Source of the DNA: Actinomycetes bacterium
GTDB lineage: Bacteria; Actinomycetota; Thermoleophilia; BMS3ABIN01
Reading direction: 5' to 3'
Assembly (NCBI GenBank): GCA_021785935.1
Contig: JAJYOG010000007.1
Location: 417 to 64,416 of the forward strand
DNA length: 64,000 nucleotides
Part shown: positions 1 through 64,000 of the stretch, in pieces
Layout of the letters: each line of letters begins with the position of its first letter
Numbering within the stretch: the stretch's first letter is position 1
Program-made: the position numbers and the translations under genes
The notes under the pieces: model-generated
Databases searched by the model: none
The model's input: the letters and a program-made list of their open reading frames with translations, nothing else
What the model was told of the DNA's origin: nothing

Positions 1-37
1 CAAGGTAATGGTTAGAAACCGAAGTATATGGTAATAA

Positions 38-55
38 GTTAGCGTATATGCTAAC
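38..55. promoter_or_regulatory. Perfect 18-bp palindrome GTTAGCGTATATGCTAAC 8 nt upstream of the toxin gene; candidate autoregulatory operator of the TA pair
   Basis: Read directly: GTTAGC-GTATAT-GCTAAC is its own reverse complement; a related half-site GTTAG lies at 11-15. Type II TA operons are typically autorepressed through palindromic operators overlapping the promoter. Confidence 0.4.
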
Positions 56-62
56 ATAGCCT

Positions 63-389
63 ATGCCATACGAAATCGAGTACTTCCACCGGCGCGTGGA
101 AGCCGAGATAGAAGGCTGGCCGGTAGGCATCCTGGCCGATTACGCGCGGCTGGCGGAACTGCTGATGGAGTTCGGACCCGATCTTAAAATGCCACACTCG
201 AAGGCTATGGGAAAAGGGCTCTTCGAACTCCGGCCAAGCGGACGTGAGGGCATCGGACGCGCCATGTACTGCTTCGTTACCGGCAAACATGTAGTCATAC
301 TTCATGCCTTCATAAAGAAAACACGGAAAACTTCCGAGCGTGATTTAAAGATTGCAAGGAAAAGAATGAAAGAGGTACAAAATGGCTGA
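63..389 (+). CDS. RelE/ParE-superfamily toxin, HigB / phage Gp49-like (addiction module killer protein)
   Basis: 108 aa. Motif GKGLFELRPSGREGIGRAMYCFVTGKHVVILHAFIKKT is typical of the Gp49/HigB-like toxin family. Its 3' end overlaps by 8 nt the start of a downstream XRE-HTH gene, giving toxin-first HigBA-like order. Confidence 0.6.
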   Translation: MPYEIEYFHRRVEAEIEGWPVGILADYARLAELLMEFGPDLKMPHSKAMGKGLFELRPSGREGIGRAMYCFVTGKHVVILHAFIKKTRKTSERDLKIARKRMKEVQNG

Positions 390-744
390 TGATCTCAAAT
401 ATCACCCCGTGCGGCATGACCACGATAAATTTCTCAAGAAGGCTCAAAAACGCGCCTGTTTCAATGAAGCATACGATGAGCTGGAAGACAAATATTCCCT
501 AGTCAGCGAACTGCTACGCGCCCGGTCAAAAGCGGGCCTGACTCAAGAAGCGGTTGCAGAGCGGATGGGAACGACTAAAAGTGCTGTATCGCGGTTAGAG
601 GCCGCTGGGAAACTTTCGCCATCCGTGACTACTCTTAAAAAGTATGCAAATGCTGTGGGCTGCGAGATTGAAATTAAGCTTGTGCCAGCATCCCGTAAAG
701 TAGCACGACACGCGAGCACTTCACGTAAACGTGCGGTCGGCTAG
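382..744 (+). CDS. XRE-family HTH antitoxin (HigA-like)
   Basis: 120 aa. Helix-turn-helix segment LTQEAVAERMGTTKSAVSRLE. ATGGCTGA start/stop overlap with the upstream toxin, which is the classic TA arrangement. Confidence 0.6.
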   Translation: MADDLKYHPVRHDHDKFLKKAQKRACFNEAYDELEDKYSLVSELLRARSKAGLTQEAVAERMGTTKSAVSRLEAAGKLSPSVTTLKKYANAVGCEIEIKLVPASRKVARHASTSRKRAVG

Positions 745-1004
745 ATTAAAACCGGGACGTTTCTAACATCATTGCTGCCACGTCCTGGCCAGGATACGAA
801 GAAGCTCACCGTTATTCGTGTGTGTAGCCCACTAAACTATCTCACGCTTCGGCAGATAGAGACCTGCAAGTTTCGCCAGCAAAACTATGGCTCTTTCGCG
901 GCGCTCTTGGCACTTCCTCAAATCCGCTTTCGTAATCCACAAGGCTTCTCGGATCAGGAGCAAGGTGAACATTCTGTTCGGCTAACGTATCTGTGATTAT
1001 TCTT

Positions 1005-1646
1005 TCAGGCTGATAAAGAACGTTGCTGCTCGAAAAGGGGGCTCCAGATGGCTGGAGAGATGAAGGGCATTATGTCCCTTCGAAAAATCATGTGTTCTTT
1101 CTTGAAATCAGCCGTCATTGATTGTTTCGTTCGATGCCGTAGCCATAGTGCATTTATGCTTTTTCCCGGAAAGTCTTTCGTTAAAATGTGCAGCTCTTTC
1201 GCTCTTGCCTCTTCGTGGGAGATAGGACCGCCTGCCGCGCCTCTGCGCAGAAGTTGAATCTGATTGGCCTTCTTGGGCGTCATGCCTTCCCAAGCCGTGC
1301 CGCCCAATCTTTGCTCTTTCCCGTGAAGCCGGATATACAATGTGTATTCGATAAATGGAATCTTTTCCAGGATGGCTTCCTGTTCACCCTCGACTTGTGA
1401 CGATCTCCATTCCTCACAATTCTCGCAACCCCGCAAGTAGCTCACGGAATTGGGGCATGAATCAAAGTCGTGCCTACAATCCCAGTCGCCCTCTGCTTCC
1501 TCCCAATCGGTGATGACTTTTTGAACCACTCCCCTGTAAGTCGTTTCATAGTAAACAACGCCTGGATATTCGGCTTCGTGCCTTTCTTGCCTTGGCCGTT
1601 CGAGCTTCAAAAAAAGGTAAGGGTGATCTGACACCCCATGGAGCAC
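1005..1646 (-). CDS. Hypothetical protein, Cys/His-rich (CRHDFDSCPNSVSYLRGCENCEEW), no family recognised
   Basis: 213-aa ORF with a GTG start, convergent with the TA pair and divergent from the IS110 transposase. Contains a C-x5-C...C-x2-C cluster. I cannot assign a family by eye. Coding status is supported only by ORF length. Confidence 0.3.
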   Translation of the reverse strand: MLHGVSDHPYLFLKLERPRQERHEAEYPGVVYYETTYRGVVQKVITDWEEAEGDWDCRHDFDSCPNSVSYLRGCENCEEWRSSQVEGEQEAILEKIPFIEYTLYIRLHGKEQRLGGTAWEGMTPKKANQIQLLRRGAAGGPISHEEARAKELHILTKDFPGKSINALWLRHRTKQSMTADFKKEHMIFRRDIMPFISPAIWSPLFEQQRSLSA

Positions 1647-1696
1647 GCTTTTTCAGGATACCCCATGAAACAGCTCGCCCCGAAGACACCCCATGC
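1630..1696. repeat. Three direct repeats GA(C/T)ACCCCATG at 1630-1640, 1657-1667 and 1686-1696 (27/29-bp spacing)
   Basis: Read directly. They overlap the start of the hypothetical gene and extend into the non-coding stretch preceding the IS110 transposase. Possible regulator binding sites or IS subterminal repeats. Confidence 0.35.
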
Positions 1697-3350
1697 ATTA
1701 ACCATTGAAATTCTCCGATTTTCTATTTAACGGGATCGGAGTTTCTTCAACAATCATGCTTACGGAGATTCTAAGTGGAATATTTCTAGGGTTAGTGACC
1801 AGCTACGCTTTTTGGCATGCGGGACGGAATAAAAGCTGATAAGTTCGAATCCCCTATGGTGTCACGATTTCGGGCATAAAAAAAATGATGAAATGGACTC
1901 CCCCCTCACTTCGGCGGCATCAATGTGCCAAAGTGGTAAATTCTTACCACTTGTCGGCGAGGAGAAAGGAGCCCAACATGGAGGTTACAACCACAGGTCT
2001 CGATCTGGCAAAAAATGTTTTTCAGGTGCACGGTGTGGATCGAAGAGGAAAGACGGTGCTTAGGAAACGGCTGACCAGGAACAAGGTACCCCCCTTTTTT
2101 GCCAATTTAAAGCCCTGCCTGATTGGCATCGAGGCCCAGGGATCAAGCAACCACTGGGCCAGAGAGCTCATAAGGCTGGGACACGAAGTAAAGATAATGA
2201 GTCCCCAGTTTGTAAAGCCCTACATAAAGAGTTCGAAGAACGATCAAAACGATGCCGAAGCCATCTGCGAGGCAGTAAGCCGGCCAAGCATGCGCTTCGT
2301 GCCGCTCAAGAGCATCGAGCAGCAGGACATACAGATGCTGCACCGCATCCGCGAGCTTGCGGTAAAAGACCGAACTGCCAAGGCTAACCAGGCAAGAGGC
2401 CTATTGGCTGAATACGGTATCGTGATTCCTCGGGGAATCACTCGCTTAAAGAAAGAGATGCCGCGTATCTTAGAGGATGCCCAAAACCAGCTTACGCCCT
2501 TCGCCAGAGAGCTGTTTTTGGATCTCTACCATCAGCTAATGGATCTGGATACCGTGGTTAGGGAATACGACCAGAGGATCCTGAAGGAATTTAAAAATAA
2601 TCCAACCTGCCAGAAACTTAGCCAAATTGCCGGCGTGGGACCGCTTACCGCCACAGCCGTGATGGCCAGCGTGGGAGATGCTTCCAGCTTTAAAAATGGC
2701 CGACAGCTATCCGCCTGGCTGGGCCTGGTTCCCCGGCAGCACTCCAGCGGCAACAAAAAGAGGCTCCTGGGAATCAGCAAACGCGGCAACAGTTACCTAA
2801 GAAGCCTGCTGATACATGGTGCACGCGCGGTGGTGCGTCATTCAGACGGCAAAGACGATCCAGCCAGCCGCTGGTTAAACGGCGTCAAGGCCCGTCGCGG
2901 CACCAATCGGGCCACGGTGGCGCTCGCTAACAAGAACGCTCGTGCCATATGGCGGCTGTTAAGAGATGATGTCGAAGCGCAAACAGTTTAAGTTAAGGAG
3001 GTTTCCTTCCAGGGATTGCTCTTGAGGTTCCATTGACGGCAAAACAGGTCGGACCGGCGCCTTCAGAACCTGATTAAGCCATTGGCCTTTTTTAGGCCGT
3101 AAAATGATGAGGCGGAGGCGCGCAGATTCCATCAGGGCCAGAGGATTTAGTTCCTCACTAACAGGCCGGATATATGACTGCAATCCAAACCCAGCTTGCC
3201 AGGAATCTCTTGCATAACGGGAGGAGTCCATATATGGCTTAACTAAGCCATTCCTGAGGGGTAATAAGTTGGTGGACCTTATCGGGTTCGAACCTGAAGC
3301 CTTGGATGTCTTAGTGGACCTCTCCTGAAACGGCTGCATTTCAAATTCCC
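1650..3350 (+). mobile_element. IS110-family insertion sequence (transposase plus long non-coding flanks); boundaries not determinable from sequence alone
   Basis: Contains a DEDD-type IS110-family transposase. The 330-bp upstream and roughly 360-bp downstream non-coding flanks are typical of IS110/IS1111 elements, which lack terminal inverted repeats. The exact ends are not visible without a second copy or an empty site. Confidence 0.45.
1978..2991 (+). CDS. IS110-family transposase
   Basis: N-terminus MEVTTTGLDLAKNVFQVHGVD (the GIDxxK-like start of IS110 transposases). C-terminal LSQIAGVGPLTATAVMASVGDASSFKNGRQLSAWLGLVPRQHSSGNKKRLLGISKRGNSYLR is the conserved IS110 C-domain. The ATG at 1978 is preceded by AGGAGA. 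The ORF-track start at 1885 is probably too far upstream. Confidence 0.85.
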   Translation: MEVTTTGLDLAKNVFQVHGVDRRGKTVLRKRLTRNKVPPFFANLKPCLIGIEAQGSSNHWARELIRLGHEVKIMSPQFVKPYIKSSKNDQNDAEAICEAVSRPSMRFVPLKSIEQQDIQMLHRIRELAVKDRTAKANQARGLLAEYGIVIPRGITRLKKEMPRILEDAQNQLTPFARELFLDLYHQLMDLDTVVREYDQRILKEFKNNPTCQKLSQIAGVGPLTATAVMASVGDASSFKNGRQLSAWLGLVPRQHSSGNKKRLLGISKRGNSYLRSLLIHGARAVVRHSDGKDDPASRWLNGVKARRGTNRATVALANKNARAIWRLLRDDVEAQTV

Positions 3351-3358
3351 GATAAAAT

Positions 3359-3384
3359 CAGGGCCCGCCGGAGGCGGGCCCTGA
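3359..3384 (-). terminator. Rho-independent terminator hairpin closing the dsr operon (CAGGGCCCGCC-GGAG-GGCGGGCCCTG)
   Basis: Perfect 11-bp GC-rich stem about 80 nt downstream of the dsrL stop on the minus strand. It is followed on that strand by ATTTTATCGGGAATTT. Confidence 0.55.
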
Positions 3385-3398
3385 TTGAGTACTATTTT

Positions 3399-3461
3399 CC
3401 TAATTAGTATTGTGTCCCCAAAACTGGGGTGCTAATTAGTATTGTGTCCCCGAAATGGGGG
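3399..3461. repeat. Two direct copies of CTAATTAGTATTGTGTCCCC(A/G)AAA(C)TGGGG; each forms a CCCC-N5/6-GGGG hairpin
   Basis: Read directly at 3399-3431 and 3432-3461, between the dsrL stop (3462) and the terminator hairpin. The GTATTGTGTCCCCGAAAT core recurs at the murC start (32896-32921) in the opposite orientation relative to the + strand. Confidence 0.5.
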
Positions 3462-5150
3462 TTATCCCATATTGATGTAGCCGCAGGGGCATTCTTCGGC
3501 GCACTTGGCGCAGCCGACGCATACCTCAAGCCGGAACTTGTAGGGATTGCCGTTCTCGTCCCGCTCTTCCAGCTTCTTGACCGCGCTGTAGGAACAGAAT
3601 GAGTAGCAGTTGCCGCAGTCGAAGCACTTGCCGCAGCTCATGCAACGGTTGGACTCTTCAATGGCCTGCTCGTTCGACCAGGTTGACACAACTTCGTTAA
3701 AGTTGCTGGCTCGCTCGCCCGCATCCATAACGTTCTTCTCGCCACGCGGGGCTTCCGCGTAGTAGTTGAGCGCCATCTGGTCGGACTTGATTAGCTTGGG
3801 CGGAAATTCCTTGGGAATCTCTTCGCCGCGGACGTGATAGTCGATGGCGGTCGCAGCCTTGCGGCCCAGGCCGATAGCCTCGGTGACCGTACCGAGATGG
3901 TTGGTGACATCGCCGCCGGCGAAGATACCCTCTTCGGTGGTGGCGCCGGTAGCTTCATCAACCGTAATCCAGCCCTTTTCGTCCTTGAAGGTGTCGAGGC
4001 CTTCCATCTGCGGACCCTGGCCGATTGCCGGCAGGACCATGTCGCAGTCGATGACGAACTCGGAGCCCGCTACAGGCTCGGGACGCCGGCGGCCGCTGTC
4101 ATCCGGCTCGCCAAGCTCCATCTTGATGCACTTAAGACCCGTGACCTTGCCGCCGTCACGAACGATCTCGACCGGAGCGGTCAAGTACTCGATGTTGATG
4201 CCCTCTTCGAGGGTGTCATCGATTTCCTCTTCCTCAGCAGGCATCTCCTCGCGGGTACGCCGGTAGATGATCTGTGAATCAGCGCCCATTCTCTTGGAGG
4301 TACGGGCGGCGTCAACGGCGCTGTTACCGCCGCCGATGACCAGGACTTTCTTGCCCTTGACGTCGATATCTGCGCCGGACCTGAAACTATTCAGGAATTC
4401 GACGGCGCTCATCACTCCTTCACCTTCTTCGCCCGGAATTCCCAGAGCCCAGCCCTGGTGCGCGCCGATGGCGATATAGATGGCGTCATAATCCTTCTTG
4501 AGGTCGTCCATGGAAACATCCGAGCCTACACGGGTTCCAGTCTTGATGTCGACTCCCAGGTCAGCGATTGCCGCTACCTCGGCATCGAGGATGTCCTCCG
4601 GAAGGCGATAGCTCGGAATACCATACCGAAGCATACCGCCGGTCTTGTCGAAGGCTTCGAACATGGTCACACCATAGCCGCGCCTGGCAAGCTGGAAGGC
4701 GCAGGAAAGGCCGGCCGGTCCGGAGCCGATGACTGCTACCTTTTCTTTCTTGGCGTCATCGCTGATCTTCTCATGCTTGAGGCTGTGCTCGAGCGCGTAA
4801 TCGCCGAGGAAACGCTCGACCTGGTTGATCGATACCGCGCCTTCCTTGGCGTTACGGTTGCAATCCGTCTCGCAGAAATGCGGACAGACGCGGCCGATAA
4901 TCGCCGGGATCGGGTTGGTCTCAGTCAGCGTGCGCCAGGCCTGCACGTACGATTCATCGTACTCACGCTTTAGCATTTCTGACTGTGCGATCGTTGTCAG
5001 AAATCCGCGTATATCGTTACCGCTGGGGCAGGCATTCCTGCAGGGCGGCGTTTTTTCCACGTAAGCCGGCCGCAGGTGCGAACCCTCGCCGCCGCGGCTA
5101 TAACTGGCGGCGCCAATTTCCCGCTTTCTTGTCTTTAACACTACTGCCAT
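3462..5150 (-). CDS. dsrL: DsrL-like NAD(P)H:acceptor oxidoreductase (GltD-like FAD/NAD(P) protein with N-terminal Cys cluster and C-terminal 2x[4Fe-4S] ferredoxin domain)
   Basis: 562 aa. Two dinucleotide-binding motifs (VAVIGSGPAGLSCA; KVLVIGGGNSAVD). N-terminal CRNACPSGNDIRGF...CPHFCETDC. C-terminal CMSCGKCFDCGNCYSFC...CVGCAKCAEECPCG. Glutamate-synthase small-subunit-like core plus ferredoxin tail immediately after dsrABD is the DsrL architecture. Confidence 0.6.
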   Translation of the reverse strand: MAVVLKTRKREIGAASYSRGGEGSHLRPAYVEKTPPCRNACPSGNDIRGFLTTIAQSEMLKREYDESYVQAWRTLTETNPIPAIIGRVCPHFCETDCNRNAKEGAVSINQVERFLGDYALEHSLKHEKISDDAKKEKVAVIGSGPAGLSCAFQLARRGYGVTMFEAFDKTGGMLRYGIPSYRLPEDILDAEVAAIADLGVDIKTGTRVGSDVSMDDLKKDYDAIYIAIGAHQGWALGIPGEEGEGVMSAVEFLNSFRSGADIDVKGKKVLVIGGGNSAVDAARTSKRMGADSQIIYRRTREEMPAEEEEIDDTLEEGINIEYLTAPVEIVRDGGKVTGLKCIKMELGEPDDSGRRRPEPVAGSEFVIDCDMVLPAIGQGPQMEGLDTFKDEKGWITVDEATGATTEEGIFAGGDVTNHLGTVTEAIGLGRKAATAIDYHVRGEEIPKEFPPKLIKSDQMALNYYAEAPRGEKNVMDAGERASNFNEVVSTWSNEQAIEESNRCMSCGKCFDCGNCYSFCSYSAVKKLEERDENGNPYKFRLEVCVGCAKCAEECPCGYINMG

Positions 5151-5246
5151 ACGTTTCTCCTTTTCTCAGGCGTCATCGCACCTAATGATCAAGAGCTTAT
5201 TAATTGTCTATCGCCCGGTGCGGTTTCGCCTAAGCGACATCTCTGA

Positions 5247-5492
5247 TTATTCGTTAGCAGAGCCTTCCACACGCGGCATCTCGATTGAGCTTCCGCCAAA
5301 GTAACCGTACACGCACCGGCCTGAGTCGATGAGCGACTTGATGGCGGCCTTTGTGTCCGCTCGGGGCACATCGCCGTACTTTTCCTTCATCGCCTTGGTG
5401 AGATCGCCGGCCTTGAGTTTTTTCTGGCCAGCCGAGCTGGAGACGAGTTCGAACATATCATCAGCCAGTTGCTCAATAGTGACATCAGCCAT
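5247..5492 (-). CDS. dsrD: DsrD, small winged-helix protein of reductive dsr operons
   Basis: 81 aa, Lys-rich, directly downstream of dsrB. The CVYGYFGGSSIEM motif resembles the conserved YxxGSTTMY region of DsrD. Confidence 0.75.
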   Translation of the reverse strand: MADVTIEQLADDMFELVSSSAGQKKLKAGDLTKAMKEKYGDVPRADTKAAIKSLIDSGRCVYGYFGGSSIEMPRVEGSANE

Positions 5493-5506
5493 TGTTACAG
5501 GACCTC

Positions 5507-6583
5507 CTAATATCTGTTGTGTAGAGACCTTCTGTAAGTTGTGCCGGCGTGACGGAAGTCATCGAGGTGATACTTGGTGAACTCGATGCCGGTAATATCG
5601 AAGAACTTCTCCCAACCGATGCGGTTGATCCATTCGCCGACACGCTCGAACGGACGGGCGTTATCGGCATAAAGCTCGACGATATTCTTGACCGCGCTTG
5701 TAACTTCCGGCCAGCGCGGTGGGTTATTCGGCAGGTACGGGATAGCCAGTTTGGTGAACATCGGTTCCGTCCTGGCGTTGGAGATCTTGCCGCCAACCCA
5801 GATGGAGACACCATCGTTAAGTGGATCCGCCAGTGGCATCGCCGGGCAGACGGTGAAACAGTTACCGCAGTACATGCATTTGTCCTCATCGACCTTGACC
5901 GTGGTCTTGCCTTCGATCGAAGTCGGGCGGATGGCGTTGTTCGGGCACGAGGCAACCGTGGTCGGGATCTCGCACTGGTTCGGCAACGTATTGTTGTCGA
6001 TCCGCGGCGGCGTGCGGTGCAAGCCGAGGATGGCGATGTCCGAGGCGTGGACGGCGCCGCACATGTTCAGGCAGCAAGCCACAGCCACGCGCAGTTTGTG
6101 CGGCAGCTTCTCGGATGTGAAATACTCTGCCAACTCGTCCATAACGGCCTTGACCAAACCGGAAGCGTCAGTCGCGGCTGAATGGCAGTGTACCCAACCC
6201 TGGGTGTGGACCACGTTGGAGATGGCGTTGTTGGTGCCGCCTACCAGAGTGCCCATAGCGTTCAGGTCTTCAATCAGCGGATCGATGTTCTCGCTTTTCT
6301 CAAGCAGAAACTCGACGTTGTTGCGGCTGGTAAAACGGAAATAGCCGTCGCTGTACTTGTCCGCCAGGTCCATGATGTTCCTGAGGAAGTTGATGCTCAC
6401 AAGCCGCGGCGAAGCACAACGCACCGTGTAAATGGTGCCCGCGGGGCCGGTATGGGACAGCACGCCCGGCTTGATTGAGCCGTGAACTTCCCACTTGCCA
6501 TAATTGGCCTTGATCATCGGATGCAGGAACTGATCATAATGCGGCGGTCCGATATCAGTTACTCTCTTTGCTTCAGTCGCCAT
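5507..6583 (-). CDS. dsrB: Dissimilatory sulfite reductase beta subunit
   Basis: 358 aa. N-terminal RVTDIGPPHYDQFLHPMIKANYGKW and ferredoxin insert CMYCGNCFTVCPAMP are typical of DsrB. Lies directly downstream of dsrA. Confidence 0.9.
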   Translation of the reverse strand: MATEAKRVTDIGPPHYDQFLHPMIKANYGKWEVHGSIKPGVLSHTGPAGTIYTVRCASPRLVSINFLRNIMDLADKYSDGYFRFTSRNNVEFLLEKSENIDPLIEDLNAMGTLVGGTNNAISNVVHTQGWVHCHSAATDASGLVKAVMDELAEYFTSEKLPHKLRVAVACCLNMCGAVHASDIAILGLHRTPPRIDNNTLPNQCEIPTTVASCPNNAIRPTSIEGKTTVKVDEDKCMYCGNCFTVCPAMPLADPLNDGVSIWVGGKISNARTEPMFTKLAIPYLPNNPPRWPEVTSAVKNIVELYADNARPFERVGEWINRIGWEKFFDITGIEFTKYHLDDFRHAGTTYRRSLHNRY

Positions 6584-6630
6584 AAAAACTAACCTCCTGT
6601 TACTGTCAAAGTTGACTTAAGATCGCGTGA

Positions 6631-7839
6631 TTATTCCTCGCTGGCTGACGCGCCCTCTTCTTCGTAATACTCTTCATAGAAGATGTAGGGATTGTCTCTC
6701 GGAGCCTTGACCATCTTCGGTGACGCTTCGAGACCGACGCCCTCGAGGAAGGTGGCGAGACTGATGCGCTCGATGAACTCGCCAATACGCTCGCGAGCGG
6801 TGCCGTACTCATCCCAGAACTCCCAGATGCGCTCGATCAGATCGTGCAGCTCTTCGAAGTCATTATCCTCACACTTCATGAAGGGGATAATTACCGAGCC
6901 GAACAGCGCGCCCTCGACGATCGGGGCCTTGGCGCCGAGTGTGACCGCGAAGCCCTTGTCGTCGCCGACGGCCAGTGCGCCCGGCAGGCGATTGATGCAG
7001 TGCATGCACTTGACGCAGTTGCTGTTGTCGATAGTGATTTCCTTGCCATCGACCGAGATGCAGCTGGTCGGGCAGAGATCGACGACGGCGCCCTGAATGT
7101 CCATGCCCTTGTCTACGAACTCAGCGAACTTGGCCTGGTCAACCTTGATGTCATCCTTCCAGATGCCAATGAGACCCATGTCCGAACGCGCGATAGCCGC
7201 GGTGCAGTCATTGGGGCAACCGGAAGCCTTGATTTTGTACTTGTAGTTGAACATGGGACGGTGCAGCTCGTCCTGATAGCTCTTGGTCAGGTCGTAGGTT
7301 ACCGCCAGAGTGTCGAAACAGGCGTTCTCACAACGGGCGGGGCCGACGCAACAGCTGGGTGTACGAAGGTCGGACCCGGAACCGCCAAGGTCCCAGCCCT
7401 TCTCCGTCAGAGCCCGGAAGATGGGCTCGAGCTCTTCGGTGCGGGTTCCAAGAAGGACCATGTCACCGGTGGAGCCGTGCATGTTGGTGAGGCCTGAACC
7501 GTGTTCTTCCCAGATGTCCAGGATCTCACGCAGGGCGCTAGTGGTGTAGAACCAGCCGGACGGCTGATTTACACGCACCGTGTGAAAATGCGATACGCCG
7601 GGAAACTCTTCCGGCAGGGCTGAATAACGGCCGATGACGCCACCGCCATAACCCATGACGCCGACGAGGCCGCCGTGTTTCCAGTAGCCACGCTTGTCCT
7701 CGTAGGACTTTTCCAGCTGACCCAGAAGGTCCCTGCACATCTCGGACTTGTCAGCGCAACTCTTTATGTCCGTGACGAAACTGGGCCAGGGTCCCTTTTC
7801 CAACTCATCAAGGAGTGGAGTCTTGAGATCGTCTGCCAT
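6631..7839 (-). CDS. dsrA: Dissimilatory sulfite reductase alpha subunit
   Basis: 402 aa. N-terminus [20 protein letters not shown] is the hallmark DsrA start. Also [17 protein letters not shown] and a ferredoxin domain ([28 protein letters not shown]). Confidence 0.9.
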
Positions 7840-7911
7840 TCCTGCTCTCCTTTACTTTGATTGCGTTTGAATGATTCGGATTAACTCTATTTCAGGCTCG
7901 TCTGAAAAATT

Positions 7912-9183
7912 TCAGGCCTGTGCGCCTTCCGGCAGACCCTCCACCGGACCGACGCCCTCTTCTTCCACAGGTACTTCTTCAACTGCCTCCTCATGCACTG
8001 GCTTGACGAAAATTCCTTCGACTGGCATCAGCGGCAACAGTTTCAGTCCTAGCAGGTAAATAAATCCAATCAGAGCAAAAATGCCTGCAAACTGAATCCA
8101 TTCAATCAACCGCGGGATATACGTGACGGTTATGCCATCCTGAAAGCCACTGGTTAGTTCATAGCCGGGCATGATCGGTTGCGCCAACACCTGTCCGGGG
8201 AGGATGAAAAGCATACGCTCGCCGAGGACGCCGATTATGTGACAGGCCGAGGCTCCCAGGATCCAGTTGAGCTTGTTTCTCGTGCCTGGATTGAACAGGA
8301 TGAAAGCCGGTATCAGCAACCCGACCAGATACAGCTGCACCCAGAAGACGAAAGTGAAGAAGTTGCCGCCGAACATGACAAACTTCTCGCCAAACTGGAA
8401 TTCGGGATCGTACAAATGCGTCAGATGCTCGATAGTAACCAGGTAGAACACGAAGATGATCAGAGCCAGCATGATCTTCGACAGCTGCAGGAAGAAACGG
8501 GTGTCGATCTGACGTTTGGTGTATTTAAAGGTGAAGTAAAGCATAATCATCGCCAGCGCCGTTCCCGAGGAAAGGGCCGCGATTACAAAAGCCAGCGGCG
8601 TGATTGATGAGAAGTACATGTCACGGCCGTTGATAATACCGAAGATGAAGCCGGTGCCGGAGTGCACAAAGACGGCTGCGATGACCGCCATCGTCCCCAT
8701 GACATTGGTCCAGCGCTCGTTCTCCTTGAACTGGGCCCAGAGGTAAAGCACGCCGATTGTCATGTAACTCATGTAGATGAATGCGTTCAGCGAAAGCAGC
8801 GAACGCGGGTTAACCATGTAAAACGGCAGGAAGATCCTGTCGGGACGGCCCCAGCCGCCAATGAGTGCGGCGAGCGCTCCCACCATGAACAGCACCGAGT
8901 TAAAGGCGGCTACCCGTGACAGAACCTTGTATTCCTTTTGTTTGAAGATAACGGCGAGACCGGAAATCATTAGCGAACCAGCGCTGAGTCCAACAAAAAG
9001 AACGAAAATAACTTTGTCTCCGGCCCAGGTAACTGAATTGCTCATACCTGTCAGATAGTAACCCTTGACGAACCTGACCAGAGTGGCTACCAGCCATCCA
9101 AGCACCAGTCCGCCGCAGATCGCGGTGGCGACCCAGAAACTTCCACTCTTTCCTTCTATCCTCGAGAAATAGTATTTTGCCAC
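7912..9183 (-). CDS. dsrP: DsrP, NrfD/PsrC-family integral membrane quinone-interacting subunit of DsrMKJOP
   Basis: 423 aa, about 10 predicted TM helices, NrfD-like. Positioned between dsrO and dsrA. Confidence 0.8.
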   Translation of the reverse strand: MAKYYFSRIEGKSGSFWVATAICGGLVLGWLVATLVRFVKGYYLTGMSNSVTWAGDKVIFVLFVGLSAGSLMISGLAVIFKQKEYKVLSRVAAFNSVLFMVGALAALIGGWGRPDRIFLPFYMVNPRSLLSLNAFIYMSYMTIGVLYLWAQFKENERWTNVMGTMAVIAAVFVHSGTGFIFGIINGRDMYFSSITPLAFVIAALSSGTALAMIMLYFTFKYTKRQIDTRFFLQLSKIMLALIIFVFYLVTIEHLTHLYDPEFQFGEKFVMFGGNFFTFVFWVQLYLVGLLIPAFILFNPGTRNKLNWILGASACHIIGVLGERMLFILPGQVLAQPIMPGYELTSGFQDGITVTYIPRLIEWIQFAGIFALIGFIYLLGLKLLPLMPVEGIFVKPVHEEAVEEVPVEEEGVGPVEGLPEGAQA

Positions 9184-9226
9184 TACGACCTCTCAGTCCC
9201 GAAAGTAGACACAGATTTAATAATGA

Positions 9227-10024
9227 TCATCCCAGCACCTTCTCGAGGGCGGCTTCATTTTTCGACAAGCCCATGTAGAACACGTTTGGCTTGACCTCGA
9301 GGTTGGGCCTCAGCACCTGAACATTGCCGTCGGCTATCTGCCTGGCGACCTTCTCTTTATGGTCGTTGCGATTGCCGAAAGTAAGCGCCTTATGCGGACA
9401 CGCCTCAACACAGGCAGGAAGTTCACCGGCATCAAGGTCCTTGTGGGCGCAGAAAGTACACTTGGTCGCGACACCCAGCATCATGGCCGGCACCTTTTTA
9501 TTCTGCTCGTCGCGAGGCGTCGGGTTGTCACGGAAAACAATAGTCCTGGCCCGGTATGGACAGGCGATTACGCAGTAACGGCAGCCAATGCAACGATGCT
9601 CGTCGATAAGGACGATTCCGTCTTTTTCACGCCGGAAAGATGCCTTGGTCACGCAGACATGCACGCAGGGAGGATCAATACAGTGCTGACAGAGCAAGGG
9701 TAACGGGCGTTCTTCGGCGCCAGGCAGGTCCTGCTTCATCTCAGCGACCCGGATCCAGTACGGTGTGTAGCGCTTGGCGTCCTCGCCATAAACAGCTTCC
9801 AGGTCGGGCACGTTGTTTTCTTCCCGGCAAGCCTGCTCACAGACCTTGCAGCCGTTGCACTTGTTAAGGTCAACGGTCATGGAATACTGCATCTGGCTGG
9901 TGGTTGCCGACGAAGCCATGGAGGAGGTAACCAGCAACTGGGACGCAGGCATGGCCGCACCCGCGGCGGCTATCAAACCGCCGAGCTTAAGAAACGTCCT
10001 TCTGTCCATTCCTTCATTTGCCAT
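9227..10024 (-). CDS. dsrO: DsrO, periplasmic Tat-exported 4x[4Fe-4S] ferredoxin-like subunit
   Basis: 265 aa. Twin-arginine signal MDRRTFLKLGGLIAAAGAA. Multiple CxxCxxCxxxCP motifs. Confidence 0.85.
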   Translation of the reverse strand: MANEGMDRRTFLKLGGLIAAAGAAMPASQLLVTSSMASSATTSQMQYSMTVDLNKCNGCKVCEQACREENNVPDLEAVYGEDAKRYTPYWIRVAEMKQDLPGAEERPLPLLCQHCIDPPCVHVCVTKASFRREKDGIVLIDEHRCIGCRYCVIACPYRARTIVFRDNPTPRDEQNKKVPAMMLGVATKCTFCAHKDLDAGELPACVEACPHKALTFGNRNDHKEKVARQIADGNVQVLRPNLEVKPNVFYMGLSKNEAALEKVLG

Positions 10025-10078
10025 CTTATAACCTTTTCTCCCTTGGTTTTATTGCCCGCAAGGCGCTATAGCCGGGGG

Positions 10079-10507
10079 TTACTGGACTCCTCTTGGCCGG
10101 AAAGATGCCGGCTGATCCTCAGTTGAGTGACAGCCGCCAGTCTTATCCATGCAGCCAGGCTCAACGCCGTTGTACTTGTGACACTCCGCACAGAAATCTT
10201 CATACTTGTGACAGCTGAAGCAGCGCTCAATGGTCAGACGCTGCATCTTGTCATTGTGGAGGCCCTCCCTGACTATCTGAACGCGAGCATCCTTTAGTTC
10301 TTTCATATGATTGACACGCATATAATTTTTGGTCTCTTCCCTTGTGCCTCCAACGGGCTCAACGCATCTTACCGCGTCAGAATCGGTGCCCTTGGTCAGG
10401 TCGGGCTGGGCTTCAGGACTGAAGATCTTGCCGCTGGCGGCGTTCACTATTACCGGCGAGGCCAGAACAAGCAGAAAGACGATGGTTGCGATAACGGCCT
10501 TTTTCAT
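10079..10507 (-). CDS. dsrJ: DsrJ, periplasmic triheme cytochrome c
   Basis: 142 aa. Signal peptide MKKAVIATIVFLLVLASPVIVNA. Three heme-binding motifs (CFSCH, CAECH, CMDKTGGCH). Start overlaps the dsrK stop. Confidence 0.85.
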   Translation of the reverse strand: MKKAVIATIVFLLVLASPVIVNAASGKIFSPEAQPDLTKGTDSDAVRCVEPVGGTREETKNYMRVNHMKELKDARVQIVREGLHNDKMQRLTIERCFSCHKYEDFCAECHKYNGVEPGCMDKTGGCHSTEDQPASFRPRGVQ

Positions 10508-12084
10508 TCTTTTGCTCCCAGTTCGATGGCGTTGGCAATAAGCTGGTGGACGCCGCCGGCTACATTCATGGGCACATCATATTTGGGAAGGATCTTGGTG
10601 AACTGCGCCTTGCAAATTGCGCAGATAAGAGCGAGGAAGTTGACGCCGTGCGTCTCCTGAACCTTGCTGAATGCCTGCATGCGGGGCATTGCTCCCTGAA
10701 CGCGAAGCTCGAGCAGATCGTCGGTCAAAAGGCCGCCGCCACCGCCGCAACAGAAGGTCTTCTCCATAATGGTTTCCTCATCCATCTCCACGTAGCGGTT
10801 GCAGCTGGCTTTGATCAGATCGCGCGGGGTGGTGAACTGCCCGCCGGGTTTGTCACCCATCCTGGCTCCACGGGCCACATTGCATGAGTCATGCATGGTG
10901 ACCACGAATTCATCGTTCTGTGACTTGTCGAGCTTGATGCCGCCTCGATTCACCAGGTCGAGCGTGAATTCGCAAATATGTTGCGGCCTCTTGAAGTTGG
11001 GATCAAGCGTATCGAAGGGGCCGATGAGGGTATTCCAGAAGGAATAGGCAATCCTCCAGGCGTGGCCGCACTCGCCGACGATCAGGCGCTTGGGCTTGAT
11101 CTCCGCGATCGCGTTTTTGACGCGCGTCGCCACTTTTTGCATCTGGCCGTAATTGCCAATGAACATGCCGAAATTGCCGGCCTCGGAAGCTGTGGAGCTG
11201 AACGTCCAGCTGATTCCGGCCTGGTGAAATACCTTGGCGTAACCGAGAAGCGATTCCACGTGCGGCGAAGCGAAAAAGTCCGCCGACGGTGTTACCATGA
11301 GCACTTCAGCGCCTACCTCATCCAGGGGAAGCCGGATCTTTTGGCCGGTCTCCTCCTCGAGATCTTCTTCCGTCGACTCAAGAGTCGCCTTGAGCGCCTT
11401 GGGGTTCATTCCCAGGTTGTTACCAATGTCGTGAACCTTGGCGATGATGTCGTTTGTGTACTTCTGGCCGACACCGATGTGATCCATGATCTCGCGCGCC
11501 GCCATTGAAATCTCGGCGGTATCGATGCCGTAGGGGCAAAATACCGAGCAGCGGCGGCACTGGGAGCACTGGTGGAAGTAGCTGTACCACTCGCCCAGCA
11601 GATCGAGGTCGAATCTTTCCGCGCCGGCGATCTTGCCAAGGATTTTACCTTCGGTCGTGAAATATTTGCGGTAAACCTTGCGGAACAGCTCGGCGCGCGC
11701 CACAGGCATGTTCCGGCCATCCTGCGTGCCAATAAAATAGTGGCATTTGTCGGTACAGGAGCCGCACTTGACGCAAATGTCCATGTAGACCTGGAGCGAC
11801 TTGTACTTCTTGAGCAGCTCGGCCATCTTGGCGATGGCGGCGTCATGCCAGTCTTCACGCAGATCACCGGGGAAGCCCAGCTTCTCCATTGATTCTGACT
11901 TGCAGAGATATGGCTTGTGATTGGCAACGTCGCGCTCAACATGCGGTATCTTGATCTGCCCGGTAAGCTCATCGCCGTGGACGTCCTTTGGCTTTTTGCG
12001 CTCAGCCTTGGGCTCACCGACCTTTTCGAGGTCAGTTAAAACTTTTGGTTCTTCTTCGGTTACTGCTGCCTCATTGTCTGCCAT
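10504..12084 (-). CDS. dsrK: DsrK, cytoplasmic HdrD-like catalytic subunit with CCG domains and FeS clusters
   Basis: 526 aa. CxxCxxCxxxC motifs (CVKCGSCTDKCHY; CSQCRRCSVFCPYG) and a Cys-rich CCG-like C-terminal half (FCCGGGGG). Sits between dsrC and dsrJ. Confidence 0.85.
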   Translation of the reverse strand: MADNEAAVTEEEPKVLTDLEKVGEPKAERKKPKDVHGDELTGQIKIPHVERDVANHKPYLCKSESMEKLGFPGDLREDWHDAAIAKMAELLKKYKSLQVYMDICVKCGSCTDKCHYFIGTQDGRNMPVARAELFRKVYRKYFTTEGKILGKIAGAERFDLDLLGEWYSYFHQCSQCRRCSVFCPYGIDTAEISMAAREIMDHIGVGQKYTNDIIAKVHDIGNNLGMNPKALKATLESTEEDLEEETGQKIRLPLDEVGAEVLMVTPSADFFASPHVESLLGYAKVFHQAGISWTFSSTASEAGNFGMFIGNYGQMQKVATRVKNAIAEIKPKRLIVGECGHAWRIAYSFWNTLIGPFDTLDPNFKRPQHICEFTLDLVNRGGIKLDKSQNDEFVVTMHDSCNVARGARMGDKPGGQFTTPRDLIKASCNRYVEMDEETIMEKTFCCGGGGGLLTDDLLELRVQGAMPRMQAFSKVQETHGVNFLALICAICKAQFTKILPKYDVPMNVAGGVHQLIANAIELGAKE

Positions 12085-12178
12085 TTAATTCTTGTCCTTT
12101 CGGATACCAAAAGCGCCGTGTCGGCACTGAAAAGTAGCCTCATCTGCTTTCCGAACGAAGAAATTATCGCCCGCCCCT

Positions 12179-12231
12179 CACAAAAAACAGGACGGAGGCC
12201 GGCCGCACCGGAATCTGCCCGGCCGGCCTCC
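12179..12231 (-). terminator. Intrinsic terminator/attenuator immediately downstream of dsrC (GGAGGCCGGCC-N16-GGCCGGCCTCC followed by GTCCTGTTTTTTGTG on the minus strand)
   Basis: Read directly: an 11-bp perfect GC stem plus a T6 tract on the coding (minus) strand, about 30 nt after the dsrC stop and upstream of dsrK. Confidence 0.6.
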
Positions 12232-12263
12232 GGTTTATACGCCCTAAAAAACGACTGGCTGGT

Positions 12264-12596
12264 TTAGACGCAGCCGGTCGGTTTCGGGAGCCCGGCGATT
12301 TTGCAAGCCTGGAGGGCCGGACCCGCCGGATAAAGGTCATACAGATAAGCGCTGTTGCCCTTTTCCGGACCGAACATTTTCTTCATTTCCTTGATCAGGA
12401 TCTTGATGGCGGGAGCGATGTTGTACTCCGCGTAGTAGTTGCGCAGGAAGTTGACAACTTCCCAGTGGGCTTCGGTCATCTCAACGCCCTCGAGATCGGC
12501 GATGTAGTTGGCTACATCCTCATTCCACTCGTCGAGGTTGATAAGATAGCCATCGTCATCCGTCTCATAGGTTTTGCCATTAATCTCAAAGCTCAT
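12264..12596 (-). CDS. dsrC: DsrC, sulfur-carrier/co-substrate protein of DsrAB
   Basis: 110 aa ending ...ACKIAGLPKPTGCV, the diagnostic C-terminal arm with two conserved Cys. AGGAGG RBS 7 nt upstream of the ATG. Confidence 0.9.
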   Translation of the reverse strand: MSFEINGKTYETDDDGYLINLDEWNEDVANYIADLEGVEMTEAHWEVVNFLRNYYAEYNIAPAIKILIKEMKKMFGPEKGNSAYLYDLYPAGPALQACKIAGLPKPTGCV

Positions 12597-12635
12597 TTTC
12601 CATTTCCTCCTGTTTCGTTGTGACTTTTCTATTTA

Positions 12636-12940
12636 TTTCCCGGGCGAATGATGATCCGTGCTCCCGGCCTTCGTTTCCCGGGAACTGATTATTCCTTACC
12701 CGGACTTTCATTTCCCGGGGACATGATTATTCGTGTCCCTGGACTTTCATTTCCCGGGGACATGATTATTCGTGTCCCTGGACTTTCATTTCCCGGGGAC
12801 ATGATTATTCGTGTCCCTGGACTATATTGAGAGCAGCTTGCTCGCTGGAGCGCCTCTCACTAAACCTTTTATTTCCCCGAGAATAGGTCGTATCCCGGGA
12901 AATTCGTTCCCCGGGGACATGATCATTCGTGTCCCCGGAC
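12636..12940. repeat. Tandem array of about 6 hairpin-forming ~39-bp units (GGACTTTCATTTCCCGGGGACATGATTATTCGTGTCCCT) in the dsrM-dsrC spacer
   Basis: Three identical 39-bp units at 12702-12740, 12741-12779 and 12780-12818. Degenerate units at 12636-12669 and 12670-12705. One further copy at 12907-12940, ending 5 nt from the dsrM stop. Each unit contains the inverted repeat GGGGACA-N10-TGTCCC(C/T). Confidence 0.85.
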
Positions 12941-12945
12941 TCTAC

Positions 12946-13716
12946 TTATCCGGATGCTTCCATTGCCTCTTCCGCTACCGGCGTAGGCTCGGGCTGACCG
13001 CCCTCAGCCCACGGAGCTACTATCCGTTTCTCGCGGGGGTTATCCACCTGGTTGCGGGTCGGGCTGAAGAAGAGGCCCGCAGCGTGCATCAGCTTGCTGA
13101 AGGGAAAATAGGCCAGCAGCAACAAAACCAGACTGAAGTGGATGATAAAAATCGGCTGAGTGGGAAAATCGGCCGGCTTGAAAGCAACCAGGCCCATCAT
13201 GAAATCCTTGACCTGGGCAATGTCGACGCGGAAAAAGTGCTTGGCCAGGCTGCCGGTGCCGGCGATGGCGATCAGCAGGACAAGGAGGAAATAATCGGTC
13301 ATGACCGAGATGAACATGGTGCGGTCGACGATCAGTCTTAGCAGGAACAAAAGGCCAAGGCCGCCCAGCATGATCAGGCCCGGGTACATCTCGAAGGTGT
13401 CGATATAAGCGAGTGCTTCGGGAACGCTGGCGAATACAAAACGGTAATGCTTCACGAGGGCAAGAAGCAGACCAATATGGAAAACATAGCCGGCCAGCCA
13501 GATTACACGGTTACTCTTGAAAAGGCTTTTAAAGAGGACAACTTCGGAGAGGATTCTGGTCGGAACGCCTGAGGCCGTAACGGGCGCCGGAGTCTGCGGA
13601 ATCTTGAGCGGCGCCGGCGTTGACCCGTACTTCCATACCTTGGCGAGAACGCCTACAAGAAAAATTGCAATGGCTGCATACCCGAGAATCGCGAATAATG
13701 CTGTCAAACCGCTCAC
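12946..13716 (-). CDS. dsrM: DsrM, NarI/HdrE-like dihaem b membrane subunit
   Basis: 256 aa, 5-6 TM helices, NarI-like. Lies upstream of dsrC/dsrK. Confidence 0.75.
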   Translation of the reverse strand: MSGLTALFAILGYAAIAIFLVGVLAKVWKYGSTPAPLKIPQTPAPVTASGVPTRILSEVVLFKSLFKSNRVIWLAGYVFHIGLLLALVKHYRFVFASVPEALAYIDTFEMYPGLIMLGGLGLLFLLRLIVDRTMFISVMTDYFLLVLLIAIAGTGSLAKHFFRVDIAQVKDFMMGLVAFKPADFPTQPIFIIHFSLVLLLLAYFPFSKLMHAAGLFFSPTRNQVDNPREKRIVAPWAEGGQPEPTPVAEEAMEASG

Positions 13717-13943
13717 ACCTCTTCCCTTTTGACTGGAGAGTTTTACACTCTACGGACTGACCTGGAAAGGAAAACCGCCCTAAATCCACCCTGGATTAAA
13801 GAGGCCCCCACCCTATACCCCCCGGAGCATTCGCAAAGATATCACCTGGTCCGGAATGTGTCAAACGAAAAGAGACAAATCCGCCCGCCCGGCGCGGCGC
13901 GCCCGCAATGATACCGTAGAGGGTATACGGAGTAAGAGAAAAT

Positions 13944-15341
13944 CTACACCCGTTTGAAACCCATGTCAATAGAGTTATCAGGTTTTTTTACGAAGTCCAC
14001 GAACCCCTCCGCCCAGCCCGGTGAGCCAAGGCTGTGCAGATGGGTATAGGAGGCAAGAACGTTCTTGTAGAGGATGCCGTCATGGACCTTGTCGACGCCG
14101 GAGCCCCGGAGGACCCGGTAAGCGAATGCAGTCCTGGCGGTATCGAGGCCAACTACTTCGGAGTAATGAAATTCGTGGCCGCGGATCTTGAGGCCCGGCC
14201 CGAACCAGTTGCCGGCGCCGGTTGCCTCGAGTTCCATGTAGCCGTGGCCCCTGGGTTTTTCGTGCATAAGGATTTCGCAGGGCAGGGCTCCAACCATCTG
14301 CCGGTTTTCACCCTCCCAGGCCATGGCGCCGGACAGATACATCAGGCCGCCGCACTCGGCATAGACGGGCATCCCGTCCTCAACAGCCGCCTTGATCTGA
14401 ACGCGCAGCGAGGCATTCGCTTCCAGCTCTCGCATGAAGACCTCAGGGAAACCGCCGCCGATGTAGAGGCCATCGACGCTGGGCAATTCTTCGTCCGCCA
14501 GCGGACTGAACGGCAAGAGTTCAGCGCCGGCCGCCCTAAGCGCTTCGAGGTTCTCGGGATAATAAAAAGTGAAGGCGCGGTCCTGGGCTACGCCCAGCCT
14601 GATGACCGGAGCCGGGTGTTTGGCCGTGGCTACATCCAGATCCGGCAGGGGCGGCGCCGCTTCGGCTATCGCCCGCACGCGGTCCAGATCGACGCTCTCG
14701 CTGATGATACGTTCGATCCGTTCGATTATTTCTAACGAACCCGGGGCTTCGCGCGCCGGCTGCAGGCCAAGATGGCGCTGGATGATGCCGATCTCGGGAC
14801 GGCGCCTGATAGCGCCAACCACTTCGATGTCGCAGTAACGCTCGAGCACCTTGCGCAGCTTGTCTTCATGCCTGGGTCCGGAAACCTTGTTGAGGATAAC
14901 TCCGGCGATATTGATGTCGGGTTCGAACCGGGTAAATCCCTGAACCAGCGGAGCGATCGAGCGGGTCATGTTGCGCGTGTTTACCACCAGGATGACCGGC
15001 GCCGACAACTGCCGGGCCAGATCCGCGGTGCTGCCCCTGCCTTCGACATCGATGCTGTCGAAAAGACCCATGTTTCCTTCGACCACCGCGATCCCGGCGC
15101 CGGCGCCGTTGCGGCAGACGGATTTCAGGATCTCCTCATCCCCCATCATGAACTGATCGAGATTACGGCAATCGCGCCCGCTGGCGGAAGCCAGCCACAT
15201 GGGATCGATGAAATCCGGGCCTTTCTTGAATGGCTGCACGGTCAGGCCTGTACGCGCCAGCGAAGCGCAGAGGCCGATGCTGACGGTGGTCTTGCCCGAG
15301 CTGCGGTGGGGCGCGGAAACGATTAGTCTGGGAAGACGCAT
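13944..15341 (-). CDS. dsrN: DsrN, cobyrinic acid a,c-diamide synthase (CbiA)-like amidotransferase (siroheme amidase)
   Basis: 465 aa. N-terminal P-loop ATPase domain (VSAPHRSSGKTTVSIGL) plus C-terminal glutamine amidotransferase domain (AECGGLMYLS). CbiA-like and adjacent to dsrM. Confidence 0.8.
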   Translation of the reverse strand: MRLPRLIVSAPHRSSGKTTVSIGLCASLARTGLTVQPFKKGPDFIDPMWLASASGRDCRNLDQFMMGDEEILKSVCRNGAGAGIAVVEGNMGLFDSIDVEGRGSTADLARQLSAPVILVVNTRNMTRSIAPLVQGFTRFEPDINIAGVILNKVSGPRHEDKLRKVLERYCDIEVVGAIRRRPEIGIIQRHLGLQPAREAPGSLEIIERIERIISESVDLDRVRAIAEAAPPLPDLDVATAKHPAPVIRLGVAQDRAFTFYYPENLEALRAAGAELLPFSPLADEELPSVDGLYIGGGFPEVFMRELEANASLRVQIKAAVEDGMPVYAECGGLMYLSGAMAWEGENRQMVGALPCEILMHEKPRGHGYMELEATGAGNWFGPGLKIRGHEFHYSEVVGLDTARTAFAYRVLRGSGVDKVHDGILYKNVLASYTHLHSLGSPGWAEGFVDFVKKPDNSIDMGFKRV

Positions 15342-15386
15342 CGATCCCTCCGCAAAAAAACGGTTATATGAGACGCTGCTTGTTTT

Positions 15387-16841
15387 TCATTGTGTGCGTG
15401 CATCGAAACTCTGCAGAATCCTCAGGTTGTCTTTGGCATCCTGATATTCAGGATTAATCCGTAAAGCTGTCTGATACTTTTCGAGTGCTTTGTCAAAATG
15501 AGATTCAGCCTTGTATATATTACCCATGATATTGTGCGCCTCAAAATCCAAGGGATCCAGCTCAACATCCTTGCTAAAAGCGGCAATGGCGTCATCATAG
15601 CGATTAGTCATGACGTAGTTCACGCCAATATTGTAATAAGCTCTGGCATAGCCCGGGTCTGTTTGTACTACCTGCATGAATTCGCCCAGCGCCTTGGACA
15701 GCTGGCCACGCTGCTGATAGATGGCACCCAGATTGTTGTGTGGCCTTGCCTTGCCCGGGCTCTTGGCGGCGGTATCCGCCCAGAGAGTTGCCGGGTCGCG
15801 CCAGACGTTGTTTCTGGCGTAGGTTGCTCCCGCCAGGGTGACGGCTATCAGCGCCGCCAACAGTATTACACTCTTGTTGAGCCAGGGAAACCTCCGGGGA
15901 AATATGTCATTCAGCCTGAAGATGCCCGCCGCGGCTAGCGCCCCCACCGCCACGATCAGTCCGATCGAGGGAAGATAGAGCCTGTGCTCAAAGATCACAT
16001 CCGCGATCGGGATTACGCTCGATTCTACGGCCAGAGTGATAAAGAACCAGAAGATGCCGAAGGCCGCAAGCCTCATCAGCGGAGGGCCATTCTTTTTTCC
16101 GGAACGGATGAAGAGGAAGACGCCCAGCGCCGCTATGGCCGCAAGCAGAAGGAAAGACGCGATGACGTTGGGATTAAAGAAAGAGCTATAAATCGGATAG
16201 TCGTAATCAAAATTCTGGCCCACGGGGAAGAAGAAGAGCCGCAGGTAGGTGACGACAACTCGTAGCTGGGTGAAAAAGTAATCGGGGATCGATGGCGGCG
16301 CTGTCTCGCCCTCCGCTGATAGGGTCGGCATATTGCTGGTGAGCCGGCTTAAGGGGATGAGCGGCAGCGCCAGGAAAAAGGGCGCCAGGTTAATCAGGCG
16401 GCGCTTGATCTTTCCCGTAAAGAACGAGAACTCGGTGAGCACCAGTATGATTGGCAGAGTGAAGGCGATCTCCTTGGTGCCGAAGGCCAGCAGCGCCGCA
16501 AGGATCGAAACGCTGTAGGGGACGACCCTTCCGTAGACCGGAGCCGGCGCCTTCCCTTCAGCTTCTGCATCAGCCGCCGTCAGCCTCCACTTAACGAAAG
16601 CAACGAGGGAGAACAGGTAAAACATCGTCGCCAGGGAGGTGAACCTCTGGACCGCGTAGGTGACCGCCTGGGTCTCGATGGGATGAACGGCGAAGATGAG
16701 GCCGGCAAAGAGGGCCAGGAGCAGCGGCCAGGAGCCGGCCGCAGAACCGCCGCCTTCGACAGAACCTCCCTCGGAACCGTCTCCGCCCAGCCCGGCGCGA
16801 AAGAAAGGAGCCTTGAGCAGAAGCAGAACCAGGGCGAACAC
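15387..16841 (-). CDS. Multi-pass membrane protein with C-terminal TPR repeats (PMT/TMTC-like architecture); N-terminus uncertain
   Basis: 484 aa from a GTG. The same frame stays open upstream to 17249 (...RKTTIICLALVALAGLAAYSNTFKVPFEFDDLGTI...) without any ATG/GTG/TTG, so the true start is unclear. C-terminal TPR motifs (AYYNIGVNY; ALEKYQTALRINPEYQDAKDNL). Confidence 0.6.
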   Translation of the reverse strand: MFALVLLLLKAPFFRAGLGGDGSEGGSVEGGGSAAGSWPLLLALFAGLIFAVHPIETQAVTYAVQRFTSLATMFYLFSLVAFVKWRLTAADAEAEGKAPAPVYGRVVPYSVSILAALLAFGTKEIAFTLPIILVLTEFSFFTGKIKRRLINLAPFFLALPLIPLSRLTSNMPTLSAEGETAPPSIPDYFFTQLRVVVTYLRLFFFPVGQNFDYDYPIYSSFFNPNVIASFLLLAAIAALGVFLFIRSGKKNGPPLMRLAAFGIFWFFITLAVESSVIPIADVIFEHRLYLPSIGLIVAVGALAAAGIFRLNDIFPRRFPWLNKSVILLAALIAVTLAGATYARNNVWRDPATLWADTAAKSPGKARPHNNLGAIYQQRGQLSKALGEFMQVVQTDPGYARAYYNIGVNYVMTNRYDDAIAAFSKDVELDPLDFEAHNIMGNIYKAESHFDKALEKYQTALRINPEYQDAKDNLRILQSFDARTQ

Positions 16842-16987
16842 CAGTAGGGCCGTAGTGATATGAATCAGAAGATTGAGGATGTGATAGCCGGTAACCCCCA
16901 GCCCGCCTATCCTGTAATTGAGGGCGAAGGTGAGGAAGCCAACGATCCTCAGGTGGCTTGAGCTGTTAAAGACATTCTGAAAGCTTG

Positions 16988-17629
16988 TTATCGCCGGATT
17001 GCCGGTGATGGTGCCAAGGTCATCGAATTCGAAGGGAACCTTGAAGGTATTGGAATAGGCCGCCAGGCCCGCGAGCGCGACCAGGGCCAGACAGATGATA
17101 GTCGTTTTTCTTGTCTGTCTAATATGCAGGATGAATCCCGGAATGTAACAATCTGGAATTGACCATTGGACTGGAAGCTCTGACCTGCTTGCCCCGGGGC
17201 GTTCCAGGCACTCCGCACCATCTGGATGTTGTCCTTGGCATCCTGAAAATCAGGATTGATCTTGAGGGCTGCCTGATATTCCTGAAGCGCCTTATCGGGA
17301 CGGCTTTGCATGATGTAGACGTTTCCGAGGCTATTATGTGCTTAGTAATTGCCTGCGTCCAGTTCTATCGACTTGCTGAACATTTCCCGTGCGTCGGTCA
17401 AGCGCTGTGCATCAAGATAAAGAACGCCAAGATTGTAATATGCCTTGGAATCATCCGGCTTCAACTGGATGGCAACATTGAATGAGTACTCCGCCATATC
17501 GGTTTGACCGAGTTCCTCATAACTTAGACCTATGGCTCGATAGACATCAGGAAAATCCGGCCTGGAATTGATAGTCTGCACAAATTCATTTAAAGCCTTG
17601 TCCTGCAAGCCTTTTTGCTCATAGATCAT
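16988..17629 (-). pseudogene. Degenerate remnants of a paralogous TPR-repeat gene (frame-shifted fragments)
   Basis: Two short minus-strand ORFs in different frames (16988..17311 and 17342..17629) encode TPR repeats. ALQEYQAALKINPDFQDAKDNIQMV parallels the C-terminus of the adjacent 484-aa protein. No membrane domain accompanies them. Confidence 0.45.
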
Positions 17630-17756
17630 CCCCAGGCTTTAATGCGCCGCGGCATAACCCAAGGAAGGCTCCCGGTTTAAACAGTATCAACATTGTCTCA
17701 TGCCTGTTGTTTTCGGCCAAATCCGGGTTTGGGAGGCAATGGTGTTGCTAAAAATG

Positions 17757-18734
17757 TTAGTGCTGCCGAAGCTGGTCCAGCACGAGTTGCAGATCCCGCG
17801 GCAGAGGTGAAGATACGTCCACGATTTCACCTGTTGCCGGATGAGTGAAGCGCAGTCTCGCTGAGTGCAGGAACTGCCTACCCAGGCCCAGCTCGTCGCG
17901 CCGGCGTCCGTAGACCGAGTCGCCCGCGACCGAATGCCCGATTGAGGCCAGATGCACCCGGATCTGATGAGTCCTGCCTGTCTCCAGCCTGACTTCAAGA
18001 AGCGAATAACCTTGCGATCCTTTGCCCGTGGATGCTGCCAGCGCCTTGCCCGCTCCGCCCCGGCCGCTCCAGCTCTCCATCACCCTGAAATGGGTCACCG
18101 CATCTCTCCCGCCCCGGCGGGTAACGGCCATCTGCTGACGCTCATGGGAGTCACGGCCCAGCGGCGCTTCGATCGTGCCTTCCCTGGTCGCAAACTGGCC
18201 ATGGACAAGGCAGAAATAGGTGCGCTCGATTTTGTGCCGGGAAAGTGCCTGGGAAAGATGCCTGTGGGTGTCATCATCCTTCGCCACGATGAGAAGGCCG
18301 GAGGTGTCCTTGTCCAGGCGGTGGATGATGCCGGGCCGCTGGGGATTTTCGCCGCCGGCGATACTGCGCCCGAGCAGGCCGTGGACCAGGGTGCCGGTTG
18401 CGTGGCCTTTGGCCGGATGGGTGACGATTCCCGCAGGTTTATCCACGACCAGAAGATTATCGTCCTCGTACGGTACGGTGAGGTCCATCTCTTCCGGCTC
18501 GAGGGTGGATAGCTCCGGGGGCGGTATCCGCACTTCGATAAGCTCCCCGTGATCCACGCGGTAGTTCTTTTTGCGCTCCGCGCCATCCACCGAAACCAGG
18601 CCGGAGGTGATGAGCCGCTGTGCTTCAGCGCGCGAGCCGATCTGCGGTTGGTCCGCCAGCAATATGTCGAGCCGCTTGCCGGCGTCTCCCCGATCGACTG
18701 TGAGGACGAGCGCTTCGTCGCTGGAGTCAGTCAT
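17757..18734 (-). CDS. rluD: RluD-family 23S rRNA pseudouridine synthase
   Basis: 325 aa. N-terminal S4 domain and catalytic motif HRLDKDTSGLLIVAKDD. Confidence 0.85.
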   Translation of the reverse strand: MTDSSDEALVLTVDRGDAGKRLDILLADQPQIGSRAEAQRLITSGLVSVDGAERKKNYRVDHGELIEVRIPPPELSTLEPEEMDLTVPYEDDNLLVVDKPAGIVTHPAKGHATGTLVHGLLGRSIAGGENPQRPGIIHRLDKDTSGLLIVAKDDDTHRHLSQALSRHKIERTYFCLVHGQFATREGTIEAPLGRDSHERQQMAVTRRGGRDAVTHFRVMESWSGRGGAGKALAASTGKGSQGYSLLEVRLETGRTHQIRVHLASIGHSVAGDSVYGRRRDELGLGRQFLHSARLRFTHPATGEIVDVSSPLPRDLQLVLDQLRQH

Positions 18735-19228
18735 GCCCTCTGATTTTCATGCCCCTCCCGTCCCTTCTTTTCCCCCAATTGCTGGAGGTCTGGCCAGAGT
18801 AGCAAACGCATCACCAGAAGTATCACACCGATAACGATAAGACTGTCGGCGAAATTGAATGCGGGCCAGTACTCCACGTGCAGAAAATCAGTGACGCTGC
18901 CATTGACGATGCGATCGATAAAATTGCCGACGCTGCCCGCGACCAGAAATGCCAACGGCCAGATGAGCCGCTTGTTATTGCGCACCAGAAAAGCCGCCAC
19001 GGCGATCGTGGCTACTATGACGAAGCTGACAAGCAGGATGATGTTACTGTGCGTATCCAGCATGCCGAAGGCGATTCCCCGGTTCTGAACATGTTCGAGA
19101 CGGAAGAAGGGTAGCAGCTGAATCAGCTCATGCGGATCCAGCCAACGGCGGACTACCACCTTTGAAATCTGGTCGATTGCCAGCAGAATCAGGATTATTG
19201 CCAGCATTTTGGTTGCGGGACGGCGCAA
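18731..19228 (-). CDS. lspA: Lipoprotein signal peptidase II
   Basis: 165 aa, 4 TM. LEHVQNRGIAFGM and FNFADSLIVIG motifs are typical of LspA. Confidence 0.85.
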   Translation of the reverse strand: MRRPATKMLAIILILLAIDQISKVVVRRWLDPHELIQLLPFFRLEHVQNRGIAFGMLDTHSNIILLVSFVIVATIAVAAFLVRNNKRLIWPLAFLVAGSVGNFIDRIVNGSVTDFLHVEYWPAFNFADSLIVIGVILLVMRLLLWPDLQQLGEKKGREGHENQRA

Positions 19229-19234
19229 GGAGCT

Positions 19235-19600
19235 TCAGCGTTTTTCCTGGCGCCGCTGGCACTCAACGCACATTGCAGCATAAGGTACGACTTCGAGGCG
19301 CTCACGTGGAATCTTGTTACCGCATGATTTGCAGATTCCGTAGGTGCCGCTATTTATGGCCTCAAGTGCATCTTCGACCCGCGTCAGCAGCAGCCGCACA
19401 TTTTCTTCCAGCGACATGTCCAGCTCCCGGCCGACTGCCAGCGTCGCTATTTCGGCGATGCGGTCGTCGTTGCTGGCTTCCCGGGCCAGCTCGAGCTGGG
19501 CTGTTTCCATATCCTCCTCAAGGCGAACCAAGTCACTCTGAAGTTTTTCGCGGATAGCCTCGAGCTTCTCTATCTGCTGTTTTGAAATTTCTGCGGACAT
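19235..19600 (-). CDS. DksA/TraR-family C4 zinc-finger protein
   Basis: 121 aa. Coiled-coil N-terminus and CKSCGNKIPRERLEVVPYAAMCVEC zinc finger. Confidence 0.75.
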   Translation of the reverse strand: MSAEISKQQIEKLEAIREKLQSDLVRLEEDMETAQLELAREASNDDRIAEIATLAVGRELDMSLEENVRLLLTRVEDALEAINSGTYGICKSCGNKIPRERLEVVPYAAMCVECQRRQEKR

Positions 19601-19673
19601 GAAAAACCTGCCATTTCCTCAACTGGATATAACTTTGCCTCGAGCCGGCACCGTAACGTGAGTCACATTTGGA

Positions 19674-19970
19674 TTATTCCTCTTGGAGGACGCCTTTTAA
19701 CCTTTTTTCTGCGTCCGCAACGCCAAGGCCTTCGAGCAGAACCGTTTTTTCGCGGGATTTCTCACCTTTCGTCAGAGATACCCGGTTTTTTTTCAGGCCC
19801 AGCTCACGGGCGATGAATCGTGTTAGCTCCTTATTAGCCTTGCCCTCGACCGGCGGCGCCTGCAGGCGAACGCGCAGCCGCCCGCCTGACTCGCCAGCAA
19901 TCTCGGTTTTCCTGGCGCCCGGAATTACCCGGACTTTGAGCAGCGTGCCGTCAGGCGTTTCGGTGAGCAC
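19674..19970 (-). CDS. DUF167 (YggU) family protein
   Basis: 98 aa. LKVRVIPGARKTEIAG...LRVRLQAPPVEGKANKEL is the DUF167 signature. Confidence 0.7.
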   Translation of the reverse strand: MLTETPDGTLLKVRVIPGARKTEIAGESGGRLRVRLQAPPVEGKANKELTRFIARELGLKKNRVSLTKGEKSREKTVLLEGLGVADAEKRLKGVLQEE

Positions 19971-19971
19971 C

Positions 19972-20745
19972 CTACCACTTGAACTTGTGATCGTCGGTGT
20001 CTATCTCGACATCGGCGAACGGGTCTTCTTCCTCCGAATTCTTGACCGCCGGCTCGAGCGGCGGGATGCGAACCGCGTCTTTCTCGACTTCTGGCTCGCC
20101 GGCGGCTTTTTCCGAGAGGCCGGCAATGGAAAAATCTTCAGCCGGCTCGGGCAAGTTGGCGTCTGATGCTACCGGTTCGCTCAGGATTTCACGGGAAACG
20201 GCGTCATCGATACCGGGAGGAGGAACCTCTTCCCCAGTGGCTATGGATTCGGCTGATTCGGACAGCGAAGAGAAATCTTCCGCCAGATCATCGACGGCGA
20301 TTTCTTCATCCTGCTCCAGGATGTTGGCGTACGAATCGATTACCGACTTCAGCTGGTAGCGCAGCTCTTCCTGCTTCTGCTTGAGGGCAGCGACGGACCG
20401 CTGGATCTTCTGCCTTTCAGCGTAGGAATCGTTGATGATCGTCCGCGACTTCAGCTCAGCGTCGCGCAGGATGAGATCCGATTCCTTCTTGGCGTTCTGT
20501 TTTTGCTCCTCAGCCTGCTGTTGTGCCGAGAGCAGGGTCTTCTTGAGGGTGTCCTCAATATTCCGGTACTGCTCGATCTTCTCCTCAAGAGATTCAAGCC
20601 TGTCCTTGTAATCAATGTTCTCGTTAAAAAGGCGCTCGAACTCATCGGCGATATCGTCGAGGAACTCGTCGACCTCCATGTCCTTGTAGCCCCGCATCGA
20701 GCGGGCAAATTCCTTGTGCCTGATGTCCAGAGGCGTAAGTCTCAT
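19972..20745 (-). CDS. divIVA: DivIVA-domain cell-division protein
   Basis: 257 aa. N-terminal MRLTPLDIRHKEFARSMRGYKDMEVDEFLD is the DivIVA lipid-binding domain, followed by coiled coil and an acidic tail. Confidence 0.8.
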   Translation of the reverse strand: MRLTPLDIRHKEFARSMRGYKDMEVDEFLDDIADEFERLFNENIDYKDRLESLEEKIEQYRNIEDTLKKTLLSAQQQAEEQKQNAKKESDLILRDAELKSRTIINDSYAERQKIQRSVAALKQKQEELRYQLKSVIDSYANILEQDEEIAVDDLAEDFSSLSESAESIATGEEVPPPGIDDAVSREILSEPVASDANLPEPAEDFSIAGLSEKAAGEPEVEKDAVRIPPLEPAVKNSEEEDPFADVEIDTDDHKFKW

Positions 20746-20868
20746 CTGTTTTTCCTCCCTGTTTGAGTGATTTTACAGAGTGCTTACCAGTGGTCTGGAT
20801 TGAAGTCGTTTTTACCTGTTTATCTCCCTTCTCCCTGTGGCGCCGGAATCCTTCCGTCCGGCCCGGGG

Positions 20869-21645
20869 CTATCCCTTTACCCTGCGCAAAACTGCCATCG
20901 GCGTCTGTTCCTCGCCCTGGCCGAGTGGATTGTCGCTAAAAGCTTTCGCCACCAGCGCCGGATCGACCCCCGCGGCGCCAAGAATGTTGACCCCGAGGTC
21001 GTTGGCGTCAATTATTGCGACCGCGCGGCCGCCGAGCGCCGCCGAGATTTCCGCGGCCGATCCCTGCGCATTGCTGGGGCCGAGAGTAACACTGTGATTA
21101 TACGGCGGGATGGTCCCTTCCGTCGGCCCGTCAATGGCGGCCACTTTCGGGCCTGCTATACGGTAAAATACCCCTTTCTTACCAAAAGGCTTGGTGACGG
21201 CGCTGGCGAAAGCCGCGGCAAAGATGCGCGGTGCTCCCGCTTCCCGCAAGGCGAACTCCATAGTCCAGGGGCTGCCGATGCCAATGCCGTGCGGCGTCTT
21301 GGTTACGAATTTCGACATGAAGGCAGCCAGGCGCGTCGGCTGGATATCTTCCAACAGATAAGAACGTCCTTCACAGATAGCCACGATTTTTTCGCTGATT
21401 GCCAGGATATCATCCGGCTCCAGGTAAGGCGACGCATGCTCGCGGACCACGGCAACGATGTCGTCCTCCGCCGTCACCAAGTGTGAGTAAAGCGGGTAGC
21501 GGGCAAACCGCCCATCCGCCGTTTCGATCACAAGCTTCTTGCCGGGATTGGGATTACCGAACTGCCAGCCTGACTGCGAGTTACCCGTTTTCGAATCGGG
21601 ATCCGGCGCTTTATTTGTAGATATTTCGGACGGTGGTTCCATCAA
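20869..21645 (-). CDS. CofE-like (F420-0:gamma-glutamyl ligase family) protein
   Basis: 258 aa. DILAISEKIVAICEGR and AIIDANDLG match the CofE/FbiB-N ligase fold signatures. Start overlaps the asnB stop. Confidence 0.55.
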   Translation of the reverse strand: MMEPPSEISTNKAPDPDSKTGNSQSGWQFGNPNPGKKLVIETADGRFARYPLYSHLVTAEDDIVAVVREHASPYLEPDDILAISEKIVAICEGRSYLLEDIQPTRLAAFMSKFVTKTPHGIGIGSPWTMEFALREAGAPRIFAAAFASAVTKPFGKKGVFYRIAGPKVAAIDGPTEGTIPPYNHSVTLGPSNAQGSAAEISAALGGRAVAIIDANDLGVNILGAAGVDPALVAKAFSDNPLGQGEEQTPMAVLRRVKG

Positions 21646-23522
21646 TTTTCCAGATCTCCCTTTTTATCAAAATAGACCCGCAGCCACATTTCCAGGTTCA
21701 GGGCCCGCCAGATGGCCAGTGTCTCCCCGGCTTCACCCGCGCAGATGCGCTCAAAGGCTTCACGGATGGCGGCGGCGTTAAAGTAAGGCCTTGAGTTGAA
21801 GCTCCTGGAATTGAATATCTCCCTGACGATATCCTTTCGGGCGCAAAGCCAGGCCATCTCCGGCGTGGTGAATCCCACTTTCCAGCGCCGGCGGCGCACT
21901 TTCTCAGGCAGGATGCCGGTTAGCGCCTCCCTCATCACCCTTTTATTCCAGCCGCCCGCGATAATCGATGGCGGCGGCAACGTGAAAATATATTCCACCA
22001 ACCGCGGATCGAGAAACGGTACCCTCGATTCCACCGAAAAGGCCATGGAGTTTTTATCCTCATAGCGCAGGAGCGCCGGCAGGCTATGGACGAAGACATC
22101 CTCATACAGACGCCCGCGCAAGCTGCTGGCAGTGTGCCGGCAGCGGCTGTCCGGCTGGAACATCTCATAAAAACCGCTGGCAATCAAGGCGCGCGTCTCA
22201 ACATTGCGGCCCGGCTTAAAACGGTCGCTGATATATTTCCTGAAGAACGGCAGGGTTACATCACGCGCCGCCAGCATCTCCTTCACCAGCGTAATATAGC
22301 GATGCTCGGCCTTCATCTGCTGGAAATAGACGAAGAAATAAGGCGTGTAGCCTGCCATCAGCTCGTCAGCCCCCTGGCCGTCGATCACTACCTTCACCTT
22401 GCGGGCAACGTCGCGCATGACGCACCATTGCGCATAAGGACCCGTACTGACAAACGGCTCCTCCTGGTAATAAACAAACTTCTCCAGCTCTTCGAAAAAT
22501 TCGTCATGATCCGGCTGGATAAAATTTCCTTCGGCATCGGTAACGTCGAGCACGGATTCGATATATTTGGTCTCATCCAGGTGTTCCCCCGGATAGACCG
22601 CGGAAAAAGTCTTGAGATGGTCCCCAATTGCCGCCGATTCAGGAACGCTTTTTTTCAGGAGCCGGTCCATGATGCAGACGATCGCCGACGAATCGAGGCC
22701 GCCGCTGAGGCAGGAACCCACGGGCACATCGCTGATTAGCCGCCTCTGCACTGAATCTTCCAGCAAATCACCGAATTCGCGCGCATGCCGCTGAAACTCG
22801 CCGGTGGCGTCGCCACGTGGATCGTCACGCCCGTTTATGTCCCAGTACCGCTCGGTGCGGACGCCGGTTTCATCCACGACCATATAATGCGCCGCTGGCA
22901 CTTTCATTATCCCCTTGAAGAAGGTTTCGGGGCGGTGCTCGTGCCATCCGTACATCATGTATTCGTAGACGATCTCATCATTAGGCTCCGGCTTGATGCC
23001 TGGCCCTTCCAGGAGCGCCTTGATCTCGGAGGCAAAAAGGAAGCTGGAGACGCCAGGCGCGCCGGGCGCGCCGGGCGCGAAATGATAATAGAGCGGTTTG
23101 ATGCCGAAGTGGTCACGGGCAAGAAAGAGGCTGCGGCGCGAACGGTCGAGAATTGCCAGCGCGAACATGCCGTTGAAGCGCTGGACGCACTTTTCGCCGT
23201 ATTCCTCGTAGGCATGGAGCAAGACCTCGGTATCTGTCCTGGTGTAGAAGTGATGGCCCAGCCCCTCTAGCTCCTCACGCAGCTCGCGGTAGTTGTAGAC
23301 CTCGCCGTTGTAGACGATCCAGAGGGTTTCATCCTCATTATGAATCGGCTGGTGGCCTGTTTCGAGGTCGATGATTGAGAGCCGGCGATGCCCAATGGAA
23401 AGACCGCCCTCACTGAATCTGCCCTCGTCGTCTGGCCCCCGATGCACAAGAGCCTTCAACATCCGGTCCAGGAGGTAGTCGTCCTTGAAGCCGCTAAAAC
23501 CGCAGATGCCGCACAATATCAA
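21642..23522 (-). CDS. asnB: Asparagine synthase (glutamine-hydrolysing), class-II GATase plus ATP-PPase domains
   Basis: 626 aa. N-terminal MCGI (Ntn-Cys) and SGGLDSS PP-loop motif. Confidence 0.85.
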   Translation of the reverse strand: MILCGICGFSGFKDDYLLDRMLKALVHRGPDDEGRFSEGGLSIGHRRLSIIDLETGHQPIHNEDETLWIVYNGEVYNYRELREELEGLGHHFYTRTDTEVLLHAYEEYGEKCVQRFNGMFALAILDRSRRSLFLARDHFGIKPLYYHFAPGAPGAPGVSSFLFASEIKALLEGPGIKPEPNDEIVYEYMMYGWHEHRPETFFKGIMKVPAAHYMVVDETGVRTERYWDINGRDDPRGDATGEFQRHAREFGDLLEDSVQRRLISDVPVGSCLSGGLDSSAIVCIMDRLLKKSVPESAAIGDHLKTFSAVYPGEHLDETKYIESVLDVTDAEGNFIQPDHDEFFEELEKFVYYQEEPFVSTGPYAQWCVMRDVARKVKVVIDGQGADELMAGYTPYFFVYFQQMKAEHRYITLVKEMLAARDVTLPFFRKYISDRFKPGRNVETRALIASGFYEMFQPDSRCRHTASSLRGRLYEDVFVHSLPALLRYEDKNSMAFSVESRVPFLDPRLVEYIFTLPPPSIIAGGWNKRVMREALTGILPEKVRRRRWKVGFTTPEMAWLCARKDIVREIFNSRSFNSRPYFNAAAIREAFERICAGEAGETLAIWRALNLEMWLRVYFDKKGDLEN

Positions 23523-23794
23523 TAACCCCGGATCAGGCTGTGGACAATGTTCTGGATGATCACCAGGGCGATCATACCGATGAAGGGGCTGAAATCGATG
23601 GCTCCCGTCCTGGGCAGAAAGCGGCGGAAGAGGCCCAGGTAAGGTTCGGTCACGTTGTAAACAAAGCGGAAGATCTCATAAAGGGGGCCGTGCGATGGCA
23701 ATCCCACCCAGCTGAAAATAACGCGCACGAAGATCAGGGCGTAGTAAATCCAGAAAAGGGCGTCAACAAAACTGAGGATTCCGGATCTGGACAT
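23519..23794 (-). CDS. yggT: YggT-family membrane protein
   Basis: 91 aa, 2 TM. Conserved position next to proC/sepF. Confidence 0.7.
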   Translation of the reverse strand: MSRSGILSFVDALFWIYYALIFVRVIFSWVGLPSHGPLYEIFRFVYNVTEPYLGLFRRFLPRTGAIDFSPFIGMIALVIIQNIVHSLIRGY

Positions 23795-23797
23795 GAC

Positions 23798-24604
23798 TTA
23801 ACCGAGTTCTTTGGCGCGTCCGACAGCGACCTGTACCGCTTCGATTACCGCCGACCTGACACCGTCGCGTTCGAGCTGCGCGATTCCAGAGGCGGTCGTG
23901 CCGGCCGGTGAAGTAACCTTGTGCCTGAGTTCGCTGGGTAGCAAACCCTGGTCCATGAGCAGCTTGGCAGTTCCGTAGAGCATTGTTACTGTCAGTTCGC
24001 GGGCAACCGGCACGGGCAGGCCGGCCATGATGCCGCCGTCGATAAAGGCGTCGGTTATGAGCGCCAGGAACCCCGGCCCGCTGCCGCCGATGGCGGTGGC
24101 GGCGCCAAACATTTTTTCGGAAAGGACGACGATCCGTCCCAGCGACCGGAAGAGCTCGATTACTTCTTCCTCGGTCTGTGGGTCAACATTATTACCGGAG
24201 ACAAAGCAGATGGTGCCGGCGTTGACTTCTACAGCCACATTTGGCATCAAGCGGACAACCGCGACTTCGACAGGAAAGATCGACTCAAGGGAAATAACAG
24301 TACGGCCGGCGGCTATCGATACCAGGATTTTGCCGCGGCCAAAGAGTTCAAGGGTGCCCTCGAGCGCGCTTTCGATATCCTGCGGTTTAACCGCGATCAC
24401 AACCAGGTCGGATTTCTCGACCAGTTCCTTGTTCGAGGAAGCCACCGCGACACCGGTCTCTTTCGCCAGCCGCTTGGCGGCGGCGGTCATGACGTCGGTT
24501 ACGGTGATCCGCTTCGCCATTTCCGGGTCAGCCTTGAGCCAACCCTTGACCATAGCCGAGCCCATGCTGCCGGAGCCTATGAGACCAATTCTCTGAACAC
24601 TCAT
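23798..24604 (-). CDS. proC: Pyrroline-5-carboxylate reductase
   Basis: 268 aa. IGLIGSGSMGSAM Rossmann motif and ProC C-terminal dimerisation domain. Confidence 0.85.
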   Translation of the reverse strand: MSVQRIGLIGSGSMGSAMVKGWLKADPEMAKRITVTDVMTAAAKRLAKETGVAVASSNKELVEKSDLVVIAVKPQDIESALEGTLELFGRGKILVSIAAGRTVISLESIFPVEVAVVRLMPNVAVEVNAGTICFVSGNNVDPQTEEEVIELFRSLGRIVVLSEKMFGAATAIGGSGPGFLALITDAFIDGGIMAGLPVPVARELTVTMLYGTAKLLMDQGLLPSELRHKVTSPAGTTASGIAQLERDGVRSAVIEAVQVAVGRAKELG

Positions 24605-25149
24605 GATTGATTAAAGAAGCCCTTCTCCATAAGACGCGCCCTCTCCTCGGCGGAAACGTCAACGTTCCGTGGGGTGAGCATAAATACCTTGTCCGCGACC
24701 CGCTGCATGCCGCCGTCGAGGGCGTATGTCAGGCCGCTGGAAAAATCGATCAGGCGTTTGGACAGCTCGGTGTCGGCGCCCTGCAGATTGAGAATAACAG
24801 GAATATCGGCCTTGAACTTGTCCGCCACCTGCTGCGCGTCGTTAAAGTTCTTGGGCAGAACCAGGTGCACGCTGACGTTCGCGGGAGAGGCCGCGGCCCT
24901 CAGCGGACGTACCCGCGACACCTTCCGTACGTTTTCCTCCGGATAGATGTCGTCGTAATCGACGCGGCGCTTGCGCGCGGAGCGGCTTATCTTGCGAACG
25001 TTGGGGCGCTCTTTATATGACTCCTCCAGCTCGCGGTGCGCCGCCAGATGCTCCTCCTCCTCATCAAAATCGTCCTTCTCTTCAAGGCTATCCTCGACCA
25101 GCCCGAAATATACCAGTGTCTTGTGCCATGCATTGCTGATGGCAATCAC
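24601..25149 (-). CDS. sepF: Cell division protein SepF
   Basis: 182 aa. C-terminal SepF domain (DIPVILNLQGADTELSKRLIDFSSG). Confidence 0.75.
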   Translation of the reverse strand: MIAISNAWHKTLVYFGLVEDSLEEKDDFDEEEEHLAAHRELEESYKERPNVRKISRSARKRRVDYDDIYPEENVRKVSRVRPLRAAASPANVSVHLVLPKNFNDAQQVADKFKADIPVILNLQGADTELSKRLIDFSSGLTYALDGGMQRVADKVFMLTPRNVDVSAEERARLMEKGFFNQS

Positions 25150-25288
25150 CTCCAGTAGTGATAGAGAGTCGAATCTATTTTTCTTCGCCCGGCCCGCTAT
25201 CCCTTTAGTGTTGCTTTAAGGTTTCGCTTACCGGCGGCGGCTTTACGCGTTGATACTGGGTCATGCCGGTCCCGCCGCCATACAAAAA

Positions 25289-25999
25289 CTAGCCAAAAAC
25301 TGCGTTGCCGACCCTGATTATGGTCGCCCCCTCCTCAACCGCCACGACATAGTCATTACTGGTTCCCATGGAAAGATGCTGGAAATGTCGATGACTGTCG
25401 TTCCATTTTTGATTTAGTTTGGATGACAGACGGCGAAGAGCCGCAAAGTAGGGCCTGACGGCTTCGGGGTCGGCCGCCATCGGCGGCATGGTCATGAGGC
25501 CGGTGAAGTTCACCTTCGGGAATTGCGATGCCTCCTCAAGAAATCGGTCAACTTCGGATGGAATGATACCATACTTGCCCGCTTCTTCGCCAACGTTGAC
25601 CTCGAGGAGCACATCTGTTGCCTTTTCGGCGCGGCGGTCGATTTCGCGCACCGTCGAAATCGTTTCTACCGAGTGAATCAGACGAACCAGGGGCAGCACC
25701 TGGCGCACCTTGTTGCTCTGCAGGTGGCCGATAAAGTCCCAGGTAAAGCGGTCCTTGTAGAGGGCATGTTTCGCGGTCAGGTCCTGGGCGCGGTTCTCGC
25801 CCACCAGGCTGATTCCGGCTGCGGCCAGTGCCTCCATGCCCTCGATCGTTATGTATTTTGTGGCGACGAGAATCTCGACTTCCTCCGGCTTACGGCTGGC
25901 CCGGCGGCATGCGGACGCAACCTCATCCTTTACTCGAGAGAAATTCTCACGGATCATGTCGGGGTCGATGGTTTCGGGTGCGCGGGTAGCCCGTTTCAT
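25289..25999 (-). CDS. yggS: YggS-family PLP-binding protein (PLP homeostasis)
   Basis: 236 aa. TIM-barrel alanine-racemase-N-like with the HxIGxLQSNK motif (IGHLQSNKV). Confidence 0.85.
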   Translation of the reverse strand: MKRATRAPETIDPDMIRENFSRVKDEVASACRRASRKPEEVEILVATKYITIEGMEALAAAGISLVGENRAQDLTAKHALYKDRFTWDFIGHLQSNKVRQVLPLVRLIHSVETISTVREIDRRAEKATDVLLEVNVGEEAGKYGIIPSEVDRFLEEASQFPKVNFTGLMTMPPMAADPEAVRPYFAALRRLSSKLNQKWNDSHRHFQHLSMGTSNDYVVAVEEGATIIRVGNAVFG

Positions 26000-26012
26000 T
26001 TTTTCGTCCGTT

Positions 26013-26921
26013 TCATTTCGAGATCCAGGCTATGGCTCCGTGGCGTCCGGTAACGCCCTCGCGACGGTAGGAATAGAAATCATCGCTGCAGGAAGTGCAG
26101 ATATCAAGCAGGTGGATTCTCTCAGCTATGACGCCGCTGGCCTTGAGGTCGGCAATAGCCGCGGCGGCCAGGTCGAGGTTGGCGCCATCCACAACGACAT
26201 CGCCGCCAAAGCGCTTGCGGAAGCCATGGGTTTTCATCTCCCCGACTTCATAACAGCAGGGAGCGATGGCTGGTCCCAGCGCGGCGACGATCGAGCCGCG
26301 CTCTACACCCAGATTCTCAACCATGGCCTTGACGCCGTTGGCGACGACGCCTTCCTCCAACCCTTGCCTGCCGGCATGGAGAACACCGATCGCCGGCTTG
26401 CCCCCGGCCCTACCCGCCAGCACAACGGGCAGGCAATCTGCGAAATGCAGCAGGATGGGAGCGTTTTCCATGGTGGTCACCAGTCCGTCACATGGATCAA
26501 AAACGGATTCATCGGTATGGGCGCCGCTGCCCACCTGCTCTTCGCGGTCAAGCACGCTGACAATTCCGGTATGCCGCTGTCTCGGACAGGTGAGCCGCGA
26601 CGGATCGAGTCCTAGCCCGCGCGCGAACCGCATGCGGTTCCTGTCGACGGCCGCCGGGTCGTCGCCCACGTGAAAACCCAGATTCATCGAATTATAGGGA
26701 GATTTGCTGACGCCAAATTTTCGCCTATTGGAAAAAAATATTTTGACCCCGGGCGGGGCCTTGGCGAAATCCCACAAGGTTCCGCCGGCCTCCTTGTCAC
26801 GTAAACTGTATTTTCTGTAAGCCTCAAGCACGCCGAACCTGGCGATTCCCGGAACAGTCTGCTTGAAGGAGCCGTGGCCCCTGACGCCAGCGTAGATGTT
26901 TGTGTTTTTATGTCTGGCCAT
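26013..26921 (-). CDS. pgeF: PgeF/YfiH (DUF152, laccase-domain) protein; start probably internal to the ORF
   Basis: 302-aa ORF. The conserved family N-terminus (...SPYNSMNLGFHVGDD) begins about 70 aa into the ORF. Confidence 0.7.
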   Translation of the reverse strand: MARHKNTNIYAGVRGHGSFKQTVPGIARFGVLEAYRKYSLRDKEAGGTLWDFAKAPPGVKIFFSNRRKFGVSKSPYNSMNLGFHVGDDPAAVDRNRMRFARGLGLDPSRLTCPRQRHTGIVSVLDREEQVGSGAHTDESVFDPCDGLVTTMENAPILLHFADCLPVVLAGRAGGKPAIGVLHAGRQGLEEGVVANGVKAMVENLGVERGSIVAALGPAIAPCCYEVGEMKTHGFRKRFGGDVVVDGANLDLAAAAIADLKASGVIAERIHLLDICTSCSDDFYSYRREGVTGRHGAIAWISK

Positions 26922-26940
26922 CTGTCTGCCTTAATAGCTA

Positions 26941-26965
26941 GGGGCGGGCCCGAAGGGCCCGCCCC
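26941..26965 (-). terminator. GC-rich hairpin GGGGCGGGCCC-GAA-GGGCCCGCCCC downstream of ftsZ (end of dcw cluster)
   Basis: Perfect 11-bp stem read directly, 50 nt after the ftsZ stop. The T-tract is weak on the minus strand, so this is only moderately confident as a terminator. Confidence 0.4.
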
Positions 26966-27014
26966 ATCTCTTTTGATCAAGCCTCCGGCTCTTATTTTCT
27001 CTGCCGGAATTGCC

Positions 27015-28115
27015 CTAGTCTTTATCCCTCAAAAAGGTCGGGATATCAAGGACGTCCTCGCCGACATCAAAGTCAGGTACGTCTTCGGCGTCCCTGCGGG
27101 GAGACTCCGACGGACCCTTGGTGATGATGGTGTTGTCACGCGTCCTGGCGACCCTTCCCTGCTGCACCTGCCGGTCGAAGCCAGTGGCGATGACCGTCAC
27201 CTTGACCTCGTCCTTGATGCTCTCGTCGATGACCGCACCAAAGATGATGTTGCAATTAGAGTCGGCGGCGCTGGAGATAACCTCCGCCGCTTCATTGACT
27301 TCAAACAGTCCCAGGTCGGATCCACCGGTGATATTGAGCAGAATACCGGTCGCACCCTCAACCGATGCTTCCAGCAACGGTGAAGAGATCGCGGCTTTGG
27401 CCGACTCAGAAGCACGATTCTCGCCGCTGGCGACACCGATGCCCATCAGTGCCGAACCGGCGTCCTTCATAATGGCCTTGACATCGGCGAAGTCGAGGTT
27501 GATGAGGCCTGGAACCGTGATCAGATCCGTAATGCCCTGGACGCCCTGTCTGAGCACGTCGTCAGCAACCTTGAATGCGTCAATGATGGAAGTGCGTTTC
27601 TCCACGACCTGGAGCAACCGGTCGTTGGGGATAATGATAACGGTGTCGACCTTCTCGCGCAGCATCCGGATGCCTTCCTCGGCCTGGTCGCTGCGACGCT
27701 TGCCTTCAAATGAGAACGGCCGCGTAACGACGCCGACGGTCAGCGCCCCCAGCTCTTTGGCGATCTCCGCGATTACCGGAGCGGCGCCCGTGCCGGTGCC
27801 ACCGCCTTTTCCGGCGGTGACGAACACCATGTCCGAGCCCTTGATGGCCTCGCGGATCTCGTCGCGGCTTTCTTCAGCTGCCTCTCTGCCGACTTCAGGA
27901 TTGGCGCCGGCGCCAAGCCCTTGAGTGATCTTGCCGCCGATATGTAACTTGACATCGGCGTCACACATGAGCAGTGCCTGCGCGTCCGTATTGACGGCAA
28001 TAAATTCAACACCTTTCAGACCTGCGTCAACCATGCGATTGACCGCGTTGGTGCCCCCGCCGCCTACCCCCACGACTCGTATTACTGCCAGGTAACTGCT
28101 ACCGGGATCTAGCAT
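27015..28115 (-). CDS. ftsZ: Cell division GTPase FtsZ
   Basis: GGGTGTG tubulin signature. Start placed at [21 protein letters not shown] (ATG 28113-28115, GGAGG 9 nt upstream) rather than the longer ORF start at 28163. Confidence 0.9.
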
Positions 28116-28135
28116 ATTGTCAAAACCTCCAAGGT

Positions 28136-29560
28136 CTAGGTCTTGCCAGATTGTCCAAACCAACCCTTGACCTTCGCCAGAACCTCATTCCACAACCCTA
28201 CACTAGGGGTAGAGGGTTCAGGCGGCTGACTTGGCCCCCTTAAAAAAATACGCCTGCTTCCATACAAAAGCAAGCCTACGGCCGTAGCATAGACGGGATT
28301 ACCAGGGATGTCAACAGCCCCCGAGCCCACTGTCGGGACACCCAACCGCGCCGGCAACCCGGTCACGTTTCCAGCCAGGCCGCAGATACCCTCAAGCTGG
28401 CTTGAGCCTCCGGTGACTACCATCCCTGCAGCAACACTTGAGAGATAACCACTATCGCGGGCCTGTCTTAAAACGAGTGAAAAAATCTCAGAGACTCGCG
28501 CTTCAATTATGCGCGAAAGAAATTTTTTCGAGAAAGTTACGATGCGCTCTTCACTGGATCCCGGAACCGCGATCGGAATCTTTGCCATTTCAATATCCTC
28601 GACCAGATGACTCTGCGCGTTCCCGTATTTGAGTTTGATTTCCTCAGCCACCGCCAGCGGTACTTTCAGGCCAACGGAGATATCCCTGGTGATATGATTT
28701 CCGCCCACCGGGAGCACAGCCGTGTGTACCAGCCGTCCAGCGGCAAACATCGCCACATCGGTCGTTCCTCCCCCGATATCAACCAACACGACTCCGGACT
28801 TCAAATCCTGATCATCGAGGCAGGCCTCGCTCGAAGCCAGCGGTTCCAGCACAATGTCATCAGTTGACAGGCCGGCCATGCCTGCCGCTTCAATCAGATT
28901 CTGAATGGAGCTGATGGCGCCAAACACAAGATGGCCTGACATCTCGATCTTCTTGGCCCACATGCCAACCGGCCGGTGAATGCCATCCTGCCCGTCGAGG
29001 GTATATTCCCGCGGCAGGGCGTGAATTAACTGAAGATCGGGATCAACATCAACCTGTTTCAGTTTCTCAAGCAGCGCTTCGCGTTCCGCCTTGGTCACAC
29101 GGCGGTCCTCGTTAGGATTTTTGATTGTAACCTTGCGGTTCATCGAGACCACGTGGGCGCCGGCAACTCCAACAAAAGCCTCGCGCACCTGGTAACCCGC
29201 CGCCGCTTCGGCTTTCTCTACCGAGGCGCTGATGGACCGGGCGGCATCTTCCAGGTCCACGACCACACCCTTGTGCATGCCCTGCGCCGGCGCCTGGCCG
29301 ATTCCGGCAACGCGCGACAGATCTCCATCCGTATTTATTTCGCCGATGAGACAGGCGATCTTGGTCGTGCCCACATCCAGCGCCACTACGGGAGAAAATC
29401 CAGAATCCAGGCGCAAGTCATTCGCAGCGGTCTTGAACTCAGCGTCACGCTTCTTGCCGCGCTTCTTGCCGCGCTGTTTTTCGCGCTTCTTGCCGCGCTG
29501 ATTATTTTTCCTCTGATTGGATTTTTCGTTATCCATGTCGTTCAAATCCATGTCGTTCAA
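28136..29560 (-). CDS. ftsA: Cell division protein FtsA; N-terminal 58 codons are polybasic low-complexity and the start is uncertain
   Basis: Actin-fold motifs ([17 protein letters not shown]; [14 protein letters not shown]). An alternative GTG start at 29386 would give [10 protein letters not shown]. Confidence 0.85.
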
Positions 29561-29583
29561 ACTTTATTGAAATGTCAACCGGC

Positions 29584-30576
29584 TCATTGTTGCGGCACGT
29601 CGGTCGCGATGCCTCCGCCCGCTCCACCGGTACCTTCACCGGCAGCTCCATTCCTTCCCGCTTCATTTCCGGTGGTTCCACCTGCTCCAGTCCCATTAAC
29701 AGGCGTTCCACCGGCTCCGGCGCCCGATTCCCCCGCTGCGCCTTGTGCGCCGTCTACTGTCGCACCCGTACCCGTCGTCGTAGCCGCGGACACCGCCGCC
29801 TGGGCTGATTCATCGGCGCTTGTAATCGTCTCGGGAGGAGGTGGTGGCGCCTCCTCTTTCGTCACCGGACGCTCCGGAACTGAAACATCTATCGTCACCT
29901 GCACGCCGGCCGCCACCGATCTTGCCAGCAGTTGCCTTAGAACTTCGAACTTGAGACCGTACTTGTCGAGCGAGCCGAAATGCACGTTGACGCCTGTTTT
30001 CGTCCTGGCCCGGATATCGCCATTATCCACCGAGACCTCGGCAAACTCGTAGTTGAAACTTACCGGTATGTTCGCCAGGAAATCGGTGCCGGCCCCGACA
30101 TCCGCGCACTCTGAAAATCCACCGGCCTCGCCGGCGCATGGCGTCTTTGTCATCACAACCGGCATCACCGGGCATGACTCAGCCTGCGCTGCCAGAATCC
30201 TGCTATCCGGGGCCAGAATATAATTCATGCCAGCGGCGCCTTTCAGGCACGCCAGAGCCCGGTACTCCCGTATGTGAATAATGACCGTATTGGGAAAATC
30301 CCGATCGAAATCCACACTCTCGATATATGGCATACCGCCAAGCTCACCGCGGACGGCATCGAATGATGGATGGATGATGCTTTGATTGCGAAGCAGTGGC
30401 CCCGCTTTCTCGAGAATCTGCTCCGTGGGGATGACCCGGTTGCCGTCGACGATAATTTCGTTAACGGCAAGGACGGACGACTGGCTCAGCAAGAACACTG
30501 CCGCGGCGCCAATGCCGGCGAGCAAAACCGCGAGGGTAACTTTCCACAAATATGAACGCATGTGCCCTGATGCCAT
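29584..30576 (-). CDS. ftsQ: Cell division protein FtsQ (POTRA domain) with Gly/Ala/Thr-rich C-terminal tail
   Basis: 330 aa. N-terminal TM anchor, POTRA-like region. Sits at the ftsQ position between murB and ftsA. Confidence 0.75.
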   Translation of the reverse strand: MASGHMRSYLWKVTLAVLLAGIGAAAVFLLSQSSVLAVNEIIVDGNRVIPTEQILEKAGPLLRNQSIIHPSFDAVRGELGGMPYIESVDFDRDFPNTVIIHIREYRALACLKGAAGMNYILAPDSRILAAQAESCPVMPVVMTKTPCAGEAGGFSECADVGAGTDFLANIPVSFNYEFAEVSVDNGDIRARTKTGVNVHFGSLDKYGLKFEVLRQLLARSVAAGVQVTIDVSVPERPVTKEEAPPPPPETITSADESAQAAVSAATTTGTGATVDGAQGAAGESGAGAGGTPVNGTGAGGTTGNEAGRNGAAGEGTGGAGGGIATDVPQQ

Positions 30577-31574
30577 CAGCGTAACACCGGATCCTTTAGC
30601 TCGATGTCACCCAGTAACATGACCTCCGGCTCCAGGACGACACCGAATTTTTCATACACGAGCCGGCGGCATTCATTCATCAACCAGATGACGTCCGCGC
30701 TCACGCCGCCCTGATTTACAATGAAGTTGGCGTGTCTGGTGGAAATTGAGGCGCCCCTGTGCTGAAGGCCTTTACATCCGGCGCGCTCAAGCAGCTCGCC
30801 AGCGCTCATGCCTTCCGGCGGGTTTCTGAAAACACTGCCGCAGGTGCGCTCGCCAACCGGTTGATTTTCCGTGCGCTGTTCACGGTAGCGGGTCATCTCA
30901 GCTTTTATACTCTCAGTCTCGCCCAGGCTGAGCGCCAGAACGACCCGGGAGATAACAGCCCCCGGGGGCAGTTCGCAATGGCGGTAAGAAAATTTTAAAA
31001 AATCGCGGCCGATCTCTCTGGTCTCGCCCGGCAGGCAGAGCGTTATCCGTTCGGTGAGACTGCCGATATCCGTTCCCCAGGCGCCGGCATTCATGGCTAC
31101 GGCGCCGCCGATGGTTCCAGGAATACCCGCGAGAGCTTCAAGTCCGGAAAGCCCTGCTGCTGCCGCCACCGATGCGGCTTTGGGCAATGTCGCTCCGCCG
31201 CCACAGGTCAGTCTGCCGTCCTGCGCAGGTATACATTGTTTCAAATCTCCGGCGAGCCTGATTACCATCCCGTCCCAGCCAGAATCGGCGACCAGCAGAT
31301 TCGATCCAAGCCCAAAGACAAACCAGTCGACTTCATGGGCGGCTGCGATATGTAATATTTGGGCAAGCCGCTCAGAGGATTCTGCTTCGATGAGGAGAGC
31401 CGCGGCGCCGCCGCAGCCGAGGGAAGTCAGACTGCCGATGTTGGCTCCGGCAACCGCTGGGTTGCCGGCAGCCCGTTCAAGTTCGGCGAGAACCTCCTGA
31501 TCATACAAGGCTTTCCTGCCTTTCGAGGGCCGCCAGTAGGTCTTCACCGACCTTGAAGATATCGCCGGCGCCAA
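30576..31574 (-). CDS. murB: UDP-N-acetylenolpyruvoylglucosamine reductase
   Basis: 332 aa. FAD-binding domain (FGLGSNLLV) and MurB C-terminal domain. The start may be downstream of 31574, which would remove the 74-nt overlap with murC. Confidence 0.85.
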   Translation of the reverse strand: MAPAISSRSVKTYWRPSKGRKALYDQEVLAELERAAGNPAVAGANIGSLTSLGCGGAAALLIEAESSERLAQILHIAAAHEVDWFVFGLGSNLLVADSGWDGMVIRLAGDLKQCIPAQDGRLTCGGGATLPKAASVAAAAGLSGLEALAGIPGTIGGAVAMNAGAWGTDIGSLTERITLCLPGETREIGRDFLKFSYRHCELPPGAVISRVVLALSLGETESIKAEMTRYREQRTENQPVGERTCGSVFRNPPEGMSAGELLERAGCKGLQHRGASISTRHANFIVNQGGVSADVIWLMNECRRLVYEKFGVVLEPEVMLLGDIELKDPVLR

Positions 31575-32919
31575 TGGTTAGAACCAGATCGCCCGGCCTG
31601 AGTTCTCTGAGCAGCAACGGCACGACATCCTTGGGCTTGGGGATATAGGCGATATTCGCGGATGGGGACCAGCGGAGCGCCGAATCGACTACCAGTTTGC
31701 CGCTAATGCCGGGCTCGGGTTCCTCGCGGGCTCCAAAAATGTCGGTAACGATAGCAAGGTCGCAATTGTTGAGTGCGTGTCCGAACTCATCATGGAGATA
31801 ACGGGTGCGTGAATAGAGATGAGGCTGGAAGGCTCCGATCACCCTGGTCCAGCCACCAGAGCGCGCAGCTTCCAGAGTAGCTTCGATCTCGGTCGGATGG
31901 TGGGCGTAATCATCAACGATGGTGATGCCGCCAGCTTCCCCTTTAATCTGGAAACGTCTCGCGGCGCCGCTGAAACGGGCGAGCGCCGGCGCGGCCGTGG
32001 TTGGCTCGACGCCGATGAGGTCCAGAACGGCGATGGCGGCCAGCGAGTTGAGCACATTGTGAAGCCCTCTCACCATGAGCGATATGTGACAGCTGCCGCC
32101 TTTTCCTGTGCTGGAGCCGCCACCGGACCAGGATAGGTCGAATGATGTTCCTTCACGATCTGATTTAACTTTGGTGGCGCGGTAATCACTGCCTGCTTCG
32201 GTTCCGTAAGCAATAACACGGGCGCGCGTCGATTCGGCTATTTCCCTCAGGAGAGGCGTATCCCAGATCACGAGGGCCCCTTCCTCCGGCAACCCGGAGA
32301 CAAACTGTTTAAATACTTCGATGACTTCATCCACTGAAGCGTAGTGTGAATGATGATCGAGTTCGACGTTGGTGATGACCGCAATCTCGGGGCGCAGATG
32401 CAACAGTGAGCCGTCGCTCTCGTCCGCCTCCGCGACCAGCCACTCGCCGGCGCCGGCCCGGGCATTGCTGCCGACATCATTAAGTTCGCCGCCGACAACG
32501 AAAGAGGGCATGAGCTCCAGAAGCTCCATGGTATTGGCAATCATAGAGGTCGTGGTGGTCTTGCCGTGAGTACCGGCAACGGCCACACCGCGCTTCATGC
32601 TCATCAGTTCCGCCAGCATCTGCGCACGCTGGTATACGGGAATGCCCCGTTCCCGGGATGCTACCAGTTCCGGATTATGTTCCGGGATGGCCGAGGAGAC
32701 GACCACGGCGTCGGGCCGGTCGAGATTGGCGGCGTTATGTCCAAAAGCGACTTCAACTCCGCTTTCTTCGAGCATGCGTGTGTAACGTCCACGTTTGAGG
32801 TCAGAACCGCTAACCTCATAACCAAGTGTGTGGAACACCTGGGCGATGCCGCTCATGCCGGCCCCGCCAATCCCTATAAAATGGATCCTCTTATTTCGGG
32901 TCTTATTTCGGGGACACAA
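31501..32919 (-). CDS. murC: UDP-N-acetylmuramate--L-alanine ligase
   Basis: 472 aa. IHFIGIGGAGMSGIA N-terminus and Mur ligase central motif GTHGKTTTTSM. Confidence 0.9.
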   Translation of the reverse strand: MCPRNKTRNKRIHFIGIGGAGMSGIAQVFHTLGYEVSGSDLKRGRYTRMLEESGVEVAFGHNAANLDRPDAVVVSSAIPEHNPELVASRERGIPVYQRAQMLAELMSMKRGVAVAGTHGKTTTTSMIANTMELLELMPSFVVGGELNDVGSNARAGAGEWLVAEADESDGSLLHLRPEIAVITNVELDHHSHYASVDEVIEVFKQFVSGLPEEGALVIWDTPLLREIAESTRARVIAYGTEAGSDYRATKVKSDREGTSFDLSWSGGGSSTGKGGSCHISLMVRGLHNVLNSLAAIAVLDLIGVEPTTAAPALARFSGAARRFQIKGEAGGITIVDDYAHHPTEIEATLEAARSGGWTRVIGAFQPHLYSRTRYLHDEFGHALNNCDLAIVTDIFGAREEPEPGISGKLVVDSALRWSPSANIAYIPKPKDVVPLLLRELRPGDLVLTIGAGDIFKVGEDLLAALERQESLV

Positions 32920-32983
32920 TACTTAATTCTCCAATCGCTTTAGCATTCTTATCCGCCAATCCTCACGCGCCAATCCTAGCGGT

Positions 32984-34147
32984 CTACTTCCCGGCAATGG
33001 CGAAAATCTCGTCAGAAATTTTTCCGGCGCCGTCGCGCTCTCCCAGCCGGGCGCTTGCCGCAGCCATCCCCGCAAGCCGACCGCGATCTCCCAGCAGCAT
33101 TTCAACCTTTCTCTTCAGAGCCAGTCCGGATAGATCCGCGTCAAGGATGATTTCCGCCGCCCCCGCCGCAACCATCCACTCAGCATTTTTTAGCTGATGG
33201 TCGGCGGTAGCATAAGGATAGGGCACCAGCACGGCCGGTTTGCCCAGCGCTGCCATCTCCAGAACTGAAGCGCCGGAACGACCGATCACCAGATCCGCGG
33301 CTGCGGCAGCCAGCGGTAAATCAACTGTATAGTCTAACAAATGATAATTGTCCGGGTCGGCGCCGCGTTCCCGCAGCAACTTTTTTACCACCTCAAAATC
33401 ACGCCGGCCGCTCACATGCACCAGTTGAAAAGGCAGATGAGAAACGCCGAAGGCTTCGACGCAGGCAAGGTTTATCGACCTCGCCCCCAACGAGCCGCCA
33501 CTGGCCAGGACAACCGGCGCATCTTCCCTGAGCCCGAACTTTTCACGGCCCGCCGGCGCCGTGGCCTCAAGCAGATCACGCGACATCGGGCGCCCCGCCA
33601 GCAAATATTTTCCGCCATCACGGCCGGGGATTTCATAGCTCAAGGCGACCCGCTTCACCAGCGGCGCCAGAACCCGGTTGGCAAGTCCCATATATGAATC
33701 CAGCTCGACAATGAGGGTGGGTTTCCGCATGAGGAAGGCCGTAAAAACCGGCGCCCAGCTAACATAACCGCCGCCGCCGACGACCACATCGGGCCTCCGC
33801 TTCTTCAGGATCCGCGCGCAATCGGCGCTACCCTTGATTAGCGACCAAATGAATAGGAATATCTGTGGCGACAGACGGCGTTGAAGCCCGCGCAGATCGG
33901 CCAGGTCGAGCTCATATCCGGCCTGCGGAACCAGCTCGGTTTCCAGCCCCCTGCCGGTGCCAATGAAAGTTACCCTGGCGCCCTTAGCCGTGAGCGCGCC
34001 GGCGAGGGCCAGGGCCGGCACCAGATGGCCGGCCGTCCCTCCGGCCGCTATTACCACCTTTAACGGCTTTGAATTTTCTTTGGGGAGCTGCAGCAATTTT
34101 ACCCCGTGGGTTGACGGCAATATTGAGTAATATACCAATGCTGGCAA
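32984..34147 (-). CDS. murG: UDP-N-acetylglucosamine--N-acetylmuramyl-(pentapeptide) pyrophosphoryl-undecaprenol GlcNAc transferase
   Basis: KVVIAAGGTAGHLVPALALA G-loop. The ORF start at 34147 (TTG) overlaps ftsW by 164 nt. The real start is probably near 34096 (TTG). Confidence 0.85.
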   Translation of the reverse strand: MPALVYYSILPSTHGVKLLQLPKENSKPLKVVIAAGGTAGHLVPALALAGALTAKGARVTFIGTGRGLETELVPQAGYELDLADLRGLQRRLSPQIFLFIWSLIKGSADCARILKKRRPDVVVGGGGYVSWAPVFTAFLMRKPTLIVELDSYMGLANRVLAPLVKRVALSYEIPGRDGGKYLLAGRPMSRDLLEATAPAGREKFGLREDAPVVLASGGSLGARSINLACVEAFGVSHLPFQLVHVSGRRDFEVVKKLLRERGADPDNYHLLDYTVDLPLAAAAADLVIGRSGASVLEMAALGKPAVLVPYPYATADHQLKNAEWMVAAGAAEIILDADLSGLALKRKVEMLLGDRGRLAGMAAASARLGERDGAGKISDEIFAIAGK

Positions 34148-35249
34148 GAATCACTACCAGGCTCGATCCACCATAACTGATCAGTGGCAAAGGCACGCCT
34201 GTCAGCGGCAACAGGCCGGTGACGGCGCAGAGATTGATCGCGGCCTGGCCGACAAGCATCGATGTGATGCCGGCGGCCACGTACTTGCCGAAAGAATGAT
34301 GGCATTTGACCGCGATGCGAAAGCCCATGTAGGCGAAGGCGGCAAAACCTCCTATCACCAGCAGCGCCCCCAAAATTCCTATCTCCTCACCAATGATGGA
34401 AAAAATCATGTCGGTGTGCGGCTCGGGCAGATAATTAAATTTCTGGACGCTGTTGCCGAGCCCGACCCCTGACAGTCCGCCTGAGCCGATGGCGACCCAG
34501 GATTGAATGATCTGATGCCCGGTCCCCGTGGCGTCTTTCCAGGGATCAAGGAAAGCGGTAATGCGGTCCATCTGATGCGGGCTGATAAATACCGATACCA
34601 GCGCCAGCCCGGCCATTGCCAGGGCGGGAGGAGCCAAAACCCTCATGCTGACTCCACCGATCAGTAGCATCCCGCCAAGTGTAACCGTGAGTGTAATGGC
34701 GGTGCCCATATCCGGCTCCACCAAAATCAACAGGCAGGCAACCGCCGGCAAAGCCAGAATCGGCAGCGCCATATCACGCAACGATGTGAGCAGTTGCTTG
34801 CGGGCGCTCATGGCGCTGGCCACAAATATGATTACTGCTATCTTGGCGAACTCTGAAGGCTGAAAAGTTGCCAGGCCAAGGCCAATCCAGCGCCTGGCGC
34901 CCTTGGCGCTGACCCCTATTCCGGGGATGAACACCAGCACCAGCAAACCGATGGCGATAATCATGAGCGCGGGCGCCCACTTGCGCAGTTTCATGAAATC
35001 GAAGCGGGCCAGCCTGAACATAATGATCAAACCAATCGCGGCGTAAAGCAGCTCGCGCTTGAGATAGAAGTAACTGTCCTGGTTCTCAAAGTAGGCGCTG
35101 GCCAGACTGGCGCTGAATACCATGACCACACCCAGGGCCAATACGATCATGGTAACGGTTGTGAGGAACGCGTACTCATAGGTCCCCGAAACCGCCCGCA
35201 TGCGGGAGCGCTCCCGAATCCGCTCTTTGCGGCGGTTAAACGGGCTCAA
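33984..35249 (-). CDS. ftsW: SEDS-family peptidoglycan glycosyltransferase FtsW
   Basis: 421 aa, about 10 TM. SEDS motifs (LDPWKDATGTGHQ; PEPHTDMIFSIIGEE). Confidence 0.85.
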   Translation of the reverse strand: MSPFNRRKERIRERSRMRAVSGTYEYAFLTTVTMIVLALGVVMVFSASLASAYFENQDSYFYLKRELLYAAIGLIIMFRLARFDFMKLRKWAPALMIIAIGLLVLVFIPGIGVSAKGARRWIGLGLATFQPSEFAKIAVIIFVASAMSARKQLLTSLRDMALPILALPAVACLLILVEPDMGTAITLTVTLGGMLLIGGVSMRVLAPPALAMAGLALVSVFISPHQMDRITAFLDPWKDATGTGHQIIQSWVAIGSGGLSGVGLGNSVQKFNYLPEPHTDMIFSIIGEEIGILGALLVIGGFAAFAYMGFRIAVKCHHSFGKYVAAGITSMLVGQAAINLCAVTGLLPLTGVPLPLISYGGSSLVVILASIGILLNIAVNPRGKIAAAPQRKFKAVKGGNSGRRDGRPSGAGPGPRRRAHG

Positions 35250-36757
35250 GCTTCCTCCGCTTCGATCTTCTTGACAATACTCACGAAATGTTCGCCTCGT
35301 TGCTCATAATTGTCATACTGGTCAAAACTGGCGCAGGCCGGAGACAGCAAAATCACATCCCCCGGTTCGGCGTTTTCACGGGCGATACCGACAGCCCGCT
35401 CGAGATCTTCCGCCATCTCCACATCGACGCCGATAATATCGAAACTGGTGGCGATATCGTTGGCCGCTTCACCGATGAGAATAACTTCATTGACCCGGGC
35501 CTGGGATGCTTCTTCAGCCAACTCATCGAAATCGCATCCCTTGGAGCGGCCACCGAGAATCAGATGGATGCCGCGCCCATATGCGGTCAAAGCCTTGATG
35601 GCCGCGTCCGCGTTGGTGGCCTTGGAATCGTTAACGTACGTGATCCCAGCCACCACCCCGACCTCCTGAAGCCTGTGGGGAACGCCCGGAAAACTTCTGA
35701 TACCCGACGCCACCTCATCCGGAGAAATCCGAAGACACAGGCATGCCGCGGCCGCCGCCAGGCAGTTATCCAGGTTGTGCTCGCCTCTGATCGCTGCTTC
35801 AGACCTTTCAAGAATTGCATGCGATCCAGTCGCTTTTGAGACTTCGCCGCTGGTACTGCCATTCCTGCCGGACGCCGCCATTTCAAAGCTTGGCAGCCGC
35901 GATCTGAGGCCGGAGCTGGCTATCTCCAGGCCGTGCAGGTTTGCGCGAATAACGCCATCGCGGATGAACACCAGCGGCTCGGCGTTCTCGCCAGCGCCGG
36001 GTTTGGCGTCACCGGCACTGCGGCTGAACCAGACTCGTGAGGCATGACCCGGTACATGCCGGCGGCAGTTGGGATCGTCAAGATTGATGATGGAGACGTC
36101 TTTGGCATGTTGATTTTCAAAGATCCGCATCTTGGCGGAAAAATAACTTTCCCTGTCAGGGTGACGGTCCAGGTGGTCTTCGGTCAGATTCAGAAGGATG
36201 GCGATATCGGGCCGGAAGTCGATGCTGTCTTCCAGCTGGAAGCTCGAAAGCTCGACGACCAGCAGTTCATCCTTATCAACCTCGCCAACAAGCGACGACA
36301 GGGCGATGCCGACATTGCCGGCGACACGGCAGGGCCGCCCGCTCCCCCGGATAACGTGGCCCAGCAACTCGGTAGTCGTGGTCTTGCCGTTAGTGCCGGT
36401 TACCCCGATGATGATGTTCTCCAGGAAATGCCAGGCAAACTCGATTTCGCCGCATACCGGTATTCCCCGCAAATGGGCTTCCAGCAATAAGGGATTGTCC
36501 TGCGGGATGCCCGGGCTCTTGATCACAAGCCCGCAACCGTCGAGCAACTCATTGTCTTCCCGTCCCAGCTCCACGCTGATGCCATCCGCACGCAGCGACT
36601 GCTCCGCTTCTGCCCCCCGAGGCTCGGAATCGCGATCGGCGATGATGACCTCAGCCCGCGGCAGAACTCTGCGCGCTGCCAGCGCCGCCGCGACGCCCGA
36701 GCGTGCCATGCCCATGATCAGCAGCCGGCCGTTTTCCTCGAAAGCGGGAAAAGTCAT
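35246..36757 (-). CDS. murD: UDP-N-acetylmuramoylalanine--D-glutamate ligase
   Basis: GVTGTNGKTTTTEL P-loop. Start placed at MTFPAFEENGRLLIMGMARSG (about 36757) rather than the ORF-track start at 36850. Confidence 0.85.
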   Translation of the reverse strand: MTFPAFEENGRLLIMGMARSGVAAALAARRVLPRAEVIIADRDSEPRGAEAEQSLRADGISVELGREDNELLDGCGLVIKSPGIPQDNPLLLEAHLRGIPVCGEIEFAWHFLENIIIGVTGTNGKTTTTELLGHVIRGSGRPCRVAGNVGIALSSLVGEVDKDELLVVELSSFQLEDSIDFRPDIAILLNLTEDHLDRHPDRESYFSAKMRIFENQHAKDVSIINLDDPNCRRHVPGHASRVWFSRSAGDAKPGAGENAEPLVFIRDGVIRANLHGLEIASSGLRSRLPSFEMAASGRNGSTSGEVSKATGSHAILERSEAAIRGEHNLDNCLAAAAACLCLRISPDEVASGIRSFPGVPHRLQEVGVVAGITYVNDSKATNADAAIKALTAYGRGIHLILGGRSKGCDFDELAEEASQARVNEVILIGEAANDIATSFDIIGVDVEMAEDLERAVGIARENAEPGDVILLSPACASFDQYDNYEQRGEHFVSIVKKIEAEEA

Positions 36758-37725
36758 CGTCCCGTGGACAGATAGAAGATTGTGAAGCCAGTTGAGGCAA
36801 AGATGGCGCCGACGATCCAGAAACGCATGATGATCTTGGTCTCGGACCACGCCATCAGCTCAAAATGGTGATGAATTGGCGTCATCAGAAAAACCCGCTT
36901 GCCGGTCATCCTGAAGCTGATCACCTGGATGATGACCGAGACCGCCTCAGCCACAAAGATGCCGCCGATGATGATCAGCAAGAGCTCGGTCTGAGTCAGA
37001 AAAGCCATGGCCGCAATAGCTCCTCCCAGAGCCAGCGAACCGGTGTCCCCCATGAAGATCTCCGCCGGGAAAGAATTAAACCAGAGGAAACCGACGCAGG
37101 CGCCGCCGAGACAGGCGGCGATGATCCCGAGGTCGGTCTGGCTGGTGAGAAAAGCAATGGTCATATAGGTCAGCATCGTCACCGTGACCGAACCGGCGGC
37201 GAGGCCGTCGAGGCCATCGGTAAGATTGACGGCATTGGAGAAAAATGCAATGAAGAGAAAGATGAAGATGTAATAAAAGAGGCCGACATCAAGAACCCTG
37301 TCACTCATCGGGATCTTGATGCTCTCGGAGAGATCGCCGTAGCGGACCGCGATCAGTCCCACCACGATCGCCAGCAGCAGCTGCAGGAGCAGTTTGCCGC
37401 GCGCCCTGAGCCCCAGCGAGCGTTTCTTCCTGATCTTGGCGAAGTCGTCGGCGAAACCGATGGCGCCGCAGCCCAGAGTGGTCAGCACGACGATCAGGCT
37501 CTTGACGCTCCATTCCCACAGAATGAAAAAGGGCACCATCATCCCTACGATAATGAGTAGGCCTCCCAGCGTGGGAATGCCGGATTTGGTCTTGAGGTGC
37601 TGCTCGGGGCCTTCTTCGCGAACCTGCTGGCCGAATTCGTTCTTTTTGATAAATTTTATGAATTTTGGTCCCAGGAGGAGGGTGATCAGCATGGAAGCGA
37701 GACCGGCTGCGAGGAGTTGGAACAT
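36754..37725 (-). CDS. mraY: Phospho-N-acetylmuramoyl-pentapeptide transferase
   Basis: 323 aa, 10 TM. DDxxD-like motif (GFADDFAKI) and NAVNLTDGLDGLA. Confidence 0.9.
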   Translation of the reverse strand: MFQLLAAGLASMLITLLLGPKFIKFIKKNEFGQQVREEGPEQHLKTKSGIPTLGGLLIIVGMMVPFFILWEWSVKSLIVVLTTLGCGAIGFADDFAKIRKKRSLGLRARGKLLLQLLLAIVVGLIAVRYGDLSESIKIPMSDRVLDVGLFYYIFIFLFIAFFSNAVNLTDGLDGLAAGSVTVTMLTYMTIAFLTSQTDLGIIAACLGGACVGFLWFNSFPAEIFMGDTGSLALGGAIAAMAFLTQTELLLIIIGGIFVAEAVSVIIQVISFRMTGKRVFLMTPIHHHFELMAWSETKIIMRFWIVGAIFASTGFTIFYLSTGR

Positions 37726-37731
37726 TCCGGA

Positions 37732-39258
37732 CTAACGCTCCGGCTTGCGGCCGGCGGAATTTTCGGATTCCGGCGCCGTCCCGGCGTCCGCCAACGCCAT
37801 GAGCAACGCGCCGATTTCCTCGAGCTTCATGAAGCGGGAAGCCTTGAGCAAGATGACATCCCCCGGCTCTATCAGGTCCTGAACCTCAGCCAGAGCCGCG
37901 GCCCGGTCGGCGAAATGATAGCAACAACTGCCGCAGGCTCCCTCTTCCCGGGCGCCATCGAGATAACCGGCCGCAAGGTCTCCCACAGCAACGAGGCAAT
38001 CGATTCCGAGCTCTGCCACCAGCCGGCCGACTTCACGATGATACCGCGAGGCATCGCCGCCCAGCTCACCCATGTCGCCGAGAATGGCCACGGTGCGGCG
38101 GCCTGTGCCGACGCTCGCCAGATACTCCAGGGAAGAGCGCATCGAGAGGGGGTTGGCATTGTAACAGTCATTTAGCAGGATGACCCCATCCGCCAGATTT
38201 ACAAATTCGCCCCGCAGGCTGCCGAGATGGATGTTTTTGACGGCCTCGGGAATTTTCTCAAGCGGCAGGCCCAGCAGGTAATAGGCGCCGATGGCGGCCA
38301 TGGCGTTAAGCAGATGATGATGGGGCGCGAAATTGAACGTAAGTTCAATTTCGCGCCCGCAACATGAAATCAAGGCGTGCAGGCGGCCATCCTCAGTGTG
38401 TTCGTGATAGACAGGGTGGATATCCGCCAGCCGGTCGAAGCCAAAGGTTATTGTCGGCAGATCGAGACCGGCAAGGTGCGATTCGAGAAGATCATCCCCG
38501 TAAGGCGCCACCAGCCTGCCTCCAGGCGCCAGGCCCGCAGCGATCTCGGCCTTGCCCCGTGCGATGCTCTCCAGGCTGCCCGCATACTGCAGATGGGCCG
38601 GCCCGATATTGGTGATAACGGCGATATCCGGGGCAGCAATGCGGCAAAGCTCCCTGATTTCGCCCGGAGCCTGCATGCCCATCTCGACGACAATGACCTC
38701 CGTGTCTTCACCGGCATCCAGCAGCGTCAGCGGCACCCCGACCTCATTGTTGAAGCTGGCGCGGCTGGCGACAAAATTCAGCTTCGGCCCCAGCAGGCCT
38801 GACAGCATGTCCTTGGTGGATGTCTTGCCGGTGCTGCCGGTGATTGCCACCACGGTGGCGCCACTGCGTGCGGCGACCAGTGACGCGATGTTCTTGAGCG
38901 CCTCGCCAGCATCATCAACAGCGATGATGACCTGATCGCGGGTAGCGCTGCCGCCGTTGCCCCTCCCTTCATTGTGACCGGGACTTGATGCCGCCGCTCT
39001 TTCAGCGGCATCCCTGGCGGCCACCACGCCCATAGCGCCGGCTGCCAGAGCCTCCTCGACAAACTCGCCGCCGTCAAAGTTTTCGCCCCTGAGCGCCACA
39101 AACAGCTTGCCGCCAAGGCCGGCGCGCGTATCGGTGGAAATATCAGCCACCAGCGCCGCCGCGCTACCCGACAGCAATTCGCCGGCACAGGCGTCGCATA
39201 TATCTTGTGACGTTAGCGTAATCAATTCTTCAACTTTTGTTGGAATCGAGCCGGACAT
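37732..39258 (-). CDS. murF: UDP-N-acetylmuramoyl-tripeptide--D-alanyl-D-alanine ligase
   Basis: 508 aa. ITGSTGKTSTKDML and NDCYNANP are MurF rather than MurE signatures. Confidence 0.85.
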   Translation of the reverse strand: MSGSIPTKVEELITLTSQDICDACAGELLSGSAAALVADISTDTRAGLGGKLFVALRGENFDGGEFVEEALAAGAMGVVAARDAAERAAASSPGHNEGRGNGGSATRDQVIIAVDDAGEALKNIASLVAARSGATVVAITGSTGKTSTKDMLSGLLGPKLNFVASRASFNNEVGVPLTLLDAGEDTEVIVVEMGMQAPGEIRELCRIAAPDIAVITNIGPAHLQYAGSLESIARGKAEIAAGLAPGGRLVAPYGDDLLESHLAGLDLPTITFGFDRLADIHPVYHEHTEDGRLHALISCCGREIELTFNFAPHHHLLNAMAAIGAYYLLGLPLEKIPEAVKNIHLGSLRGEFVNLADGVILLNDCYNANPLSMRSSLEYLASVGTGRRTVAILGDMGELGGDASRYHREVGRLVAELGIDCLVAVGDLAAGYLDGAREEGACGSCCYHFADRAAALAEVQDLIEPGDVILLKASRFMKLEEIGALLMALADAGTAPESENSAGRKPER

Positions 39259-39602
39259 CCTTAATTGGCCTCTAATTTTAATCCTGAAGTGAAAAACAGT
39301 ATGTGCAAACCGGCGTCGCCGAGGTTCTCATCCCCATTTCTTCCCCGAAAGGCGCTGCCTTATTCACCGACTCCGGTATCATGGTTACCGTCGTGCTCAG
39401 GGGGTCGGCGGGCGACCCGGTGGCGCGGCTTAGAGGCACGGACCAAAAAAATGGCGTCCGCGAAGGAGCGCCTGATTTATGTTTAAGGGGATGGTAGACC
39501 GCGGTGGCCAGCAGACCGTCGAGAAGGGTGAAGTAGAATTCCGCCTTCATCGGGACGTTATTGTATAAGAAATTGCGCCCTCTGAACACCCCACTATTTC
39601 GA

Positions 39603-41270
39603 TCATGGCGTAATCTCCAGCTTTTGCAGGGCAAACTCAGTGATCAACTTGAACGCCGGCGCCGCCACGGTAGCGCCGCCGCCGAAAGGATGCGGTTCAT
39701 CCACCATTACCAGCACCACGAGCTGCGGATCGGCCGCCGGCACCATGCCAATGAATGAGCCGATGTAGTTCTCCGTCGAATATCCTGAGCCGTCAGGAAG
39801 CGGCTTTTCAGCGGTTCCCGTCTTGCCAGCGACATGAAATCCGTCTATCTGGGCCAGAGGGGCGCCTCCATCCTCTACCACCTGCTGCAGTAAACCCCTG
39901 AGAACCCGCGCGTTTTGCTCGCTCATGAGGCGCCGGCCTTCGGCCGGCGCCTCTGGCTCATCACCGATCGCCTTTACCAGATGTGGCGTGACCGCCACGC
40001 CATTATTGGCAATCGTCGAGTACGCTTCCGCCATCTGGATGGCGGTCACGGATAATCCCTGCCCAATGGGAACATTGCCAATAGTTGAATCTGACCAGTC
40101 CTTGGGCGCCCAGACGATGCCTGTGGCCTCCCCGGGGAAGTCGATGCCAGTGGGTGAACCAAAGCCAAACCTGCGGATCCAGTCGTCGAGTTTCTGGTCG
40201 CCGGTGCGCATGCCGACGGTGACGGCGCCAACGTTGCTTGAATGCGTCAGGATCTGTCCCAGATCCCAATCCACTTCCCCGCGATCAACGGCGTCTTTGA
40301 TAGTGCGGCCGCCAAGCTCAAGCGTCGACGGCAGGTAATATGTCTGTCCCGGCGCCACGGCGCCTTCCTCCAGGCCCGCCGCCACCGTTACCAATTTAAA
40401 CACCGAACCAGGTTCGTAATTATCGGTGACTGTCCGGTTACGCCGCTGCTCGTCGCTTAAATTATTGAAATTGTTGGCATCCACGGTCGGAACATCGGCC
40501 ATGGCATAAATCTCGCCATTCTTGGGATTCATGATGATACAGGCTGCGCCTTTGGCCGACCAGTGGTTAACCGTTTCCGATAATACTTTTTCCGCCTGAA
40601 ACTGTAGCGATTGATCGATGGATAAGGTTACATCCTTGCCGCGGGTCCCTTCCTCGAGGCTAAGCGTCTCGATCTGCTTCCCGGAAGGATCGAAGACAAC
40701 CCGCTGGCTACCCCCGGTGCCCCTGAGCACCTCATCCAGCTGCAGTTCCATGCCAGCCAGCCCCTGATTGTCGACACCGGCATATCCCAACACCTGGGCG
40801 GCCACCCGCTTCTGTGGATAGATGCGCTTCTCCTCGGAATGGATCCAGATACCAGTGATGTTCGCGTCCTCAATGGTTGCCGCGATCGCCGGGTCAACCT
40901 TACGAGCCAGGTAAACCGAGCTGGACTTGGAGCGGTCGGACATCTTGTCCAGTAGATCCTTGGCATCGATTTTCAAAAGGGGCGACAGAAATTGCGCCGT
41001 CTTGAGCGGATCCTCGATAAAGTAGGGGTCAACCGTGATCGATTTGGTTTCTTCGCCAACCGCTAGCTCGCGGCCATTGCGGTCAAAGATTGTACCGCGT
41101 TGCGCCGGAAACTGGAATTCCTTGACCTGCTGCTCGTTGGCCTTGGCGGATAACTCTTCGGCCTTGACGGTCTGGAGGAAGACGGTGCGTCCAATCACCG
41201 TGCAGAAGATGACCAGGATTAATAATAGGGCTAAGCGAATGCGCCTGTTGGAGTCGGCAAGCACCGGCAC
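39603..41270 (-). CDS. ftsI: Peptidoglycan D,D-transpeptidase FtsI (class B PBP)
   Basis: 555 aa. N-terminal TM, PBP dimerisation domain, and transpeptidase motifs (SVFK equivalent SxxK; SSN; KTGT). Confidence 0.9.
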   Translation of the reverse strand: MPVLADSNRRIRLALLLILVIFCTVIGRTVFLQTVKAEELSAKANEQQVKEFQFPAQRGTIFDRNGRELAVGEETKSITVDPYFIEDPLKTAQFLSPLLKIDAKDLLDKMSDRSKSSSVYLARKVDPAIAATIEDANITGIWIHSEEKRIYPQKRVAAQVLGYAGVDNQGLAGMELQLDEVLRGTGGSQRVVFDPSGKQIETLSLEEGTRGKDVTLSIDQSLQFQAEKVLSETVNHWSAKGAACIIMNPKNGEIYAMADVPTVDANNFNNLSDEQRRNRTVTDNYEPGSVFKLVTVAAGLEEGAVAPGQTYYLPSTLELGGRTIKDAVDRGEVDWDLGQILTHSSNVGAVTVGMRTGDQKLDDWIRRFGFGSPTGIDFPGEATGIVWAPKDWSDSTIGNVPIGQGLSVTAIQMAEAYSTIANNGVAVTPHLVKAIGDEPEAPAEGRRLMSEQNARVLRGLLQQVVEDGGAPLAQIDGFHVAGKTGTAEKPLPDGSGYSTENYIGSFIGMVPAADPQLVVLVMVDEPHPFGGGATVAAPAFKLITEFALQKLEITP

Positions 41271-41711
41271 CTAGGGCGCTGCCCTCCCCGTGCCGACGCC
41301 GAGAGGATCGAGGTCGGCATAAGTCTGCTGGGTTCCAGCAGGGCTGATGTAGACATATTGAACCTTATCCGCGGGCACCATGCCGAGATCGTGAATGGCG
41401 ATCTGCTCGACCCGCGCCGGAGACCTTAGCGTCGCCACTTCACTGGAGAGGCGCGCCTTCTCGGCGGCCAGTTCGCTTTTTTCGCTAATGAGGCTGTTGA
41501 ATTCAAGATTCTTCTTGAGGATGCCAACATGCAGGGCAACCAGGCCCAGGAGACAGACTGCGACAGCGGTCAGCCAGACGCCCGCATGGGCAGCGCCGCC
41601 AGCTGAAACATACTTCCGCGGCGGCGCCGGACGCTGCGTCCGGCCGGTCTCGCGCTCGAACTTGCGGGTGATTTCTGAAAATCCCCAATCCTGTTGAGCT
41701 GCTTTTGCCAT
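41271..41711 (-). CDS. ftsL: Cell division protein FtsL-like (septum formation initiator family)
   Basis: 146 aa, single TM followed by coiled coil, at the canonical position between rsmH and ftsI. Confidence 0.7.
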   Translation of the reverse strand: MAKAAQQDWGFSEITRKFERETGRTQRPAPPRKYVSAGGAAHAGVWLTAVAVCLLGLVALHVGILKKNLEFNSLISEKSELAAEKARLSSEVATLRSPARVEQIAIHDLGMVPADKVQYVYISPAGTQQTYADLDPLGVGTGRAAP

Positions 41712-41745
41712 CTACCCCTCTAGTCCTGAGTCTTTTTACGTGTTA

Positions 41746-42720
41746 TTACTGCGCAAGTTTTTCAGCCACGCGCAGCTTCGCGGATTGAGCGCGCGGGTTT
41801 TCAGCTATCTCGTCTTCCGACGGCGCGACCGGCCGGCGGGTGATGACACGGACCTCGGCCCGCGCTTCGCAGACGCACTGCGGCAGATCCGGCGGGCAAG
41901 TGCACTTGCCCACTCTTGCCGCGAAGAATTGCTTGACGATCCGGTCCTCCAGCGAATGAAAGCTGATGACCGCGAGACGCCCTCCCGGAGCCAGCAGGGA
42001 CATGGCGTTCTCGAGCCCTTGCTCCAGCGATGCCAATTCATCGTTTACCGCGATACGCAGAGCCTGAAAAACCCTGCGCGCGGGATGTCCGGCGCCGAAC
42101 CTCGCCGGCGTGGGGATAGCGGCCTTGACCGCGTCCACAAGCTGCAGCGTCGTCTCAAATGGTTTTTTGTCGCGCTCAATACAAATGCGCTTGGCGATCT
42201 GCCGGGCATAGCGTTCCTCACCGTAAGATTTAAAGATACGGGCCAGCTCCGCCGCCGGCAGTTCATTGATCAGCTCCCTGGCCGTCCGCTTGCCTGCCGG
42301 ATCCATGCGCATGTCCAGCGGCGCGTTGTAGCTGTAGGAAAAACCGCGCTCGGGACGGTCGAGCTGCATTGAGGAAACACCCAGATCGAGATAGATCAGA
42401 TCCGCCTCGATTCCGTTCTGGTTGAGATCCTCCAGCGCGTGGGCAAAATTGCCATGGATAAAACGGCAACGGAAAGGCTGATGCTGCGCAAAAAGGTCAA
42501 AGTACCGTTTTGCGACCGGGTCCCGGTCAACGCCGATGAAGAGGGCATCCTGATGCAGCTCCCGGGCTACCCTGCGGGCATGGCCGCCGGCGCCGAAGGT
42601 GCAATCGATGACCGTGTCGTCCGGTTGCGGGTCGAGCAGGTTTAACAGTTCGTCCGCCAGAACCGGCAAGTGCGCCGGATCGTTCGATGAAAATCCTTGT
42701 ATGCTGTTGTTCAACTGCAT
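41746..42720 (-). CDS. rsmH: 16S rRNA (cytosine1402-N4)-methyltransferase
   Basis: 324 aa. SAM-binding motif DCTFGAGGH and the MraW family. Confidence 0.9.
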   Translation of the reverse strand: MQLNNSIQGFSSNDPAHLPVLADELLNLLDPQPDDTVIDCTFGAGGHARRVARELHQDALFIGVDRDPVAKRYFDLFAQHQPFRCRFIHGNFAHALEDLNQNGIEADLIYLDLGVSSMQLDRPERGFSYSYNAPLDMRMDPAGKRTARELINELPAAELARIFKSYGEERYARQIAKRICIERDKKPFETTLQLVDAVKAAIPTPARFGAGHPARRVFQALRIAVNDELASLEQGLENAMSLLAPGGRLAVISFHSLEDRIVKQFFAARVGKCTCPPDLPQCVCEARAEVRVITRRPVAPSEDEIAENPRAQSAKLRVAEKLAQ

Positions 42721-42765
42721 ACTTCCCTTCTCCCTTGATGGGGGAAAGCGGCGGTCGTCAGCCTG

Positions 42766-43194
42766 TTACTGTTCCGCCCTTTCCCGTTCTTTGGAATCTT
42801 CTTCGTACGCGTCCCAAGCACTGGCGCCCCAGATCTCAAAACAGTTGCCCATTCCAGTGAACACCACCTCCTTGGAGATGTCCGCCCTTTTCAGATGGTA
42901 GGCGGTTAAACCGATCCGCCCCTGTTTATCCACCTCGCATGGCGCCGCGCCGCCCAGCAGTTTTCTCATCTTGTCGCGGGCGCTGCGGCTGTCCATTGGA
43001 TCCAGTCTGGAAATCCGGTCCTCCTTCAGCGTCTCCCACTCTTCCACGGGGTAGACGACGAGGCAGCCATCGAAACCTGTCGTTACCACCACTTTCCTAT
43101 CCTCGATCTGAGTACGGTATTTTGCAGGAATAGCGACCCTGTTCTTCGAATCTATAGTATGTGTGTAATGTCCAATAAAATCGTATACCGGCAT
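42766..43194 (-). CDS. mraZ: Transcriptional regulator MraZ
   Basis: 142 aa. Tandem DXXXR motifs (SKNRVAIP; KQGRIGL). Confidence 0.9.
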   Translation of the reverse strand: MPVYDFIGHYTHTIDSKNRVAIPAKYRTQIEDRKVVVTTGFDGCLVVYPVEEWETLKEDRISRLDPMDSRSARDKMRKLLGGAAPCEVDKQGRIGLTAYHLKRADISKEVVFTGMGNCFEIWGASAWDAYEEDSKERERAEQ

Positions 43195-43199
43195 AACCG

Positions 43200-43248
43200 C
43201 CCCATAATTTCCCCATAATTTTTCCCCACTTTATACCACTTCTCCCCA
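43200..43248 (-). promoter_or_regulatory. Direct repeats of TGGGG (minus-strand reading) with 11/13/20-bp spacing immediately upstream of mraZ; candidate MraZ operator
   Basis: Read directly on the + strand as CCCCA at 43200, 43211, 43224 and 43244. E. coli MraZ binds three TGGGN direct repeats at 10-bp periodicity in its own promoter region. Confidence 0.45.
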
Positions 43249-43531
43249 CAGAACAAGCGTTTCAATGCATTTTTTTTAGGGAATCCCCCTATTTATTGAA
43301 CTAAAATCCACTTATTTGTGCAGTTTGCGTTGCAGAACGGGTATAAACGCGCCGCTTTTGCGAAAAAAAGAAAAAACTGGCGGATTAGGGGATGGCTTGA
43401 ATCGCGGCCAAAACGGATGTCTTAACTGGCGGATAAACTGGCGGATTGAGGCTGAATCAACCGTGGCTCAGAAATGAGTTGGACTATGCGGGGATGGGTT
43501 AGGGCGCCGGCTCTTCGCGCCGCAGCTTTAG

Positions 43532-44137
43532 CTAGGGCAGCGCTGGAGCGCTTTGGCCACCAGCCTGAGGATTTTCCTGCTCGGCGAGGAGCTGCTGGGC
43601 CACATGGCCGAACCGTGACGTTGGGTTGAGGTCGTAGGCCTTCTGCCAGTTCTGCTTGGCTTCAGCCTGCCGGCCGGTCTGGGCGTAGATCGAGCCCAGG
43701 TACAGAAGTATTTCCTGGTCGCTGGGATTTATCGCCAAGCCCTTTTGCAGATCCCTTAAAGCCACGTCCACCATGCCCAGAGCGAACTCTGAATCCCCCA
43801 GACGGCTGTAATAAATTGACTCATTGGGACTGAGGGCAACAGCCTTTGCGTATTGGTCGGAGGCGTCAGCGTAACGGCCGGATTGCATGTAGACGTCACC
43901 AAGTCCGGCGATGGCCAGAGCGTCGTTTGGATTGGCGTTGATCAGATCCTGGAAGGCCGCGATCTGGGGACCGTAATCCGCGGGCTGATTCTGCATATTT
44001 TGGAGATCTTCAGCCGAGTGGGGACTGGAGCTGTCGCCACTGTCTCTAAAAACAAAAAAGGGAAGCGCCAGCGCCAGCACTACCACGACAGCAGCCGCTA
44101 TGATCGCCCAATAATAAGATTTGAACTTCAAGGACAT
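43532..44137 (-). CDS. TPR-repeat protein with N-terminal membrane anchor
   Basis: 201 aa. TM helix (AIIAAAVVVVLALALPFFVF) followed by TPR repeats. Confidence 0.7.
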   Translation of the reverse strand: MSLKFKSYYWAIIAAAVVVVLALALPFFVFRDSGDSSSPHSAEDLQNMQNQPADYGPQIAAFQDLINANPNDALAIAGLGDVYMQSGRYADASDQYAKAVALSPNESIYYSRLGDSEFALGMVDVALRDLQKGLAINPSDQEILLYLGSIYAQTGRQAEAKQNWQKAYDLNPTSRFGHVAQQLLAEQENPQAGGQSAPALP

Positions 44138-44210
44138 TACCTCCGGGGAGAATCAGTACATATTATAACTGATTCCGTCGTAAAAGCCGCAAACGTGTTT
44201 TTCTGTATCT

Positions 44211-44954
44211 TTACTGTGCCAGGCCCAGCCACAATTCCAGTAACCGGTCGCCATAGAATAGCGCGATTATGGATCCAATGGCCATGAAGGGGCCGAAAGG
44301 AATGCGGCTCTTGCGTCCCTTCTGACCGGTGAGCAACAGAAATATTCCGGAGAAGGCACCGATCGCGAAGGAAAGGAAGAGCCCCGGCAGGATTGCTCCC
44401 CCCAGGAAAAATCCGAGCATGCAGGCAAGCTTGACGTCGCCAAAACCCATGCCGCTGCCACCCGGATATAACAAGGCTACAGCCAGAAAGAAAATGCCAG
44501 CGCCCAGTCCCGCTACCACATAAACCCACCAATCACCGGGCGAAATAGCAACGTTCGCGGCCAACCCGATAACGGCGGCCGGCAGCACAATGACGTTGGG
44601 AATAATGTAATGATCAAGATCGATGTAGAAAATTGCTATCAGTACTGAGATCAGCAGCAGGGCCGGCAGCAGGGGCCAGTCCATCCCGAACTGGATACCG
44701 GCTACCACCCAAAGAGCACCGGTCAATGTCTCAACGGTTGGATATCGCGGCGTTATCGGCTGGCCGCAGTTGCGGCACTGGCCCTGAAGGACCATGTAGC
44801 TGACGATGGGAATGTTGTCGTACCATTTAACCGGCTCTTTGCACCTGGGGCAGTGCGAGCCGGGGGCGGCGAGAGATTCTTTTCGCGGCAAGCGGTATAT
44901 GACCACGTTCAGGAAGCTGCCCGTGATGGCGCCGACTAGAAACAGGATGATCAA
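44211..44954 (-). CDS. pilD: Prepilin peptidase (A24 family; type IV pilin leader peptidase / N-methyltransferase)
   Basis: 247 aa. N-terminal Zn-finger CPRCKEP...CRNCGQ and TM core with the catalytic Asp region (IDLDHYIIP). Confidence 0.8.
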   Translation of the reverse strand: MIILFLVGAITGSFLNVVIYRLPRKESLAAPGSHCPRCKEPVKWYDNIPIVSYMVLQGQCRNCGQPITPRYPTVETLTGALWVVAGIQFGMDWPLLPALLLISVLIAIFYIDLDHYIIPNVIVLPAAVIGLAANVAISPGDWWVYVVAGLGAGIFFLAVALLYPGGSGMGFGDVKLACMLGFFLGGAILPGLFLSFAIGAFSGIFLLLTGQKGRKSRIPFGPFMAIGSIIALFYGDRLLELWLGLAQ

Positions 44955-45026
44955 AAATAAAATCAGGAGTACCGCCGAATAGCTTTAGGATATTTCCGGT
45001 CCGGTCGCAGACACCGCAAACCACTG

Positions 45027-45695
45027 TTAGTTCGAATGCTCCAGCACCACTATTTTCGGGCCGGCTGTGAGATTTTCCTTTTTCAGCTCGATCTCGCTGA
45101 CTCCGGGTTTCTCGACGGTCGGCTTGCCGGCCGTGAATCCCTCAACTCCGTCCAGCTTGAGCAGGCACTTGTCATTACGGTAGTGCATAGGCATAGTGAC
45201 CGGTGGTGAGAGCTGTTGCCAGACACGTGTGGCGTCGGCAGCCGTGATGGTGTAATTCCCGCCAACGGGAATCATCATAACATCGACGGCGCCGATTGAC
45301 CCTACCTGTTCCGCCTCAAGCACATGGCCGAGGTCGCCCATATGGCAGACAGTGACGCTATCTGCCTCTATGATAAAGATTATATTGTCACCGCGGATCG
45401 CGCCCATCTCGGCATCATGAAAACTCTCAATGCCGCGAATGTTGAAGCCAGCGGCCTGCCGCGGTCTCACGGTTCGAACGATTTCGGGTGTTCCCGCAAG
45501 CCCATCAACATTGCCATGATCCTTGTGGCCGTGGCTCACCGTGACGACATCGGGCATGAGCCCCGGTGTTTCTTCCAGAGGCTGGTAAAGTAACGTGCCG
45601 GGATATGCGGCGGCGTTGTATGGATCGGTGAGGAGAGTCGCGCCCGATGCGGCGGTCAAAAGAAAACAGCTGTGGCCTAACCATCTTATCCTCAT
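45027..45695 (-). CDS. MBL-fold metal-dependent hydrolase (UPF0173-like)
   Basis: MRIRWLGHSCFLL start and HGHKDHGN metal-binding motif. Confidence 0.75.
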   Translation of the reverse strand: MRIRWLGHSCFLLTAASGATLLTDPYNAAAYPGTLLYQPLEETPGLMPDVVTVSHGHKDHGNVDGLAGTPEIVRTVRPRQAAGFNIRGIESFHDAEMGAIRGDNIIFIIEADSVTVCHMGDLGHVLEAEQVGSIGAVDVMMIPVGGNYTITAADATRVWQQLSPPVTMPMHYRNDKCLLKLDGVEGFTAGKPTVEKPGVSEIELKKENLTAGPKIVVLEHSN

Positions 45696-45715
45696 GCCTG
45701 ATCTCCCCGCCTCCA

Positions 45716-46573
45716 TTACAGCTCGTCCGGCAGCTCCCGTAATTCCGAGAGCGAGAACACCGGCCCGTCAGTGCAAACATATTTCGGCCCGACATTGCAG
45801 CGGCCACAAATACCGATGCCGCATTTCATACGCCGTTCAAGCGTCGTATAGATTTGTTCTTCCCGAAAGCCCATTTTATCCAAACTTTGCAGCGTATATT
45901 TAATCATGATGGGCGGACCACATGTGACCGCTACCGCTTTTGCCGGCGAGAGCGCTTTTTCCTCCAGAACGGAAGGGACCAGGCCGACGCACCCATCCCA
46001 GCCGGGACAGGCGGCGTCGATGGTGGAGACAAAGTCCACATCGGTACGCCCGGCCCATTCGCCGCGGCCCTCCACATAACAAAGATCGGCGGGCGTCCTG
46101 GCTCCATAGATCAAGGTCAGGTCGCCGTAATCGCCGCGGTTATCCAGAATATATAAAAGGAGCGACCGCAGCGGCGCCATGCCAATGCCGCCGGCGACAA
46201 GGACAATGTTCCTGCCCTTCCATTCATCCGTGGGAAAGGCGCAGCCGAGCGGAGCCCGCAGGGCGATGCGGTCACCAGCCGTCAACTCATGAATGGCGCT
46301 GGTCACCACACCCGCCTTCATGATCGAAAACTCCAGATAGTCATGATGCGACGGAGCCGACGAGATAGCAAAAGTAGATTCGCCGGCGCCCATAACGCTG
46401 AGCTGCCCGATCTGTCCCGGCAGGAAGGTGAAAGCATCCATCACCGCTGGATCGTCAAAAGAAACCCGGTAGGTGTTGATGTTGACGGTCTCCGTAATGA
46501 CCTTGAGTATGGTCGCCGGTTCCGGTCTGAGCGGCTCTGTTGCCTTTTTTCCTGCCTTTGGTATCGTGGTCAT
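45716..46573 (-). CDS. flxA: FAD/NAD(P)-binding oxidoreductase with C-terminal [2Fe-2S] (FlxA / sulfhydrogenase HydG-like)
   Basis: Start taken at MTTIPKAG. FNR-like fold (RVSFDDP...; VLVAGGIGMAPL) and CGIGICGRC cluster motif. The upstream portion of the ORF overlaps the previous gene and is probably not coding. Confidence 0.7.
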   Translation of the reverse strand: MTTIPKAGKKATEPLRPEPATILKVITETVNINTYRVSFDDPAVMDAFTFLPGQIGQLSVMGAGESTFAISSAPSHHDYLEFSIMKAGVVTSAIHELTAGDRIALRAPLGCAFPTDEWKGRNIVLVAGGIGMAPLRSLLLYILDNRGDYGDLTLIYGARTPADLCYVEGRGEWAGRTDVDFVSTIDAACPGWDGCVGLVPSVLEEKALSPAKAVAVTCGPPIMIKYTLQSLDKMGFREEQIYTTLERRMKCGIGICGRCNVGPKYVCTDGPVFSLSELRELPDEL

Positions 46574-47664
46574 CCTGAGCCTCCGGCCAAGCCCACGCCT
46601 CCAGCCGGGCCCACGCCTCCAGCCGGGCCACCGCCTCCAGCCGGGCGTTCCAGCACCGCCATGAGGACATCGCGGATATCGAGATCCACCGGACAGCCCC
46701 TGATGCAACGGCCACAGCCGGTGCAGAGGATCTCGCCCTGGTTTTCGGGATAGTAACTAAACTTGTGGTTGATGCGATTGCGATAGCGATGAGCGGGAGT
46801 CGGCCGCGGATTGTAGCCCGACGTCTCCTGTGTGTAGAGATAAAACATGCAGGCGTCCCAGCTGCGCAGCCGCTCTCCTTCGCGGTCGCCGCGCATTTCG
46901 TCATGGATGTTGAAACAATGGCAGGTCGGACAGCCGTGCGTACAGAAACCGCAGGAGTTGCAGGCGGCTGAAATTTCTTCCCAGAATTCAAGATCGTCGA
47001 AGACGAGCGGCAATTTCTTCTCCAGCTCCTCAATACCCTTGATCCTTGCCGTAACCGCAAGCTCGGGAAGCTCCCGGCTCGACTCTTCGAAGATCGGCAG
47101 GCCTGTAATCGCGCCGCCCTTATCGGATACGGCCTCCGCGATAAGTCCGCCCTCGACCGGATAGAGAATAACATCGGAGCCTGCCTTGTCCGCGGTTCCC
47201 TTGCCGAAGGAGGAACAGAAACAGGCGGCGTCACAGGAAGTGCAGGCGAGCGTGACCACGGTGAGACCCGTCCGGCGAGCGCGATAGCCCGGATCATTAT
47301 AACCCTCGCCTTCAGGCGGATCGAACAGCGTGTCCAGCACAGTTAGCGCCCTGGCGTCACAGGCGCGGGCACCGAAAAGGATGGAGCTGCCGGCGGCATC
47401 GCCAGACTTGATTTTCACCCGTTCGCTGCCGGCGCCAAAGGCGTAGTTAAAGCCAAAAAGCACCTCGGTTCGCGGCAGCACCATATCCTTGGCCGAGACT
47501 GCGGAGATATGGTCGAAGTCGACCGGATCGCCGCGCCAGCGCTCGAACATGACGGTTCCGCCGGATCCTGGCAGCTCGCGTGGAGCCCAGACTTCCGACC
47601 GGTCCGCCAACTGGCCGAGAAGCTCGCCTATGCGATCGCGGTCAATAAATTTCGATGCCTTCAT
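46570..47664 (-). CDS. flxB: FeS subunit FlxB / sulfhydrogenase HydB-like (4Fe-4S dicluster)
   Basis: 364 aa. CNSCGFCTHGCPTCHC and CTGCGRCIRGCP motifs. C-terminal (P/V)AGG repeats encoded by a 21-bp DNA tandem repeat. Confidence 0.65.
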   Translation of the reverse strand: MKASKFIDRDRIGELLGQLADRSEVWAPRELPGSGGTVMFERWRGDPVDFDHISAVSAKDMVLPRTEVLFGFNYAFGAGSERVKIKSGDAAGSSILFGARACDARALTVLDTLFDPPEGEGYNDPGYRARRTGLTVVTLACTSCDAACFCSSFGKGTADKAGSDVILYPVEGGLIAEAVSDKGGAITGLPIFEESSRELPELAVTARIKGIEELEKKLPLVFDDLEFWEEISAACNSCGFCTHGCPTCHCFNIHDEMRGDREGERLRSWDACMFYLYTQETSGYNPRPTPAHRYRNRINHKFSYYPENQGEILCTGCGRCIRGCPVDLDIRDVLMAVLERPAGGGGPAGGVGPAGGVGLAGGSG

Positions 47665-48590
47665 TCTTCCTCCCAGATGTCGCCCTTGATGTTAAAGGAA
47701 AGCAGGGGCGGTTTGGCTTCAGGGTCTATGCCTGCCCGGTAGCCAAACATCTCCTGGATAACACGGTTCTGCTCATCAATCAACAACATCAAGGGTATCC
47801 CTACGGGGCAGGCGCGCTCGCATTCACCGCAACCGCTGCAACGGCCCGCAAGGTGATTCACGCGGATAAGCTGCATCATTTCTGCCTCGGCTGAGTTGAC
47901 GCCGCCGCCAATCCAGTGAGGATCGCGTGTCTGCATGATACAGACATCGCGGCAGAAACACATGGGGCAGGCTTCCCTGCAGGCATAACAGCGGATGCAG
48001 CGCGAATAATGATCGCGCCAGAAAGCCCGTCGCTCGACAGCGGACATCGAATAAAACTTTTCTCGTAGAGGATGATTGCCCGGATCTCCGGCGCCACCGT
48101 CGCGATCTTCGCAGCCCCGGCATTTTGCCACGATAAACTCTTCGCGCTCCGCCTCAGCGCTCGCAATCCGCAGCGAAGTTCCATCATCCTCAATAGAGGC
48201 GCCAAAGCCAAAACTGCGCCGGATCGATTTCACGTCAATCATACCCGGGCAGTCAACAGCGATCAGCTTCACCCGCTCCAGGTCGACTTCGCGTTCGGCG
48301 GCCAGCTGAACAATGCTGCGCGCATCGCAGCTCTTCGCCACTATCCCCACAGTCTTATCCTTGAGCCGCGGCAGTTGCACGGCCAGGTTATGAACGCAGG
48401 TGGAATCGAAAACCGCGTCTTCCGCTTCGCCGGCATTGTGAAAACGGGCGGGCGCGGCGGCGCCGGAACCGGTTGCCGTCCAGCCAAGAACAAACTCGGC
48501 TTCATCAAGAGCCTCGATGATTTTTGATTTCAGCTCACTCACTGGAGGGACCTGACCCTTTCGGTAAAATCGTCCACGACCTGTGCCCAT
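47661..48590 (-). CDS. flxC: FeS subunit FlxC-like (FrhB/FdhB-like fold)
   Basis: 309 aa. CIRCYACREACPMC and CSGCGECERACP motifs. Confidence 0.6.
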   Translation of the reverse strand: MGTGRGRFYRKGQVPPVSELKSKIIEALDEAEFVLGWTATGSGAAAPARFHNAGEAEDAVFDSTCVHNLAVQLPRLKDKTVGIVAKSCDARSIVQLAAEREVDLERVKLIAVDCPGMIDVKSIRRSFGFGASIEDDGTSLRIASAEAEREEFIVAKCRGCEDRDGGAGDPGNHPLREKFYSMSAVERRAFWRDHYSRCIRCYACREACPMCFCRDVCIMQTRDPHWIGGGVNSAEAEMMQLIRVNHLAGRCSGCGECERACPVGIPLMLLIDEQNRVIQEMFGYRAGIDPEAKPPLLSFNIKGDIWEEE

Positions 48591-48916
48591 CTCGCACCCT
48601 CGGAAGCACTGACCCAGGTGTACTGGAAGCGCTCGGAGGCAATCCCGAACGCCGGCAGCATGCGTGCCAGCAGCTCCAACCGCCGCCGGGCATAATAATT
48701 TCCATCGTTATAATGACAATCGCCGGGATGGCAGCCGCTGACCAGAACGCCGTCAGCTCCTTCCTGAAACGCTTTCAGGATCAGCAGCGGGTTAATCCGC
48801 CCGGTACAAGGCATGCGAACGATATGAAGATCGCCGGGCTGTTGTATCCGCGAAGTGCCTGCCATATCGGCGCCGGCGTATGAGCACCAGTTGCAGAGGA
48901 AGCCGATTAATTTCAT
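48539..48916 (-). CDS. flxD: MvhD-like [2Fe-2S] protein (FlxD)
   Basis: 125 aa. FLCNWCSYAGAD...CTGRINP...SGCHPGDCHY is the MvhD signature. Confidence 0.8.
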   Translation of the reverse strand: MKLIGFLCNWCSYAGADMAGTSRIQQPGDLHIVRMPCTGRINPLLILKAFQEGADGVLVSGCHPGDCHYNDGNYYARRRLELLARMLPAFGIASERFQYTWVSASEGARWAQVVDDFTERVRSLQ

Positions 48917-50868
48917 CTGAGCAGCTCCAGTGTCTCCGCGATAAGCTGGTTGTCAGTGTAGCCTTTGAGTGATATTACCGCCGGCGGGCAGGCGACGTTA
49001 CAGACGCCGCAACCATGGCAAAGGGAATCAACTACCCTGGCAGTCTGATGCCCATCGCGCGCTTCGACCGCTTCGATAGCATTGTAGGGGCAGACGTCGC
49101 GGCACTTGAAACAACCGGTGCAGCGAGTCTGATTCACCGCCGCGACCATCGGGCTCGTCTCCAGCTCGCCCTTCGAGAGCAGCCCGATTGCTTTCGCCGC
49201 GGCAGCGCTTGCCTGGGCTACTGAGCCGGGGATGTCCTTGGGCCCCTGGCAGGCGCCGGCCAGAAAGATGCCGCCGGTGTTAGTCTCCACCGGGCGCAGC
49301 TTCGGATGGCTCTCGGATAGAAATTCATACTGGTCGTAAGAAATATTCAGCTTACGCGCCAGCTCGCCGGCGCCCTCTGCCGCCGCGAACCCGGCCGCCA
49401 ATACTACCAGGTCGGCCTCGATCTCAACCTGCTCGCCGGAGAGCGTATCGGTGCCCATGACCATGAGCTTGCCCTTGCTGGGATAGATTTTGCCCACCCG
49501 GCCGCGCAGGTAGACGGCACCATATTCTTTTTGAGCCCGCCGTGTGAATTCTTCATAACCCTTGCCGCCGGCCCGTATATCTATATAGAAGACATACGAC
49601 TGGGATTCAGGTATGTGCTCCTTGGTCAGAATCGCCTGCTTGGCAATGTACATGCAGCCGACGCTGCAGCAGAAGGGCCGCCCCACCGACTCGTCACGCG
49701 AACCGACGCAGGAAATGAAGACAACCTGCCTGGGTTCCTCCCCGTCGGAAGGCCGCCGCACATGACCGCCCGTCGGTCCCGAAGCCGACAGCAGGCGCTC
49801 GTACTGCAGGGAAGTAATGACATCCGGATACTGGCCGCCGCCATAATCGGGATAGGCCTCGCGCCAGTCATATGGTTCATAACCAGTTGCGACCACAATT
49901 GCCCCGAACCTTTCGGTCGTAACCTCGTCTTCCTGCTCGTAGTCGATGGCGCCGGACTTGCAGACCTTCTTGCAGACGCCACACTTGCCCCTGATGAACT
50001 GGCGGCAGTGCTCCTTGCGCAGGTTTGCCACCAGCGGCACCGCCTGAGGAAAGGGAACGCTGATCGCCTTCGATTCGCCGACGCCGGCGTTAAACTCATC
50101 CGGCGCCCGGCTCGGGCACTTCTCCTGGCAGATCATGCAGCCCGTACATTTTTCCTCAATGACACAGGTTGCTTTCTTGCGGATATCGACTTCGAAGTTG
50201 CCGACATGGCCGCGCACCGTATCAACCTCGGAATTGACCATGAGATCGATTTGCTCATGCTGATTGGCCTCGACCATGCGCGGCGTCAAAATGCACGAGG
50301 AACAGTCCAGGGTCGGAAAGGTTTTGTCGAGCCGCGCCATGTTGCCCCCGATCGACGGACCGCGCTCGACCATGGTCACCGGCAGCCCCGCGTCGGCGAT
50401 GTCCAGCGCCGCCTGGATGCCGGCAACGCCGCCGCCGATGACGAGCACGCGATTGGTGACCGGCACCTTGCTCGAAAAAAGAGAGGCCTGTTTCCTGACC
50501 CTGGCCACGCCCATGCTCGTGAGATCGATGGCCTTACCGGTCGCCGTGTCAACATCTGAATGCACCCAGGAACAGTGCTCGCGGATGTTCACCATATCCA
50601 TCATGAATGGATTCAGACCGGCGCGGGTGACTGCACGCCGGAAGGTAGTTTCGTGCATCCGCGGTGAACAGGCGGCGATGACCACACGCGTTAGTTCCTT
50701 CTCCCGGATAGCGTCAATAATCGCGCGCTGCCCCGGATCTGAGCATGTGTACTGGATGGTCTCGGCGTGATGCACGTCGCGCAAAGACCCGGCCGCCGCC
50801 GCCTTCTCAGTGTCAACGGTGGCAGCGATATTGGTGCCGCACTGGCAGACAAAGACGCCGATGCGCAT
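48913..50868 (-). CDS. hdrA: Heterodisulfide reductase subunit A-like flavoprotein
   Basis: Start at MRIGVFVCQCG. FAD-binding GGGVAGIQAA and several 4Fe-4S motifs (CTGCMICQEKCP; CTGCFKCRDVCP; CHGCGVCNVACP). Confidence 0.85.
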   Translation of the reverse strand: MRIGVFVCQCGTNIAATVDTEKAAAAGSLRDVHHAETIQYTCSDPGQRAIIDAIREKELTRVVIAACSPRMHETTFRRAVTRAGLNPFMMDMVNIREHCSWVHSDVDTATGKAIDLTSMGVARVRKQASLFSSKVPVTNRVLVIGGGVAGIQAALDIADAGLPVTMVERGPSIGGNMARLDKTFPTLDCSSCILTPRMVEANQHEQIDLMVNSEVDTVRGHVGNFEVDIRKKATCVIEEKCTGCMICQEKCPSRAPDEFNAGVGESKAISVPFPQAVPLVANLRKEHCRQFIRGKCGVCKKVCKSGAIDYEQEDEVTTERFGAIVVATGYEPYDWREAYPDYGGGQYPDVITSLQYERLLSASGPTGGHVRRPSDGEEPRQVVFISCVGSRDESVGRPFCCSVGCMYIAKQAILTKEHIPESQSYVFYIDIRAGGKGYEEFTRRAQKEYGAVYLRGRVGKIYPSKGKLMVMGTDTLSGEQVEIEADLVVLAAGFAAAEGAGELARKLNISYDQYEFLSESHPKLRPVETNTGGIFLAGACQGPKDIPGSVAQASAAAAKAIGLLSKGELETSPMVAAVNQTRCTGCFKCRDVCPYNAIEAVEARDGHQTARVVDSLCHGCGVCNVACPPAVISLKGYTDNQLIAETLELLR

Positions 50869-50869
50869 C

Positions 50870-51826
50870 TTAGCTCGCCTCCCCAATCCCTGACAACGTG
50901 GCCGTTGGTTCGGTGGCATCTCCGCTCTTGGCCGGCGATGCCGGGTCGACCGCACTCCCGCTGATCTTTGCCAGCAGTTTGCGCGCGCTGACCATGTGGG
51001 CGTCGATGCCGAGATCGTCGGCGCTCAGACCCAGGGCCAGTCCCAGGACCTGGGAAAAATAGAGGATTGGCATCTCCAGCGATATACCGTACGTTTTGTT
51101 GATCTGGCTCTGCCGCAGATCGAGGTTTTGATGACACAGCGGACACGCCGTGATGATGGCATCAAAACCAAGGTCTTTGGCCACCTCAATTATCCGGCGG
51201 CCGGCCCTCAGAACAATCTCCTTTTTCGCGAGCCCCATGTAGGAACCGCAGCATTCACTCTTAAAGGGGAAATGATCGGACTGAGCGCCAGTGGCCCGGA
51301 GCAGCGGCTTCATGCTCACCGGATTGCGGGCGTTATCAAAATTCATGATCTTGGCGGGACGGGTGAGCAGGCAGCCGTAATAAGTTGCCAGGTTCAGCCC
51401 CTCCAGCCGCCCCTGTGCCCGCTCGGCTAGCGCCTCCGGCGAGATCTCGCGGTCAAAAAGTTCGACCAGATTCAAAATTTCGATTTGATAGCGCAGCGGC
51501 TCGCGCAGAATTCGCGATGTCTGCTCACGGAGCTCTGCGCTCGCCGCCAGTTCGTGCTGCGCATTTTTATGGCGGTTGTAGCAGCCGGCGCAGGGGGCCA
51601 CCATAGCCTCGTGCCCATAGCCGGCGATGTGCAGATTGCGGGCCGGAAGCATAACGCCGAGATTGCCGCCCCAATGGTGCGGAGCCGGGGAGGCCCCGCA
51701 ACAGTTCCAGTCATTGATCTCGTCCAGCCCGATGCCGAGGGTGCCGGCTACCAGCCGGAACGACGTATCATATTCTCCGGCGGAGCTGGTGAGCGAACAG
51801 CCTGGGAAGTAAGAGTAAGCGCTCAT
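50870..51826 (-). CDS. hdrB: Heterodisulfide reductase subunit B-like (CCG domains)
   Basis: 318 aa. Two CCG-type Cys-rich domains (NCCGAS; ECCGSY). Confidence 0.8.
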   Translation of the reverse strand: MSAYSYFPGCSLTSSAGEYDTSFRLVAGTLGIGLDEINDWNCCGASPAPHHWGGNLGVMLPARNLHIAGYGHEAMVAPCAGCYNRHKNAQHELAASAELREQTSRILREPLRYQIEILNLVELFDREISPEALAERAQGRLEGLNLATYYGCLLTRPAKIMNFDNARNPVSMKPLLRATGAQSDHFPFKSECCGSYMGLAKKEIVLRAGRRIIEVAKDLGFDAIITACPLCHQNLDLRQSQINKTYGISLEMPILYFSQVLGLALGLSADDLGIDAHMVSARKLLAKISGSAVDPASPAKSGDATEPTATLSGIGEAS

Positions 51827-52425
51827 TTGCCGCCGCCATGCCGGTCGCTATTGCCGTTGCCGCCGCCGTTGCCGTTGACTTCATGGAATATCCGATGTAT
51901 CTCGCGCCGGTTTCTTATCTTTGGCGGAACGATGTGTACCTTCTTCCTTCTGAGGATAAGCGGCACGACTGCCAGATCGTTAAAGGGCTTGAAGCTGCGC
52001 AGGTTGATCCAGGTAAGCAGCCGGGCTTCGTGCAGACGCCCGTGCCGCCTGACATTTTTAAGGAATGCCCGGCGGAAGAGCCGGATGCTCTTCTCCTTAT
52101 TCACCCGGATACCATGTTCATCCGCGATCATTTTTACCTGTTCGATCACGTTGGCGACGTCAATGGTCATCGGGCAGCGCGAAGAGCAGGTCATGCAGTC
52201 GAAACAAAGCTGCGCCGTACGCGAGTTCAGCACCTTGTCGACCTGGCCCAGCTGTAATAGCCGCATGATGCGGTGGGGAGGATAGTCAAAAGCAAAAGCA
52301 GCTGCGCATGTTGACGTGCAGCGGCCACACTGATAGCAGGCAGAAACGCGCTCGCCGGAGCGGCGCTCAATATCGGCGACAAGCGCGGCGCCGTCCGCAA
52401 TGGTTGTGGATACCCGGATAGCCAA
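51823..52425 (-). CDS. hdrC: Heterodisulfide reductase subunit C-like (2x[4Fe-4S])
   Basis: 200 aa. CYQCGRCTSTC and CFDCMTCSSRCP motifs. Confidence 0.8.
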   Translation of the reverse strand: MAIRVSTTIADGAALVADIERRSGERVSACYQCGRCTSTCAAAFAFDYPPHRIMRLLQLGQVDKVLNSRTAQLCFDCMTCSSRCPMTIDVANVIEQVKMIADEHGIRVNKEKSIRLFRRAFLKNVRRHGRLHEARLLTWINLRSFKPFNDLAVVPLILRRKKVHIVPPKIRNRREIHRIFHEVNGNGGGNGNSDRHGGGK

Positions 52426-52544
52426 GAAAGCCCTGCTCCCATGCCCCCACAGATAACAGAAAACCCGCCGGCGCCCAATCCCCTGATAATTTCTATTTCA
52501 AGATCCTTGCGGGAACGCAGTCACATACAGGAAGGCCGGCGAGC

Positions 52545-52582
52545 TTGTGAAACATTTCCCAATATTTGTGAAAAGTTTAACA
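52545..52582. promoter_or_regulatory. Two Rex-like half-palindromic boxes (TTGTGAA-ACAT-TTCCCAA and TTGTGAA-AAGT-TTAACAG) 120-160 bp upstream of hdrC
   Basis: Read directly. The Rex consensus is TTGTGAA-N4-TTCACAA, and the first box matches with 2 mismatches in the right half. NADH-sensing Rex commonly controls Flx/Hdr-type operons. Confidence 0.3.
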
Positions 52583-52697
52583 GCCAGACGCAGGTAAGTC
52601 AATGATGTTTTAAAAAGCCTGACTAAAGCCCTGGTAATTGAGAGATTGTGCCGCCGAACGATCCTGGAATTGTGGTGGTTTTCATCGCATCGGGCTG

Positions 52698-53768
52698 CTA
52701 GGGATAGTCAACCGGCTGGTAGGCACTGTCGCGCTGCACTGGCCTGCGGCCGGCGTCCCGGATGGCGGCTACCAGCTCTTCCTTGCCTACCCTGTAGCTG
52801 ATACCGGCTGCCGCAACCACATTCTCCTCGATCATGGTGCTGCCCATGTCATTGGCGCCGAAGAGGAGTGAAATCTGAGCCACCTTGATCCCCTGGGTCA
52901 CCCATGAAGCCTGGATGCTGGGCACGTTATCAAGGTAGATACGGCTGACTGCCAGCGTCATCAGGTAATCGATACCGCTGGAGGATGATGTGCCGGCAAG
53001 CTGGGTGTTATCCTCCTGGAAGGTCCAGGGGATAAAGGCGCGGAAGCCGCCGGTTTCGTCCTGTAGCTCGCGCACCCGCCGCAGGTGCTCGATGCGGTCC
53101 GCCCCGGTTTCGACGCTGCCGAACATCATCGTCGCTGTTGACTTAAGGCCGGCTTTGTGGGCGACGCCCATGACCTGGAGCCAGGTATCGGCGTCGATCT
53201 TTTTCGGGCTCATGCGCTGGCGCACATCGTTGACCAGGATCTCGGCGCCGCCGCCAGGCAGCGAATCCAGGCCGGCGTCACGCAGGCGCGCCACGGTCTC
53301 TTCAAGCGGCAGCCTGCTTACCTTCGAAATGTGAAAAATCTCGGGGGGCGACAAGGAGTGGATGGTGATGTCGTACCGTTCCTTGATGGCGCCGAAAAGG
53401 TCTTCGTAATAAGCAATGTCGAGCTTGGGATGCAGCCCGCCCTGCATCATGATGCCAGTGCCGCCAAGCTCGATCGTCTCCTCGATCTTGGCAAAAATTT
53501 CTTCATGGGTGAGAAGATAGCCCTCATCGGATCCAAGCGGCCGGTGGAAGGCGCAGAAATCGCAGCCGGTAACGCAGAAATTGGTGTAGTTGATGTTGCG
53601 GTCGACGATGAAGGTGACGTCGTTCCCCGGATGCAGGCGGCGGCGGACAGCATCGGCTGCCTGACCGGCGGCGATTAGTTCTTGGCTCTCCAAAAGCTCG
53701 AGCGCCTCCGACTCGCTGATACGCTCTCCAACCCTGGCTTTATCTATAATTTTAGTTAGCGGTATCAA
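52698..53768 (-). CDS. mqnC: Radical-SAM futalosine-pathway enzyme, MqnC-like (cyclic dehypoxanthinyl futalosine synthase)
   Basis: 356 aa. CxxxCxxC (CVTGCDFCAF) and the MqnC/MqnE family C-terminal domain. Called MqnC rather than MqnE by position after mqnA; the assignment could be swapped. Confidence 0.6.
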   Translation of the reverse strand: MIPLTKIIDKARVGERISESEALELLESQELIAAGQAADAVRRRLHPGNDVTFIVDRNINYTNFCVTGCDFCAFHRPLGSDEGYLLTHEEIFAKIEETIELGGTGIMMQGGLHPKLDIAYYEDLFGAIKERYDITIHSLSPPEIFHISKVSRLPLEETVARLRDAGLDSLPGGGAEILVNDVRQRMSPKKIDADTWLQVMGVAHKAGLKSTATMMFGSVETGADRIEHLRRVRELQDETGGFRAFIPWTFQEDNTQLAGTSSSSGIDYLMTLAVSRIYLDNVPSIQASWVTQGIKVAQISLLFGANDMGSTMIEENVVAAAGISYRVGKEELVAAIRDAGRRPVQRDSAYQPVDYP

Positions 53769-54655
53769 GAAATAAACTTAAGTTCCGGGGCGCCGGTGAT
53801 AGCCCCAATATCAGCCGCCCGCCGGTAGTATTCTTCGAGTCCCAACCTGAATTCATTAGTGAAATCATAACGAAGCTTGGCGAAATAGGCGCGCAGGAGC
53901 TCTGTCTCAAAGGGATATTCCCTGGCCGCGGCCGCTACCACTTCGTCCCAGTGCGAGCGGCAATAGTCTACCGAGTACAGCAATCGCTCTTCAATCTCGA
54001 AAGTCTCATCGGGCCGCGCGGCAAAGAAATCCCGCGACACCGCCCAAAGGGCAAAGACCATGGGCAGGCCGGTGAACTCTTTCCATTCAATGCCAAGGTC
54101 GTAACAATAATCCCAGCTGCCGAGGAAACAGGCTTCGAGAGCCTGATCCCCGATCAGCAGCACCGCGTTGTGACTTTCAAGCGCCTCGGCGGTGCCAGAT
54201 TCCAGTTGCGAAAAAGACGCGTCAATCGCGTACTTTTGCTTGAGTAAAATTTTGAGCAGCACCACGGATGTCGCGCTCTGCCCGGTCAGGGCCACAGATG
54301 AGACTTTCTCAAAAGGAACGCGCGAGATCAGGCGGATGCTGTCGACGGCGCCGTCCGCTGTTATGGAGAGTCGGGGGAAGAGCAACAGCTTATCCGCGTT
54401 CCCTGCATACTCAATGGAAGAGATGGGGCTGATATCCAGCTTGCCCTCGAGTAAAAGGCCGTTTAAGTAGGTAGGTACGCCGCGGACGAGATTGAAGCAG
54501 TTCCAACCCGCTCCCTGTTCGAGGCCGTAATAGAGCGGATAGCCATTTAGAAATTCAAAGTGGCCGATGTTGATGGTGGCCGTTTCCTGCGGACCCTGCC
54601 CGGCAGCCGGTGCCATGGCCGGCTCGGCGCCGCTGTTGTTTTCCTCAGGCTTCAT
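53765..54655 (-). CDS. mqnA: MqnA/MqnD-family protein (chorismate dehydratase-like, futalosine pathway)
   Basis: INIGHFEFLNGYPLYYGL matches the MqnA N-terminal motif, with a periplasmic-binding-protein-like fold. Start taken at the internal Met (MKPEENN). Confidence 0.6.
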   Translation of the reverse strand: MKPEENNSGAEPAMAPAAGQGPQETATINIGHFEFLNGYPLYYGLEQGAGWNCFNLVRGVPTYLNGLLLEGKLDISPISSIEYAGNADKLLLFPRLSITADGAVDSIRLISRVPFEKVSSVALTGQSATSVVLLKILLKQKYAIDASFSQLESGTAEALESHNAVLLIGDQALEACFLGSWDYCYDLGIEWKEFTGLPMVFALWAVSRDFFAARPDETFEIEERLLYSVDYCRSHWDEVVAAAAREYPFETELLRAYFAKLRYDFTNEFRLGLEEYYRRAADIGAITGAPELKFIS

Positions 54656-55727
54656 ACCTGCGCATCTCGTTGTAGAGAGTGTCACGCTCGACCGGCACGC
54701 GCCCGGCGTCACGGATCAGCCGGATGAGCTCGTCCTTGGCGATGGCCTCTTCGGTCTCAGCGCCGGCGGCATGGGTGATCTTCTCCTCGACCACAGTGCC
54801 ATCGATGTCGTTGACGCCGAAGTGGAGCGAAATCTGCGCCACCTTGATCCCCAGCATGATCCAGAAAGCCTTGATGTTCTGAAAATTGTCGAGCATGAGG
54901 CGGCTGACCGCCAGCATCTTCAGATCCTCAATGCCGCTGGTTCCGGACAACTCCGAGAGCTCGGTATTGGCGGGATGAAACGCCAGCGGGATGAAGCTGC
55001 CGAAACCGCCGGTTTCATCCTGGAGTTCACGCAGGCGCACCAGATGATCGATGCGCTCTTCCAGGGTCTCCACATGGCCGTAAAGCATGGTCGCGTTTGA
55101 CTTGATACCTACTTTGTGGGCGGTGCGCATGACCTCGAGCCACTTCCCTCCTGAGATCTTCTTGTCGCAGACAATGCCGCGCACGCGCTCGGCAAAGATC
55201 TCGGCGCCGCCGCCCGGCATGCTGCCCAGGCCGGCTGCTTTCATCTCCCGGAGCACTTCTTCCTCTGTACGCTTTGTGCGTTTGGCGAAGAAGGCAATCT
55301 CACTGGCGGTAAACGCCTGCAGATGCACATCCGGATCGAGCCCCCGCAGCGAGCGGATCATCTCCAGGTAGTAATCGTAAGGCAACGAGGGATGCTCCCC
55401 ACCGACGATATGCAGTTCGGTGATGTTGTCGGCCAGCGATTCGCGAGCCCGGTCGAGAACTTCCTCCAGGGTCATGGTGTAGGCGTCATCGGCCCCCTCG
55501 TCGGCGCTGAAGGCACAGAACTTGCAGCGGTTACCGCAAACATTGGTGTGGTTGATATGGCGGTTGTTAATGAAAAAGACATCATCGCCGGCAATGCGGC
55601 GCCTGGCAGCGTCGGCCAGCTCACCGACTTTCAAGAGATCTTCCGTCTCCAGGAGCGCTACGCCGTCCTCGAAAGACAGCCGCTGCCCCGCTCTTACTTT
55701 TTCCGCAATAGCATTCATGGCATTCAT
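54645..55727 (-). CDS. mqnE: Radical-SAM futalosine-pathway enzyme, MqnE-like (aminodeoxyfutalosine synthase)
   Basis: 360 aa. CGNRCKFCAF radical-SAM motif. Paralogous to the gene at 52698-53768. Confidence 0.6.
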   Translation of the reverse strand: MNAMNAIAEKVRAGQRLSFEDGVALLETEDLLKVGELADAARRRIAGDDVFFINNRHINHTNVCGNRCKFCAFSADEGADDAYTMTLEEVLDRARESLADNITELHIVGGEHPSLPYDYYLEMIRSLRGLDPDVHLQAFTASEIAFFAKRTKRTEEEVLREMKAAGLGSMPGGGAEIFAERVRGIVCDKKISGGKWLEVMRTAHKVGIKSNATMLYGHVETLEERIDHLVRLRELQDETGGFGSFIPLAFHPANTELSELSGTSGIEDLKMLAVSRLMLDNFQNIKAFWIMLGIKVAQISLHFGVNDIDGTVVEEKITHAAGAETEEAIAKDELIRLIRDAGRVPVERDTLYNEMRRYEA

Positions 55728-55879
55728 GGGGACGTACGTTTCCTATGTTTCCTAACTTCAGTAATCATTAGAGCTTCATTCTTTCAACTCATTTTCGCAG
55801 TCTATCGATCCAGATAGAAGATGTTCTCTTTCTGTTCCCGGGCAAGTCGAGTTAGGAAACATAGGAAACGTACGTCCCC
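55728..55879. repeat. 152-bp MITE-like element: two perfect 29-bp inverted repeats (GGGGACGTACGTTTCCTATGTTTCCTAAC ... GTTAGGAAACATAGGAAACGTACGTCCCC) flanking a 94-bp AT-richer core
   Basis: Read directly. Arms at 55728-55756 and 55851-55879. The element exactly fills the spacer between the M16 peptidase stop (55884) and the mqnE start codon (55727). Each arm carries an internal direct repeat GTTTCCTA x2. Confidence 0.8.
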
Positions 55880-55883
55880 GCCC

Positions 55884-57179
55884 TCAGCTTTTCTTCACTT
55901 CAAGCTGGCGCTGTCCACCCAAAATATCGAGCGCCTTTTCAAAAACTTTCACGTCGGGGCCAATGGCGACCGCGACCATATCCTCGGGCCGGTAAAGATC
56001 AGCCGCCAGCTGCCTTACGTCGGCGGCGGTAACTGCATCTATTCGTTCGATTATCTCATCCATCGAGAGGATATCGGATCCCGTCACCGTCAGCTTGCCC
56101 AGGCGGCTCATGCGGTTGTGGGTTGTTTCCATCCCCAGCACGGTGCGTCCCTTGGCGTTCTCTTTGGCTCGCGTCAACTCGCCATCATCCACACCATTCT
56201 CGACGATCGACTGCAGCTGCCCGGTGACGATTCCCGTGACCTCGGAGACGCTTTCGCCCCGGCACCCGAAATAGATGCCGACCAGCCCCGAGTCGGAATA
56301 AAGCGTGCTGAAGGAGTAAACCGAATACGCAAGCCCCCGTTTGTCCCTAACCTCCTGGAACAGGCGCGAACTCGCAGATCCTCCCAAAATGCCATCGAGA
56401 ATTGTGAGGGCAAAACGCCGATCTGAGTGGCGCGTAAGCCCCAGCCCGCCAAAACAGACGTGGTATTGCTGGGTATCCTTCTCGTAAAAACAGGCATTTT
56501 CAGCTACCTTGCGGGCGGGTGCCGTCACTGTCCTGGCCTGACTGGCGGCGCCGTTGCCGGCGGCCAGATGCCGGGTTGCCAGCTCCACCAGCTGCTCCTG
56601 TTCGATATTTCCCGCGGCCGCCACCACCATATTCGGCAAGGTGTAATGTCCGCTATGGTAACCCTTTATCTGTTCGGGAGTAACGGCGGCTATTATCTGC
56701 GTTGTTCCCAGGACACTCTTACCCAGCGGATGGCCGTTAAAGATCGCCTGGGTGAGGTAATCCGTGATCAGCTCGCCGGGGGAATCCTCATACATAGCAA
56801 TCTCCTCAACAACCACCTCACGCTCGAGGTCGATCTCGGCAAATACCGGGTGCACGACCATGTCGGCCATGACCTCGAAGGCTTCATCCAGGTGCTCATC
56901 CAGGAAGCGGGCATGCACAACGGTGTACTCACGCGCGGTGGCGGCGTTGAGTTCGCCTCCGAAGGAATCAAAGATCTGCGCGATCTCAACCGCGTTATAC
57001 TTCGAGCCACCCTTGAACAGCAAGTGCTCGATGAAATGGCTGACGCCACTCTCTTCGGGCTGCTCGTAACGGGAACCGGCGCCGATCCAGAAGCCTAAAG
57101 AGATGGAGCGGACGGACCGCAGCTTTTCGCTGACGACCCGCCCGCCCCCTTCAAGCTGTTTCAGCTTATAGCTTCGGAT
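55884..57179 (-). CDS. M16-family (pitrilysin/insulinase) zinc peptidase; 5' end has no canonical start codon
   Basis: HFIEH inverted zincin motif lies upstream of the ORF-track start. The frame is open back to 57179 (IRSYKLKQLEGGGRVVSEKLRSVRSISLGFWIGAGSRYEQPEESGVSHFIEHLLFKGG) with no ATG/GTG/TTG before the TTG at 57023. Confidence 0.75.
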   Translation of the reverse strand: MRSYKLKQLEGGGRVVSEKLRSVRSISLGFWIGAGSRYEQPEESGVSHFIEHLLFKGGSKYNAVEIAQIFDSFGGELNAATAREYTVVHARFLDEHLDEAFEVMADMVVHPVFAEIDLEREVVVEEIAMYEDSPGELITDYLTQAIFNGHPLGKSVLGTTQIIAAVTPEQIKGYHSGHYTLPNMVVAAAGNIEQEQLVELATRHLAAGNGAASQARTVTAPARKVAENACFYEKDTQQYHVCFGGLGLTRHSDRRFALTILDGILGGSASSRLFQEVRDKRGLAYSVYSFSTLYSDSGLVGIYFGCRGESVSEVTGIVTGQLQSIVENGVDDGELTRAKENAKGRTVLGMETTHNRMSRLGKLTVTGSDILSMDEIIERIDAVTAADVRQLAADLYRPEDMVAVAIGPDVKVFEKALDILGGQRQLEVKKS

Positions 57180-59358
57180 TTAGGTCAACCACCCTCAGGC
57201 CGATGCGCTGCTTGCCCCGGTCTTCCTTGACTTCAATCACCTCGACCTGAACCATCTGACCGCGCTTGACCACATCTTCCACCTTGTTGACACGGCCTTC
57301 GGCCAGGTTGGAGATGTGCACCAGGCCATCAGTGCCACGCTTCAACTCGACGAAGGCGCCAAAATCAGTAGTCTTGACGACCTTGCCGACGAAAACGTCG
57401 CCGGCCTCGACATCCTTGGTCAGCTCGTTGATGCGCTTAATGACAGCCTCGCCGCTGGCGCCGTCACGGGCACAGATGAAGACGGTGCCGTCCTCTTCCA
57501 CATCGATCGAGCAGTCGAATTCGTCGACGAGACCGCGAATGGTCTCGCCGCCCTTGCCGATGAGGGCGCCGATCTTTTCAGGGTTGATCTGGATGGAGAA
57601 GATGCGTGGGGCGTACTCGGACAGCTCGGTCCTTGCCTCGGGCATGACTTCCAGCATTTTGCCAAGCACATGCATGCGGCCGCGCTTGGACTGCTCCAGC
57701 GCCTCGGCGAGCACTTCAGGGGTAATGCCTTCCTTGATCTTAAGGTCCATCTGGATAGCGGTAATGCCGTCCTTGCTCCCGGTCACCTTGAAGTCCATGT
57801 CGCCGAGGTGATCCTCGATACCGGCGATATCAGTGAGGACAACATAGTTGGCATCGACGTCTTCCGAGCCGCATTTCTCGCAGTGGCGCAGGAAGACGCC
57901 CTCGAAACCGCAACTGCGGCATTCGGAGCGAACTACCAGGCCGCAGGCGATGCCGCTGATGGGGGTCTTGATGGGAACGCCCGCGTCCATGAGCGCCAGG
58001 GTCGAGCCGCAGGTGCTCGCCATCGATGAGGAGCCGTTGCTCTCCATGATCTCGCTCACCAGGCGGATAGTATAAGGGAACTCATGCTCGTCCGGAATCA
58101 TGGGCCGAAGCGCCTTTTCCGCCAAGGCTCCATGGCCGATGTCACGCCTCTTGGGGCCGCGCATGAAGCCAGTCTCGCCCACCGAGAACGGCGGGAAATT
58201 GTAGTGATGGATGTACCGCTTGCTGTCTTCCAGGCCGAGGCCGTCGATCCGCTGGTAGTCGCCGACAGCACCCAGGGTAAGCAGTGTCATCGCCTGGGTC
58301 TGGCCGCGGGTAAACAGAGCCGAGCCGTGCGTGCGCGGGGCGACGCCGACCTCGACGCTGATCTCACGAACTTCTTCAACGCCACGCCCGTCGGGACGGA
58401 GCTTGTCGACCGCGATTGAGCGCCTGACAACGTCCTTCTCAATCGCCTTGGCGATCGATACTACCGAGCGGACGAAATCCTCGGGCGAATCTTCCTTAAC
58501 CAGCTCGCCTTTGACCGTACCGCGAATCGCTTCGATACGCTCGGAGCGCTCCTGCTTATCGGTGAGGCGGTTGGCCTCTTCCAGATCCGTGCGGCAGATG
58601 GATTCAATCTTCGCGTAGAGTTCCTTGTCGAACTCGGGCTCCTCGTGGACCCACTTGGGTTTGCCGACCGCCTCGCGCAGCTCATCCTGAAGCTGACAAA
58701 GCTGACGGATTGGCTCCTGGGCGAAACGTACTGCTTCCATGGCGACCGCTTCGGTTATCTCCGAGCCGCCGGCCTCGATCATGAGGATCGACTCGGCGGT
58801 GCCGGCGATCACCATATCGAGGTCGCAGTCCGGTTCCTGCATCTGTTGCCAGGTCGGGTTCAGCACCAGCTCGCCCGCCAGCCGGCCTACACGAACAGCG
58901 GCAATCGGCCCCTGGAAGGGAATCTCCGAGATCGAAAGGGCCGCAGAAGCGCCGACCAGCGCCAGCATGTCATAAGCATTCTCCTGATCTGTGGAGAGGA
59001 TGGTCGCGATGATCTGGGTTTCGTTAGAAAAACCCTTGGGGAATCGAGGGCGTACGGGACGATCGATCAGCCTCGCGGTCAGGATCGACTTCTCGCTGGG
59101 CCGGGCCTCCCTCTTGATGAAGCCACCGGGAATCTTGCCGGCAGCGTACATGCGTTCTTCGATATCGACGGTGAGCGGGAAGAAATCGATGCCTTCCTTA
59201 GCCTCGGTGCGTCCGGTCGCCGTCACCAGCACCATCGTGTCGCCGCATCTCATGATAACGGCCCCGTTAGCCTGCTTGGCTACGCGGCCGGTCTCGATGG
59301 ATATGGTTTTGCCGCCCAACTCGATGCTTTTGGTTGTAATAGTGGTTTCTGTGGCCAA
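57166..59358 (-). CDS. pnp: Polyribonucleotide nucleotidyltransferase (PNPase)
   Basis: 730 aa. Two RNase PH domains, a KH domain and a C-terminal S1 domain (GDVFVGKVVKTTDFGAFVEL). Confidence 0.95.
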   Translation of the reverse strand: MATETTITTKSIELGGKTISIETGRVAKQANGAVIMRCGDTMVLVTATGRTEAKEGIDFFPLTVDIEERMYAAGKIPGGFIKREARPSEKSILTARLIDRPVRPRFPKGFSNETQIIATILSTDQENAYDMLALVGASAALSISEIPFQGPIAAVRVGRLAGELVLNPTWQQMQEPDCDLDMVIAGTAESILMIEAGGSEITEAVAMEAVRFAQEPIRQLCQLQDELREAVGKPKWVHEEPEFDKELYAKIESICRTDLEEANRLTDKQERSERIEAIRGTVKGELVKEDSPEDFVRSVVSIAKAIEKDVVRRSIAVDKLRPDGRGVEEVREISVEVGVAPRTHGSALFTRGQTQAMTLLTLGAVGDYQRIDGLGLEDSKRYIHHYNFPPFSVGETGFMRGPKRRDIGHGALAEKALRPMIPDEHEFPYTIRLVSEIMESNGSSSMASTCGSTLALMDAGVPIKTPISGIACGLVVRSECRSCGFEGVFLRHCEKCGSEDVDANYVVLTDIAGIEDHLGDMDFKVTGSKDGITAIQMDLKIKEGITPEVLAEALEQSKRGRMHVLGKMLEVMPEARTELSEYAPRIFSIQINPEKIGALIGKGGETIRGLVDEFDCSIDVEEDGTVFICARDGASGEAVIKRINELTKDVEAGDVFVGKVVKTTDFGAFVELKRGTDGLVHISNLAEGRVNKVEDVVKRGQMVQVEVIEVKEDRGKQRIGLRVVDLNPKL

Positions 59359-59600
59359 AATATTCCTTCTCCTTGACTTCGGACGCCTGCTTTCAGACGC
59401 CCCCTCAATAAATAAATCAGGCCGCGAGAAGCGACGCTTCCGCGGCCTACTCTAGGCTTAAGGCTCAAAATCCCGCCGGAAACCTTTGGCGGGATACTCA
59501 GCCTCAGGCCTAGAGCAATTAGATCCCAAGTGCGGCAGCGCAATACGCGATAGGGCACAGAAGGGATTGTTCAGACAGAACAGGATTAAACTGGAAATGG

Positions 59601-59870
59601 CTACTTCCGCAGTCCTAATTCCTTAACCAGCGTGCGGTAGCGGTTGACGTTCTTGTCCTGCAGATAGGTCAGTAACCGCCGCCTCTTCCCCACCATCTTC
59701 AGCAACCCCCGGCGAGAGTGATGATCTTTCTTGTGGGTCTTGAGATGCTCGGTGAGGCCGTTGATCCTCTCGGTCAGCAGAGCGATCTGTACCTCCGGAG
59801 ATCCTGTATCACCCTCGGTGCTGCCAAACTTACCGATGACCGATTCCTTATTCTCCTTGCTTAGTACCAA
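59601..59870 (-). CDS. rpsO: 30S ribosomal protein S15
   Basis: 89 aa. [38 protein letters not shown] is the S15 signature. Confidence 0.95.
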
Positions 59871-60048
59871 TGTTTCACCTCCTTTTCTTCCTCCACGAAC
59901 GGATGTGGGGAGCCTTGCGTACTGTCAAAGCTTATCATAGCCACATTTAAAAGGCTAACGGCGGCCGGGGTTTGCAGGGCTTTATTAATCCCGGGAACTG
60001 CCGAAGAAAGGAAGACATTTTTGCCGGCTGCCTCAGCCGGATGAATTT

Positions 60049-61125
60049 TTGGGGGAGGACTTCGTGAACAGCGCCATCGATAGCGCCAGCGCCATTTCAC
60101 CAGGGGCGGTTCAGCGCAAAAAATTCGCAGCCGGAATTATTCCAGGAGTGATTTTATGTGTAATCATCACCCTGCCGGCGATGGAACTTTCTCAGGTTTC
60201 AGGCTCTCTGGACGCGCTGACGTTATCGCTGGTAATGGGCATGATTATCAGGAATGTAATCGGTCCCAGCGACATCGCCCTTCCTGGCATCAAGCTGGTC
60301 GGCGCCATCTTTATTCCAACCGGCATCCTTCTATATGGCTCCCGTCTGAATTTTGGCGCATTCGCGGCCCTGCCTGGGTTGACTACGGCCACGGTGATGA
60401 TCTGCATCATCCTTTTCTACACAGTAATTCTCCTGGGCGTCAAGTGGGCAGGCGTCGACCGGCGAACCGGCTTATTGATTGCTTCTGGAACCGCTATCTG
60501 CGGCGCTTCCGCCATCGCCGTAATTTCACCAGTGATCGGCGCCCGGTCCCGCGATACTTCTTTGGCTCTGATAGTCACCACTACAGCGGGATTAATAGGG
60601 GCGATCCTCTACCCGATTATCGCTGATGCCTTTAATCTTTCCAATCTCGCATATGGAATTTTCTGCGGCTCGACGCTGCAGCAGATGGGAATCGTCAAAC
60701 TGGCCGCCAGCAATCTCGGAGACGCAGCCATCGCCTTCGCGGTCCCCGTGAAGCTTGTGAGGATCGCCATGCTGGCGCCGATAGCCCTGTTCCTGGCTGG
60801 CACGACAGTGTTTGCATCCGGTTTCGACAGAAAGAAGCCGGCCAGCACAGTAAAAGTCTTAAAACGTCTGTGGTTCTTGCCACTCTTTGTCGCCGTCGCC
60901 GTGATCTTTACTTTTGTCGATGCGGCCGCCGGTCTAAGAGAAAGTGTCGAACCCCTGGCAACGATCTTCATGGCGCTCGCGCTTGCCAGCATTGGCTTGA
61001 CGGTAGATTTCAACATAATCAAATCAAGCGGACCCAAGCCGTTGCTGATCGGCCTTCTGGGCTGGGCGCTGGTGGCGCTGCTGATCTTGGCGACGTTGAT
61101 ACCGCTAATTGTCTGGGAAGGATGA
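60049..61125 (+). CDS. yeiH: YeiH/UPF0324-family membrane transporter (putative sulfate exporter family)
   Basis: 358 aa, about 10 TM, with family-typical Gly/Ala-rich helices. Start may lie a few codons downstream. Confidence 0.65.
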   Translation: MGEDFVNSAIDSASAISPGAVQRKKFAAGIIPGVILCVIITLPAMELSQVSGSLDALTLSLVMGMIIRNVIGPSDIALPGIKLVGAIFIPTGILLYGSRLNFGAFAALPGLTTATVMICIILFYTVILLGVKWAGVDRRTGLLIASGTAICGASAIAVISPVIGARSRDTSLALIVTTTAGLIGAILYPIIADAFNLSNLAYGIFCGSTLQQMGIVKLAASNLGDAAIAFAVPVKLVRIAMLAPIALFLAGTTVFASGFDRKKPASTVKVLKRLWFLPLFVAVAVIFTFVDAAAGLRESVEPLATIFMALALASIGLTVDFNIIKSSGPKPLLIGLLGWALVALLILATLIPLIVWEG

Positions 61126-63143
61126 CCTTGGCTATCGCGGTAAAAAATCGCCATCAAACAAGTATCTTCCGCAAGACCGCGATAATTTTCGTCATCGTCA
61201 CGCTGGTGCCTGTTGCTATCCTGGGGTTACGAAGCCACCACATATTTATTGATAATTTAAACTCCATGGTCAATGGCGGGCTGATAACCCAGCAGGATGC
61301 CGATACGCAAACTCGCAGCATGGAGGCCCAGGCGCTGATTTATTGTGGCTACGGACTGGTAGTGGCCCTGATACTGGGATATTTTTTCGCCAGCAGCCTG
61401 GTGAAGCCAATCCGCACGCTACAACTCGGCGCCCGCAAGATTGGCGACGGCAACCTCGACTACAGGGTGGAAACGGATACCGATGACGAACTGTCGGACC
61501 TGGCGGTGACCATCAACCAGATGGCGGCATCCCTTCAGGCCCGCCAGGAAGAAATCAGCCGGAGCAATCGTGACCTGTCGCTGCTATATGAGGTTGCCCA
61601 TTCAATGTCGGAATCGCGGGAGCTTAACGATCTTCTTAACCAGGCACTGGAAAAAGCAATGGACATCTCCGGATCGTCCATGGGTTGCATCCTGCTAAAG
61701 GGAAAAGATGACGAACTGGAGCCGATTATTTGCCAGACGACGGCTGCCTGCCGTATCGAAGACCGGCAAAACAGGGTATTCGACCGGGCCGCCAAGATCG
61801 CGACACGCTCTGGAAGGCCGGCAGTCTTCGATTATCGCGAAGACGAGCAGGAAGGTGACTTGCCGCTGAATGCACTGGCCTGCGTGCCACTAAAATTCGA
61901 GGGCATTCTCCAGGGCGCTATCTGTGTCACCGGCGCTCGCTCAGATTTTCCGCAGGAAACCCTGGACCTGATTTCGGCCATCGGCAGTGAGGTCGCGGTC
62001 GCAATCGAAAACGCCCGCCTTTTTGAAAAAATGGAAGGGCAGAACCAGGAACTGGCCATGGCTACGGCCGAAATCGCCAATCTCATCTCCCAGGCCGAGG
62101 CCCAGAAAAGTTTTGGCACCCGTTATCAAAATCCGAACCTGATTCCCTGCTGGGAGTTAAAGCAGTGCAAGTACGATACTTGCCCCGCATACGGCTCCGC
62201 GGAAAACCTTCGCTGCTGGCAGGTGGCAGGAACCCATTGCGGCGGCGAGGTGCAGGGTGTTTTCGCACAGAAGCTCGGCCGTTGTGAGCGCTGCGAGGTC
62301 TTTGCCGCTGCCTGCCCTGATAAAATTACGCACCTGGGCGAGACCTTTAATAACATGATGGCGGTGCTGGAGCGCCGCGTTGAAGAACAGGAAGAGCTGC
62401 AGCGTCAGCTCTATAGTTCTTCGAAGCTGGCCGCCATCGGTGAGCTGGCCGCCGGTGTGGCTCATGAGATCAACAACCCGTTGACTGGCATCCTTGGCAG
62501 CGCCCTGCTGATGAAATCGAAGAAACTCGATCCCGAATCAATGGAAAGAAAACTCGAGGTTATCGAGAGTGAGGCTCTTCGCGCCCGGGACATCGTCCGC
62601 AATCTGCTGGACTTCGCCCATCAGGGAGGCACCCTCAAGTCAGCACCGGTTTCAGTCTCGACGCTGATCGAGCACACCCTCAACCTGCTGCGGCATCAGG
62701 CTGATATCGGCTCGATTAAAGTGGAGACGCACTTCCAGGATGACCTGACACAAGTAGCTGTTGATGTAAACCAGATGAAACAGGTCTTCCTCAACATCAT
62801 CCATAATGCCATCCACTCGATGCCGGATGGCGGCCTCCTGATGATCAATACCCGCAATGGTCCCGTTACCGGAGATCAACGTCAGCTGGAAATCAGTTTC
62901 GCCGATAACGGCTCGGGAATCGAACCCACCGCTTTGGACCGGATCTTCGATCCTTTCTATACGACCAAGCAGGTGGGAGAAGGGACGGGGCTTGGCTTAT
63001 CGGTGTCTCAACGTATCGTCGACGATCATGGCGGCACAATCCATGTGGAGTCTGAACCGGGGAAGGGATCGACGTTCATAGTTACGCTGCCGGCTGCCGG
63101 AAGTCCGGTTTCAGAAAGTACGGGTCGGCAGAACGTGGCCTGA
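61122..63143 (+). CDS. Sensor histidine kinase: 2 TM + HAMP + GAF + 9-Cys insert + HisKA + HATPase_c
   Basis: Start at ATG 61122 (ATGA overlap with the yeiH stop). H-box AAGVAHEINNPL. N/G-boxes HNAIHSMP and DNGSGI...GTGLGLS. The Cys-rich segment CWELKQCKYDTCPAYG...CWQVAGTHCGG...CERCEVFAAACP sits between GAF and HisKA. Confidence 0.85.
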   Translation: MTLAIAVKNRHQTSIFRKTAIIFVIVTLVPVAILGLRSHHIFIDNLNSMVNGGLITQQDADTQTRSMEAQALIYCGYGLVVALILGYFFASSLVKPIRTLQLGARKIGDGNLDYRVETDTDDELSDLAVTINQMAASLQARQEEISRSNRDLSLLYEVAHSMSESRELNDLLNQALEKAMDISGSSMGCILLKGKDDELEPIICQTTAACRIEDRQNRVFDRAAKIATRSGRPAVFDYREDEQEGDLPLNALACVPLKFEGILQGAICVTGARSDFPQETLDLISAIGSEVAVAIENARLFEKMEGQNQELAMATAEIANLISQAEAQKSFGTRYQNPNLIPCWELKQCKYDTCPAYGSAENLRCWQVAGTHCGGEVQGVFAQKLGRCERCEVFAAACPDKITHLGETFNNMMAVLERRVEEQEELQRQLYSSSKLAAIGELAAGVAHEINNPLTGILGSALLMKSKKLDPESMERKLEVIESEALRARDIVRNLLDFAHQGGTLKSAPVSVSTLIEHTLNLLRHQADIGSIKVETHFQDDLTQVAVDVNQMKQVFLNIIHNAIHSMPDGGLLMINTRNGPVTGDQRQLEISFADNGSGIEPTALDRIFDPFYTTKQVGEGTGLGLSVSQRIVDDHGGTIHVESEPGKGSTFIVTLPAAGSPVSESTGRQNVA

Positions 63144-63150
63144 AAGAGAT

Positions 63151-64000
63151 CTATTTCTTGGCCGCGGCAAATCCCTTGTATTTGCGCGCCGTAGCGATAT
63201 CTTTTTTGATTTGGGCTACAAGTTCTTCCGGGCCTTCGAATTTCTTCTCGTCGCGCACCCGTTCGAGAAAATCCACCCTGACATTGAAGCCGTAAAGATT
63301 GCGATCGAAGTCGAGGATGTGGGCTTCGATTCTCATCCGCTCCTTGCTTTCCTCATCTGTTGAGCAAAAAGTAGGATTCTGTCCCACGTTGACCAGGCAG
63401 GCATAGGGCTCGTTGCCAATAAAGAGGTCGGCCAGGTAAACACCCTTGCCTGGGAAGATGCATTCGACGCGGGCCTCGATGTTGGCGGTTCTGACGCCCA
63501 GCGTGCGGCCCCGCTTGTCACCATGAACCACCTTGCCATGCGTCGAAGGCGGCCGGCTGAGTATCTCGCGTACCTCCGAAAGCTCTCCGGCTCCCAACAG
63601 GCTGCGGATCCGGGTAGAGGAAATTGGTTGTCCTCCCGCTGTTACCAGCGGCTCAGCATTTACCTTCATCCCGACTTTCTTTCCGTATTCCTCCAGAAAT
63701 TTTATGTCCCCCTCTGCCTTGTAGCCGAAGCGGAAGTTGTCGCCAACGATCACCTGCACGGCTCCAAGCTGCGGCGAAAAAAGCATTTCGCAGAATTCCG
63801 TTGGGGATAGCCGTGAAAATTCATCCGTGAATGGAACGATCAGCAGTTCGTCGGCACCCGCGTTGCCGATCAGATCGGTCTTGACGTTGAGTGGCGTCAG
63901 GATTGGAGGACATTTATCCTGGGCAATTACCGAAAGTGGATGCGGATGAAAAGTCATCACCATGCTACGGGCGCCCTCTTGCTTCGCGGCGGACACCGCA
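63151..64000 (-). CDS. ribF: Bifunctional riboflavin kinase / FAD synthetase, N-terminally truncated by the window edge
   Basis: C-terminal riboflavin kinase domain (GKGVYLADLFIGNEPYACLVNVGQNPTF) and part of the FAD synthetase domain. The frame is open through position 64000. Confidence 0.85.
   Translation of the reverse strand, partial: AVSAAKQEGARSMVMTFHPHPLSVIAQDKCPPILTPLNVKTDLIGNAGADELLIVPFTDEFSRLSPTEFCEMLFSPQLGAVQVIVGDNFRFGYKAEGDIKFLEEYGKKVGMKVNAEPLVTAGGQPISSTRIRSLLGAGELSEVREILSRPPSTHGKVVHGDKRGRTLGVRTANIEARVECIFPGKGVYLADLFIGNEPYACLVNVGQNPTFCSTDEESKERMRIEAHILDFDRNLYGFNVRVDFLERVRDEKKFEGPEELVAQIKKDIATARKYKGFAAAKK

Follow-up and report, generated by a model that had tools for sequence, protein, structure and literature searches.

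The window (the whole 64,000-nt stretch of DNA analysed) carries a dsr cluster of 11 open reading frames in the order dsrN-M-C-K-J-O-P-A-B-D-L, all on the minus strand, as are all features given with coordinates below, and spanning exactly 3462–15341, the extent that an earlier sequence-only reading had given for a single dsrN-to-dsrL cluster. We place a probability of roughly 85% on this region being the complete set of Dsr genes of an uncultured actinobacterium of the Thermoleophilia type, serving dissimilatory sulfite reduction. The gene identities proposed in that reading hold, resting on profile matches for ten genes and, for dsrD, on where the gene lies, on the modelled fold and on a weak profile-profile match. 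From dsrK onwards the genes are closely spaced (a 4-nt overlap of the dsrJ start with the dsrK stop, then gaps of 54 nt for J-O, 43 nt for O-P, 72 nt for P-A, 47 nt for A-B, 14 nt for B-D and 96 nt for D-L), and wider gaps flank the dsrC region (N-M 227 nt, M-C 349 nt and C-K 179 nt).

At the head of the cluster, dsrN (13944–15341) encodes a CobB/CbiA-type glutamine-dependent a,c-diamide synthase (TIGR00379 cobB, 474 bits with a cutoff of 261, 4.7e-142; Pfam CbiA and GATase_3). More than 20 related loci begin their dsr cluster with a homologue, and by context we assign DsrN as a siroheme amidase. The product of dsrC (12264–12596; TIGR03342, 1.1e-47; Pfam DsrC, 4e-45) keeps both conserved cysteines at its C-terminus (...ACKIAGLPKPTGCV). 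Five genes encode the membrane complex DsrMKJOP. DsrM (12946–13716) is a NarI-type membrane cytochrome b subunit with about five hydrophobic helices (NF038037 DsrM, 4.8e-50 and 170 bits, under the equivalog cutoff of 300; Pfam Nitrate_red_gam), and DsrK (10504–12084) is the catalytic HdrD-like Fe-S subunit, with two CxxCxxCxxxC motifs and a CCG motif (NF045796, 556 bits, cutoff 400, 6.9e-167). DsrJ (10079–10507; NF038038, 3.1e-16, 60 bits) is a membrane-anchored periplasmic cytochrome c with an N-terminal hydrophobic anchor, only two canonical CxxCH sites and one CX6CH. DsrO (9227–10024; NF045797, 231 bits, cutoff 200, 1.2e-68) is a Tat-exported ferredoxin-like subunit whose twin-arginine motif RRTFL begins at residue 8, and DsrP (7912–9183) is an NrfD-type integral membrane quinone-interacting subunit with about eight hydrophobic helices (Pfam NrfD, 1.1e-39; NF045798 DsrP, 1.3e-20). 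DsrM, DsrJ and DsrP all score below their own NCBIfam equivalog cutoffs, and the profile matches of DsrJ and DsrP are weaker than those of DsrA, B, K, O, M, C and N.

Both sulfite reductase subunits exceed their family cutoffs: dsrA (6631–7839) matches TIGR02064 with 558 bits (cutoff 393, 7.5e-168) and dsrB (5507–6583) matches TIGR02066 with 479 bits (cutoff 342, 7.8e-144). In a DsrB-rooted tree, which like our DsrL tree is neighbour-joining only and built without DsrL-1 or canonical sulfur-oxidiser rDsrA references, DsrA falls on the reductive side, where it clusters (79%) with the DsrA of Desulfobacterales, Archaeoglobus and Acidobacteriota and is separate from the 'oxidative' second copy that related MAGs carry. 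We class this dsrA as the reductive bacterial type.

The gene that begins 14 nt past dsrB (5247–5492) lies in the DsrD slot of canonical sulfate reducers and encodes an 81-aa protein, the only product of the cluster without a direct family match. No Pfam, NCBIfam or PDB sequence match was found for it, it reaches no curated DsrD threshold, and it lacks the YWSSGSTT motif, all of which could suggest an unrelated winged-helix DNA-binding regulator. Its AF2 model (pLDDT 87.5) is an H-H-H-beta-beta winged helix, and Foldseek gives a TM-score of 0.74 (target-normalised) to DsrD 1wq2_A, a value equalled by many other winged-helix proteins; Fur-family and Z-alpha domains head the list of matches, and DsrD ranks only 40th. 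Against a regulator stand the length of the protein, which fits DsrD (about 80 aa), and the recurrence of its family immediately downstream of dsrB, in the DsrD slot, at dozens of loci drawn from several phyla. Moreover, hhalign aligns it in register with the canonical DsrD profile (E = 2.5e-4, probability 43%), pairing the YGYFGGSS hairpin of the family with YWSSGSTT, and one of ten family members matches Pfam DsrD (1.1e-5). The orthologous gene is already named dsrD in Gaiellales bacterium SURF_19 and in Thermoleophilia (PMC7596348, PMC10591310). We consider the regulator reading quite unlikely and, given the position, the modelled fold and the weak profile-profile match, regard the protein as a putative divergent DsrD-like winged-helix protein; DsrD is an activator of DsrAB (PMC8794893).

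The last gene, dsrL (3462–5150), encodes a 562-aa NADPH-binding iron-sulfur flavoprotein with the Pfam order Fer4_20 (33–122), Pyr_redox_2 (137–427, embedding Pyr_redox at 268–339) and Fer4_7 (508–557), and matches NF009410 over its full length (638 bits, cutoff 516). Its domains and context agree with all three published criteria for inclusion in DsrL. All C-terminal cysteines are present, Y296-R297-R298 forms the YRR motif of DsrL-2, for which types and NADPH specificity have been described (PMC7596348), and Arg27 occupies the position that marks DsrL-2 partnered with reductive DsrAB. The closest solved folds are the GltD-like modules of NfnABC/StnABC large subunits (PDB 9bov, 9n5u and 8oh5; TM 0.79–0.80, query-normalised over the whole model) and NfnB/NfnI-L (4ylf and 5jca; NfnB core 0.67). 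These proteins have in common with DsrL the FAD and NADPH sites, the N-domain Fe-S ligands and the YRR motif, which is also found in GltD and is thus not DsrL-specific; a post-flavin 'RCxxCG' segment is further shared with Stn and NfnABC. Such likeness would fit a general NfnB/SudA/GltD- or Stn-type NADPH oxidoreductase that merely adjoins the dsr genes, a reading that we find hardly plausible. Nfn and Stn proteins act in transhydrogenase complexes with other partners, whereas no NfnA, StnAB or GltB partner genes occur near this gene, which lies beside dsrAB, and the C-terminal end is a small two-cluster ferredoxin domain unlike Nfn/Stn and absent from NfnB and GltD. In the neighbour-joining tree, the protein belongs to a clade with 67 other DsrL-like proteins that excludes NfnB, NfnI-L (SudA), StnC, NfnA and GltD at 100% bootstrap support. 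Of the clade members, 58 were seen adjoining dsrAB in fetched loci and 10 are close database homologues, and the two of the latter checked for dsrAB adjacency (P0100 and P0120) were both adjacent. Distant homologues (54–55% identity) also adjoin dsrAB in other phyla, and this dsrAB(D) adjacency, which is kept across Actinomycetota, Acidobacteriota, Nitrospirota, Chloroflexota and others, argues against a chance neighbour. On sequence evidence, we therefore type the 562-aa protein as DsrL-2, in the Arg form that corresponds to DsrL-2C, and not as one of the ordinary NfnB, SudA or GltD proteins, which bears out the earlier reading of it as DsrL-like.

The spacers suggest that transcription of the cluster is more complex than its gene order. 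Two sigma-70-like promoter matches (13836–13969; TTGACA-17-TAGATT and TTGACA-17-TATCTT, each 10/12) are associated with the 227-nt dsrN-dsrM spacer; these are consensus matches only, and such sites are not enriched in the region (5 in total, with 6.9 expected from shuffles). The dsrM-dsrC spacer contains a hairpin array (12635–12945) of about seven copies of a 39-nt unit, GGGGACA-N9-TGTCCCC (TRF period 39, 4.9 copies, score 269; three perfect and one near-perfect copies with none expected; fold z-score -4.6), with a conserved block on its upstream side and the ribosome-binding site of dsrC on its downstream side. The array is two units shorter in a public contig (L083) that is otherwise identical. 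Between dsrC and dsrK lies a GC-rich hairpin that, with its T-run, resembles a terminator or attenuator (12181–12233; a 13-bp GC stem followed by UGUUUUUUG), and an equivalent post-dsrC hairpin of different sequence occurs in nine related loci (L002, L003, L005, L007, L010, L021, L023, L025 and L080). The cluster ends in an intrinsic terminator after dsrL (3352–3386; a 14-bp GC-rich stem followed by UUUUAUC; fold z-score -5.6, with 0 of 200 shuffles folding as well). Because a promoter-like site lies 5' of dsrM, the array lies 5' of dsrC and a conserved hairpin lies 3' of dsrC, transcription is probably modular and not that of one simple operon. In the predicted transcript structure, dsrN would come first, the promoter-like region would then drive dsrM-dsrC up to the post-dsrC hairpin, and the tightly packed dsrKJOPABDL would close with the strong terminator after dsrL. 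The earlier placement of dsrL in the same operon as dsrABD is supported in so far as the 96-nt dsrD-dsrL gap contains no terminator-like structure, but its extension to the whole cluster is not.

We compared this arrangement with known systems. In Desulfovibrio vulgaris Hildenborough, dsrABD, dsrMKJOP and dsrC are at separate loci and dsrL is absent; its DsrD has YWSSGSTT and matches Pfam DsrD, and its DsrJ has three CxxCH sites. The window shares with it DsrAB, DsrD after dsrB, a two-cysteine DsrC and DsrMKJOP, but differs in having dsrL, one compact cluster, no YWSSGSTT and two CxxCH in DsrJ. The sulfur oxidiser Allochromatium vinosum has a dsrABEFHCMKLJOPNRS cluster with oxidative rDsrAB, dsrEFH and no dsrD; like the window, it carries dsrC, dsrMKJOP, dsrL and dsrN in a single large cluster, although the gene order differs. 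Its DsrL is of type 1A, which is longer, lacks YRR and prefers NAD(H) (PMC7596348). At least eight further MAG loci from Actinomycetota (L002, L003, L005, L007, L010, L023, L025 and L080) have exactly the gene order of the window, and variant orders occur in 15 more loci of this phylum. Locus L010 is that of SURF_19, for which a "dsrNMCKJOPABDL-2" cluster was described by Löffler et al. 2020 (PMC7596348); all 11 genes there have identical order and orientation (identities of 49–93% overall; DsrA 81%, DsrC 93%, DsrL 66% and the DsrD-like protein 72%), DsrL-2 is likewise of the Arg type, and the hairpin array before dsrC is expanded in the window by comparison. DsrD and DsrL-2C have also been reported together in Thermoleophilia and Aquicultoria (Diao et al. 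2023, PMC10591310). Since the order and the dsrD and dsrL pairing are already published for the lineage, the cluster is ordinary and not new, contrary to the initial view of it as an unusual combination.

The presence of DsrD, reductive-type DsrA and Arg-type DsrL-2 points to reductive operation, either in sulfate or sulfite reduction or in the reductive branch of disproportionation, and it is from these sequence features that we infer the direction. The cluster could instead run oxidatively or switch direction, in which case DsrL-2 would move electrons off DsrAB and onto NADP+. DsrL-2 is also found in established sulfur oxidisers, and the SURF_19 orthologue of DsrA was placed in the oxidative group by Löffler et al. 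2020 (PMC7596348), although it was classed as reductive by Diao et al. 2023 (PMC10591310). In the close relatives L006, L008, L010, L011, L016 and L017, the corresponding cluster is directly followed by a second dsrAB-dsrL set, of oxidative type; in SURF_19, as published, the continuation comprises a PAS/GAF protein, dsrE, dsrF, dsrH and this second set. In the window, the terminator after dsrL is followed instead by an IS110 transposase and a HigBA-like pair, with the IS110 element at the position of the second dsrAB/dsrEFH of relatives, and no sat, apr, qmo, dsrEFH or second dsrAB occurs within the window. Together with the DsrD-like gene, the grouping of DsrA with reductive references and the diagnostic DsrL position, which is Arg here and Cys in copies adjoining oxidative DsrAB, this makes oxidative or reversible running unlikely, and we favour reductive operation. 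Because sat, apr, qmo and dsrEFH are all absent from it, the window cannot settle between a sulfate and a sulfite lifestyle. The earlier restriction to sulfite reduction or disproportionation is unwarranted, given that Thermoleophilia and Aquicultoria MAGs are reported to have the full pathway, defined to include Sat, AprAB and Qmo (Diao et al. 2023, PMC10591310).

By analogy with characterised homologues, sulfite would be reduced by DsrAB with DsrN-amidated siroheme, and its sulfur would pass to DsrC, where it would form a trisulfide with the two C-terminal cysteines. DsrMKJOP, with DsrK as the catalytic subunit and a link to the menaquinone pool via DsrM and DsrP, would then reduce the trisulfide to sulfide and regenerate DsrC. 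In the current model DsrMKJOP acts on the DsrC trisulfide and not on DsrAB directly, which revises the earlier suggestion that the complex feeds electrons to DsrAB. The small winged-helix DsrD-like protein may serve as an allosteric activator of DsrAB. For DsrL, the biochemically characterised DsrL-2 is that of Desulfurella amilsii, which belongs to a different phylum and, as published, resembles the DsrL of the window in the order of its domains, in its YRR motif and in being partnered with reductive DsrAB; because this enzyme is NADPH-specific in vitro (PMC7596348), and given the YRR motif, we predict NADPH coupling, in line with the NAD(P)H coupling first proposed. Electrons from NADPH would thus flow through the FAD and Fe-S clusters of DsrL-2 to DsrAB.

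Eleven consecutive open reading frames on the minus strand occupy positions 3462-15341, exactly the limits that the sequence-only reading had drawn for a single dsr cluster. Profile matches to NCBIfam and Pfam models identified them, in the order N-M-C-K-J-O-P-A-B-D-L, as dsrN, a CobB/CbiA-type a,c-diamide synthase (13944-15341; E-value 4.7e-142), dsrM (12946-13716; 4.8e-50), dsrC (12264-12596; 1.1e-47), dsrK (10504-12084; 6.9e-167), dsrJ (10079-10507; 3.1e-16), dsrO (9227-10024; 1.2e-68), the NrfD-type dsrP (7912-9183; 1.1e-39 to NrfD), dsrA (6631-7839; 7.5e-168), dsrB (5507-6583; 7.8e-144), a dsrD-like gene whose 81-aa product had no family match (5247-5492), and dsrL, which encodes a 562-aa flavoprotein with matches to Fer4_20, a pyridine-nucleotide-disulfide oxidoreductase core, and a two-cluster ferredoxin (3462-5150). 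The nearest public proteins come from metagenome-assembled genomes (MAGs) of Thermoleophilia and other Actinomycetota (88% identity for DsrL and 89% for DsrA), and an ENA metagenome contig, k141_870042 (L083), is 100% identical to the window over 12.7 kb, the copy number of a tandem repeat being the sole difference.

The individual proteins carry most of the expected features of their families. DsrC ends in ...ACKIAGLPKPTGCV and thus has both conserved redox-active cysteines of the C-terminal arm, with Cys as the penultimate residue, which marks it as DsrC as opposed to TusE/RspA. All five subunits of DsrMKJOP were found with their cofactor motifs: DsrK contains two Fe-S motifs besides the CCG motif, a twin-arginine (Tat) signal is present in DsrO, and the NarI-like DsrM and NrfD-like DsrP are both polytopic membrane proteins. 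DsrJ is atypical, as in the region of residues 96-127 it combines two CxxCH sites with CMDKTGGCH (CX6CH), whereas the DsrJ of Acidobacteriota and other lineages has a third CxxCH at this place. The CX6CH site is kept across Thermoleophilia-type proteins and is replaced by CX9CH in two of the related loci that we fetched for comparison (L021 and L023); four others (L006, L008, L016, and L017) encode short J-like proteins with two sites only. DsrN matches the CobB-type amidotransferase family and lies in a dsr context, and its scores as CobB and as CfbB are equal.

We evaluated the 562-aa protein using the three inclusion criteria for DsrL of Löffler et al. 2020 (PMC7596348), namely a complete gene in an organism with dsrAB, a defined domain order (an N-terminal two-[4Fe-4S] domain, an FAD Rossmann domain with an embedded NAD(P) Rossmann domain, a linker of ~100 residues, and a C-terminal two-[4Fe-4S] ferredoxin), and the absence of neighbouring genes for pyruvate or ketoisovalerate:ferredoxin oxidoreductase. 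The open reading frame is complete and lies on the same strand as dsrAB and downstream of it, 96 nt past the dsrD-like gene; its other neighbours are a terminator and an IS110 element. Pfam placed Fer4_20 at residues 33-122, Pyr_redox_2 at 137-427 with Pyr_redox (268-339) inside it, and Fer4_7 at 508-557, which reproduces the stated domain order with a linker of about 60-80 residues versus the stated ~100. NCBIfam model NF009410 matched the full length of the protein (638 bits, cutoff 516), and AF2 models residues 28 onward with confidence.

We then placed the protein in a neighbour-joining (NJ) phylogeny of the flavoprotein core (405 columns, 100 bootstraps), with the PDB-aligned segments of NfnB, NfnI-L, NfnA, and StnC together with Escherichia coli GltD as outgroups. 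A clade with 100% support united the window protein with 67 further DsrL-like proteins (58 members from the fetched loci, all encoded beside dsrAB, and 10 close database homologues) and left out Thermotoga maritima NfnB, Pyrococcus furiosus NfnI-L (formerly SudA), the large subunits of NfnABC and StnABC, and E. coli GltD. The sequence-only reading had made its DsrL assignment depend on the protein not grouping with ordinary GltD, NfnB, or SudA proteins; this is decided in favour of DsrL, because the clade excludes NfnB, NfnI-L, and GltD and because two of the database homologues, from other phyla (54-55% identity), are likewise encoded next to dsrAB. Within the clade, in a tree built without DsrL-1 or named references, the window protein belonged to a 100%-supported Actinomycetota subclade together with the first DsrL-2 of Gaiellales bacterium SURF_19 (L010), apart from the DsrL copies that go with oxidative DsrAB.

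Sequence motifs refine this placement. A YRR motif in the NAD(P)-binding domain tells DsrL-2 from DsrL-1 (PMC7596348), and it is present in the window protein as Y296-R297-R298 and nearly invariant among 43 homologues; because NfnB and GltD have YRR too, it cannot separate DsrL from its relatives, only type 2 from type 1. An Arg at the position of NfnB Cys42 has been described as a mark of DsrL-2 from organisms with reductive DsrAB (PMC7596348). The window protein has an S24-x-L-R27-P motif in which Arg27 is invariant in our alignment, its equivalence to NfnB Cys42 being taken from the published alignment and ambiguous in our own MAFFT alignment, whereas the DsrL copies adjoining oxidative-type dsrAB in related MAGs have Cys at the Arg27 position. 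This Arg, together with a gene position beside reductive dsrAB and dsrD, is also the mark of the DsrL-2C of Diao et al. 2023, and the window protein shows both traits. Judged from its sequence, the 562-aa protein is a type 2 DsrL, a typing that rests on the motifs, the SURF_19 orthologue, and the outgroups, in a set without DsrL-1 (Allochromatium, Chlorobaculum) and Desulfurella DsrL-2 references.

The DsrL model also bears on which residues bind the distal [4Fe-4S] cluster of the N-domain, for which the literature has proposed Ser/Thr and Arg/Cys; the paper on the Stn structure does not spell out the residues that ligate this cluster. Residues 479-506 of DsrL (ERASNFNEVVSTWSNEQAIEESNRCMSC), which finish with an invariant RCMSCG, can be aligned to the Cys39- and Cys42-bearing N-terminal segment of NfnB, NfnI-L, and GltD. 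The segment lies behind the flavin domain, as does the same segment of the Stn and NfnABC large subunits, and its AF2 pLDDT is 88-96, versus less than 50 for residues 1-24, which the model shows as disordered. Cys503 and Cys506, both invariant, are candidate distal-cluster ligands because they are surplus to the eight cysteines that the two-cluster ferredoxin requires. It is conceivable, though in our estimation unlikely, that DsrL and the Stn and NfnABC large subunits are circular permutants of NfnB/GltD in which Cys503 and Cys506 would be the true third and fourth ligands. If this were true, the use of Arg versus Cys to tell reductive from oxidative DsrL-2 would take on a new meaning.

The type of the sulfite reductase was examined using a DsrB-rooted NJ tree of DsrA. 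The window DsrA fell in a 100%-supported Actinomycetota clade, which was nested with DsrA of Desulfobacterales, Archaeoglobus, Acidobacteriota, and Nitrospirota in a group with 79% support; the second, oxidative dsrA copies of related MAGs fell outside this group, and canonical rDsrA of sulfur oxidisers was not part of the set. The phylogeny that the sequence-only reading had proposed as a check of reductive versus oxidative DsrAB thus places the protein with the reductive references (79%; NJ, DsrA). The first SURF_19 copy (L010, 10001-11173) groups with these references alongside the window DsrA. Published opinion on SURF_19 is divided: Diao et al. 2023 consider its first DsrA, the orthologue of the window protein, to be reductive (PMC10591310), with which our tree agrees, and a single statement by Löffler et al. 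2020 assigns both DsrA proteins of the SURF_19 cluster to the oxidative type (PMC7596348), with which it disagrees.

The 81-aa protein is the least conventional member of the cluster. Searches against Pfam, NCBIfam, and PDB sequences returned no match (family and PDB searches even at E <= 10), a PDB search with a 10-sequence profile of its family gave nothing useful, and the Pfam DsrD model PF08679 was reached by one of ten family members (1.1e-5) and not by the 81-aa protein itself. The aligned hairpin reads YGYFGGSS in place of the YWSSGSTT motif stated for Desulfobacterota DsrD (PMC8794893). Other lines of evidence point towards DsrD. The gene lies 14 nt behind dsrB, in a slot where many loci have a homologue of it and where the Desulfobacterales and Archaeoglobus loci have canonical DsrD, and the length of the product fits DsrD (~80 aa). 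A profile-profile comparison using hhalign aligned its family in register with canonical DsrD from the Desulfobacterales and Archaeoglobus loci (E 2.5e-4, probability 43%). AF2 predicts a winged helix of three helices and two strands (H-H-H-beta-beta; pLDDT 87.5), and Foldseek matched this model to DsrD 1wq2_A with a TM score of 0.74 normalised to the target; other winged-helix proteins matched equally well, and the fold is not specific to DsrD because it is common to many other proteins. We file the protein as a divergent, putative DsrD-like protein, and the literature treats it likewise. Among 120 of its database homologues (P0121-P0240), none is listed with a precomputed Pfam DsrD domain, and where named, nearly all are called "hypothetical protein". 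Pipelines that use the Pfam or NCBIfam DsrD models as a reductive marker will miss this lineage because those models do not detect its DsrD-like protein; the practical value of this observation is modest, in that it explains how automatic metabolic calls overlook the protein.

The spacing of the genes is uneven. From dsrK to dsrL the genes are packed tightly, with a 4-nt overlap and other gaps of 14-96 nt, and wide gaps are found near dsrC (227 nt between dsrN and dsrM, 349 nt between dsrM and dsrC, and 179 nt between dsrC and dsrK). Sequence matches to two sigma-70-like sites lie upstream of dsrM. The dsrM-dsrC spacer (12597-12945, minus strand) contains a block conserved in relatives, GGTTWAGYGAGAGGCGCTCC...CTGCTCTC (followed there by TAATATA), and then about seven tandem 39-nt units that extend towards the dsrC ribosome-binding site; because of this position between block and ribosome-binding site, the array may sit in the dsrC leader. 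Each unit is a GGGGACA-N9-TGTCCCC hairpin, with three perfect copies (12715-12820) and others that are degenerate. L083, otherwise identical, has two copies fewer (78 nt), and one copy is present in each of the nearest relatives, L007 and L080. The 39-nt unit was not found in searches of the rest of the window and the other loci, and a looser GGGGACAC pattern picked up two short repeats behind dsrL only. These lie between the dsrL stop and its terminator (3400-3455, minus strand) as two direct copies of a ~32-nt unit, CCCCAxTTxGGGGACACAATACTAATTAG, which has the GGGGACAC core alone in common with the dsrC-leader repeats.

Directly past dsrC is a long GC-rich hairpin followed by a T-run (12181-12233, minus strand), and an equivalent hairpin of other sequence was present in all nine close relatives examined (L002, L003, L005, L007, L010, L021, L023, L025, and L080). 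As a possible terminator or attenuator, this hairpin might uncouple the expression of dsrC from that of dsrKJOPABDL. The dsrD-dsrL spacer lacks a terminator-like structure, a textbook terminator follows dsrL, and an Rfam search of 3000-17000 (E <= 0.1) found no known RNA. From the spacing, the promoter-like sites, the hairpins, and the dsrL terminator, we expect that dsrL is co-transcribed with dsrABD and that the complete cluster is expressed in modules, with a separate control of dsrC expression. We know of no description of this regulatory anatomy around dsrC, in particular the repeat array and the conserved terminator-like hairpin.

Outside the cluster, dsrL is followed by an IS110 transposase (1885-2991, plus strand) and a HigBA-like pair of a Gp49/HigB-like toxin and an HTH antitoxin (63-744, plus strand), and upstream of dsrN come TPR proteins, with housekeeping and cell-division (dcw) genes beyond them. 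The site just past dsrL is variable and rich in mobile elements across loci (window 63-2991; L080 11720-20353; L010 14773-21173): L080 has serine recombinase, HEPN/NTase, relaxase, and TraG-like genes there, and in SURF_19 the site is taken up by a PAS/GAF/HD sensor, dsrEFH, and another dsrAB-dsrL. Further away, at 45716-52425 on the minus strand, hdrC, hdrB, and hdrA precede genes for two Fe-S proteins and a further one of the NAD-binding/DHODB type. In its layout this flx-hdr-like set is similar to the flx-hdr genes of sulfate reducers, for which a role in connecting NAD(P)H, ferredoxin, and DsrC has been proposed. Annotation of nearly all open reading frames of at least 150 aa revealed no sat, aprAB, qmoABC, or dsrEFH in the window, where dcw, hdr/flx-like, mqn, housekeeping, and mobile-element genes only were found, and these candidates were ruled out for this stretch; Diao et al. 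2023 report a full pathway, which by their definition takes in Sat, AprAB, and Qmo, for Thermoleophilia and Aquicultoria MAGs (PMC10591310).

By homology to characterised systems, the cluster would work as follows. DsrN would amidate siroheme, and DsrAB would reduce sulfite and load the sulfur on DsrC as a trisulfide, which DsrMKJOP would reduce with electrons from the menaquinone pool. DsrD has been shown to activate DsrAB (PMC8794893), a role that the DsrD-like protein may take here, and DsrL-2, a class shown to be NADPH-specific (PMC7596348), would pass electrons from NADPH to DsrAB. The sequence-only reading had proposed that DsrAB is fed both by NAD(P)H through DsrL and by the membrane complex; the former route is retained in the homologue-based model, with NADPH as the likely donor, and the latter is imprecise because the substrate of DsrMKJOP in that model is the DsrC trisulfide. 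Three futalosine-pathway-like mqn genes (52698-55727, minus strand; two radical-SAM CofH/MqnC-type and one VitK2_biosynth) are consistent with a menaquinone-dependent DsrMKJOP.

The reading of the cluster is correct and the cluster is real, and it has already been described for this lineage. All eleven genes stand in identical order in the published cluster of SURF_19 (Löffler et al. 2020, PMC7596348), where a PAS/GAF protein, dsrE, dsrF, dsrH, and a second dsrA come next, and the order recurs in seven other loci (L002, L003, L005, L007, L023, L025, and L080). Variant orders within the phylum are N-C-M-K-J-O-P-A-B-D-L, N-M-C-K-J-A-B-D-L-rA-rB-L, and N-C-A-B-D-L. Published work already covers the order of the genes, DsrL-2C as a class, and what DsrD and DsrL-2 do, and the locus raises no new question. 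The locus is a further well-assembled example of the actinobacterial, Thermoleophilia-type Dsr cluster, where a sulfite reductase of the reductive type occurs together with both a DsrD-like protein and a DsrL-2 that is predicted to use NADPH, and it supports the published view that dsrL is no marker of sulfur oxidation.

Follow-up and report, generated by a model that had tools for sequence, protein, structure and literature searches.

REP elements in the malE-malF and hisJ-hisQ spacers stabilise the upstream mRNA, and stabiliser hairpins set differential expression within operons, as exemplified by the 5′ stem-loop of ompA, the Rhodobacter puf operon and E. coli pap. Another class of short repeat, the MITE, carries terminal inverted repeats and a target-site duplication and is usually longer than 50 nt. 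Short, GC-rich and imperfectly palindromic, with GT(A/G)G at the head, the REPs themselves are abundant, clustered and mobilised by RAYTs (PMC2817692); besides single copies there are highly ordered tandem clusters with as many as about five units, and some copies flanked by A/T runs have been co-opted as terminators (PMC3337134). Whether a given REP is present or absent differs between close relatives (PMC2817692, PMC3337134).

Here we describe a hairpin repeat array between dsrM and dsrC in the window, by which we mean the whole 64-kb stretch of DNA that was analysed. That the array is real, as a first-pass annotation of this DNA had claimed, is borne out by Tandem Repeats Finder, pattern counts and a profile. 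We consider it probable that the array is a generic REP-like interspersed hairpin that has been amplified locally and has at most a non-specific effect at the RNA level, rather than a dedicated dsr regulator, because unrelated sites carry the hairpin and close relatives lack it.

As judged by open reading frames and Pfam matches, the genes run on the minus strand in the order dsrN (15341-13944), dsrM, spacer, dsrC, dsrK, dsrJ, dsrO, dsrP, dsrA, dsrB and a dsrL-like gene; DsrM is 100% identical to P0001, and the position of dsrM is that seen in relatives. Coordinates are collected in Table 1.

Table 1. Features of the dsrM-dsrC region, listed from high to low window coordinates.
Feature	Position	Strand	Description
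Sigma-70-like promoter 5′ of dsrM	13836..13864	-	TTGACA-17-TATCTT with TG; consensus match only
dsrM	12946..13716	-	NarI-like membrane haem b subunit; Pfam Nitrate_red_gam 5e-11
U1	12901..12940	-	Hairpin CCGGGGACACGAATGATCATGTCCCCGG; includes the exact 24-mer known from other sites
U2	12866..12900	-	Degenerate copy, CCCGGGAU...UCUCGGGG stem; nhmmer E=1.8e-4
Central non-repeat element	12823..12865	-	GTTTAGTGAGAGGCGCTCCAGCGAGCAAGCTGCTCTCAATATA; 12-sequence alignment A1
U3, U4, U5	12706..12822	-	Three identical 39-nt copies: 12822-12784, 12783-12745, 12744-12706
U6	12669..12705	-	Diverged copy; nhmmer E=8e-7
U7	12631..12668	-	Diverged copy; nhmmer E=1e-7
Unstructured leader	12597..12630	-	About 34 nt 3′ of U7; Shine-Dalgarno AGGAGG (about 12611-12606) before the dsrC ATG
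dsrC	12264..12596	-	110 aa, C-terminal ...PKPTGCV; Pfam DsrC 4e-45
Intrinsic terminator after dsrC	12181..12233	-	CCGGAGGCCGGCCGG...CCGGCCGGCCTCCG then TCCTGTTTTTTG

The dsrM-dsrC spacer measures 349 nt and holds seven hairpin units of ~39 nt on the transcribed (minus) strand, three of them identical, one near-identical and three degenerate, in a 2 + 5 layout split by a 43-nt non-repeat element. As all genes are encoded on the minus strand, the unit reads GTCCAGGGACACGAATAATCATGTCCCCGGGAAATGAAA in the transcribed sense and is made up of a GC-rich stem (GGGGACA/TGTCCCC), a conserved loop and an A-rich tail. Tandem Repeats Finder delimits an array of 39-nt period at 12635-12823 (4.9 copies, score 269), and a repeat search of the window returns a separated further copy at 12903-12953. 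A profile built from the units recovers seven copies in the window, every one within this spacer. The pattern GGGGACA-N10-TGTCCC matches four times per strand in the spacer and nowhere else in the window; with up to two mismatches it matches 8 times against 1.6 expected, a count reached in 0/100 shuffles, and the 39-mer occurs 3 times in the window against 0 expected. The earlier description therefore needs some revision: three units are indeed identical, the total is seven by profile, not six, and the intact palindrome ascribed to every unit is present in 4/7, with U2, U6 and U7 retaining a CCCGGG-type stem only. Nor is the spacer filled by repeats from end to end, as the non-repeat element (12865-12823) and the ~34 unstructured nt after U7 demonstrate.

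In RNA, every unit is predicted to fold into a hairpin with an energy between -10 and -20 kcal/mol: U1 at -20 kcal/mol, the U2 stem at -11.5 kcal/mol, and U3, U4 and U5 each as a -14 kcal/mol hairpin followed by an A-rich linker. For the spacer as a whole, the predicted fold gives z = -4.4 relative to shuffles, and the ribosome-binding site is unpaired in its minimum free energy structure. The three identical copies are the mark of a very recent duplication.

Two readings of the array as something other than a hairpin repeat were rejected. A CRISPR array, likewise built of regularly spaced palindromic repeats, does not match this locus, in agreement with the first-pass annotation: the U3-U5 linkers are identical, the total period is 39 nt, and the array lies within an operon whose members are dsrN, M, C, K, J, O and P, with no cas genes near. 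A repeat protein was rejected as well. The plus-strand reading frame (12648-12830) is, as had been proposed, an artefact of the 39-nt (13-codon) period, and the frames on both strands are by-products of that period without ribosome-binding sites; at a second locus described below, upstream of acsD, neither of the tandem periods (41 and 44 nt) is divisible by three. Because 39 nt equals 13 codons, the sense strand also has a stop-free reading at 12669-12940 (minus), a repeated MSPGNESPGTRII, with no ribosome-binding site.

How do the hairpins relate to transcription? A strong GC-rich hairpin followed by UUUUUU starts 30 nt past dsrC; this terminator is kept in L001, L003, L004, L008, L014 and L208, and L212 has a comparable hairpin. 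The repeat hairpins are different in that, on the sense (minus) strand, they are followed by GGGAAAUGAAAG and not by U-runs, and the terminator scan flags them on the antisense strand only. They are therefore not sense-strand intrinsic terminators, and the attenuator offered by the first-pass annotation falls for the same want of a U-tract. The simplest reading is a dsrM-dsrC transcript that carries the repeat units as internal hairpins.

To compare the spacer across genomes we gathered 80 loci with the DsrC protein and added closer relatives by a DsrM homologue search. As judged by tblastn over the 80 loci, the dsrM-dsrC-dsrK order is confined to one clade, whose MAGs bear the labels Thermoleophilia, Gaiellales or Actinomycetes, and lineages outside it have the order dsrC-dsrM-dsrK. 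Within the clade, L204 (2356-5245) shows dsrM, dsrC, a second dsrM-like gene (245 aa) and then dsrK, with apparent dsrK and dsrC fragments in between, possibly a vestige of the rearrangement by which dsrC came to lie between dsrM and dsrK.

We describe occupancy as the number of hairpins upstream + downstream of the central element, with DsrM identity given relative to the window, which itself (DsrM as the query, 349-nt spacer) carries 2 + 5. No hairpin (0 + 0) is present in L204-207 (DsrM 84%, spacer 110 nt), L209 (82%, 87 nt), L004 and L008 (both 82%), L014 (78.5%) and L212 (77%, 87 nt). A single hairpin lies downstream (0 + 1) in L208 (83%, 137 nt) and upstream (1 + 0) in L210 (80%, 132 nt), and each side holds one (1 + 1) in L003/L211 (80%, 146 nt) and in L001/L002 (78%, 162 nt), the latter with a DsrC 100% identical to that of the window. 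The unit number among close relatives thus ranges from 0 to 7, and those with 0-2 hairpins still keep the flanking promoter-to-terminator layout and the 43-nt element. Hairpins at the same sites in the window and in L001 differ strongly despite the identical DsrC, while those of L208, L210 and L003 are closely similar to window units, so that hairpins are gained, lost or replaced quickly and the conserved feature is the central element. When filled and empty sites are compared (L208 versus L204/L212), ~43 nt are seen to be inserted after TTAATATA; the surroundings are AT-rich, so that a TA duplication there, though possible, is not distinguishable from them.

The central element is the sole part of the spacer conserved in relatives, and it is also present at loci without hairpins. 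Its shared form is GGTTAAGYGAGAGGCGCTCC..YGAGCA...TGCTCTCTTAATATA, with 85% mean column identity in the 12-sequence alignment, and it folds as a predicted stem-loop followed by AAUAUA, the variable positions falling in predicted loops. A search for compensatory changes in the paired columns of the 12 sequences returned none; as these columns are almost all invariant, the covariation test is uninformative for this stem-loop. By eye, the element contains no convincing -35/-10 or -24/-12 spacing for a sigma-70 or sigma-54 promoter, and the promoter scan did not flag it. We regard the element as a candidate processing site or internal promoter. The unusual dsrM-dsrC-dsrK order, the 43-nt element upstream of dsrC and the terminator downstream are all conserved in the clade, and in combination they suggest that dsrC forms a semi-autonomous expression unit within the dsrMKJOP cluster.

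The same gene order is found in a more distant subclade (L006, L010, L016, L020, L021 and L035), whose dsrM-dsrC spacers of 107-120 nt have conserved stem-loops of their own, CCGAAGCTTT...AAGCTCGG and CGAGGT...ACCTCG. From this distinct structured spacer we draw the suggestion that structured RNA 5′ of dsrC, as modelled, may be a general feature of the clade.

Across the 64-kb window and ~0.9 Mb of related loci, the dsr spacer is the only place where the hairpin was detected, and searches of viral contigs, plasmids and full-text literature found no copy. The scanned part of the window's open reading frames contains no Y1 transposase (RAYT, PF01797); an IS110-family transposase was found. Its gene (1885-2991, plus strand) is followed ~360 nt downstream by a perfect hairpin with a 14-bp stem (3356-3386) and then, within the region 3356-3460, by two tandem 32-nt units, CTAATTAGTATTGTGTCCCC(A/G)AAA(C)TGGGG, each a small hairpin; these might be part of the IS end or of its non-coding RNA.

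A metagenome scan with the permissive pattern GGGACACGNNNNATCNTGTCCC gave at least 183 matches at no fewer than 120 loci. The free positions among the pattern matches listed are far from random. Among the same matches, the exact U1 core GGGGACACGAATGATCATGTCCCC occurs at least 11 times, in nine flanking contexts on contigs of GC 0.45-0.63, whereas the chance expectation for the exact 24-mer among the 183 pattern matches listed is ~0.01. Two tandem exact copies of the 24-mer are present in each of L163 (minus strand, about 1065-1003) and L161 (1106-1171), with periods of 41 and 44 nt and identical linkers. In both contigs the hairpins are in sense orientation directly 5′ of the ribosome-binding site of acsD/cdhD. 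The AcsD proteins are 89-92% identical to those of 'Thermoleophilia' MAGs, the lineage label of the dsr relatives, and L161 comes from the same sample as the dsr locus L212. No hairpin was seen 5′ of acsD in L213 (9539-10001), a relative at 92% AcsD identity.

Other copies have quite different neighbours. In L162 (441-462) the core GGGACACGAATAATCATGTCCC, which equals the U3-U5 core and is one base off the U1 24-mer, lies in the 23S-5S rRNA spacer, 10 nt past the 23S 3′ end and antisense to the rRNA. Hairpins of the same family occupy the 23S-5S rRNA spacer of L194 (8536-8557 and 8828-8849), also antisense. The L162 and L194 copies mean that the family has no set orientation. Further 24-mer copies are found 2-120 nt past genes for an MCP, DctM (TRAP transporter), an ammonium transporter and a sugar-isomerase-like protein, and an ABC transporter is among the unrelated flanking genes. 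These gene-3′ copies are mostly in sense and often sit within longer locus-specific stems with A-run/T-run flanks; judged by sequence, copies with such flanks resemble bidirectional terminators. The neighbouring protein in L091 has named homologues only in Deltaproteobacteria MAGs (63-67% identity), a weak hint that this contig may come from a different phylum. A tblastx comparison of the hairpin-bearing contigs with the window and related loci yielded no lineage assignment. Rfam 15, searched at permissive E-values, gave a best E of at least 0.16 on the spacer, with scores far below gathering thresholds; on other hairpin-bearing contigs it yielded noise apart from rRNA and tRNA genes, with nothing at the hairpins of L161, L163 or L188. 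The identical 24-mer is thus present in contigs of very different composition, apparently across lineages.

Two observations that the first-pass annotation had named as counting against a dsr-specific role are thus largely what we find: the hairpin, with its exact 24-mer core, occurs at unrelated intergenic sites, in other assemblies (the 64-kb window holds no second copy), and relatives with the same gene order and layout carry none or 1-2 copies.

The same scan brought up perfect 28-bp palindromes of the form GTAGGGACACGATATATCGTGTCCCTAC, whose tie to the dsr hairpin depends partly on the search pattern. Among the matches listed, this form is present at 26 or more sites and the variant ...GATGCATC... 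(GTAGGGACACGATGCATCGTGTCCCTAC) at 18 or more, in metagenome loci L084-L202 on contigs of GC 0.35-0.73. The palindromes have a REP-like GTAG/CTAC head and are often centred in longer locus-specific palindromes; examples are L088 (105-126), L099 (1979-2000 and 2252-2273, a pair in a REPIN-like inverted arrangement), L104 (1654 and 2278) and L173. The open reading frame between the two L104 palindromes is, by eye, not obviously a RAYT. A CRISPR array in L164 (repeat GTCGCTCCCCGCGCGGGAGCGTGGATTGAAAC) has one copy of the GATGCATC palindrome as its spacer at the trailer end (2947-2980), a hint that the palindrome can sit on DNA treated by a host as foreign. An all-against-all blastp of 1291 flanking open reading frames revealed no gene recurrently linked to the palindromes, and the palindromes were not found in viral contigs, plasmids or the searched literature.

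If the array is a REP-like repeat, its units would have been gained sporadically at two sites flanking the central element, with replication slippage or unequal recombination subsequently raising their number. Transcription from the promoter 5′ of dsrM to the intrinsic terminator 3′ of dsrC would include them in a dsrM-dsrC mRNA, and the hairpins, stable but lacking a U-tract, would leave transcription unterminated. We infer the functional steps that could follow. U1-U2 may act as a barrier to 3′-5′ exonucleolytic decay that protects the dsrM segment, and, once cleavage or initiation has taken place at the central stem-loop/AAUAUA, U3-U7 may shield the dsrC segment as stacked 5′-proximal hairpins, with the Shine-Dalgarno site kept open. 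The net effect, if any, would be a modest shift of dsrC mRNA half-life relative to dsrM, and hence of the dsrC:dsrM ratio, arising as a by-product of a semi-selfish repeat and not as a designed switch. An influence on mRNA stability or processing, already put forward in the first-pass annotation, would accordingly be the most plausible consequence of the array, and it could be tolerable or mildly favoured because DsrC is described as highly expressed (PMC6470260). One point runs against a purely generic REP: at dsrC and acsD, the two loci of this lineage that have the hairpin in a protein-gene spacer, it lies in sense just 5′ of the ribosome-binding site, and such a position before key, probably highly expressed energy genes could reflect selection and not chance.

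An adaptive explanation we regard as unlikely: the units would have been amplified because the hairpins raise dsrC mRNA stability or uncouple dsrC from dsrM stoichiometry, the array being a selected, dsrC-directed post-transcriptional cassette that is effectively dsr-specific in this organism. The sense hairpins adjoining the ribosome-binding sites of dsrC and acsD, the description of DsrC as a highly expressed sulfur carrier (PMC6470260), the structured upstream spacer and separate terminator of dsrC, and the different conserved stem-loops that occupy the same spacer in other subclades would all fit. However, 0-2 hairpins are present in the closest relatives, which share the layout and whose DsrC is identical or nearly so, the hairpin is not limited to dsr, and the identity of three of the copies makes the expansion too young to reveal selection.

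We also regard it as unlikely that the 24-nt hairpin GGGGACACGAAUGAUCAUGUCCCC and the GTAG-headed GTAGGGACACGAT(AT/GC)ATCGTGTCCCTAC are forms of an undescribed module that spreads horizontally among distant anaerobic lineages and has undergone its largest expansion in the dsrC array. Were this true, the module would range over 'Thermoleophilia'-type MAGs of the Actinomycetota and Deltaproteobacteria-like contigs (contig GC 0.35-0.73), would insert in or near terminators, in 5′ leaders and at the centres of existing palindromes, and would multiply in tandem, acting as a mobile RNA-stability/terminator cassette or as the target of a conserved nucleic-acid-binding protein.

It is improbable that a dimeric regulator binds GGGGACA-N10-TGTCCCC in DNA and thereby controls energy genes, dsrC and acsD among them, together. 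The inverted-repeat geometry (6-N10-6) and the presence of the motif 5′ of two anaerobic energy-metabolism genes in one lineage speak for such an operator, but the sites lack conservation at orthologous positions (0 to 7 copies in relatives, and none at acsD in L213), and the sites lie within transcribed spacers or 3′ of unrelated genes, often with the A-run/T-run flanks of terminators, with one copy in an rRNA spacer. Moreover, orthologous hairpins keep the stem and change the half-site and loop (L001 versus the window), and the 39-nt phasing does not correspond to a whole number of helical turns. The dsr-specific element or phased operator array that the first-pass annotation had envisaged is not supported, given a hairpin that recurs at unrelated loci and is few or absent in relatives.

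Finally, we give very little credence to an assembly artefact, in which short-read mis-assembly of a single hairpin inflated the copy number or produced the whole tandem: three copies are 100% identical and a separate Logan assembly from this organism, whose DsrM is 100% identical, breaks off within U1, but collapse or expansion errors could not produce the diverged U1, U2, U6 and U7, the identical block is only 117 nt and fits one read, relatives independently have 1-2 units at the same two sites, and acsD tandem pairs are present in two other assemblies. The Logan contig end fits a real repeat, the exact copy number given here being that of one assembly.

We therefore return to the REP-like interspersed hairpin. 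The array is ordinary in kind, a member of the interspersed-palindrome class that brings no new principle of dsr regulation. For dsr biology it counsels caution, as a striking array need not be a conserved dsr control element; for genome biology it records a REP-like hairpin family in uncultured sulfite/sulfate-reducing Actinomycetota, a lineage in which, to our knowledge, no member of this class has been described before.

Compared with described systems, the array shares with stabiliser hairpins that its hairpins are stable, lack a U-tract and lie, as deduced from sequence, between co-transcribed genes whose products are required at unequal levels, with an open ribosome-binding site downstream. 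Stabiliser hairpins, however, are single, locus-specific and conserved, whereas the dsr hairpin is repeated, variable in number and common to unrelated loci. With respect to REPs, differences concern (i) the host, REPs being described in Gammaproteobacteria and this host belonging to an uncultured actinobacterial lineage; (ii) the hallmark of high genomic copy number (tens to hundreds) and the cognate RAYT flanked by inverted REPs, the 64-kb window having zero further copies and, in its scanned open reading frames, no Y1 transposase, and the copies at unrelated loci coming from other assemblies; (iii) inheritance, which is described as mostly vertical for REP-RAYT systems, in contrast to the identical 24-mer in contigs seemingly of other lineages; and (iv) the GT(A/G)G head, since GTAG precedes the stem by 3 nt in U1 only and the other units have ATAG or AAAG, although GTAG is also found on the L163 copies and on the related palindrome GTAGGGACACGAT..ATCGTGTCCCTAC. 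On the other hand, the array resembles the REP/BIME/REPIN elements of Gammaproteobacteria in its extragenic, intercistronic units of 35-40 nt (REPs have 20-40 nt) with GC-rich stems of 6-10 bp, in tandem clustering (2 + 5 units here, pairs in L161 and L163), and in a presence that varies between close relatives. By this analogy we propose that the array works like a REP cluster; REP-like describes this resemblance and not membership of the REP/RAYT family.

Follow-up and report, generated by a model that had tools for sequence, protein, structure and literature searches.

The junction between the M16 peptidase gene and mqnE in this Thermoleophilia genome is occupied by a perfect inverted repeat, and its presence raises the question of whether the hairpin is a regulatory component of the operon or a sequence that arrived from elsewhere. 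The initial annotation, made on the window (the whole 64-kb stretch of DNA that was analysed), had entertained two answers: a non-autonomous mobile element of the MITE kind, or a bidirectional terminator or insulator between the rpsO-pnp-M16 operon and the mqn genes.

The element and its host junction

The two gene calls that frame the repeat hold, with ORF coordinates and MqnE homologues in agreement. The nearest homologues of the mqnE product are annotated as aminofutalosine synthase MqnE and labelled Thermoleophilia or Actinomycetota, MqnD-like and MqnC-like genes lie downstream of mqnE on the minus strand, and the M16 gene overlaps the end of pnp. An N-terminal truncation of the M16 ORF was considered and rejected, as the ORF aligns in one frame over 432 aa with the protein of locus L053. 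The features of the region are as follows.

54645–55727, minus strand: mqnE, a 360-aa radical-SAM/CofH_C ORF
55711–55728: 9-nt tandem duplication, GCATTCATG twice, adjoining the tip; on the coding strand ATGAATGCC ATGAATGCT
55716–55718, minus strand: second mqnE ATG, corresponding to the ancestral start (MNAI...)
55725–55727, minus strand: first mqnE ATG, touching the stem base
55728–55879: whole element, 152 bp, two repeat units with tips outward and the core between them, within the M16–mqnE junction, where transcription runs on the minus strand
55728–55757, plus strand: arm 1, 30 nt, the unit GGGGACGTACGTTTCCTATGTTTCCTAA plus CT, adjoining the mqnE ATG
55728–55736, plus strand: tip GGGGACGTA, with its mirror copy at 55871–55879 on the minus strand
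55737–55754, plus strand: two 9-nt direct boxes, CGTTTCCTA and TGTTTCCTA, predicted HTH sites, with their mirror copy at 55853–55870 on the minus strand
55758–55849: core, 92 nt, no repeat elsewhere
55850–55879, minus strand: arm 2, 30 nt, opposite-strand copy of the arm 1 unit, 4 nt off the M16 stop
55880–55883, minus strand: remnant spacer, 4 nt, GGGC on the transcript strand
55884–55886, minus strand: M16 peptidase stop codon TGA
57166–59358, minus strand: PNPase

The repeat lies at the position first given for it, 55728–55879, with arms that are 100% complementary over 30 nt rather than 29 bp and a core of 92 nt rather than 94 bp. Likewise, the M16 stop codon is 4 nt away, as had been described, whereas the mqnE start codon directly adjoins the repeat (0 nt) instead of standing 1 nt off. 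No other perfect inverted repeat of at least 18 nt exists within the 64 kb; the arm finds no further match in the window at up to three mismatches (0 in 100 dinucleotide shuffles), and the window holds a single arm pair. We could also confirm that the GGGGAC...GTCCCC signature is shared with other repeats of the window, as a 39-nt tandem array at 12635–12953 carries GGGGACATGATTATTCGTGTCCC hairpins.

Folded as a 201-nt RNA in the transcript sense, the region reaches −72.8 kcal/mol, compared with −42.7 ± 4.1 kcal/mol for shuffled sequences (z = −7.4), and in the predicted structure the helix continues, with each mqnE ATG in an internal loop of 6 nt. A very stable stem that exactly fills an intercistronic gap would suit a host cis-regulatory RNA (terminator, insulator or attenuator) acting between rpsO-pnp-M16 and the mqn genes, and a simple terminator scan picks out the 6-bp tip hairpin of each unit with its T-rich tail, and nothing else here. 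However, the 30-bp stem is followed by no U-tract on either strand (AUGAAUGCC in the sense direction, GCCCUCAGC / GCCCUCAGCUUUUC in the antisense direction), and no Rfam family is found in the window at gathering thresholds; below threshold, a permissive search ranks highest a plant miRNA precursor, which scores 38 bits where 139.7 would be required and is the kind of match that long hairpins give generically. No sigma-70 promoter was detected when the M16–mqnE junction was scanned.

The same RNA would be expected at the same place in relatives if it served the operon, and we compared the orthologous junction in nine contigs (L008–L013 and L053/L054/L055). The arms are absent from all nine. 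The nearest relatives have MqnE proteins 92.5% (P0260, L055) and 91.7% (P0257, L053/L054) identical to that of the window, and in these three contigs M16 and mqnE are separated by only 13 nt, without the element (...GGGC TGA agcgcagatcacc ATGAACGCAATC..., that is, TGA-agcgcagatcacc-ATGAAC); relatives with MqnE identities of 86–90% have spacers of 41–45 nt (L008–L011) or 0 nt (L012, L013). An empty junction in the nearest relatives makes the window copy a lineage-specific insertion, and the comparison argues that the element entered a 13-nt stop–start junction without a Shine–Dalgarno sequence, in the lineage of the window. The sister genomes are GCA_054606475.1 and GCA_054635895.1, and the former combines an empty M16–mqnE site (L055) with a transposase gene that has the same ends (L056). 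The lack of a U-tract, of an Rfam family and of conservation leaves the terminator or insulator identity unsupported and, with the same arms standing at unrelated loci (below), we regard a host cis-regulatory RNA as a very unlikely explanation of the element.

The junction has changed in a second respect. It reads ...AAGC TGA gggc (152 bp) ATGAATGCC ATGAATGCT ATT..., the mqnE-start repeat being ATGAATGC, and MqnE begins MNAMNAI in the window compared with a single MNAI or MNEI in relatives, showing that the first three mqnE codons (9 nt) have been tandemly duplicated. This duplication at the tip would have followed the insertion.

The window comes from a metagenome-assembled genome (MAG), and errors of assembly or amplification can make perfect palindromes, so that a chimeric palindrome has to be weighed as the source of the repeat. 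Against such an artefact, the identical mqnE protein is present on three contigs, the other two of which share most neighbour genes at the gene level, and the arms recur in dozens of independent assemblies in an always orderly, tips-outward arrangement. We consider the probability of an artefact to be negligible.

The dispersed unit and the gene between its ends

The arms belong to a dispersed repeat unit of 28 nt, [A/G]GGGACGTACGTTTCCTATGTTTCCTAA, which was found across loci L002–L057. A 20-mer of the arm matched six loci in three Thermoleophilia MAGs among the GTDB species representatives, and a 24-mer with two degenerate positions found 35 stretches in five samples of JGI metagenome contigs; the related DNA consists mostly of MAGs and metagenome contigs. 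Allowing up to six mismatches, about 65 non-redundant units were collected. At every position from 2 to 28 (GGGACGTACGTTTCCTATGTTTCCTAA), 59 or more of the 65 units agree; position 1 may be A or G, and the tip GGGGACGTA is nearly invariant. The preceding base is a pyrimidine in 56 of 65 units (C in 37), and the two bases that follow are mostly T.

In related Thermoleophilia a unit may stand alone as a singlet, pair with another in a tips-outward doublet, or form one end of a transposase gene. With counts that take in a few duplicate loci, there are 16 rows of inverted doublets, all 16 tips-outward and 88–120 bp long with a sharp mode at 95–96 bp, and 26 rows of unpaired units, which are as well conserved as the paired ones; none is as long as the window doublet (152 bp). 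The unpaired rows include both ends of the L004+L007 gene, which leaves about 24 true singlets, many of them within a few nucleotides of a stop or start codon. In three further rows, two units separated by about 1.0 kb enclose a gene. By crude ORF calling, at least 53 of 63 units are intergenic and ten fall inside ORFs; the inspected cases (e.g. L018, L019 and L030) are at gene boundaries, and we do not trust the crude ‘genic’ calls. The initial annotation had held that a single-copy sequence conserved in position would favour a terminator or structural RNA; the arms proved to be multi-copy in related genomes, and the orthologous site empty.

The cores of the doublets show no overall conservation, with two subsets that carry short motifs beside one arm. 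The first comprises L003, L016, L021 and L040, and the core of the window element weakly resembles some such 95–96-bp doublets through a short CCCGGGAAC-type motif; the second comprises L002, L014 and L003-2036. The 92-nt core of the window element has no copies in any fetched DNA, and we therefore rejected the idea of a MITE copy with a fixed core. It is also about 52 nt longer than the usual doublet core of 39–40 nt, and a core so long and unrelated to the others casts doubt on the doublet having moved as one piece. In the L003 doublet at 2036–2131 both arms carry an identical A-to-T variant, which hints at joint copying or correction of the two.

An ORF of 305 aa lies between the units in L004+L007, a locus also represented by L017 and L022. 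Its product matches Pfam Y1_Tnp (5e-15), Bac_DnaA_C (PF08299, 7.8e-8) and HTH_23 (3.5e-3), and matches NCBIfam REP_Tyr_transpos (REP-associated tyrosine transposase) over its full length at 73.6 bits, just under the cutoff of 80. All 26 homologues keep the HUH residues H57 and H59 and the catalytic Y116, which speaks for a nuclease that is still active. A phmmer search of the PDB sequences gave no match, and a PDB profile search gave DnaA domain IV as the sole confident match (E 2e-5), with TnpA-REP (4ER8) at E 0.79; linking the N-terminal domain to 4ER8 required the fold search. Here, the AlphaFold model (pLDDT 86.5) is best matched by 4ER8, the E. coli TnpA-REP with REP hairpin (E 1.4e-6, TM 0.70), followed by the TnpA proteins of ISDra2 and IS608, and its C-terminus by the DnaA DNA-binding domains 3PVP and 1J1V. 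By its sequence profiles and predicted fold, the gene is that of a RAYT-like Y1/HUH tyrosine transposase with a C-terminal helix-turn-helix (HTH) resembling DnaA domain IV.

Inverted units of 24–28 nt stand at both gene ends in L004+7, L047, L049, L050, L052, L056, L058 and L060, and the gene between the ends is of the Y1/HUH type in eight of eight transposase lineages. Essentially the same unit bounds homologues that are 88% (L050/51), 87% (L056/57), 54% (L049), 54% (L047) and 49% (L052) identical to the 305-aa protein. The gene is syntenic in three lineages, between WecG and UbiB, and no second transposase copy is present among the fetched loci; tblastn found no transposase gene in the 64-kb window. 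More than 7,600 homologues were retrieved at E ≤ 1e-20, some of them annotated as RayT by JGI.

These observations bear on the proposal of a classical MITE, derived by deletion from a DDE-transposase insertion sequence and moved by cut-and-paste with staggered target cuts. Perfect terminal inverted repeats, a length of 152 bp, an intergenic position and absence from relatives are all in keeping with a MITE, and the 9-nt direct duplication beside one end could be taken for a target-site duplication. However, both 9-nt copies stand next to each other at the same end of the element instead of flanking it, and the other flank (GCCCTCAG) is unrelated. No target-site duplication is present at the window element (flanks TTCAT / GCCCT), the empty-site comparison included, and none flanks the other doublets or the singlets. 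Moreover, solo units outnumber pairs, and the gene between the ends is always Y1/HUH across the eight transposase lineages, in which no DDE parent was found. The suggestion of a non-autonomous mobile element is therefore upheld by the empty site in relatives and the dispersal of the arms, but not that of a MITE proper, which we consider highly improbable.

A further alternative is that the units are operator-like sites of a domesticated, transposase-derived DNA-binding protein, no longer mobile and maintained by selection for some role in the host, for instance in regulation or nucleoid organisation. The almost perfect conservation of the singlets, the near-identity of units beside transposases that are only 49–55% identical, the single-copy gene in the fetched loci with its synteny in three lineages, and the pairing of a dsDNA-binding DnaA-type HTH in the protein with two 9-nt boxes in the unit all lend this idea some appeal. 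Yet the presence or absence of sites differs between close relatives, unit positions are not conserved, and the invariance of H57, H59 and Y116 argues that the nuclease is still active; we judge domestication to be unlikely.

We consider it probable, with good though not complete confidence, that the window element is a non-autonomous, REPIN-like doublet whose units are the terminal inverted repeats (TIRs) of a RAYT-like Y1/HUH transposase, placing it in the TIRYT/TIRtron class. In this model the transposase would mobilise the units in trans, with its HTH reading the two 9-nt boxes and its Y1 domain cutting at the GGGGAC tip or close by; the substrate would presumably be single-stranded DNA, as it is for TnpA-REP and the IS200/IS605 enzymes. 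A single unit as single-stranded DNA has a minimum free energy of −0.1 to −0.2 kcal/mol, no better than shuffled sequence; we therefore rejected the unit as a REP-like palindrome, and the hairpin-recognition mechanism of TnpA-REP is not simply transferable to it.

Architecture of the ends and duplications at the tips

The unit resolves into three 9-mers, of which GGGGACGTA is the tip while CGTTTCCTA and TGTTTCCTA are direct boxes. Two transposase genes of only 48% and 47% identity have ends that follow the same plan with different boxes:

L058/59 end: GGGGACGTAC-CTATCCTAA-CCGTCCTAA
L060 end: GGGGACGTTCC-TGCCTTTTT-TGCCTTTTT

The tip GGGGACGT is common to the ends of these genes, at 47–48% transposase identity, while the boxes change with transposase divergence, giving three box variants. 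According to the sections cited of Quentin et al. (2018, PMC6006769), DnaA domain IV reads 9-bp boxes, the GGGG tip is unlike a DnaA box, and the role of the HTH was left open. Given that DnaA domain IV reads boxes of 9 bp, we infer from the sequences that the two 9-nt boxes are the binding sites of the HTH and the tip the place where the Y1 domain acts.

The second feature of the ends is a set of tandem duplications. Exact duplications of 9–11 nt of flank adjoin the tip in the window (GCATTCATG twice), L002, L003, L017 and L044, and longer ones, which reach into the tip or span entire units, accompany the transposase genes of L017/L022 (26 nt), L052 (12 nt, repeated roughly three times), L056, L058 (16 nt, with its end immediately past GGGGAC) and L049 (46 nt). 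Exact tandem duplications of at least 8 nt have a background frequency of about one per 10 kb. All cases are at doublets or transposase-flanking ends, and none of the ~24 singlets has a duplication adjoining its tip. L004 and L017 represent one locus without and with duplications, which indicates that the duplications arose recently and have recurred. Hairpin-associated replication slippage fails to explain the cases in which the ends are 1 kb apart. Our best guess from these sequences is that the transposase would nick the DNA, and that a short bout of strand-displacement synthesis and then rejoining would produce the duplications; their boundaries are not uniform.

Taken jointly, the two features could describe bipartite ends, in which the tip is the Y1 cleavage site and the two boxes are read by the HTH and co-vary with the protein, with tip duplications of 9–26 nt as footprints of abortive rounds of nicking, extension and rejoining. 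We offer this joint reading as a speculative one that may well not hold as a whole. If true, it would explain the role of the DnaA-like domain left open by Quentin et al., and would point to a previously undescribed local ‘stutter’ activity that is able to rebuild gene starts, as in the MNA-MNA start of mqnE. Neither the two 9-nt boxes nor recurrent tip duplications were found in the sections consulted of PMC3733652 and PMC6006769, and the architecture of tip and two boxes and the tip duplications may be new details.

Known systems and the consequences for the operon

The transposase shares its catalytic fold with the IS200/IS605 elements (IS608, ISDra2), and insertion without target-site duplication is a further likeness. 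IS200/IS605 elements are multi-copy and autonomous, with subterminal hairpins and no terminal inverted repeats, whereas here the gene is apparently single-copy and the ends proliferate without it. Correia elements are ~100–155 bp long, with a conserved core and a TA target duplication; the window element differs in its variable core, its lack of a target duplication and its Y1 partner. As far as the descriptions cited here extend, the Correia/NEMIS elements of Neisseria and other transcribed bacterial MITEs are nevertheless similar in being inverted-repeat elements beside genes, co-transcribed with them into long dsRNA stems, and a Correia element can bind RNase III and be either cleaved or protected (passages cited of PMC2649163). 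By analogy, Correia-type elements appear the best model for the RNA-level behaviour of the window copy.

As in REPIN-RAYT systems (Bertels & Rainey 2011, PMC3116915; PMC5581495), two inverted short units form a long hairpin, and extragenic, multi-copy, non-coding units flank a tyrosine transposase gene that is single-copy and syntenic in the fetched loci; RAYTs are themselves single-copy and syntenic (Bertels et al. 2017, PMC5581495). The differences lie in the unit and the enzyme. In contrast to REPs, the unit has no palindrome or hairpin of its own and no GTAG tag, nor does it contain the 8–9-bp stem that the section cited of PMC3733652 gives for CGTC-type REPs. The enzyme has an additional dsDNA-binding HTH, and the copy density is apparently modest, at one doublet per 64-kb window.

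The closest likeness is to the TIRtrons or TIRYTs, RAYT-like genes with long terminal inverted repeats in place of REPs (Di Nocera 2013, PMC3733652, in the sections cited). There, TIRs in some species are described as moderately abundant families of singles, dimers and clusters, and a tip consensus GGGGWSAS is stated for some TIRs. The sections cited of Quentin et al. (2018, PMC6006769) assign most TIRYTs to Y1 subclass 2.1, of which 2.1.2 carries Bac_DnaA_C or HTH_23/28. Our family likewise has a Y1/HUH gene with a Bac_DnaA_C-type HTH, read in the loci of relatives, which is flanked by long, non-palindromic inverted repeats starting with GGGG, and its units also occur elsewhere, in related MAGs and metagenome contigs, the window showing one doublet. 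Against the tip consensus given in the sections cited, GGGGACGT matches the first six of eight positions and differs in the last two. The host is also different from those of the TIRYT surveys, being a member of the Thermoleophilia (Actinomycetota); the main texts of PMC3733652, PMC5581495 and PMC6006769 nowhere contain the word ‘Actinobacteria’. As the strict definitions of a REP and of a classical MITE failed, we file the family with the TIRYT/TIRtron class, which it fits on four of five features, as one that would work like a REPIN-RAYT system.

For the host operon, the absence of a Shine–Dalgarno sequence from the ancestral junction, together with the M16/pnp overlap, suggests that translation of M16 and mqnE was probably coupled before the insertion. 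The 152-nt insertion would part the M16 stop from the mqnE start, and the 30-bp perfect stem predicted for the pnp-M16-mqnE transcript would rejoin the two at its base. It may be that a perfect hairpin is tolerated in a coupled junction for this very reason, as the stem base holds stop and start together. The folded transcript would offer no free Shine–Dalgarno sequence for mqnE, and since the start codon adjoins the stem base it is plausible, on the folding model, that the hairpin hides the mqnE initiation region, as the initial annotation had supposed. REP-type hairpins block 3′ exonucleases, and the stem would be expected to act as such a barrier and to be a substrate of RNase III. Judged by these analogies, the element probably changes the coupling of mqnE and M16 expression or the processing of their transcript; termination is not expected.

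On the reading that we favour, the conspicuous hairpin would be a recent selfish-type repeat insertion in a tight housekeeping operon (pnp-M16-mqnE) and not a conserved regulator. Perfect palindromes of this kind break assemblies and can mislead start-codon calls, and in mqnE the tip duplication has left two in-frame ATGs. More broadly, a TIRYT/REPIN-like repeat system is now documented in uncultivated subsurface Thermoleophilia, where filled and empty sites among close relatives make its mobility directly testable. The plan of a tip and two 9-mers gives the DnaA-like domain of a widespread transposase class a concrete role that can be tested, and the tandem flank duplications may be a footprint of the activity of these enzymes.

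Coding sequences flanking the hairpin element

The 152-bp hairpin element at 55728-55879 lies between the M16 peptidase gene and mqnE. Across 432 aa, the M16 peptidase aligns in a single frame with the protein of a relative with an empty M16-mqnE junction (L053). No ATG, GTG or TTG was found at its conserved N-terminus, and the frame begins at ATC, directly after a TAA, at the extreme end of pnp; mechanical ORF calls, at 379 aa, therefore seem truncated. In L053, the orthologous gene call and the end of pnp share 14 nt.

55893-57179, minus strand: M16 peptidase
52822-52981 and 54781-54940: direct repeat
53220-53276 and 55179-55235: direct repeat

The direct repeats on the mqn side are 74% identical and 1959 nt apart, and we rejected mobile DNA as their origin, as they represent paralogous radical-SAM genes, MqnC-like and MqnE. 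Beyond the downstream end of the mqn operon, gene order varies: the window carries hdr-like genes where two relatives (L008, at 15758-17796, and L011) have a Tricorn-like gene, to which L008 adds AbiE and BrnT/BrnA toxin-antitoxin genes.

Singlets and other GGGG-tipped repeats

Unpaired copies of the 28-nt hairpin arm (the unit), which we term singlets, were found at the following positions in related Thermoleophilia genomes and metagenome contigs.

L019 2371-2398 and L024 1192-1219: between two genes, a TAG stop overlapping the first bases of the unit
L005 669-696: directly adjoining tRNA genes, which lie on both sides
L025 9122-9149 and L037 517-544: directly adjoining tRNA genes

In L019 and L024, the ORF that follows (MFPNLTVGVLALQGAFREH...) shares its frame with an ATG within the unit (CCTATGTTTCC), and it may be from the repeat that this ORF takes its start codon.

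Further repeats occur in the window and beside units elsewhere.

Window 12635-12953: about five 39-nt repeat units in tandem and another at a distance of 118 nt beyond them, all carrying the hairpin GGGGACATGATTATTCGTGTCCC
Window 3400-3460: about two tandem copies of CTAATTAGTATTGTGTCCCC...
L046 1817-1872: tandem copies of the family at 3400-3460, separated from a unit by 3 nt

The 39-nt array constitutes a second GGGGAC-type repeat family, and its hairpin directly adjoins a unit in L030 (about 340-365). The reverse complement of CTAATTAGTATTGTGTCCCC in the third family, GGGGACAC, fits exactly the GGGGWSAS tip consensus published for some terminal inverted repeats of TIRYT genes.

Unit tips, borders and conservation

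Doublets (two inverted units, tips outward) and transposase-flanking ends carry exact tandem duplications, 9-46 nt long, that border or contain the GGGGAC tip. Their frequency far exceeds the background rate of about one per 10 kb, and no singlet has one.

Tandem duplications at unit tips
Window 55711-55728
L002 2620-2641
L003 3277-3296
L017 2224-2241 and 3284-3335
L044 about 204-221
L049 973-1098
L052 about 9835-9875
L056 about 10890-10925
L058 about 9885-9918

L004 and L017 represent one transposase locus and are polymorphic for these duplications. Among 65 units (L002-L057 and the window), position 1 is A or G and the outer neighbouring base is a pyrimidine in 56, being C in 37; this Y|R border may be a dinucleotide that serves as target or cleavage site. 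The 27-nt unit hardly varies beside transposases that are just 49-55% identical to each other (L047, L049 and L052 compared with L004), and is far more strongly conserved than the enzyme that presumably acts on it.
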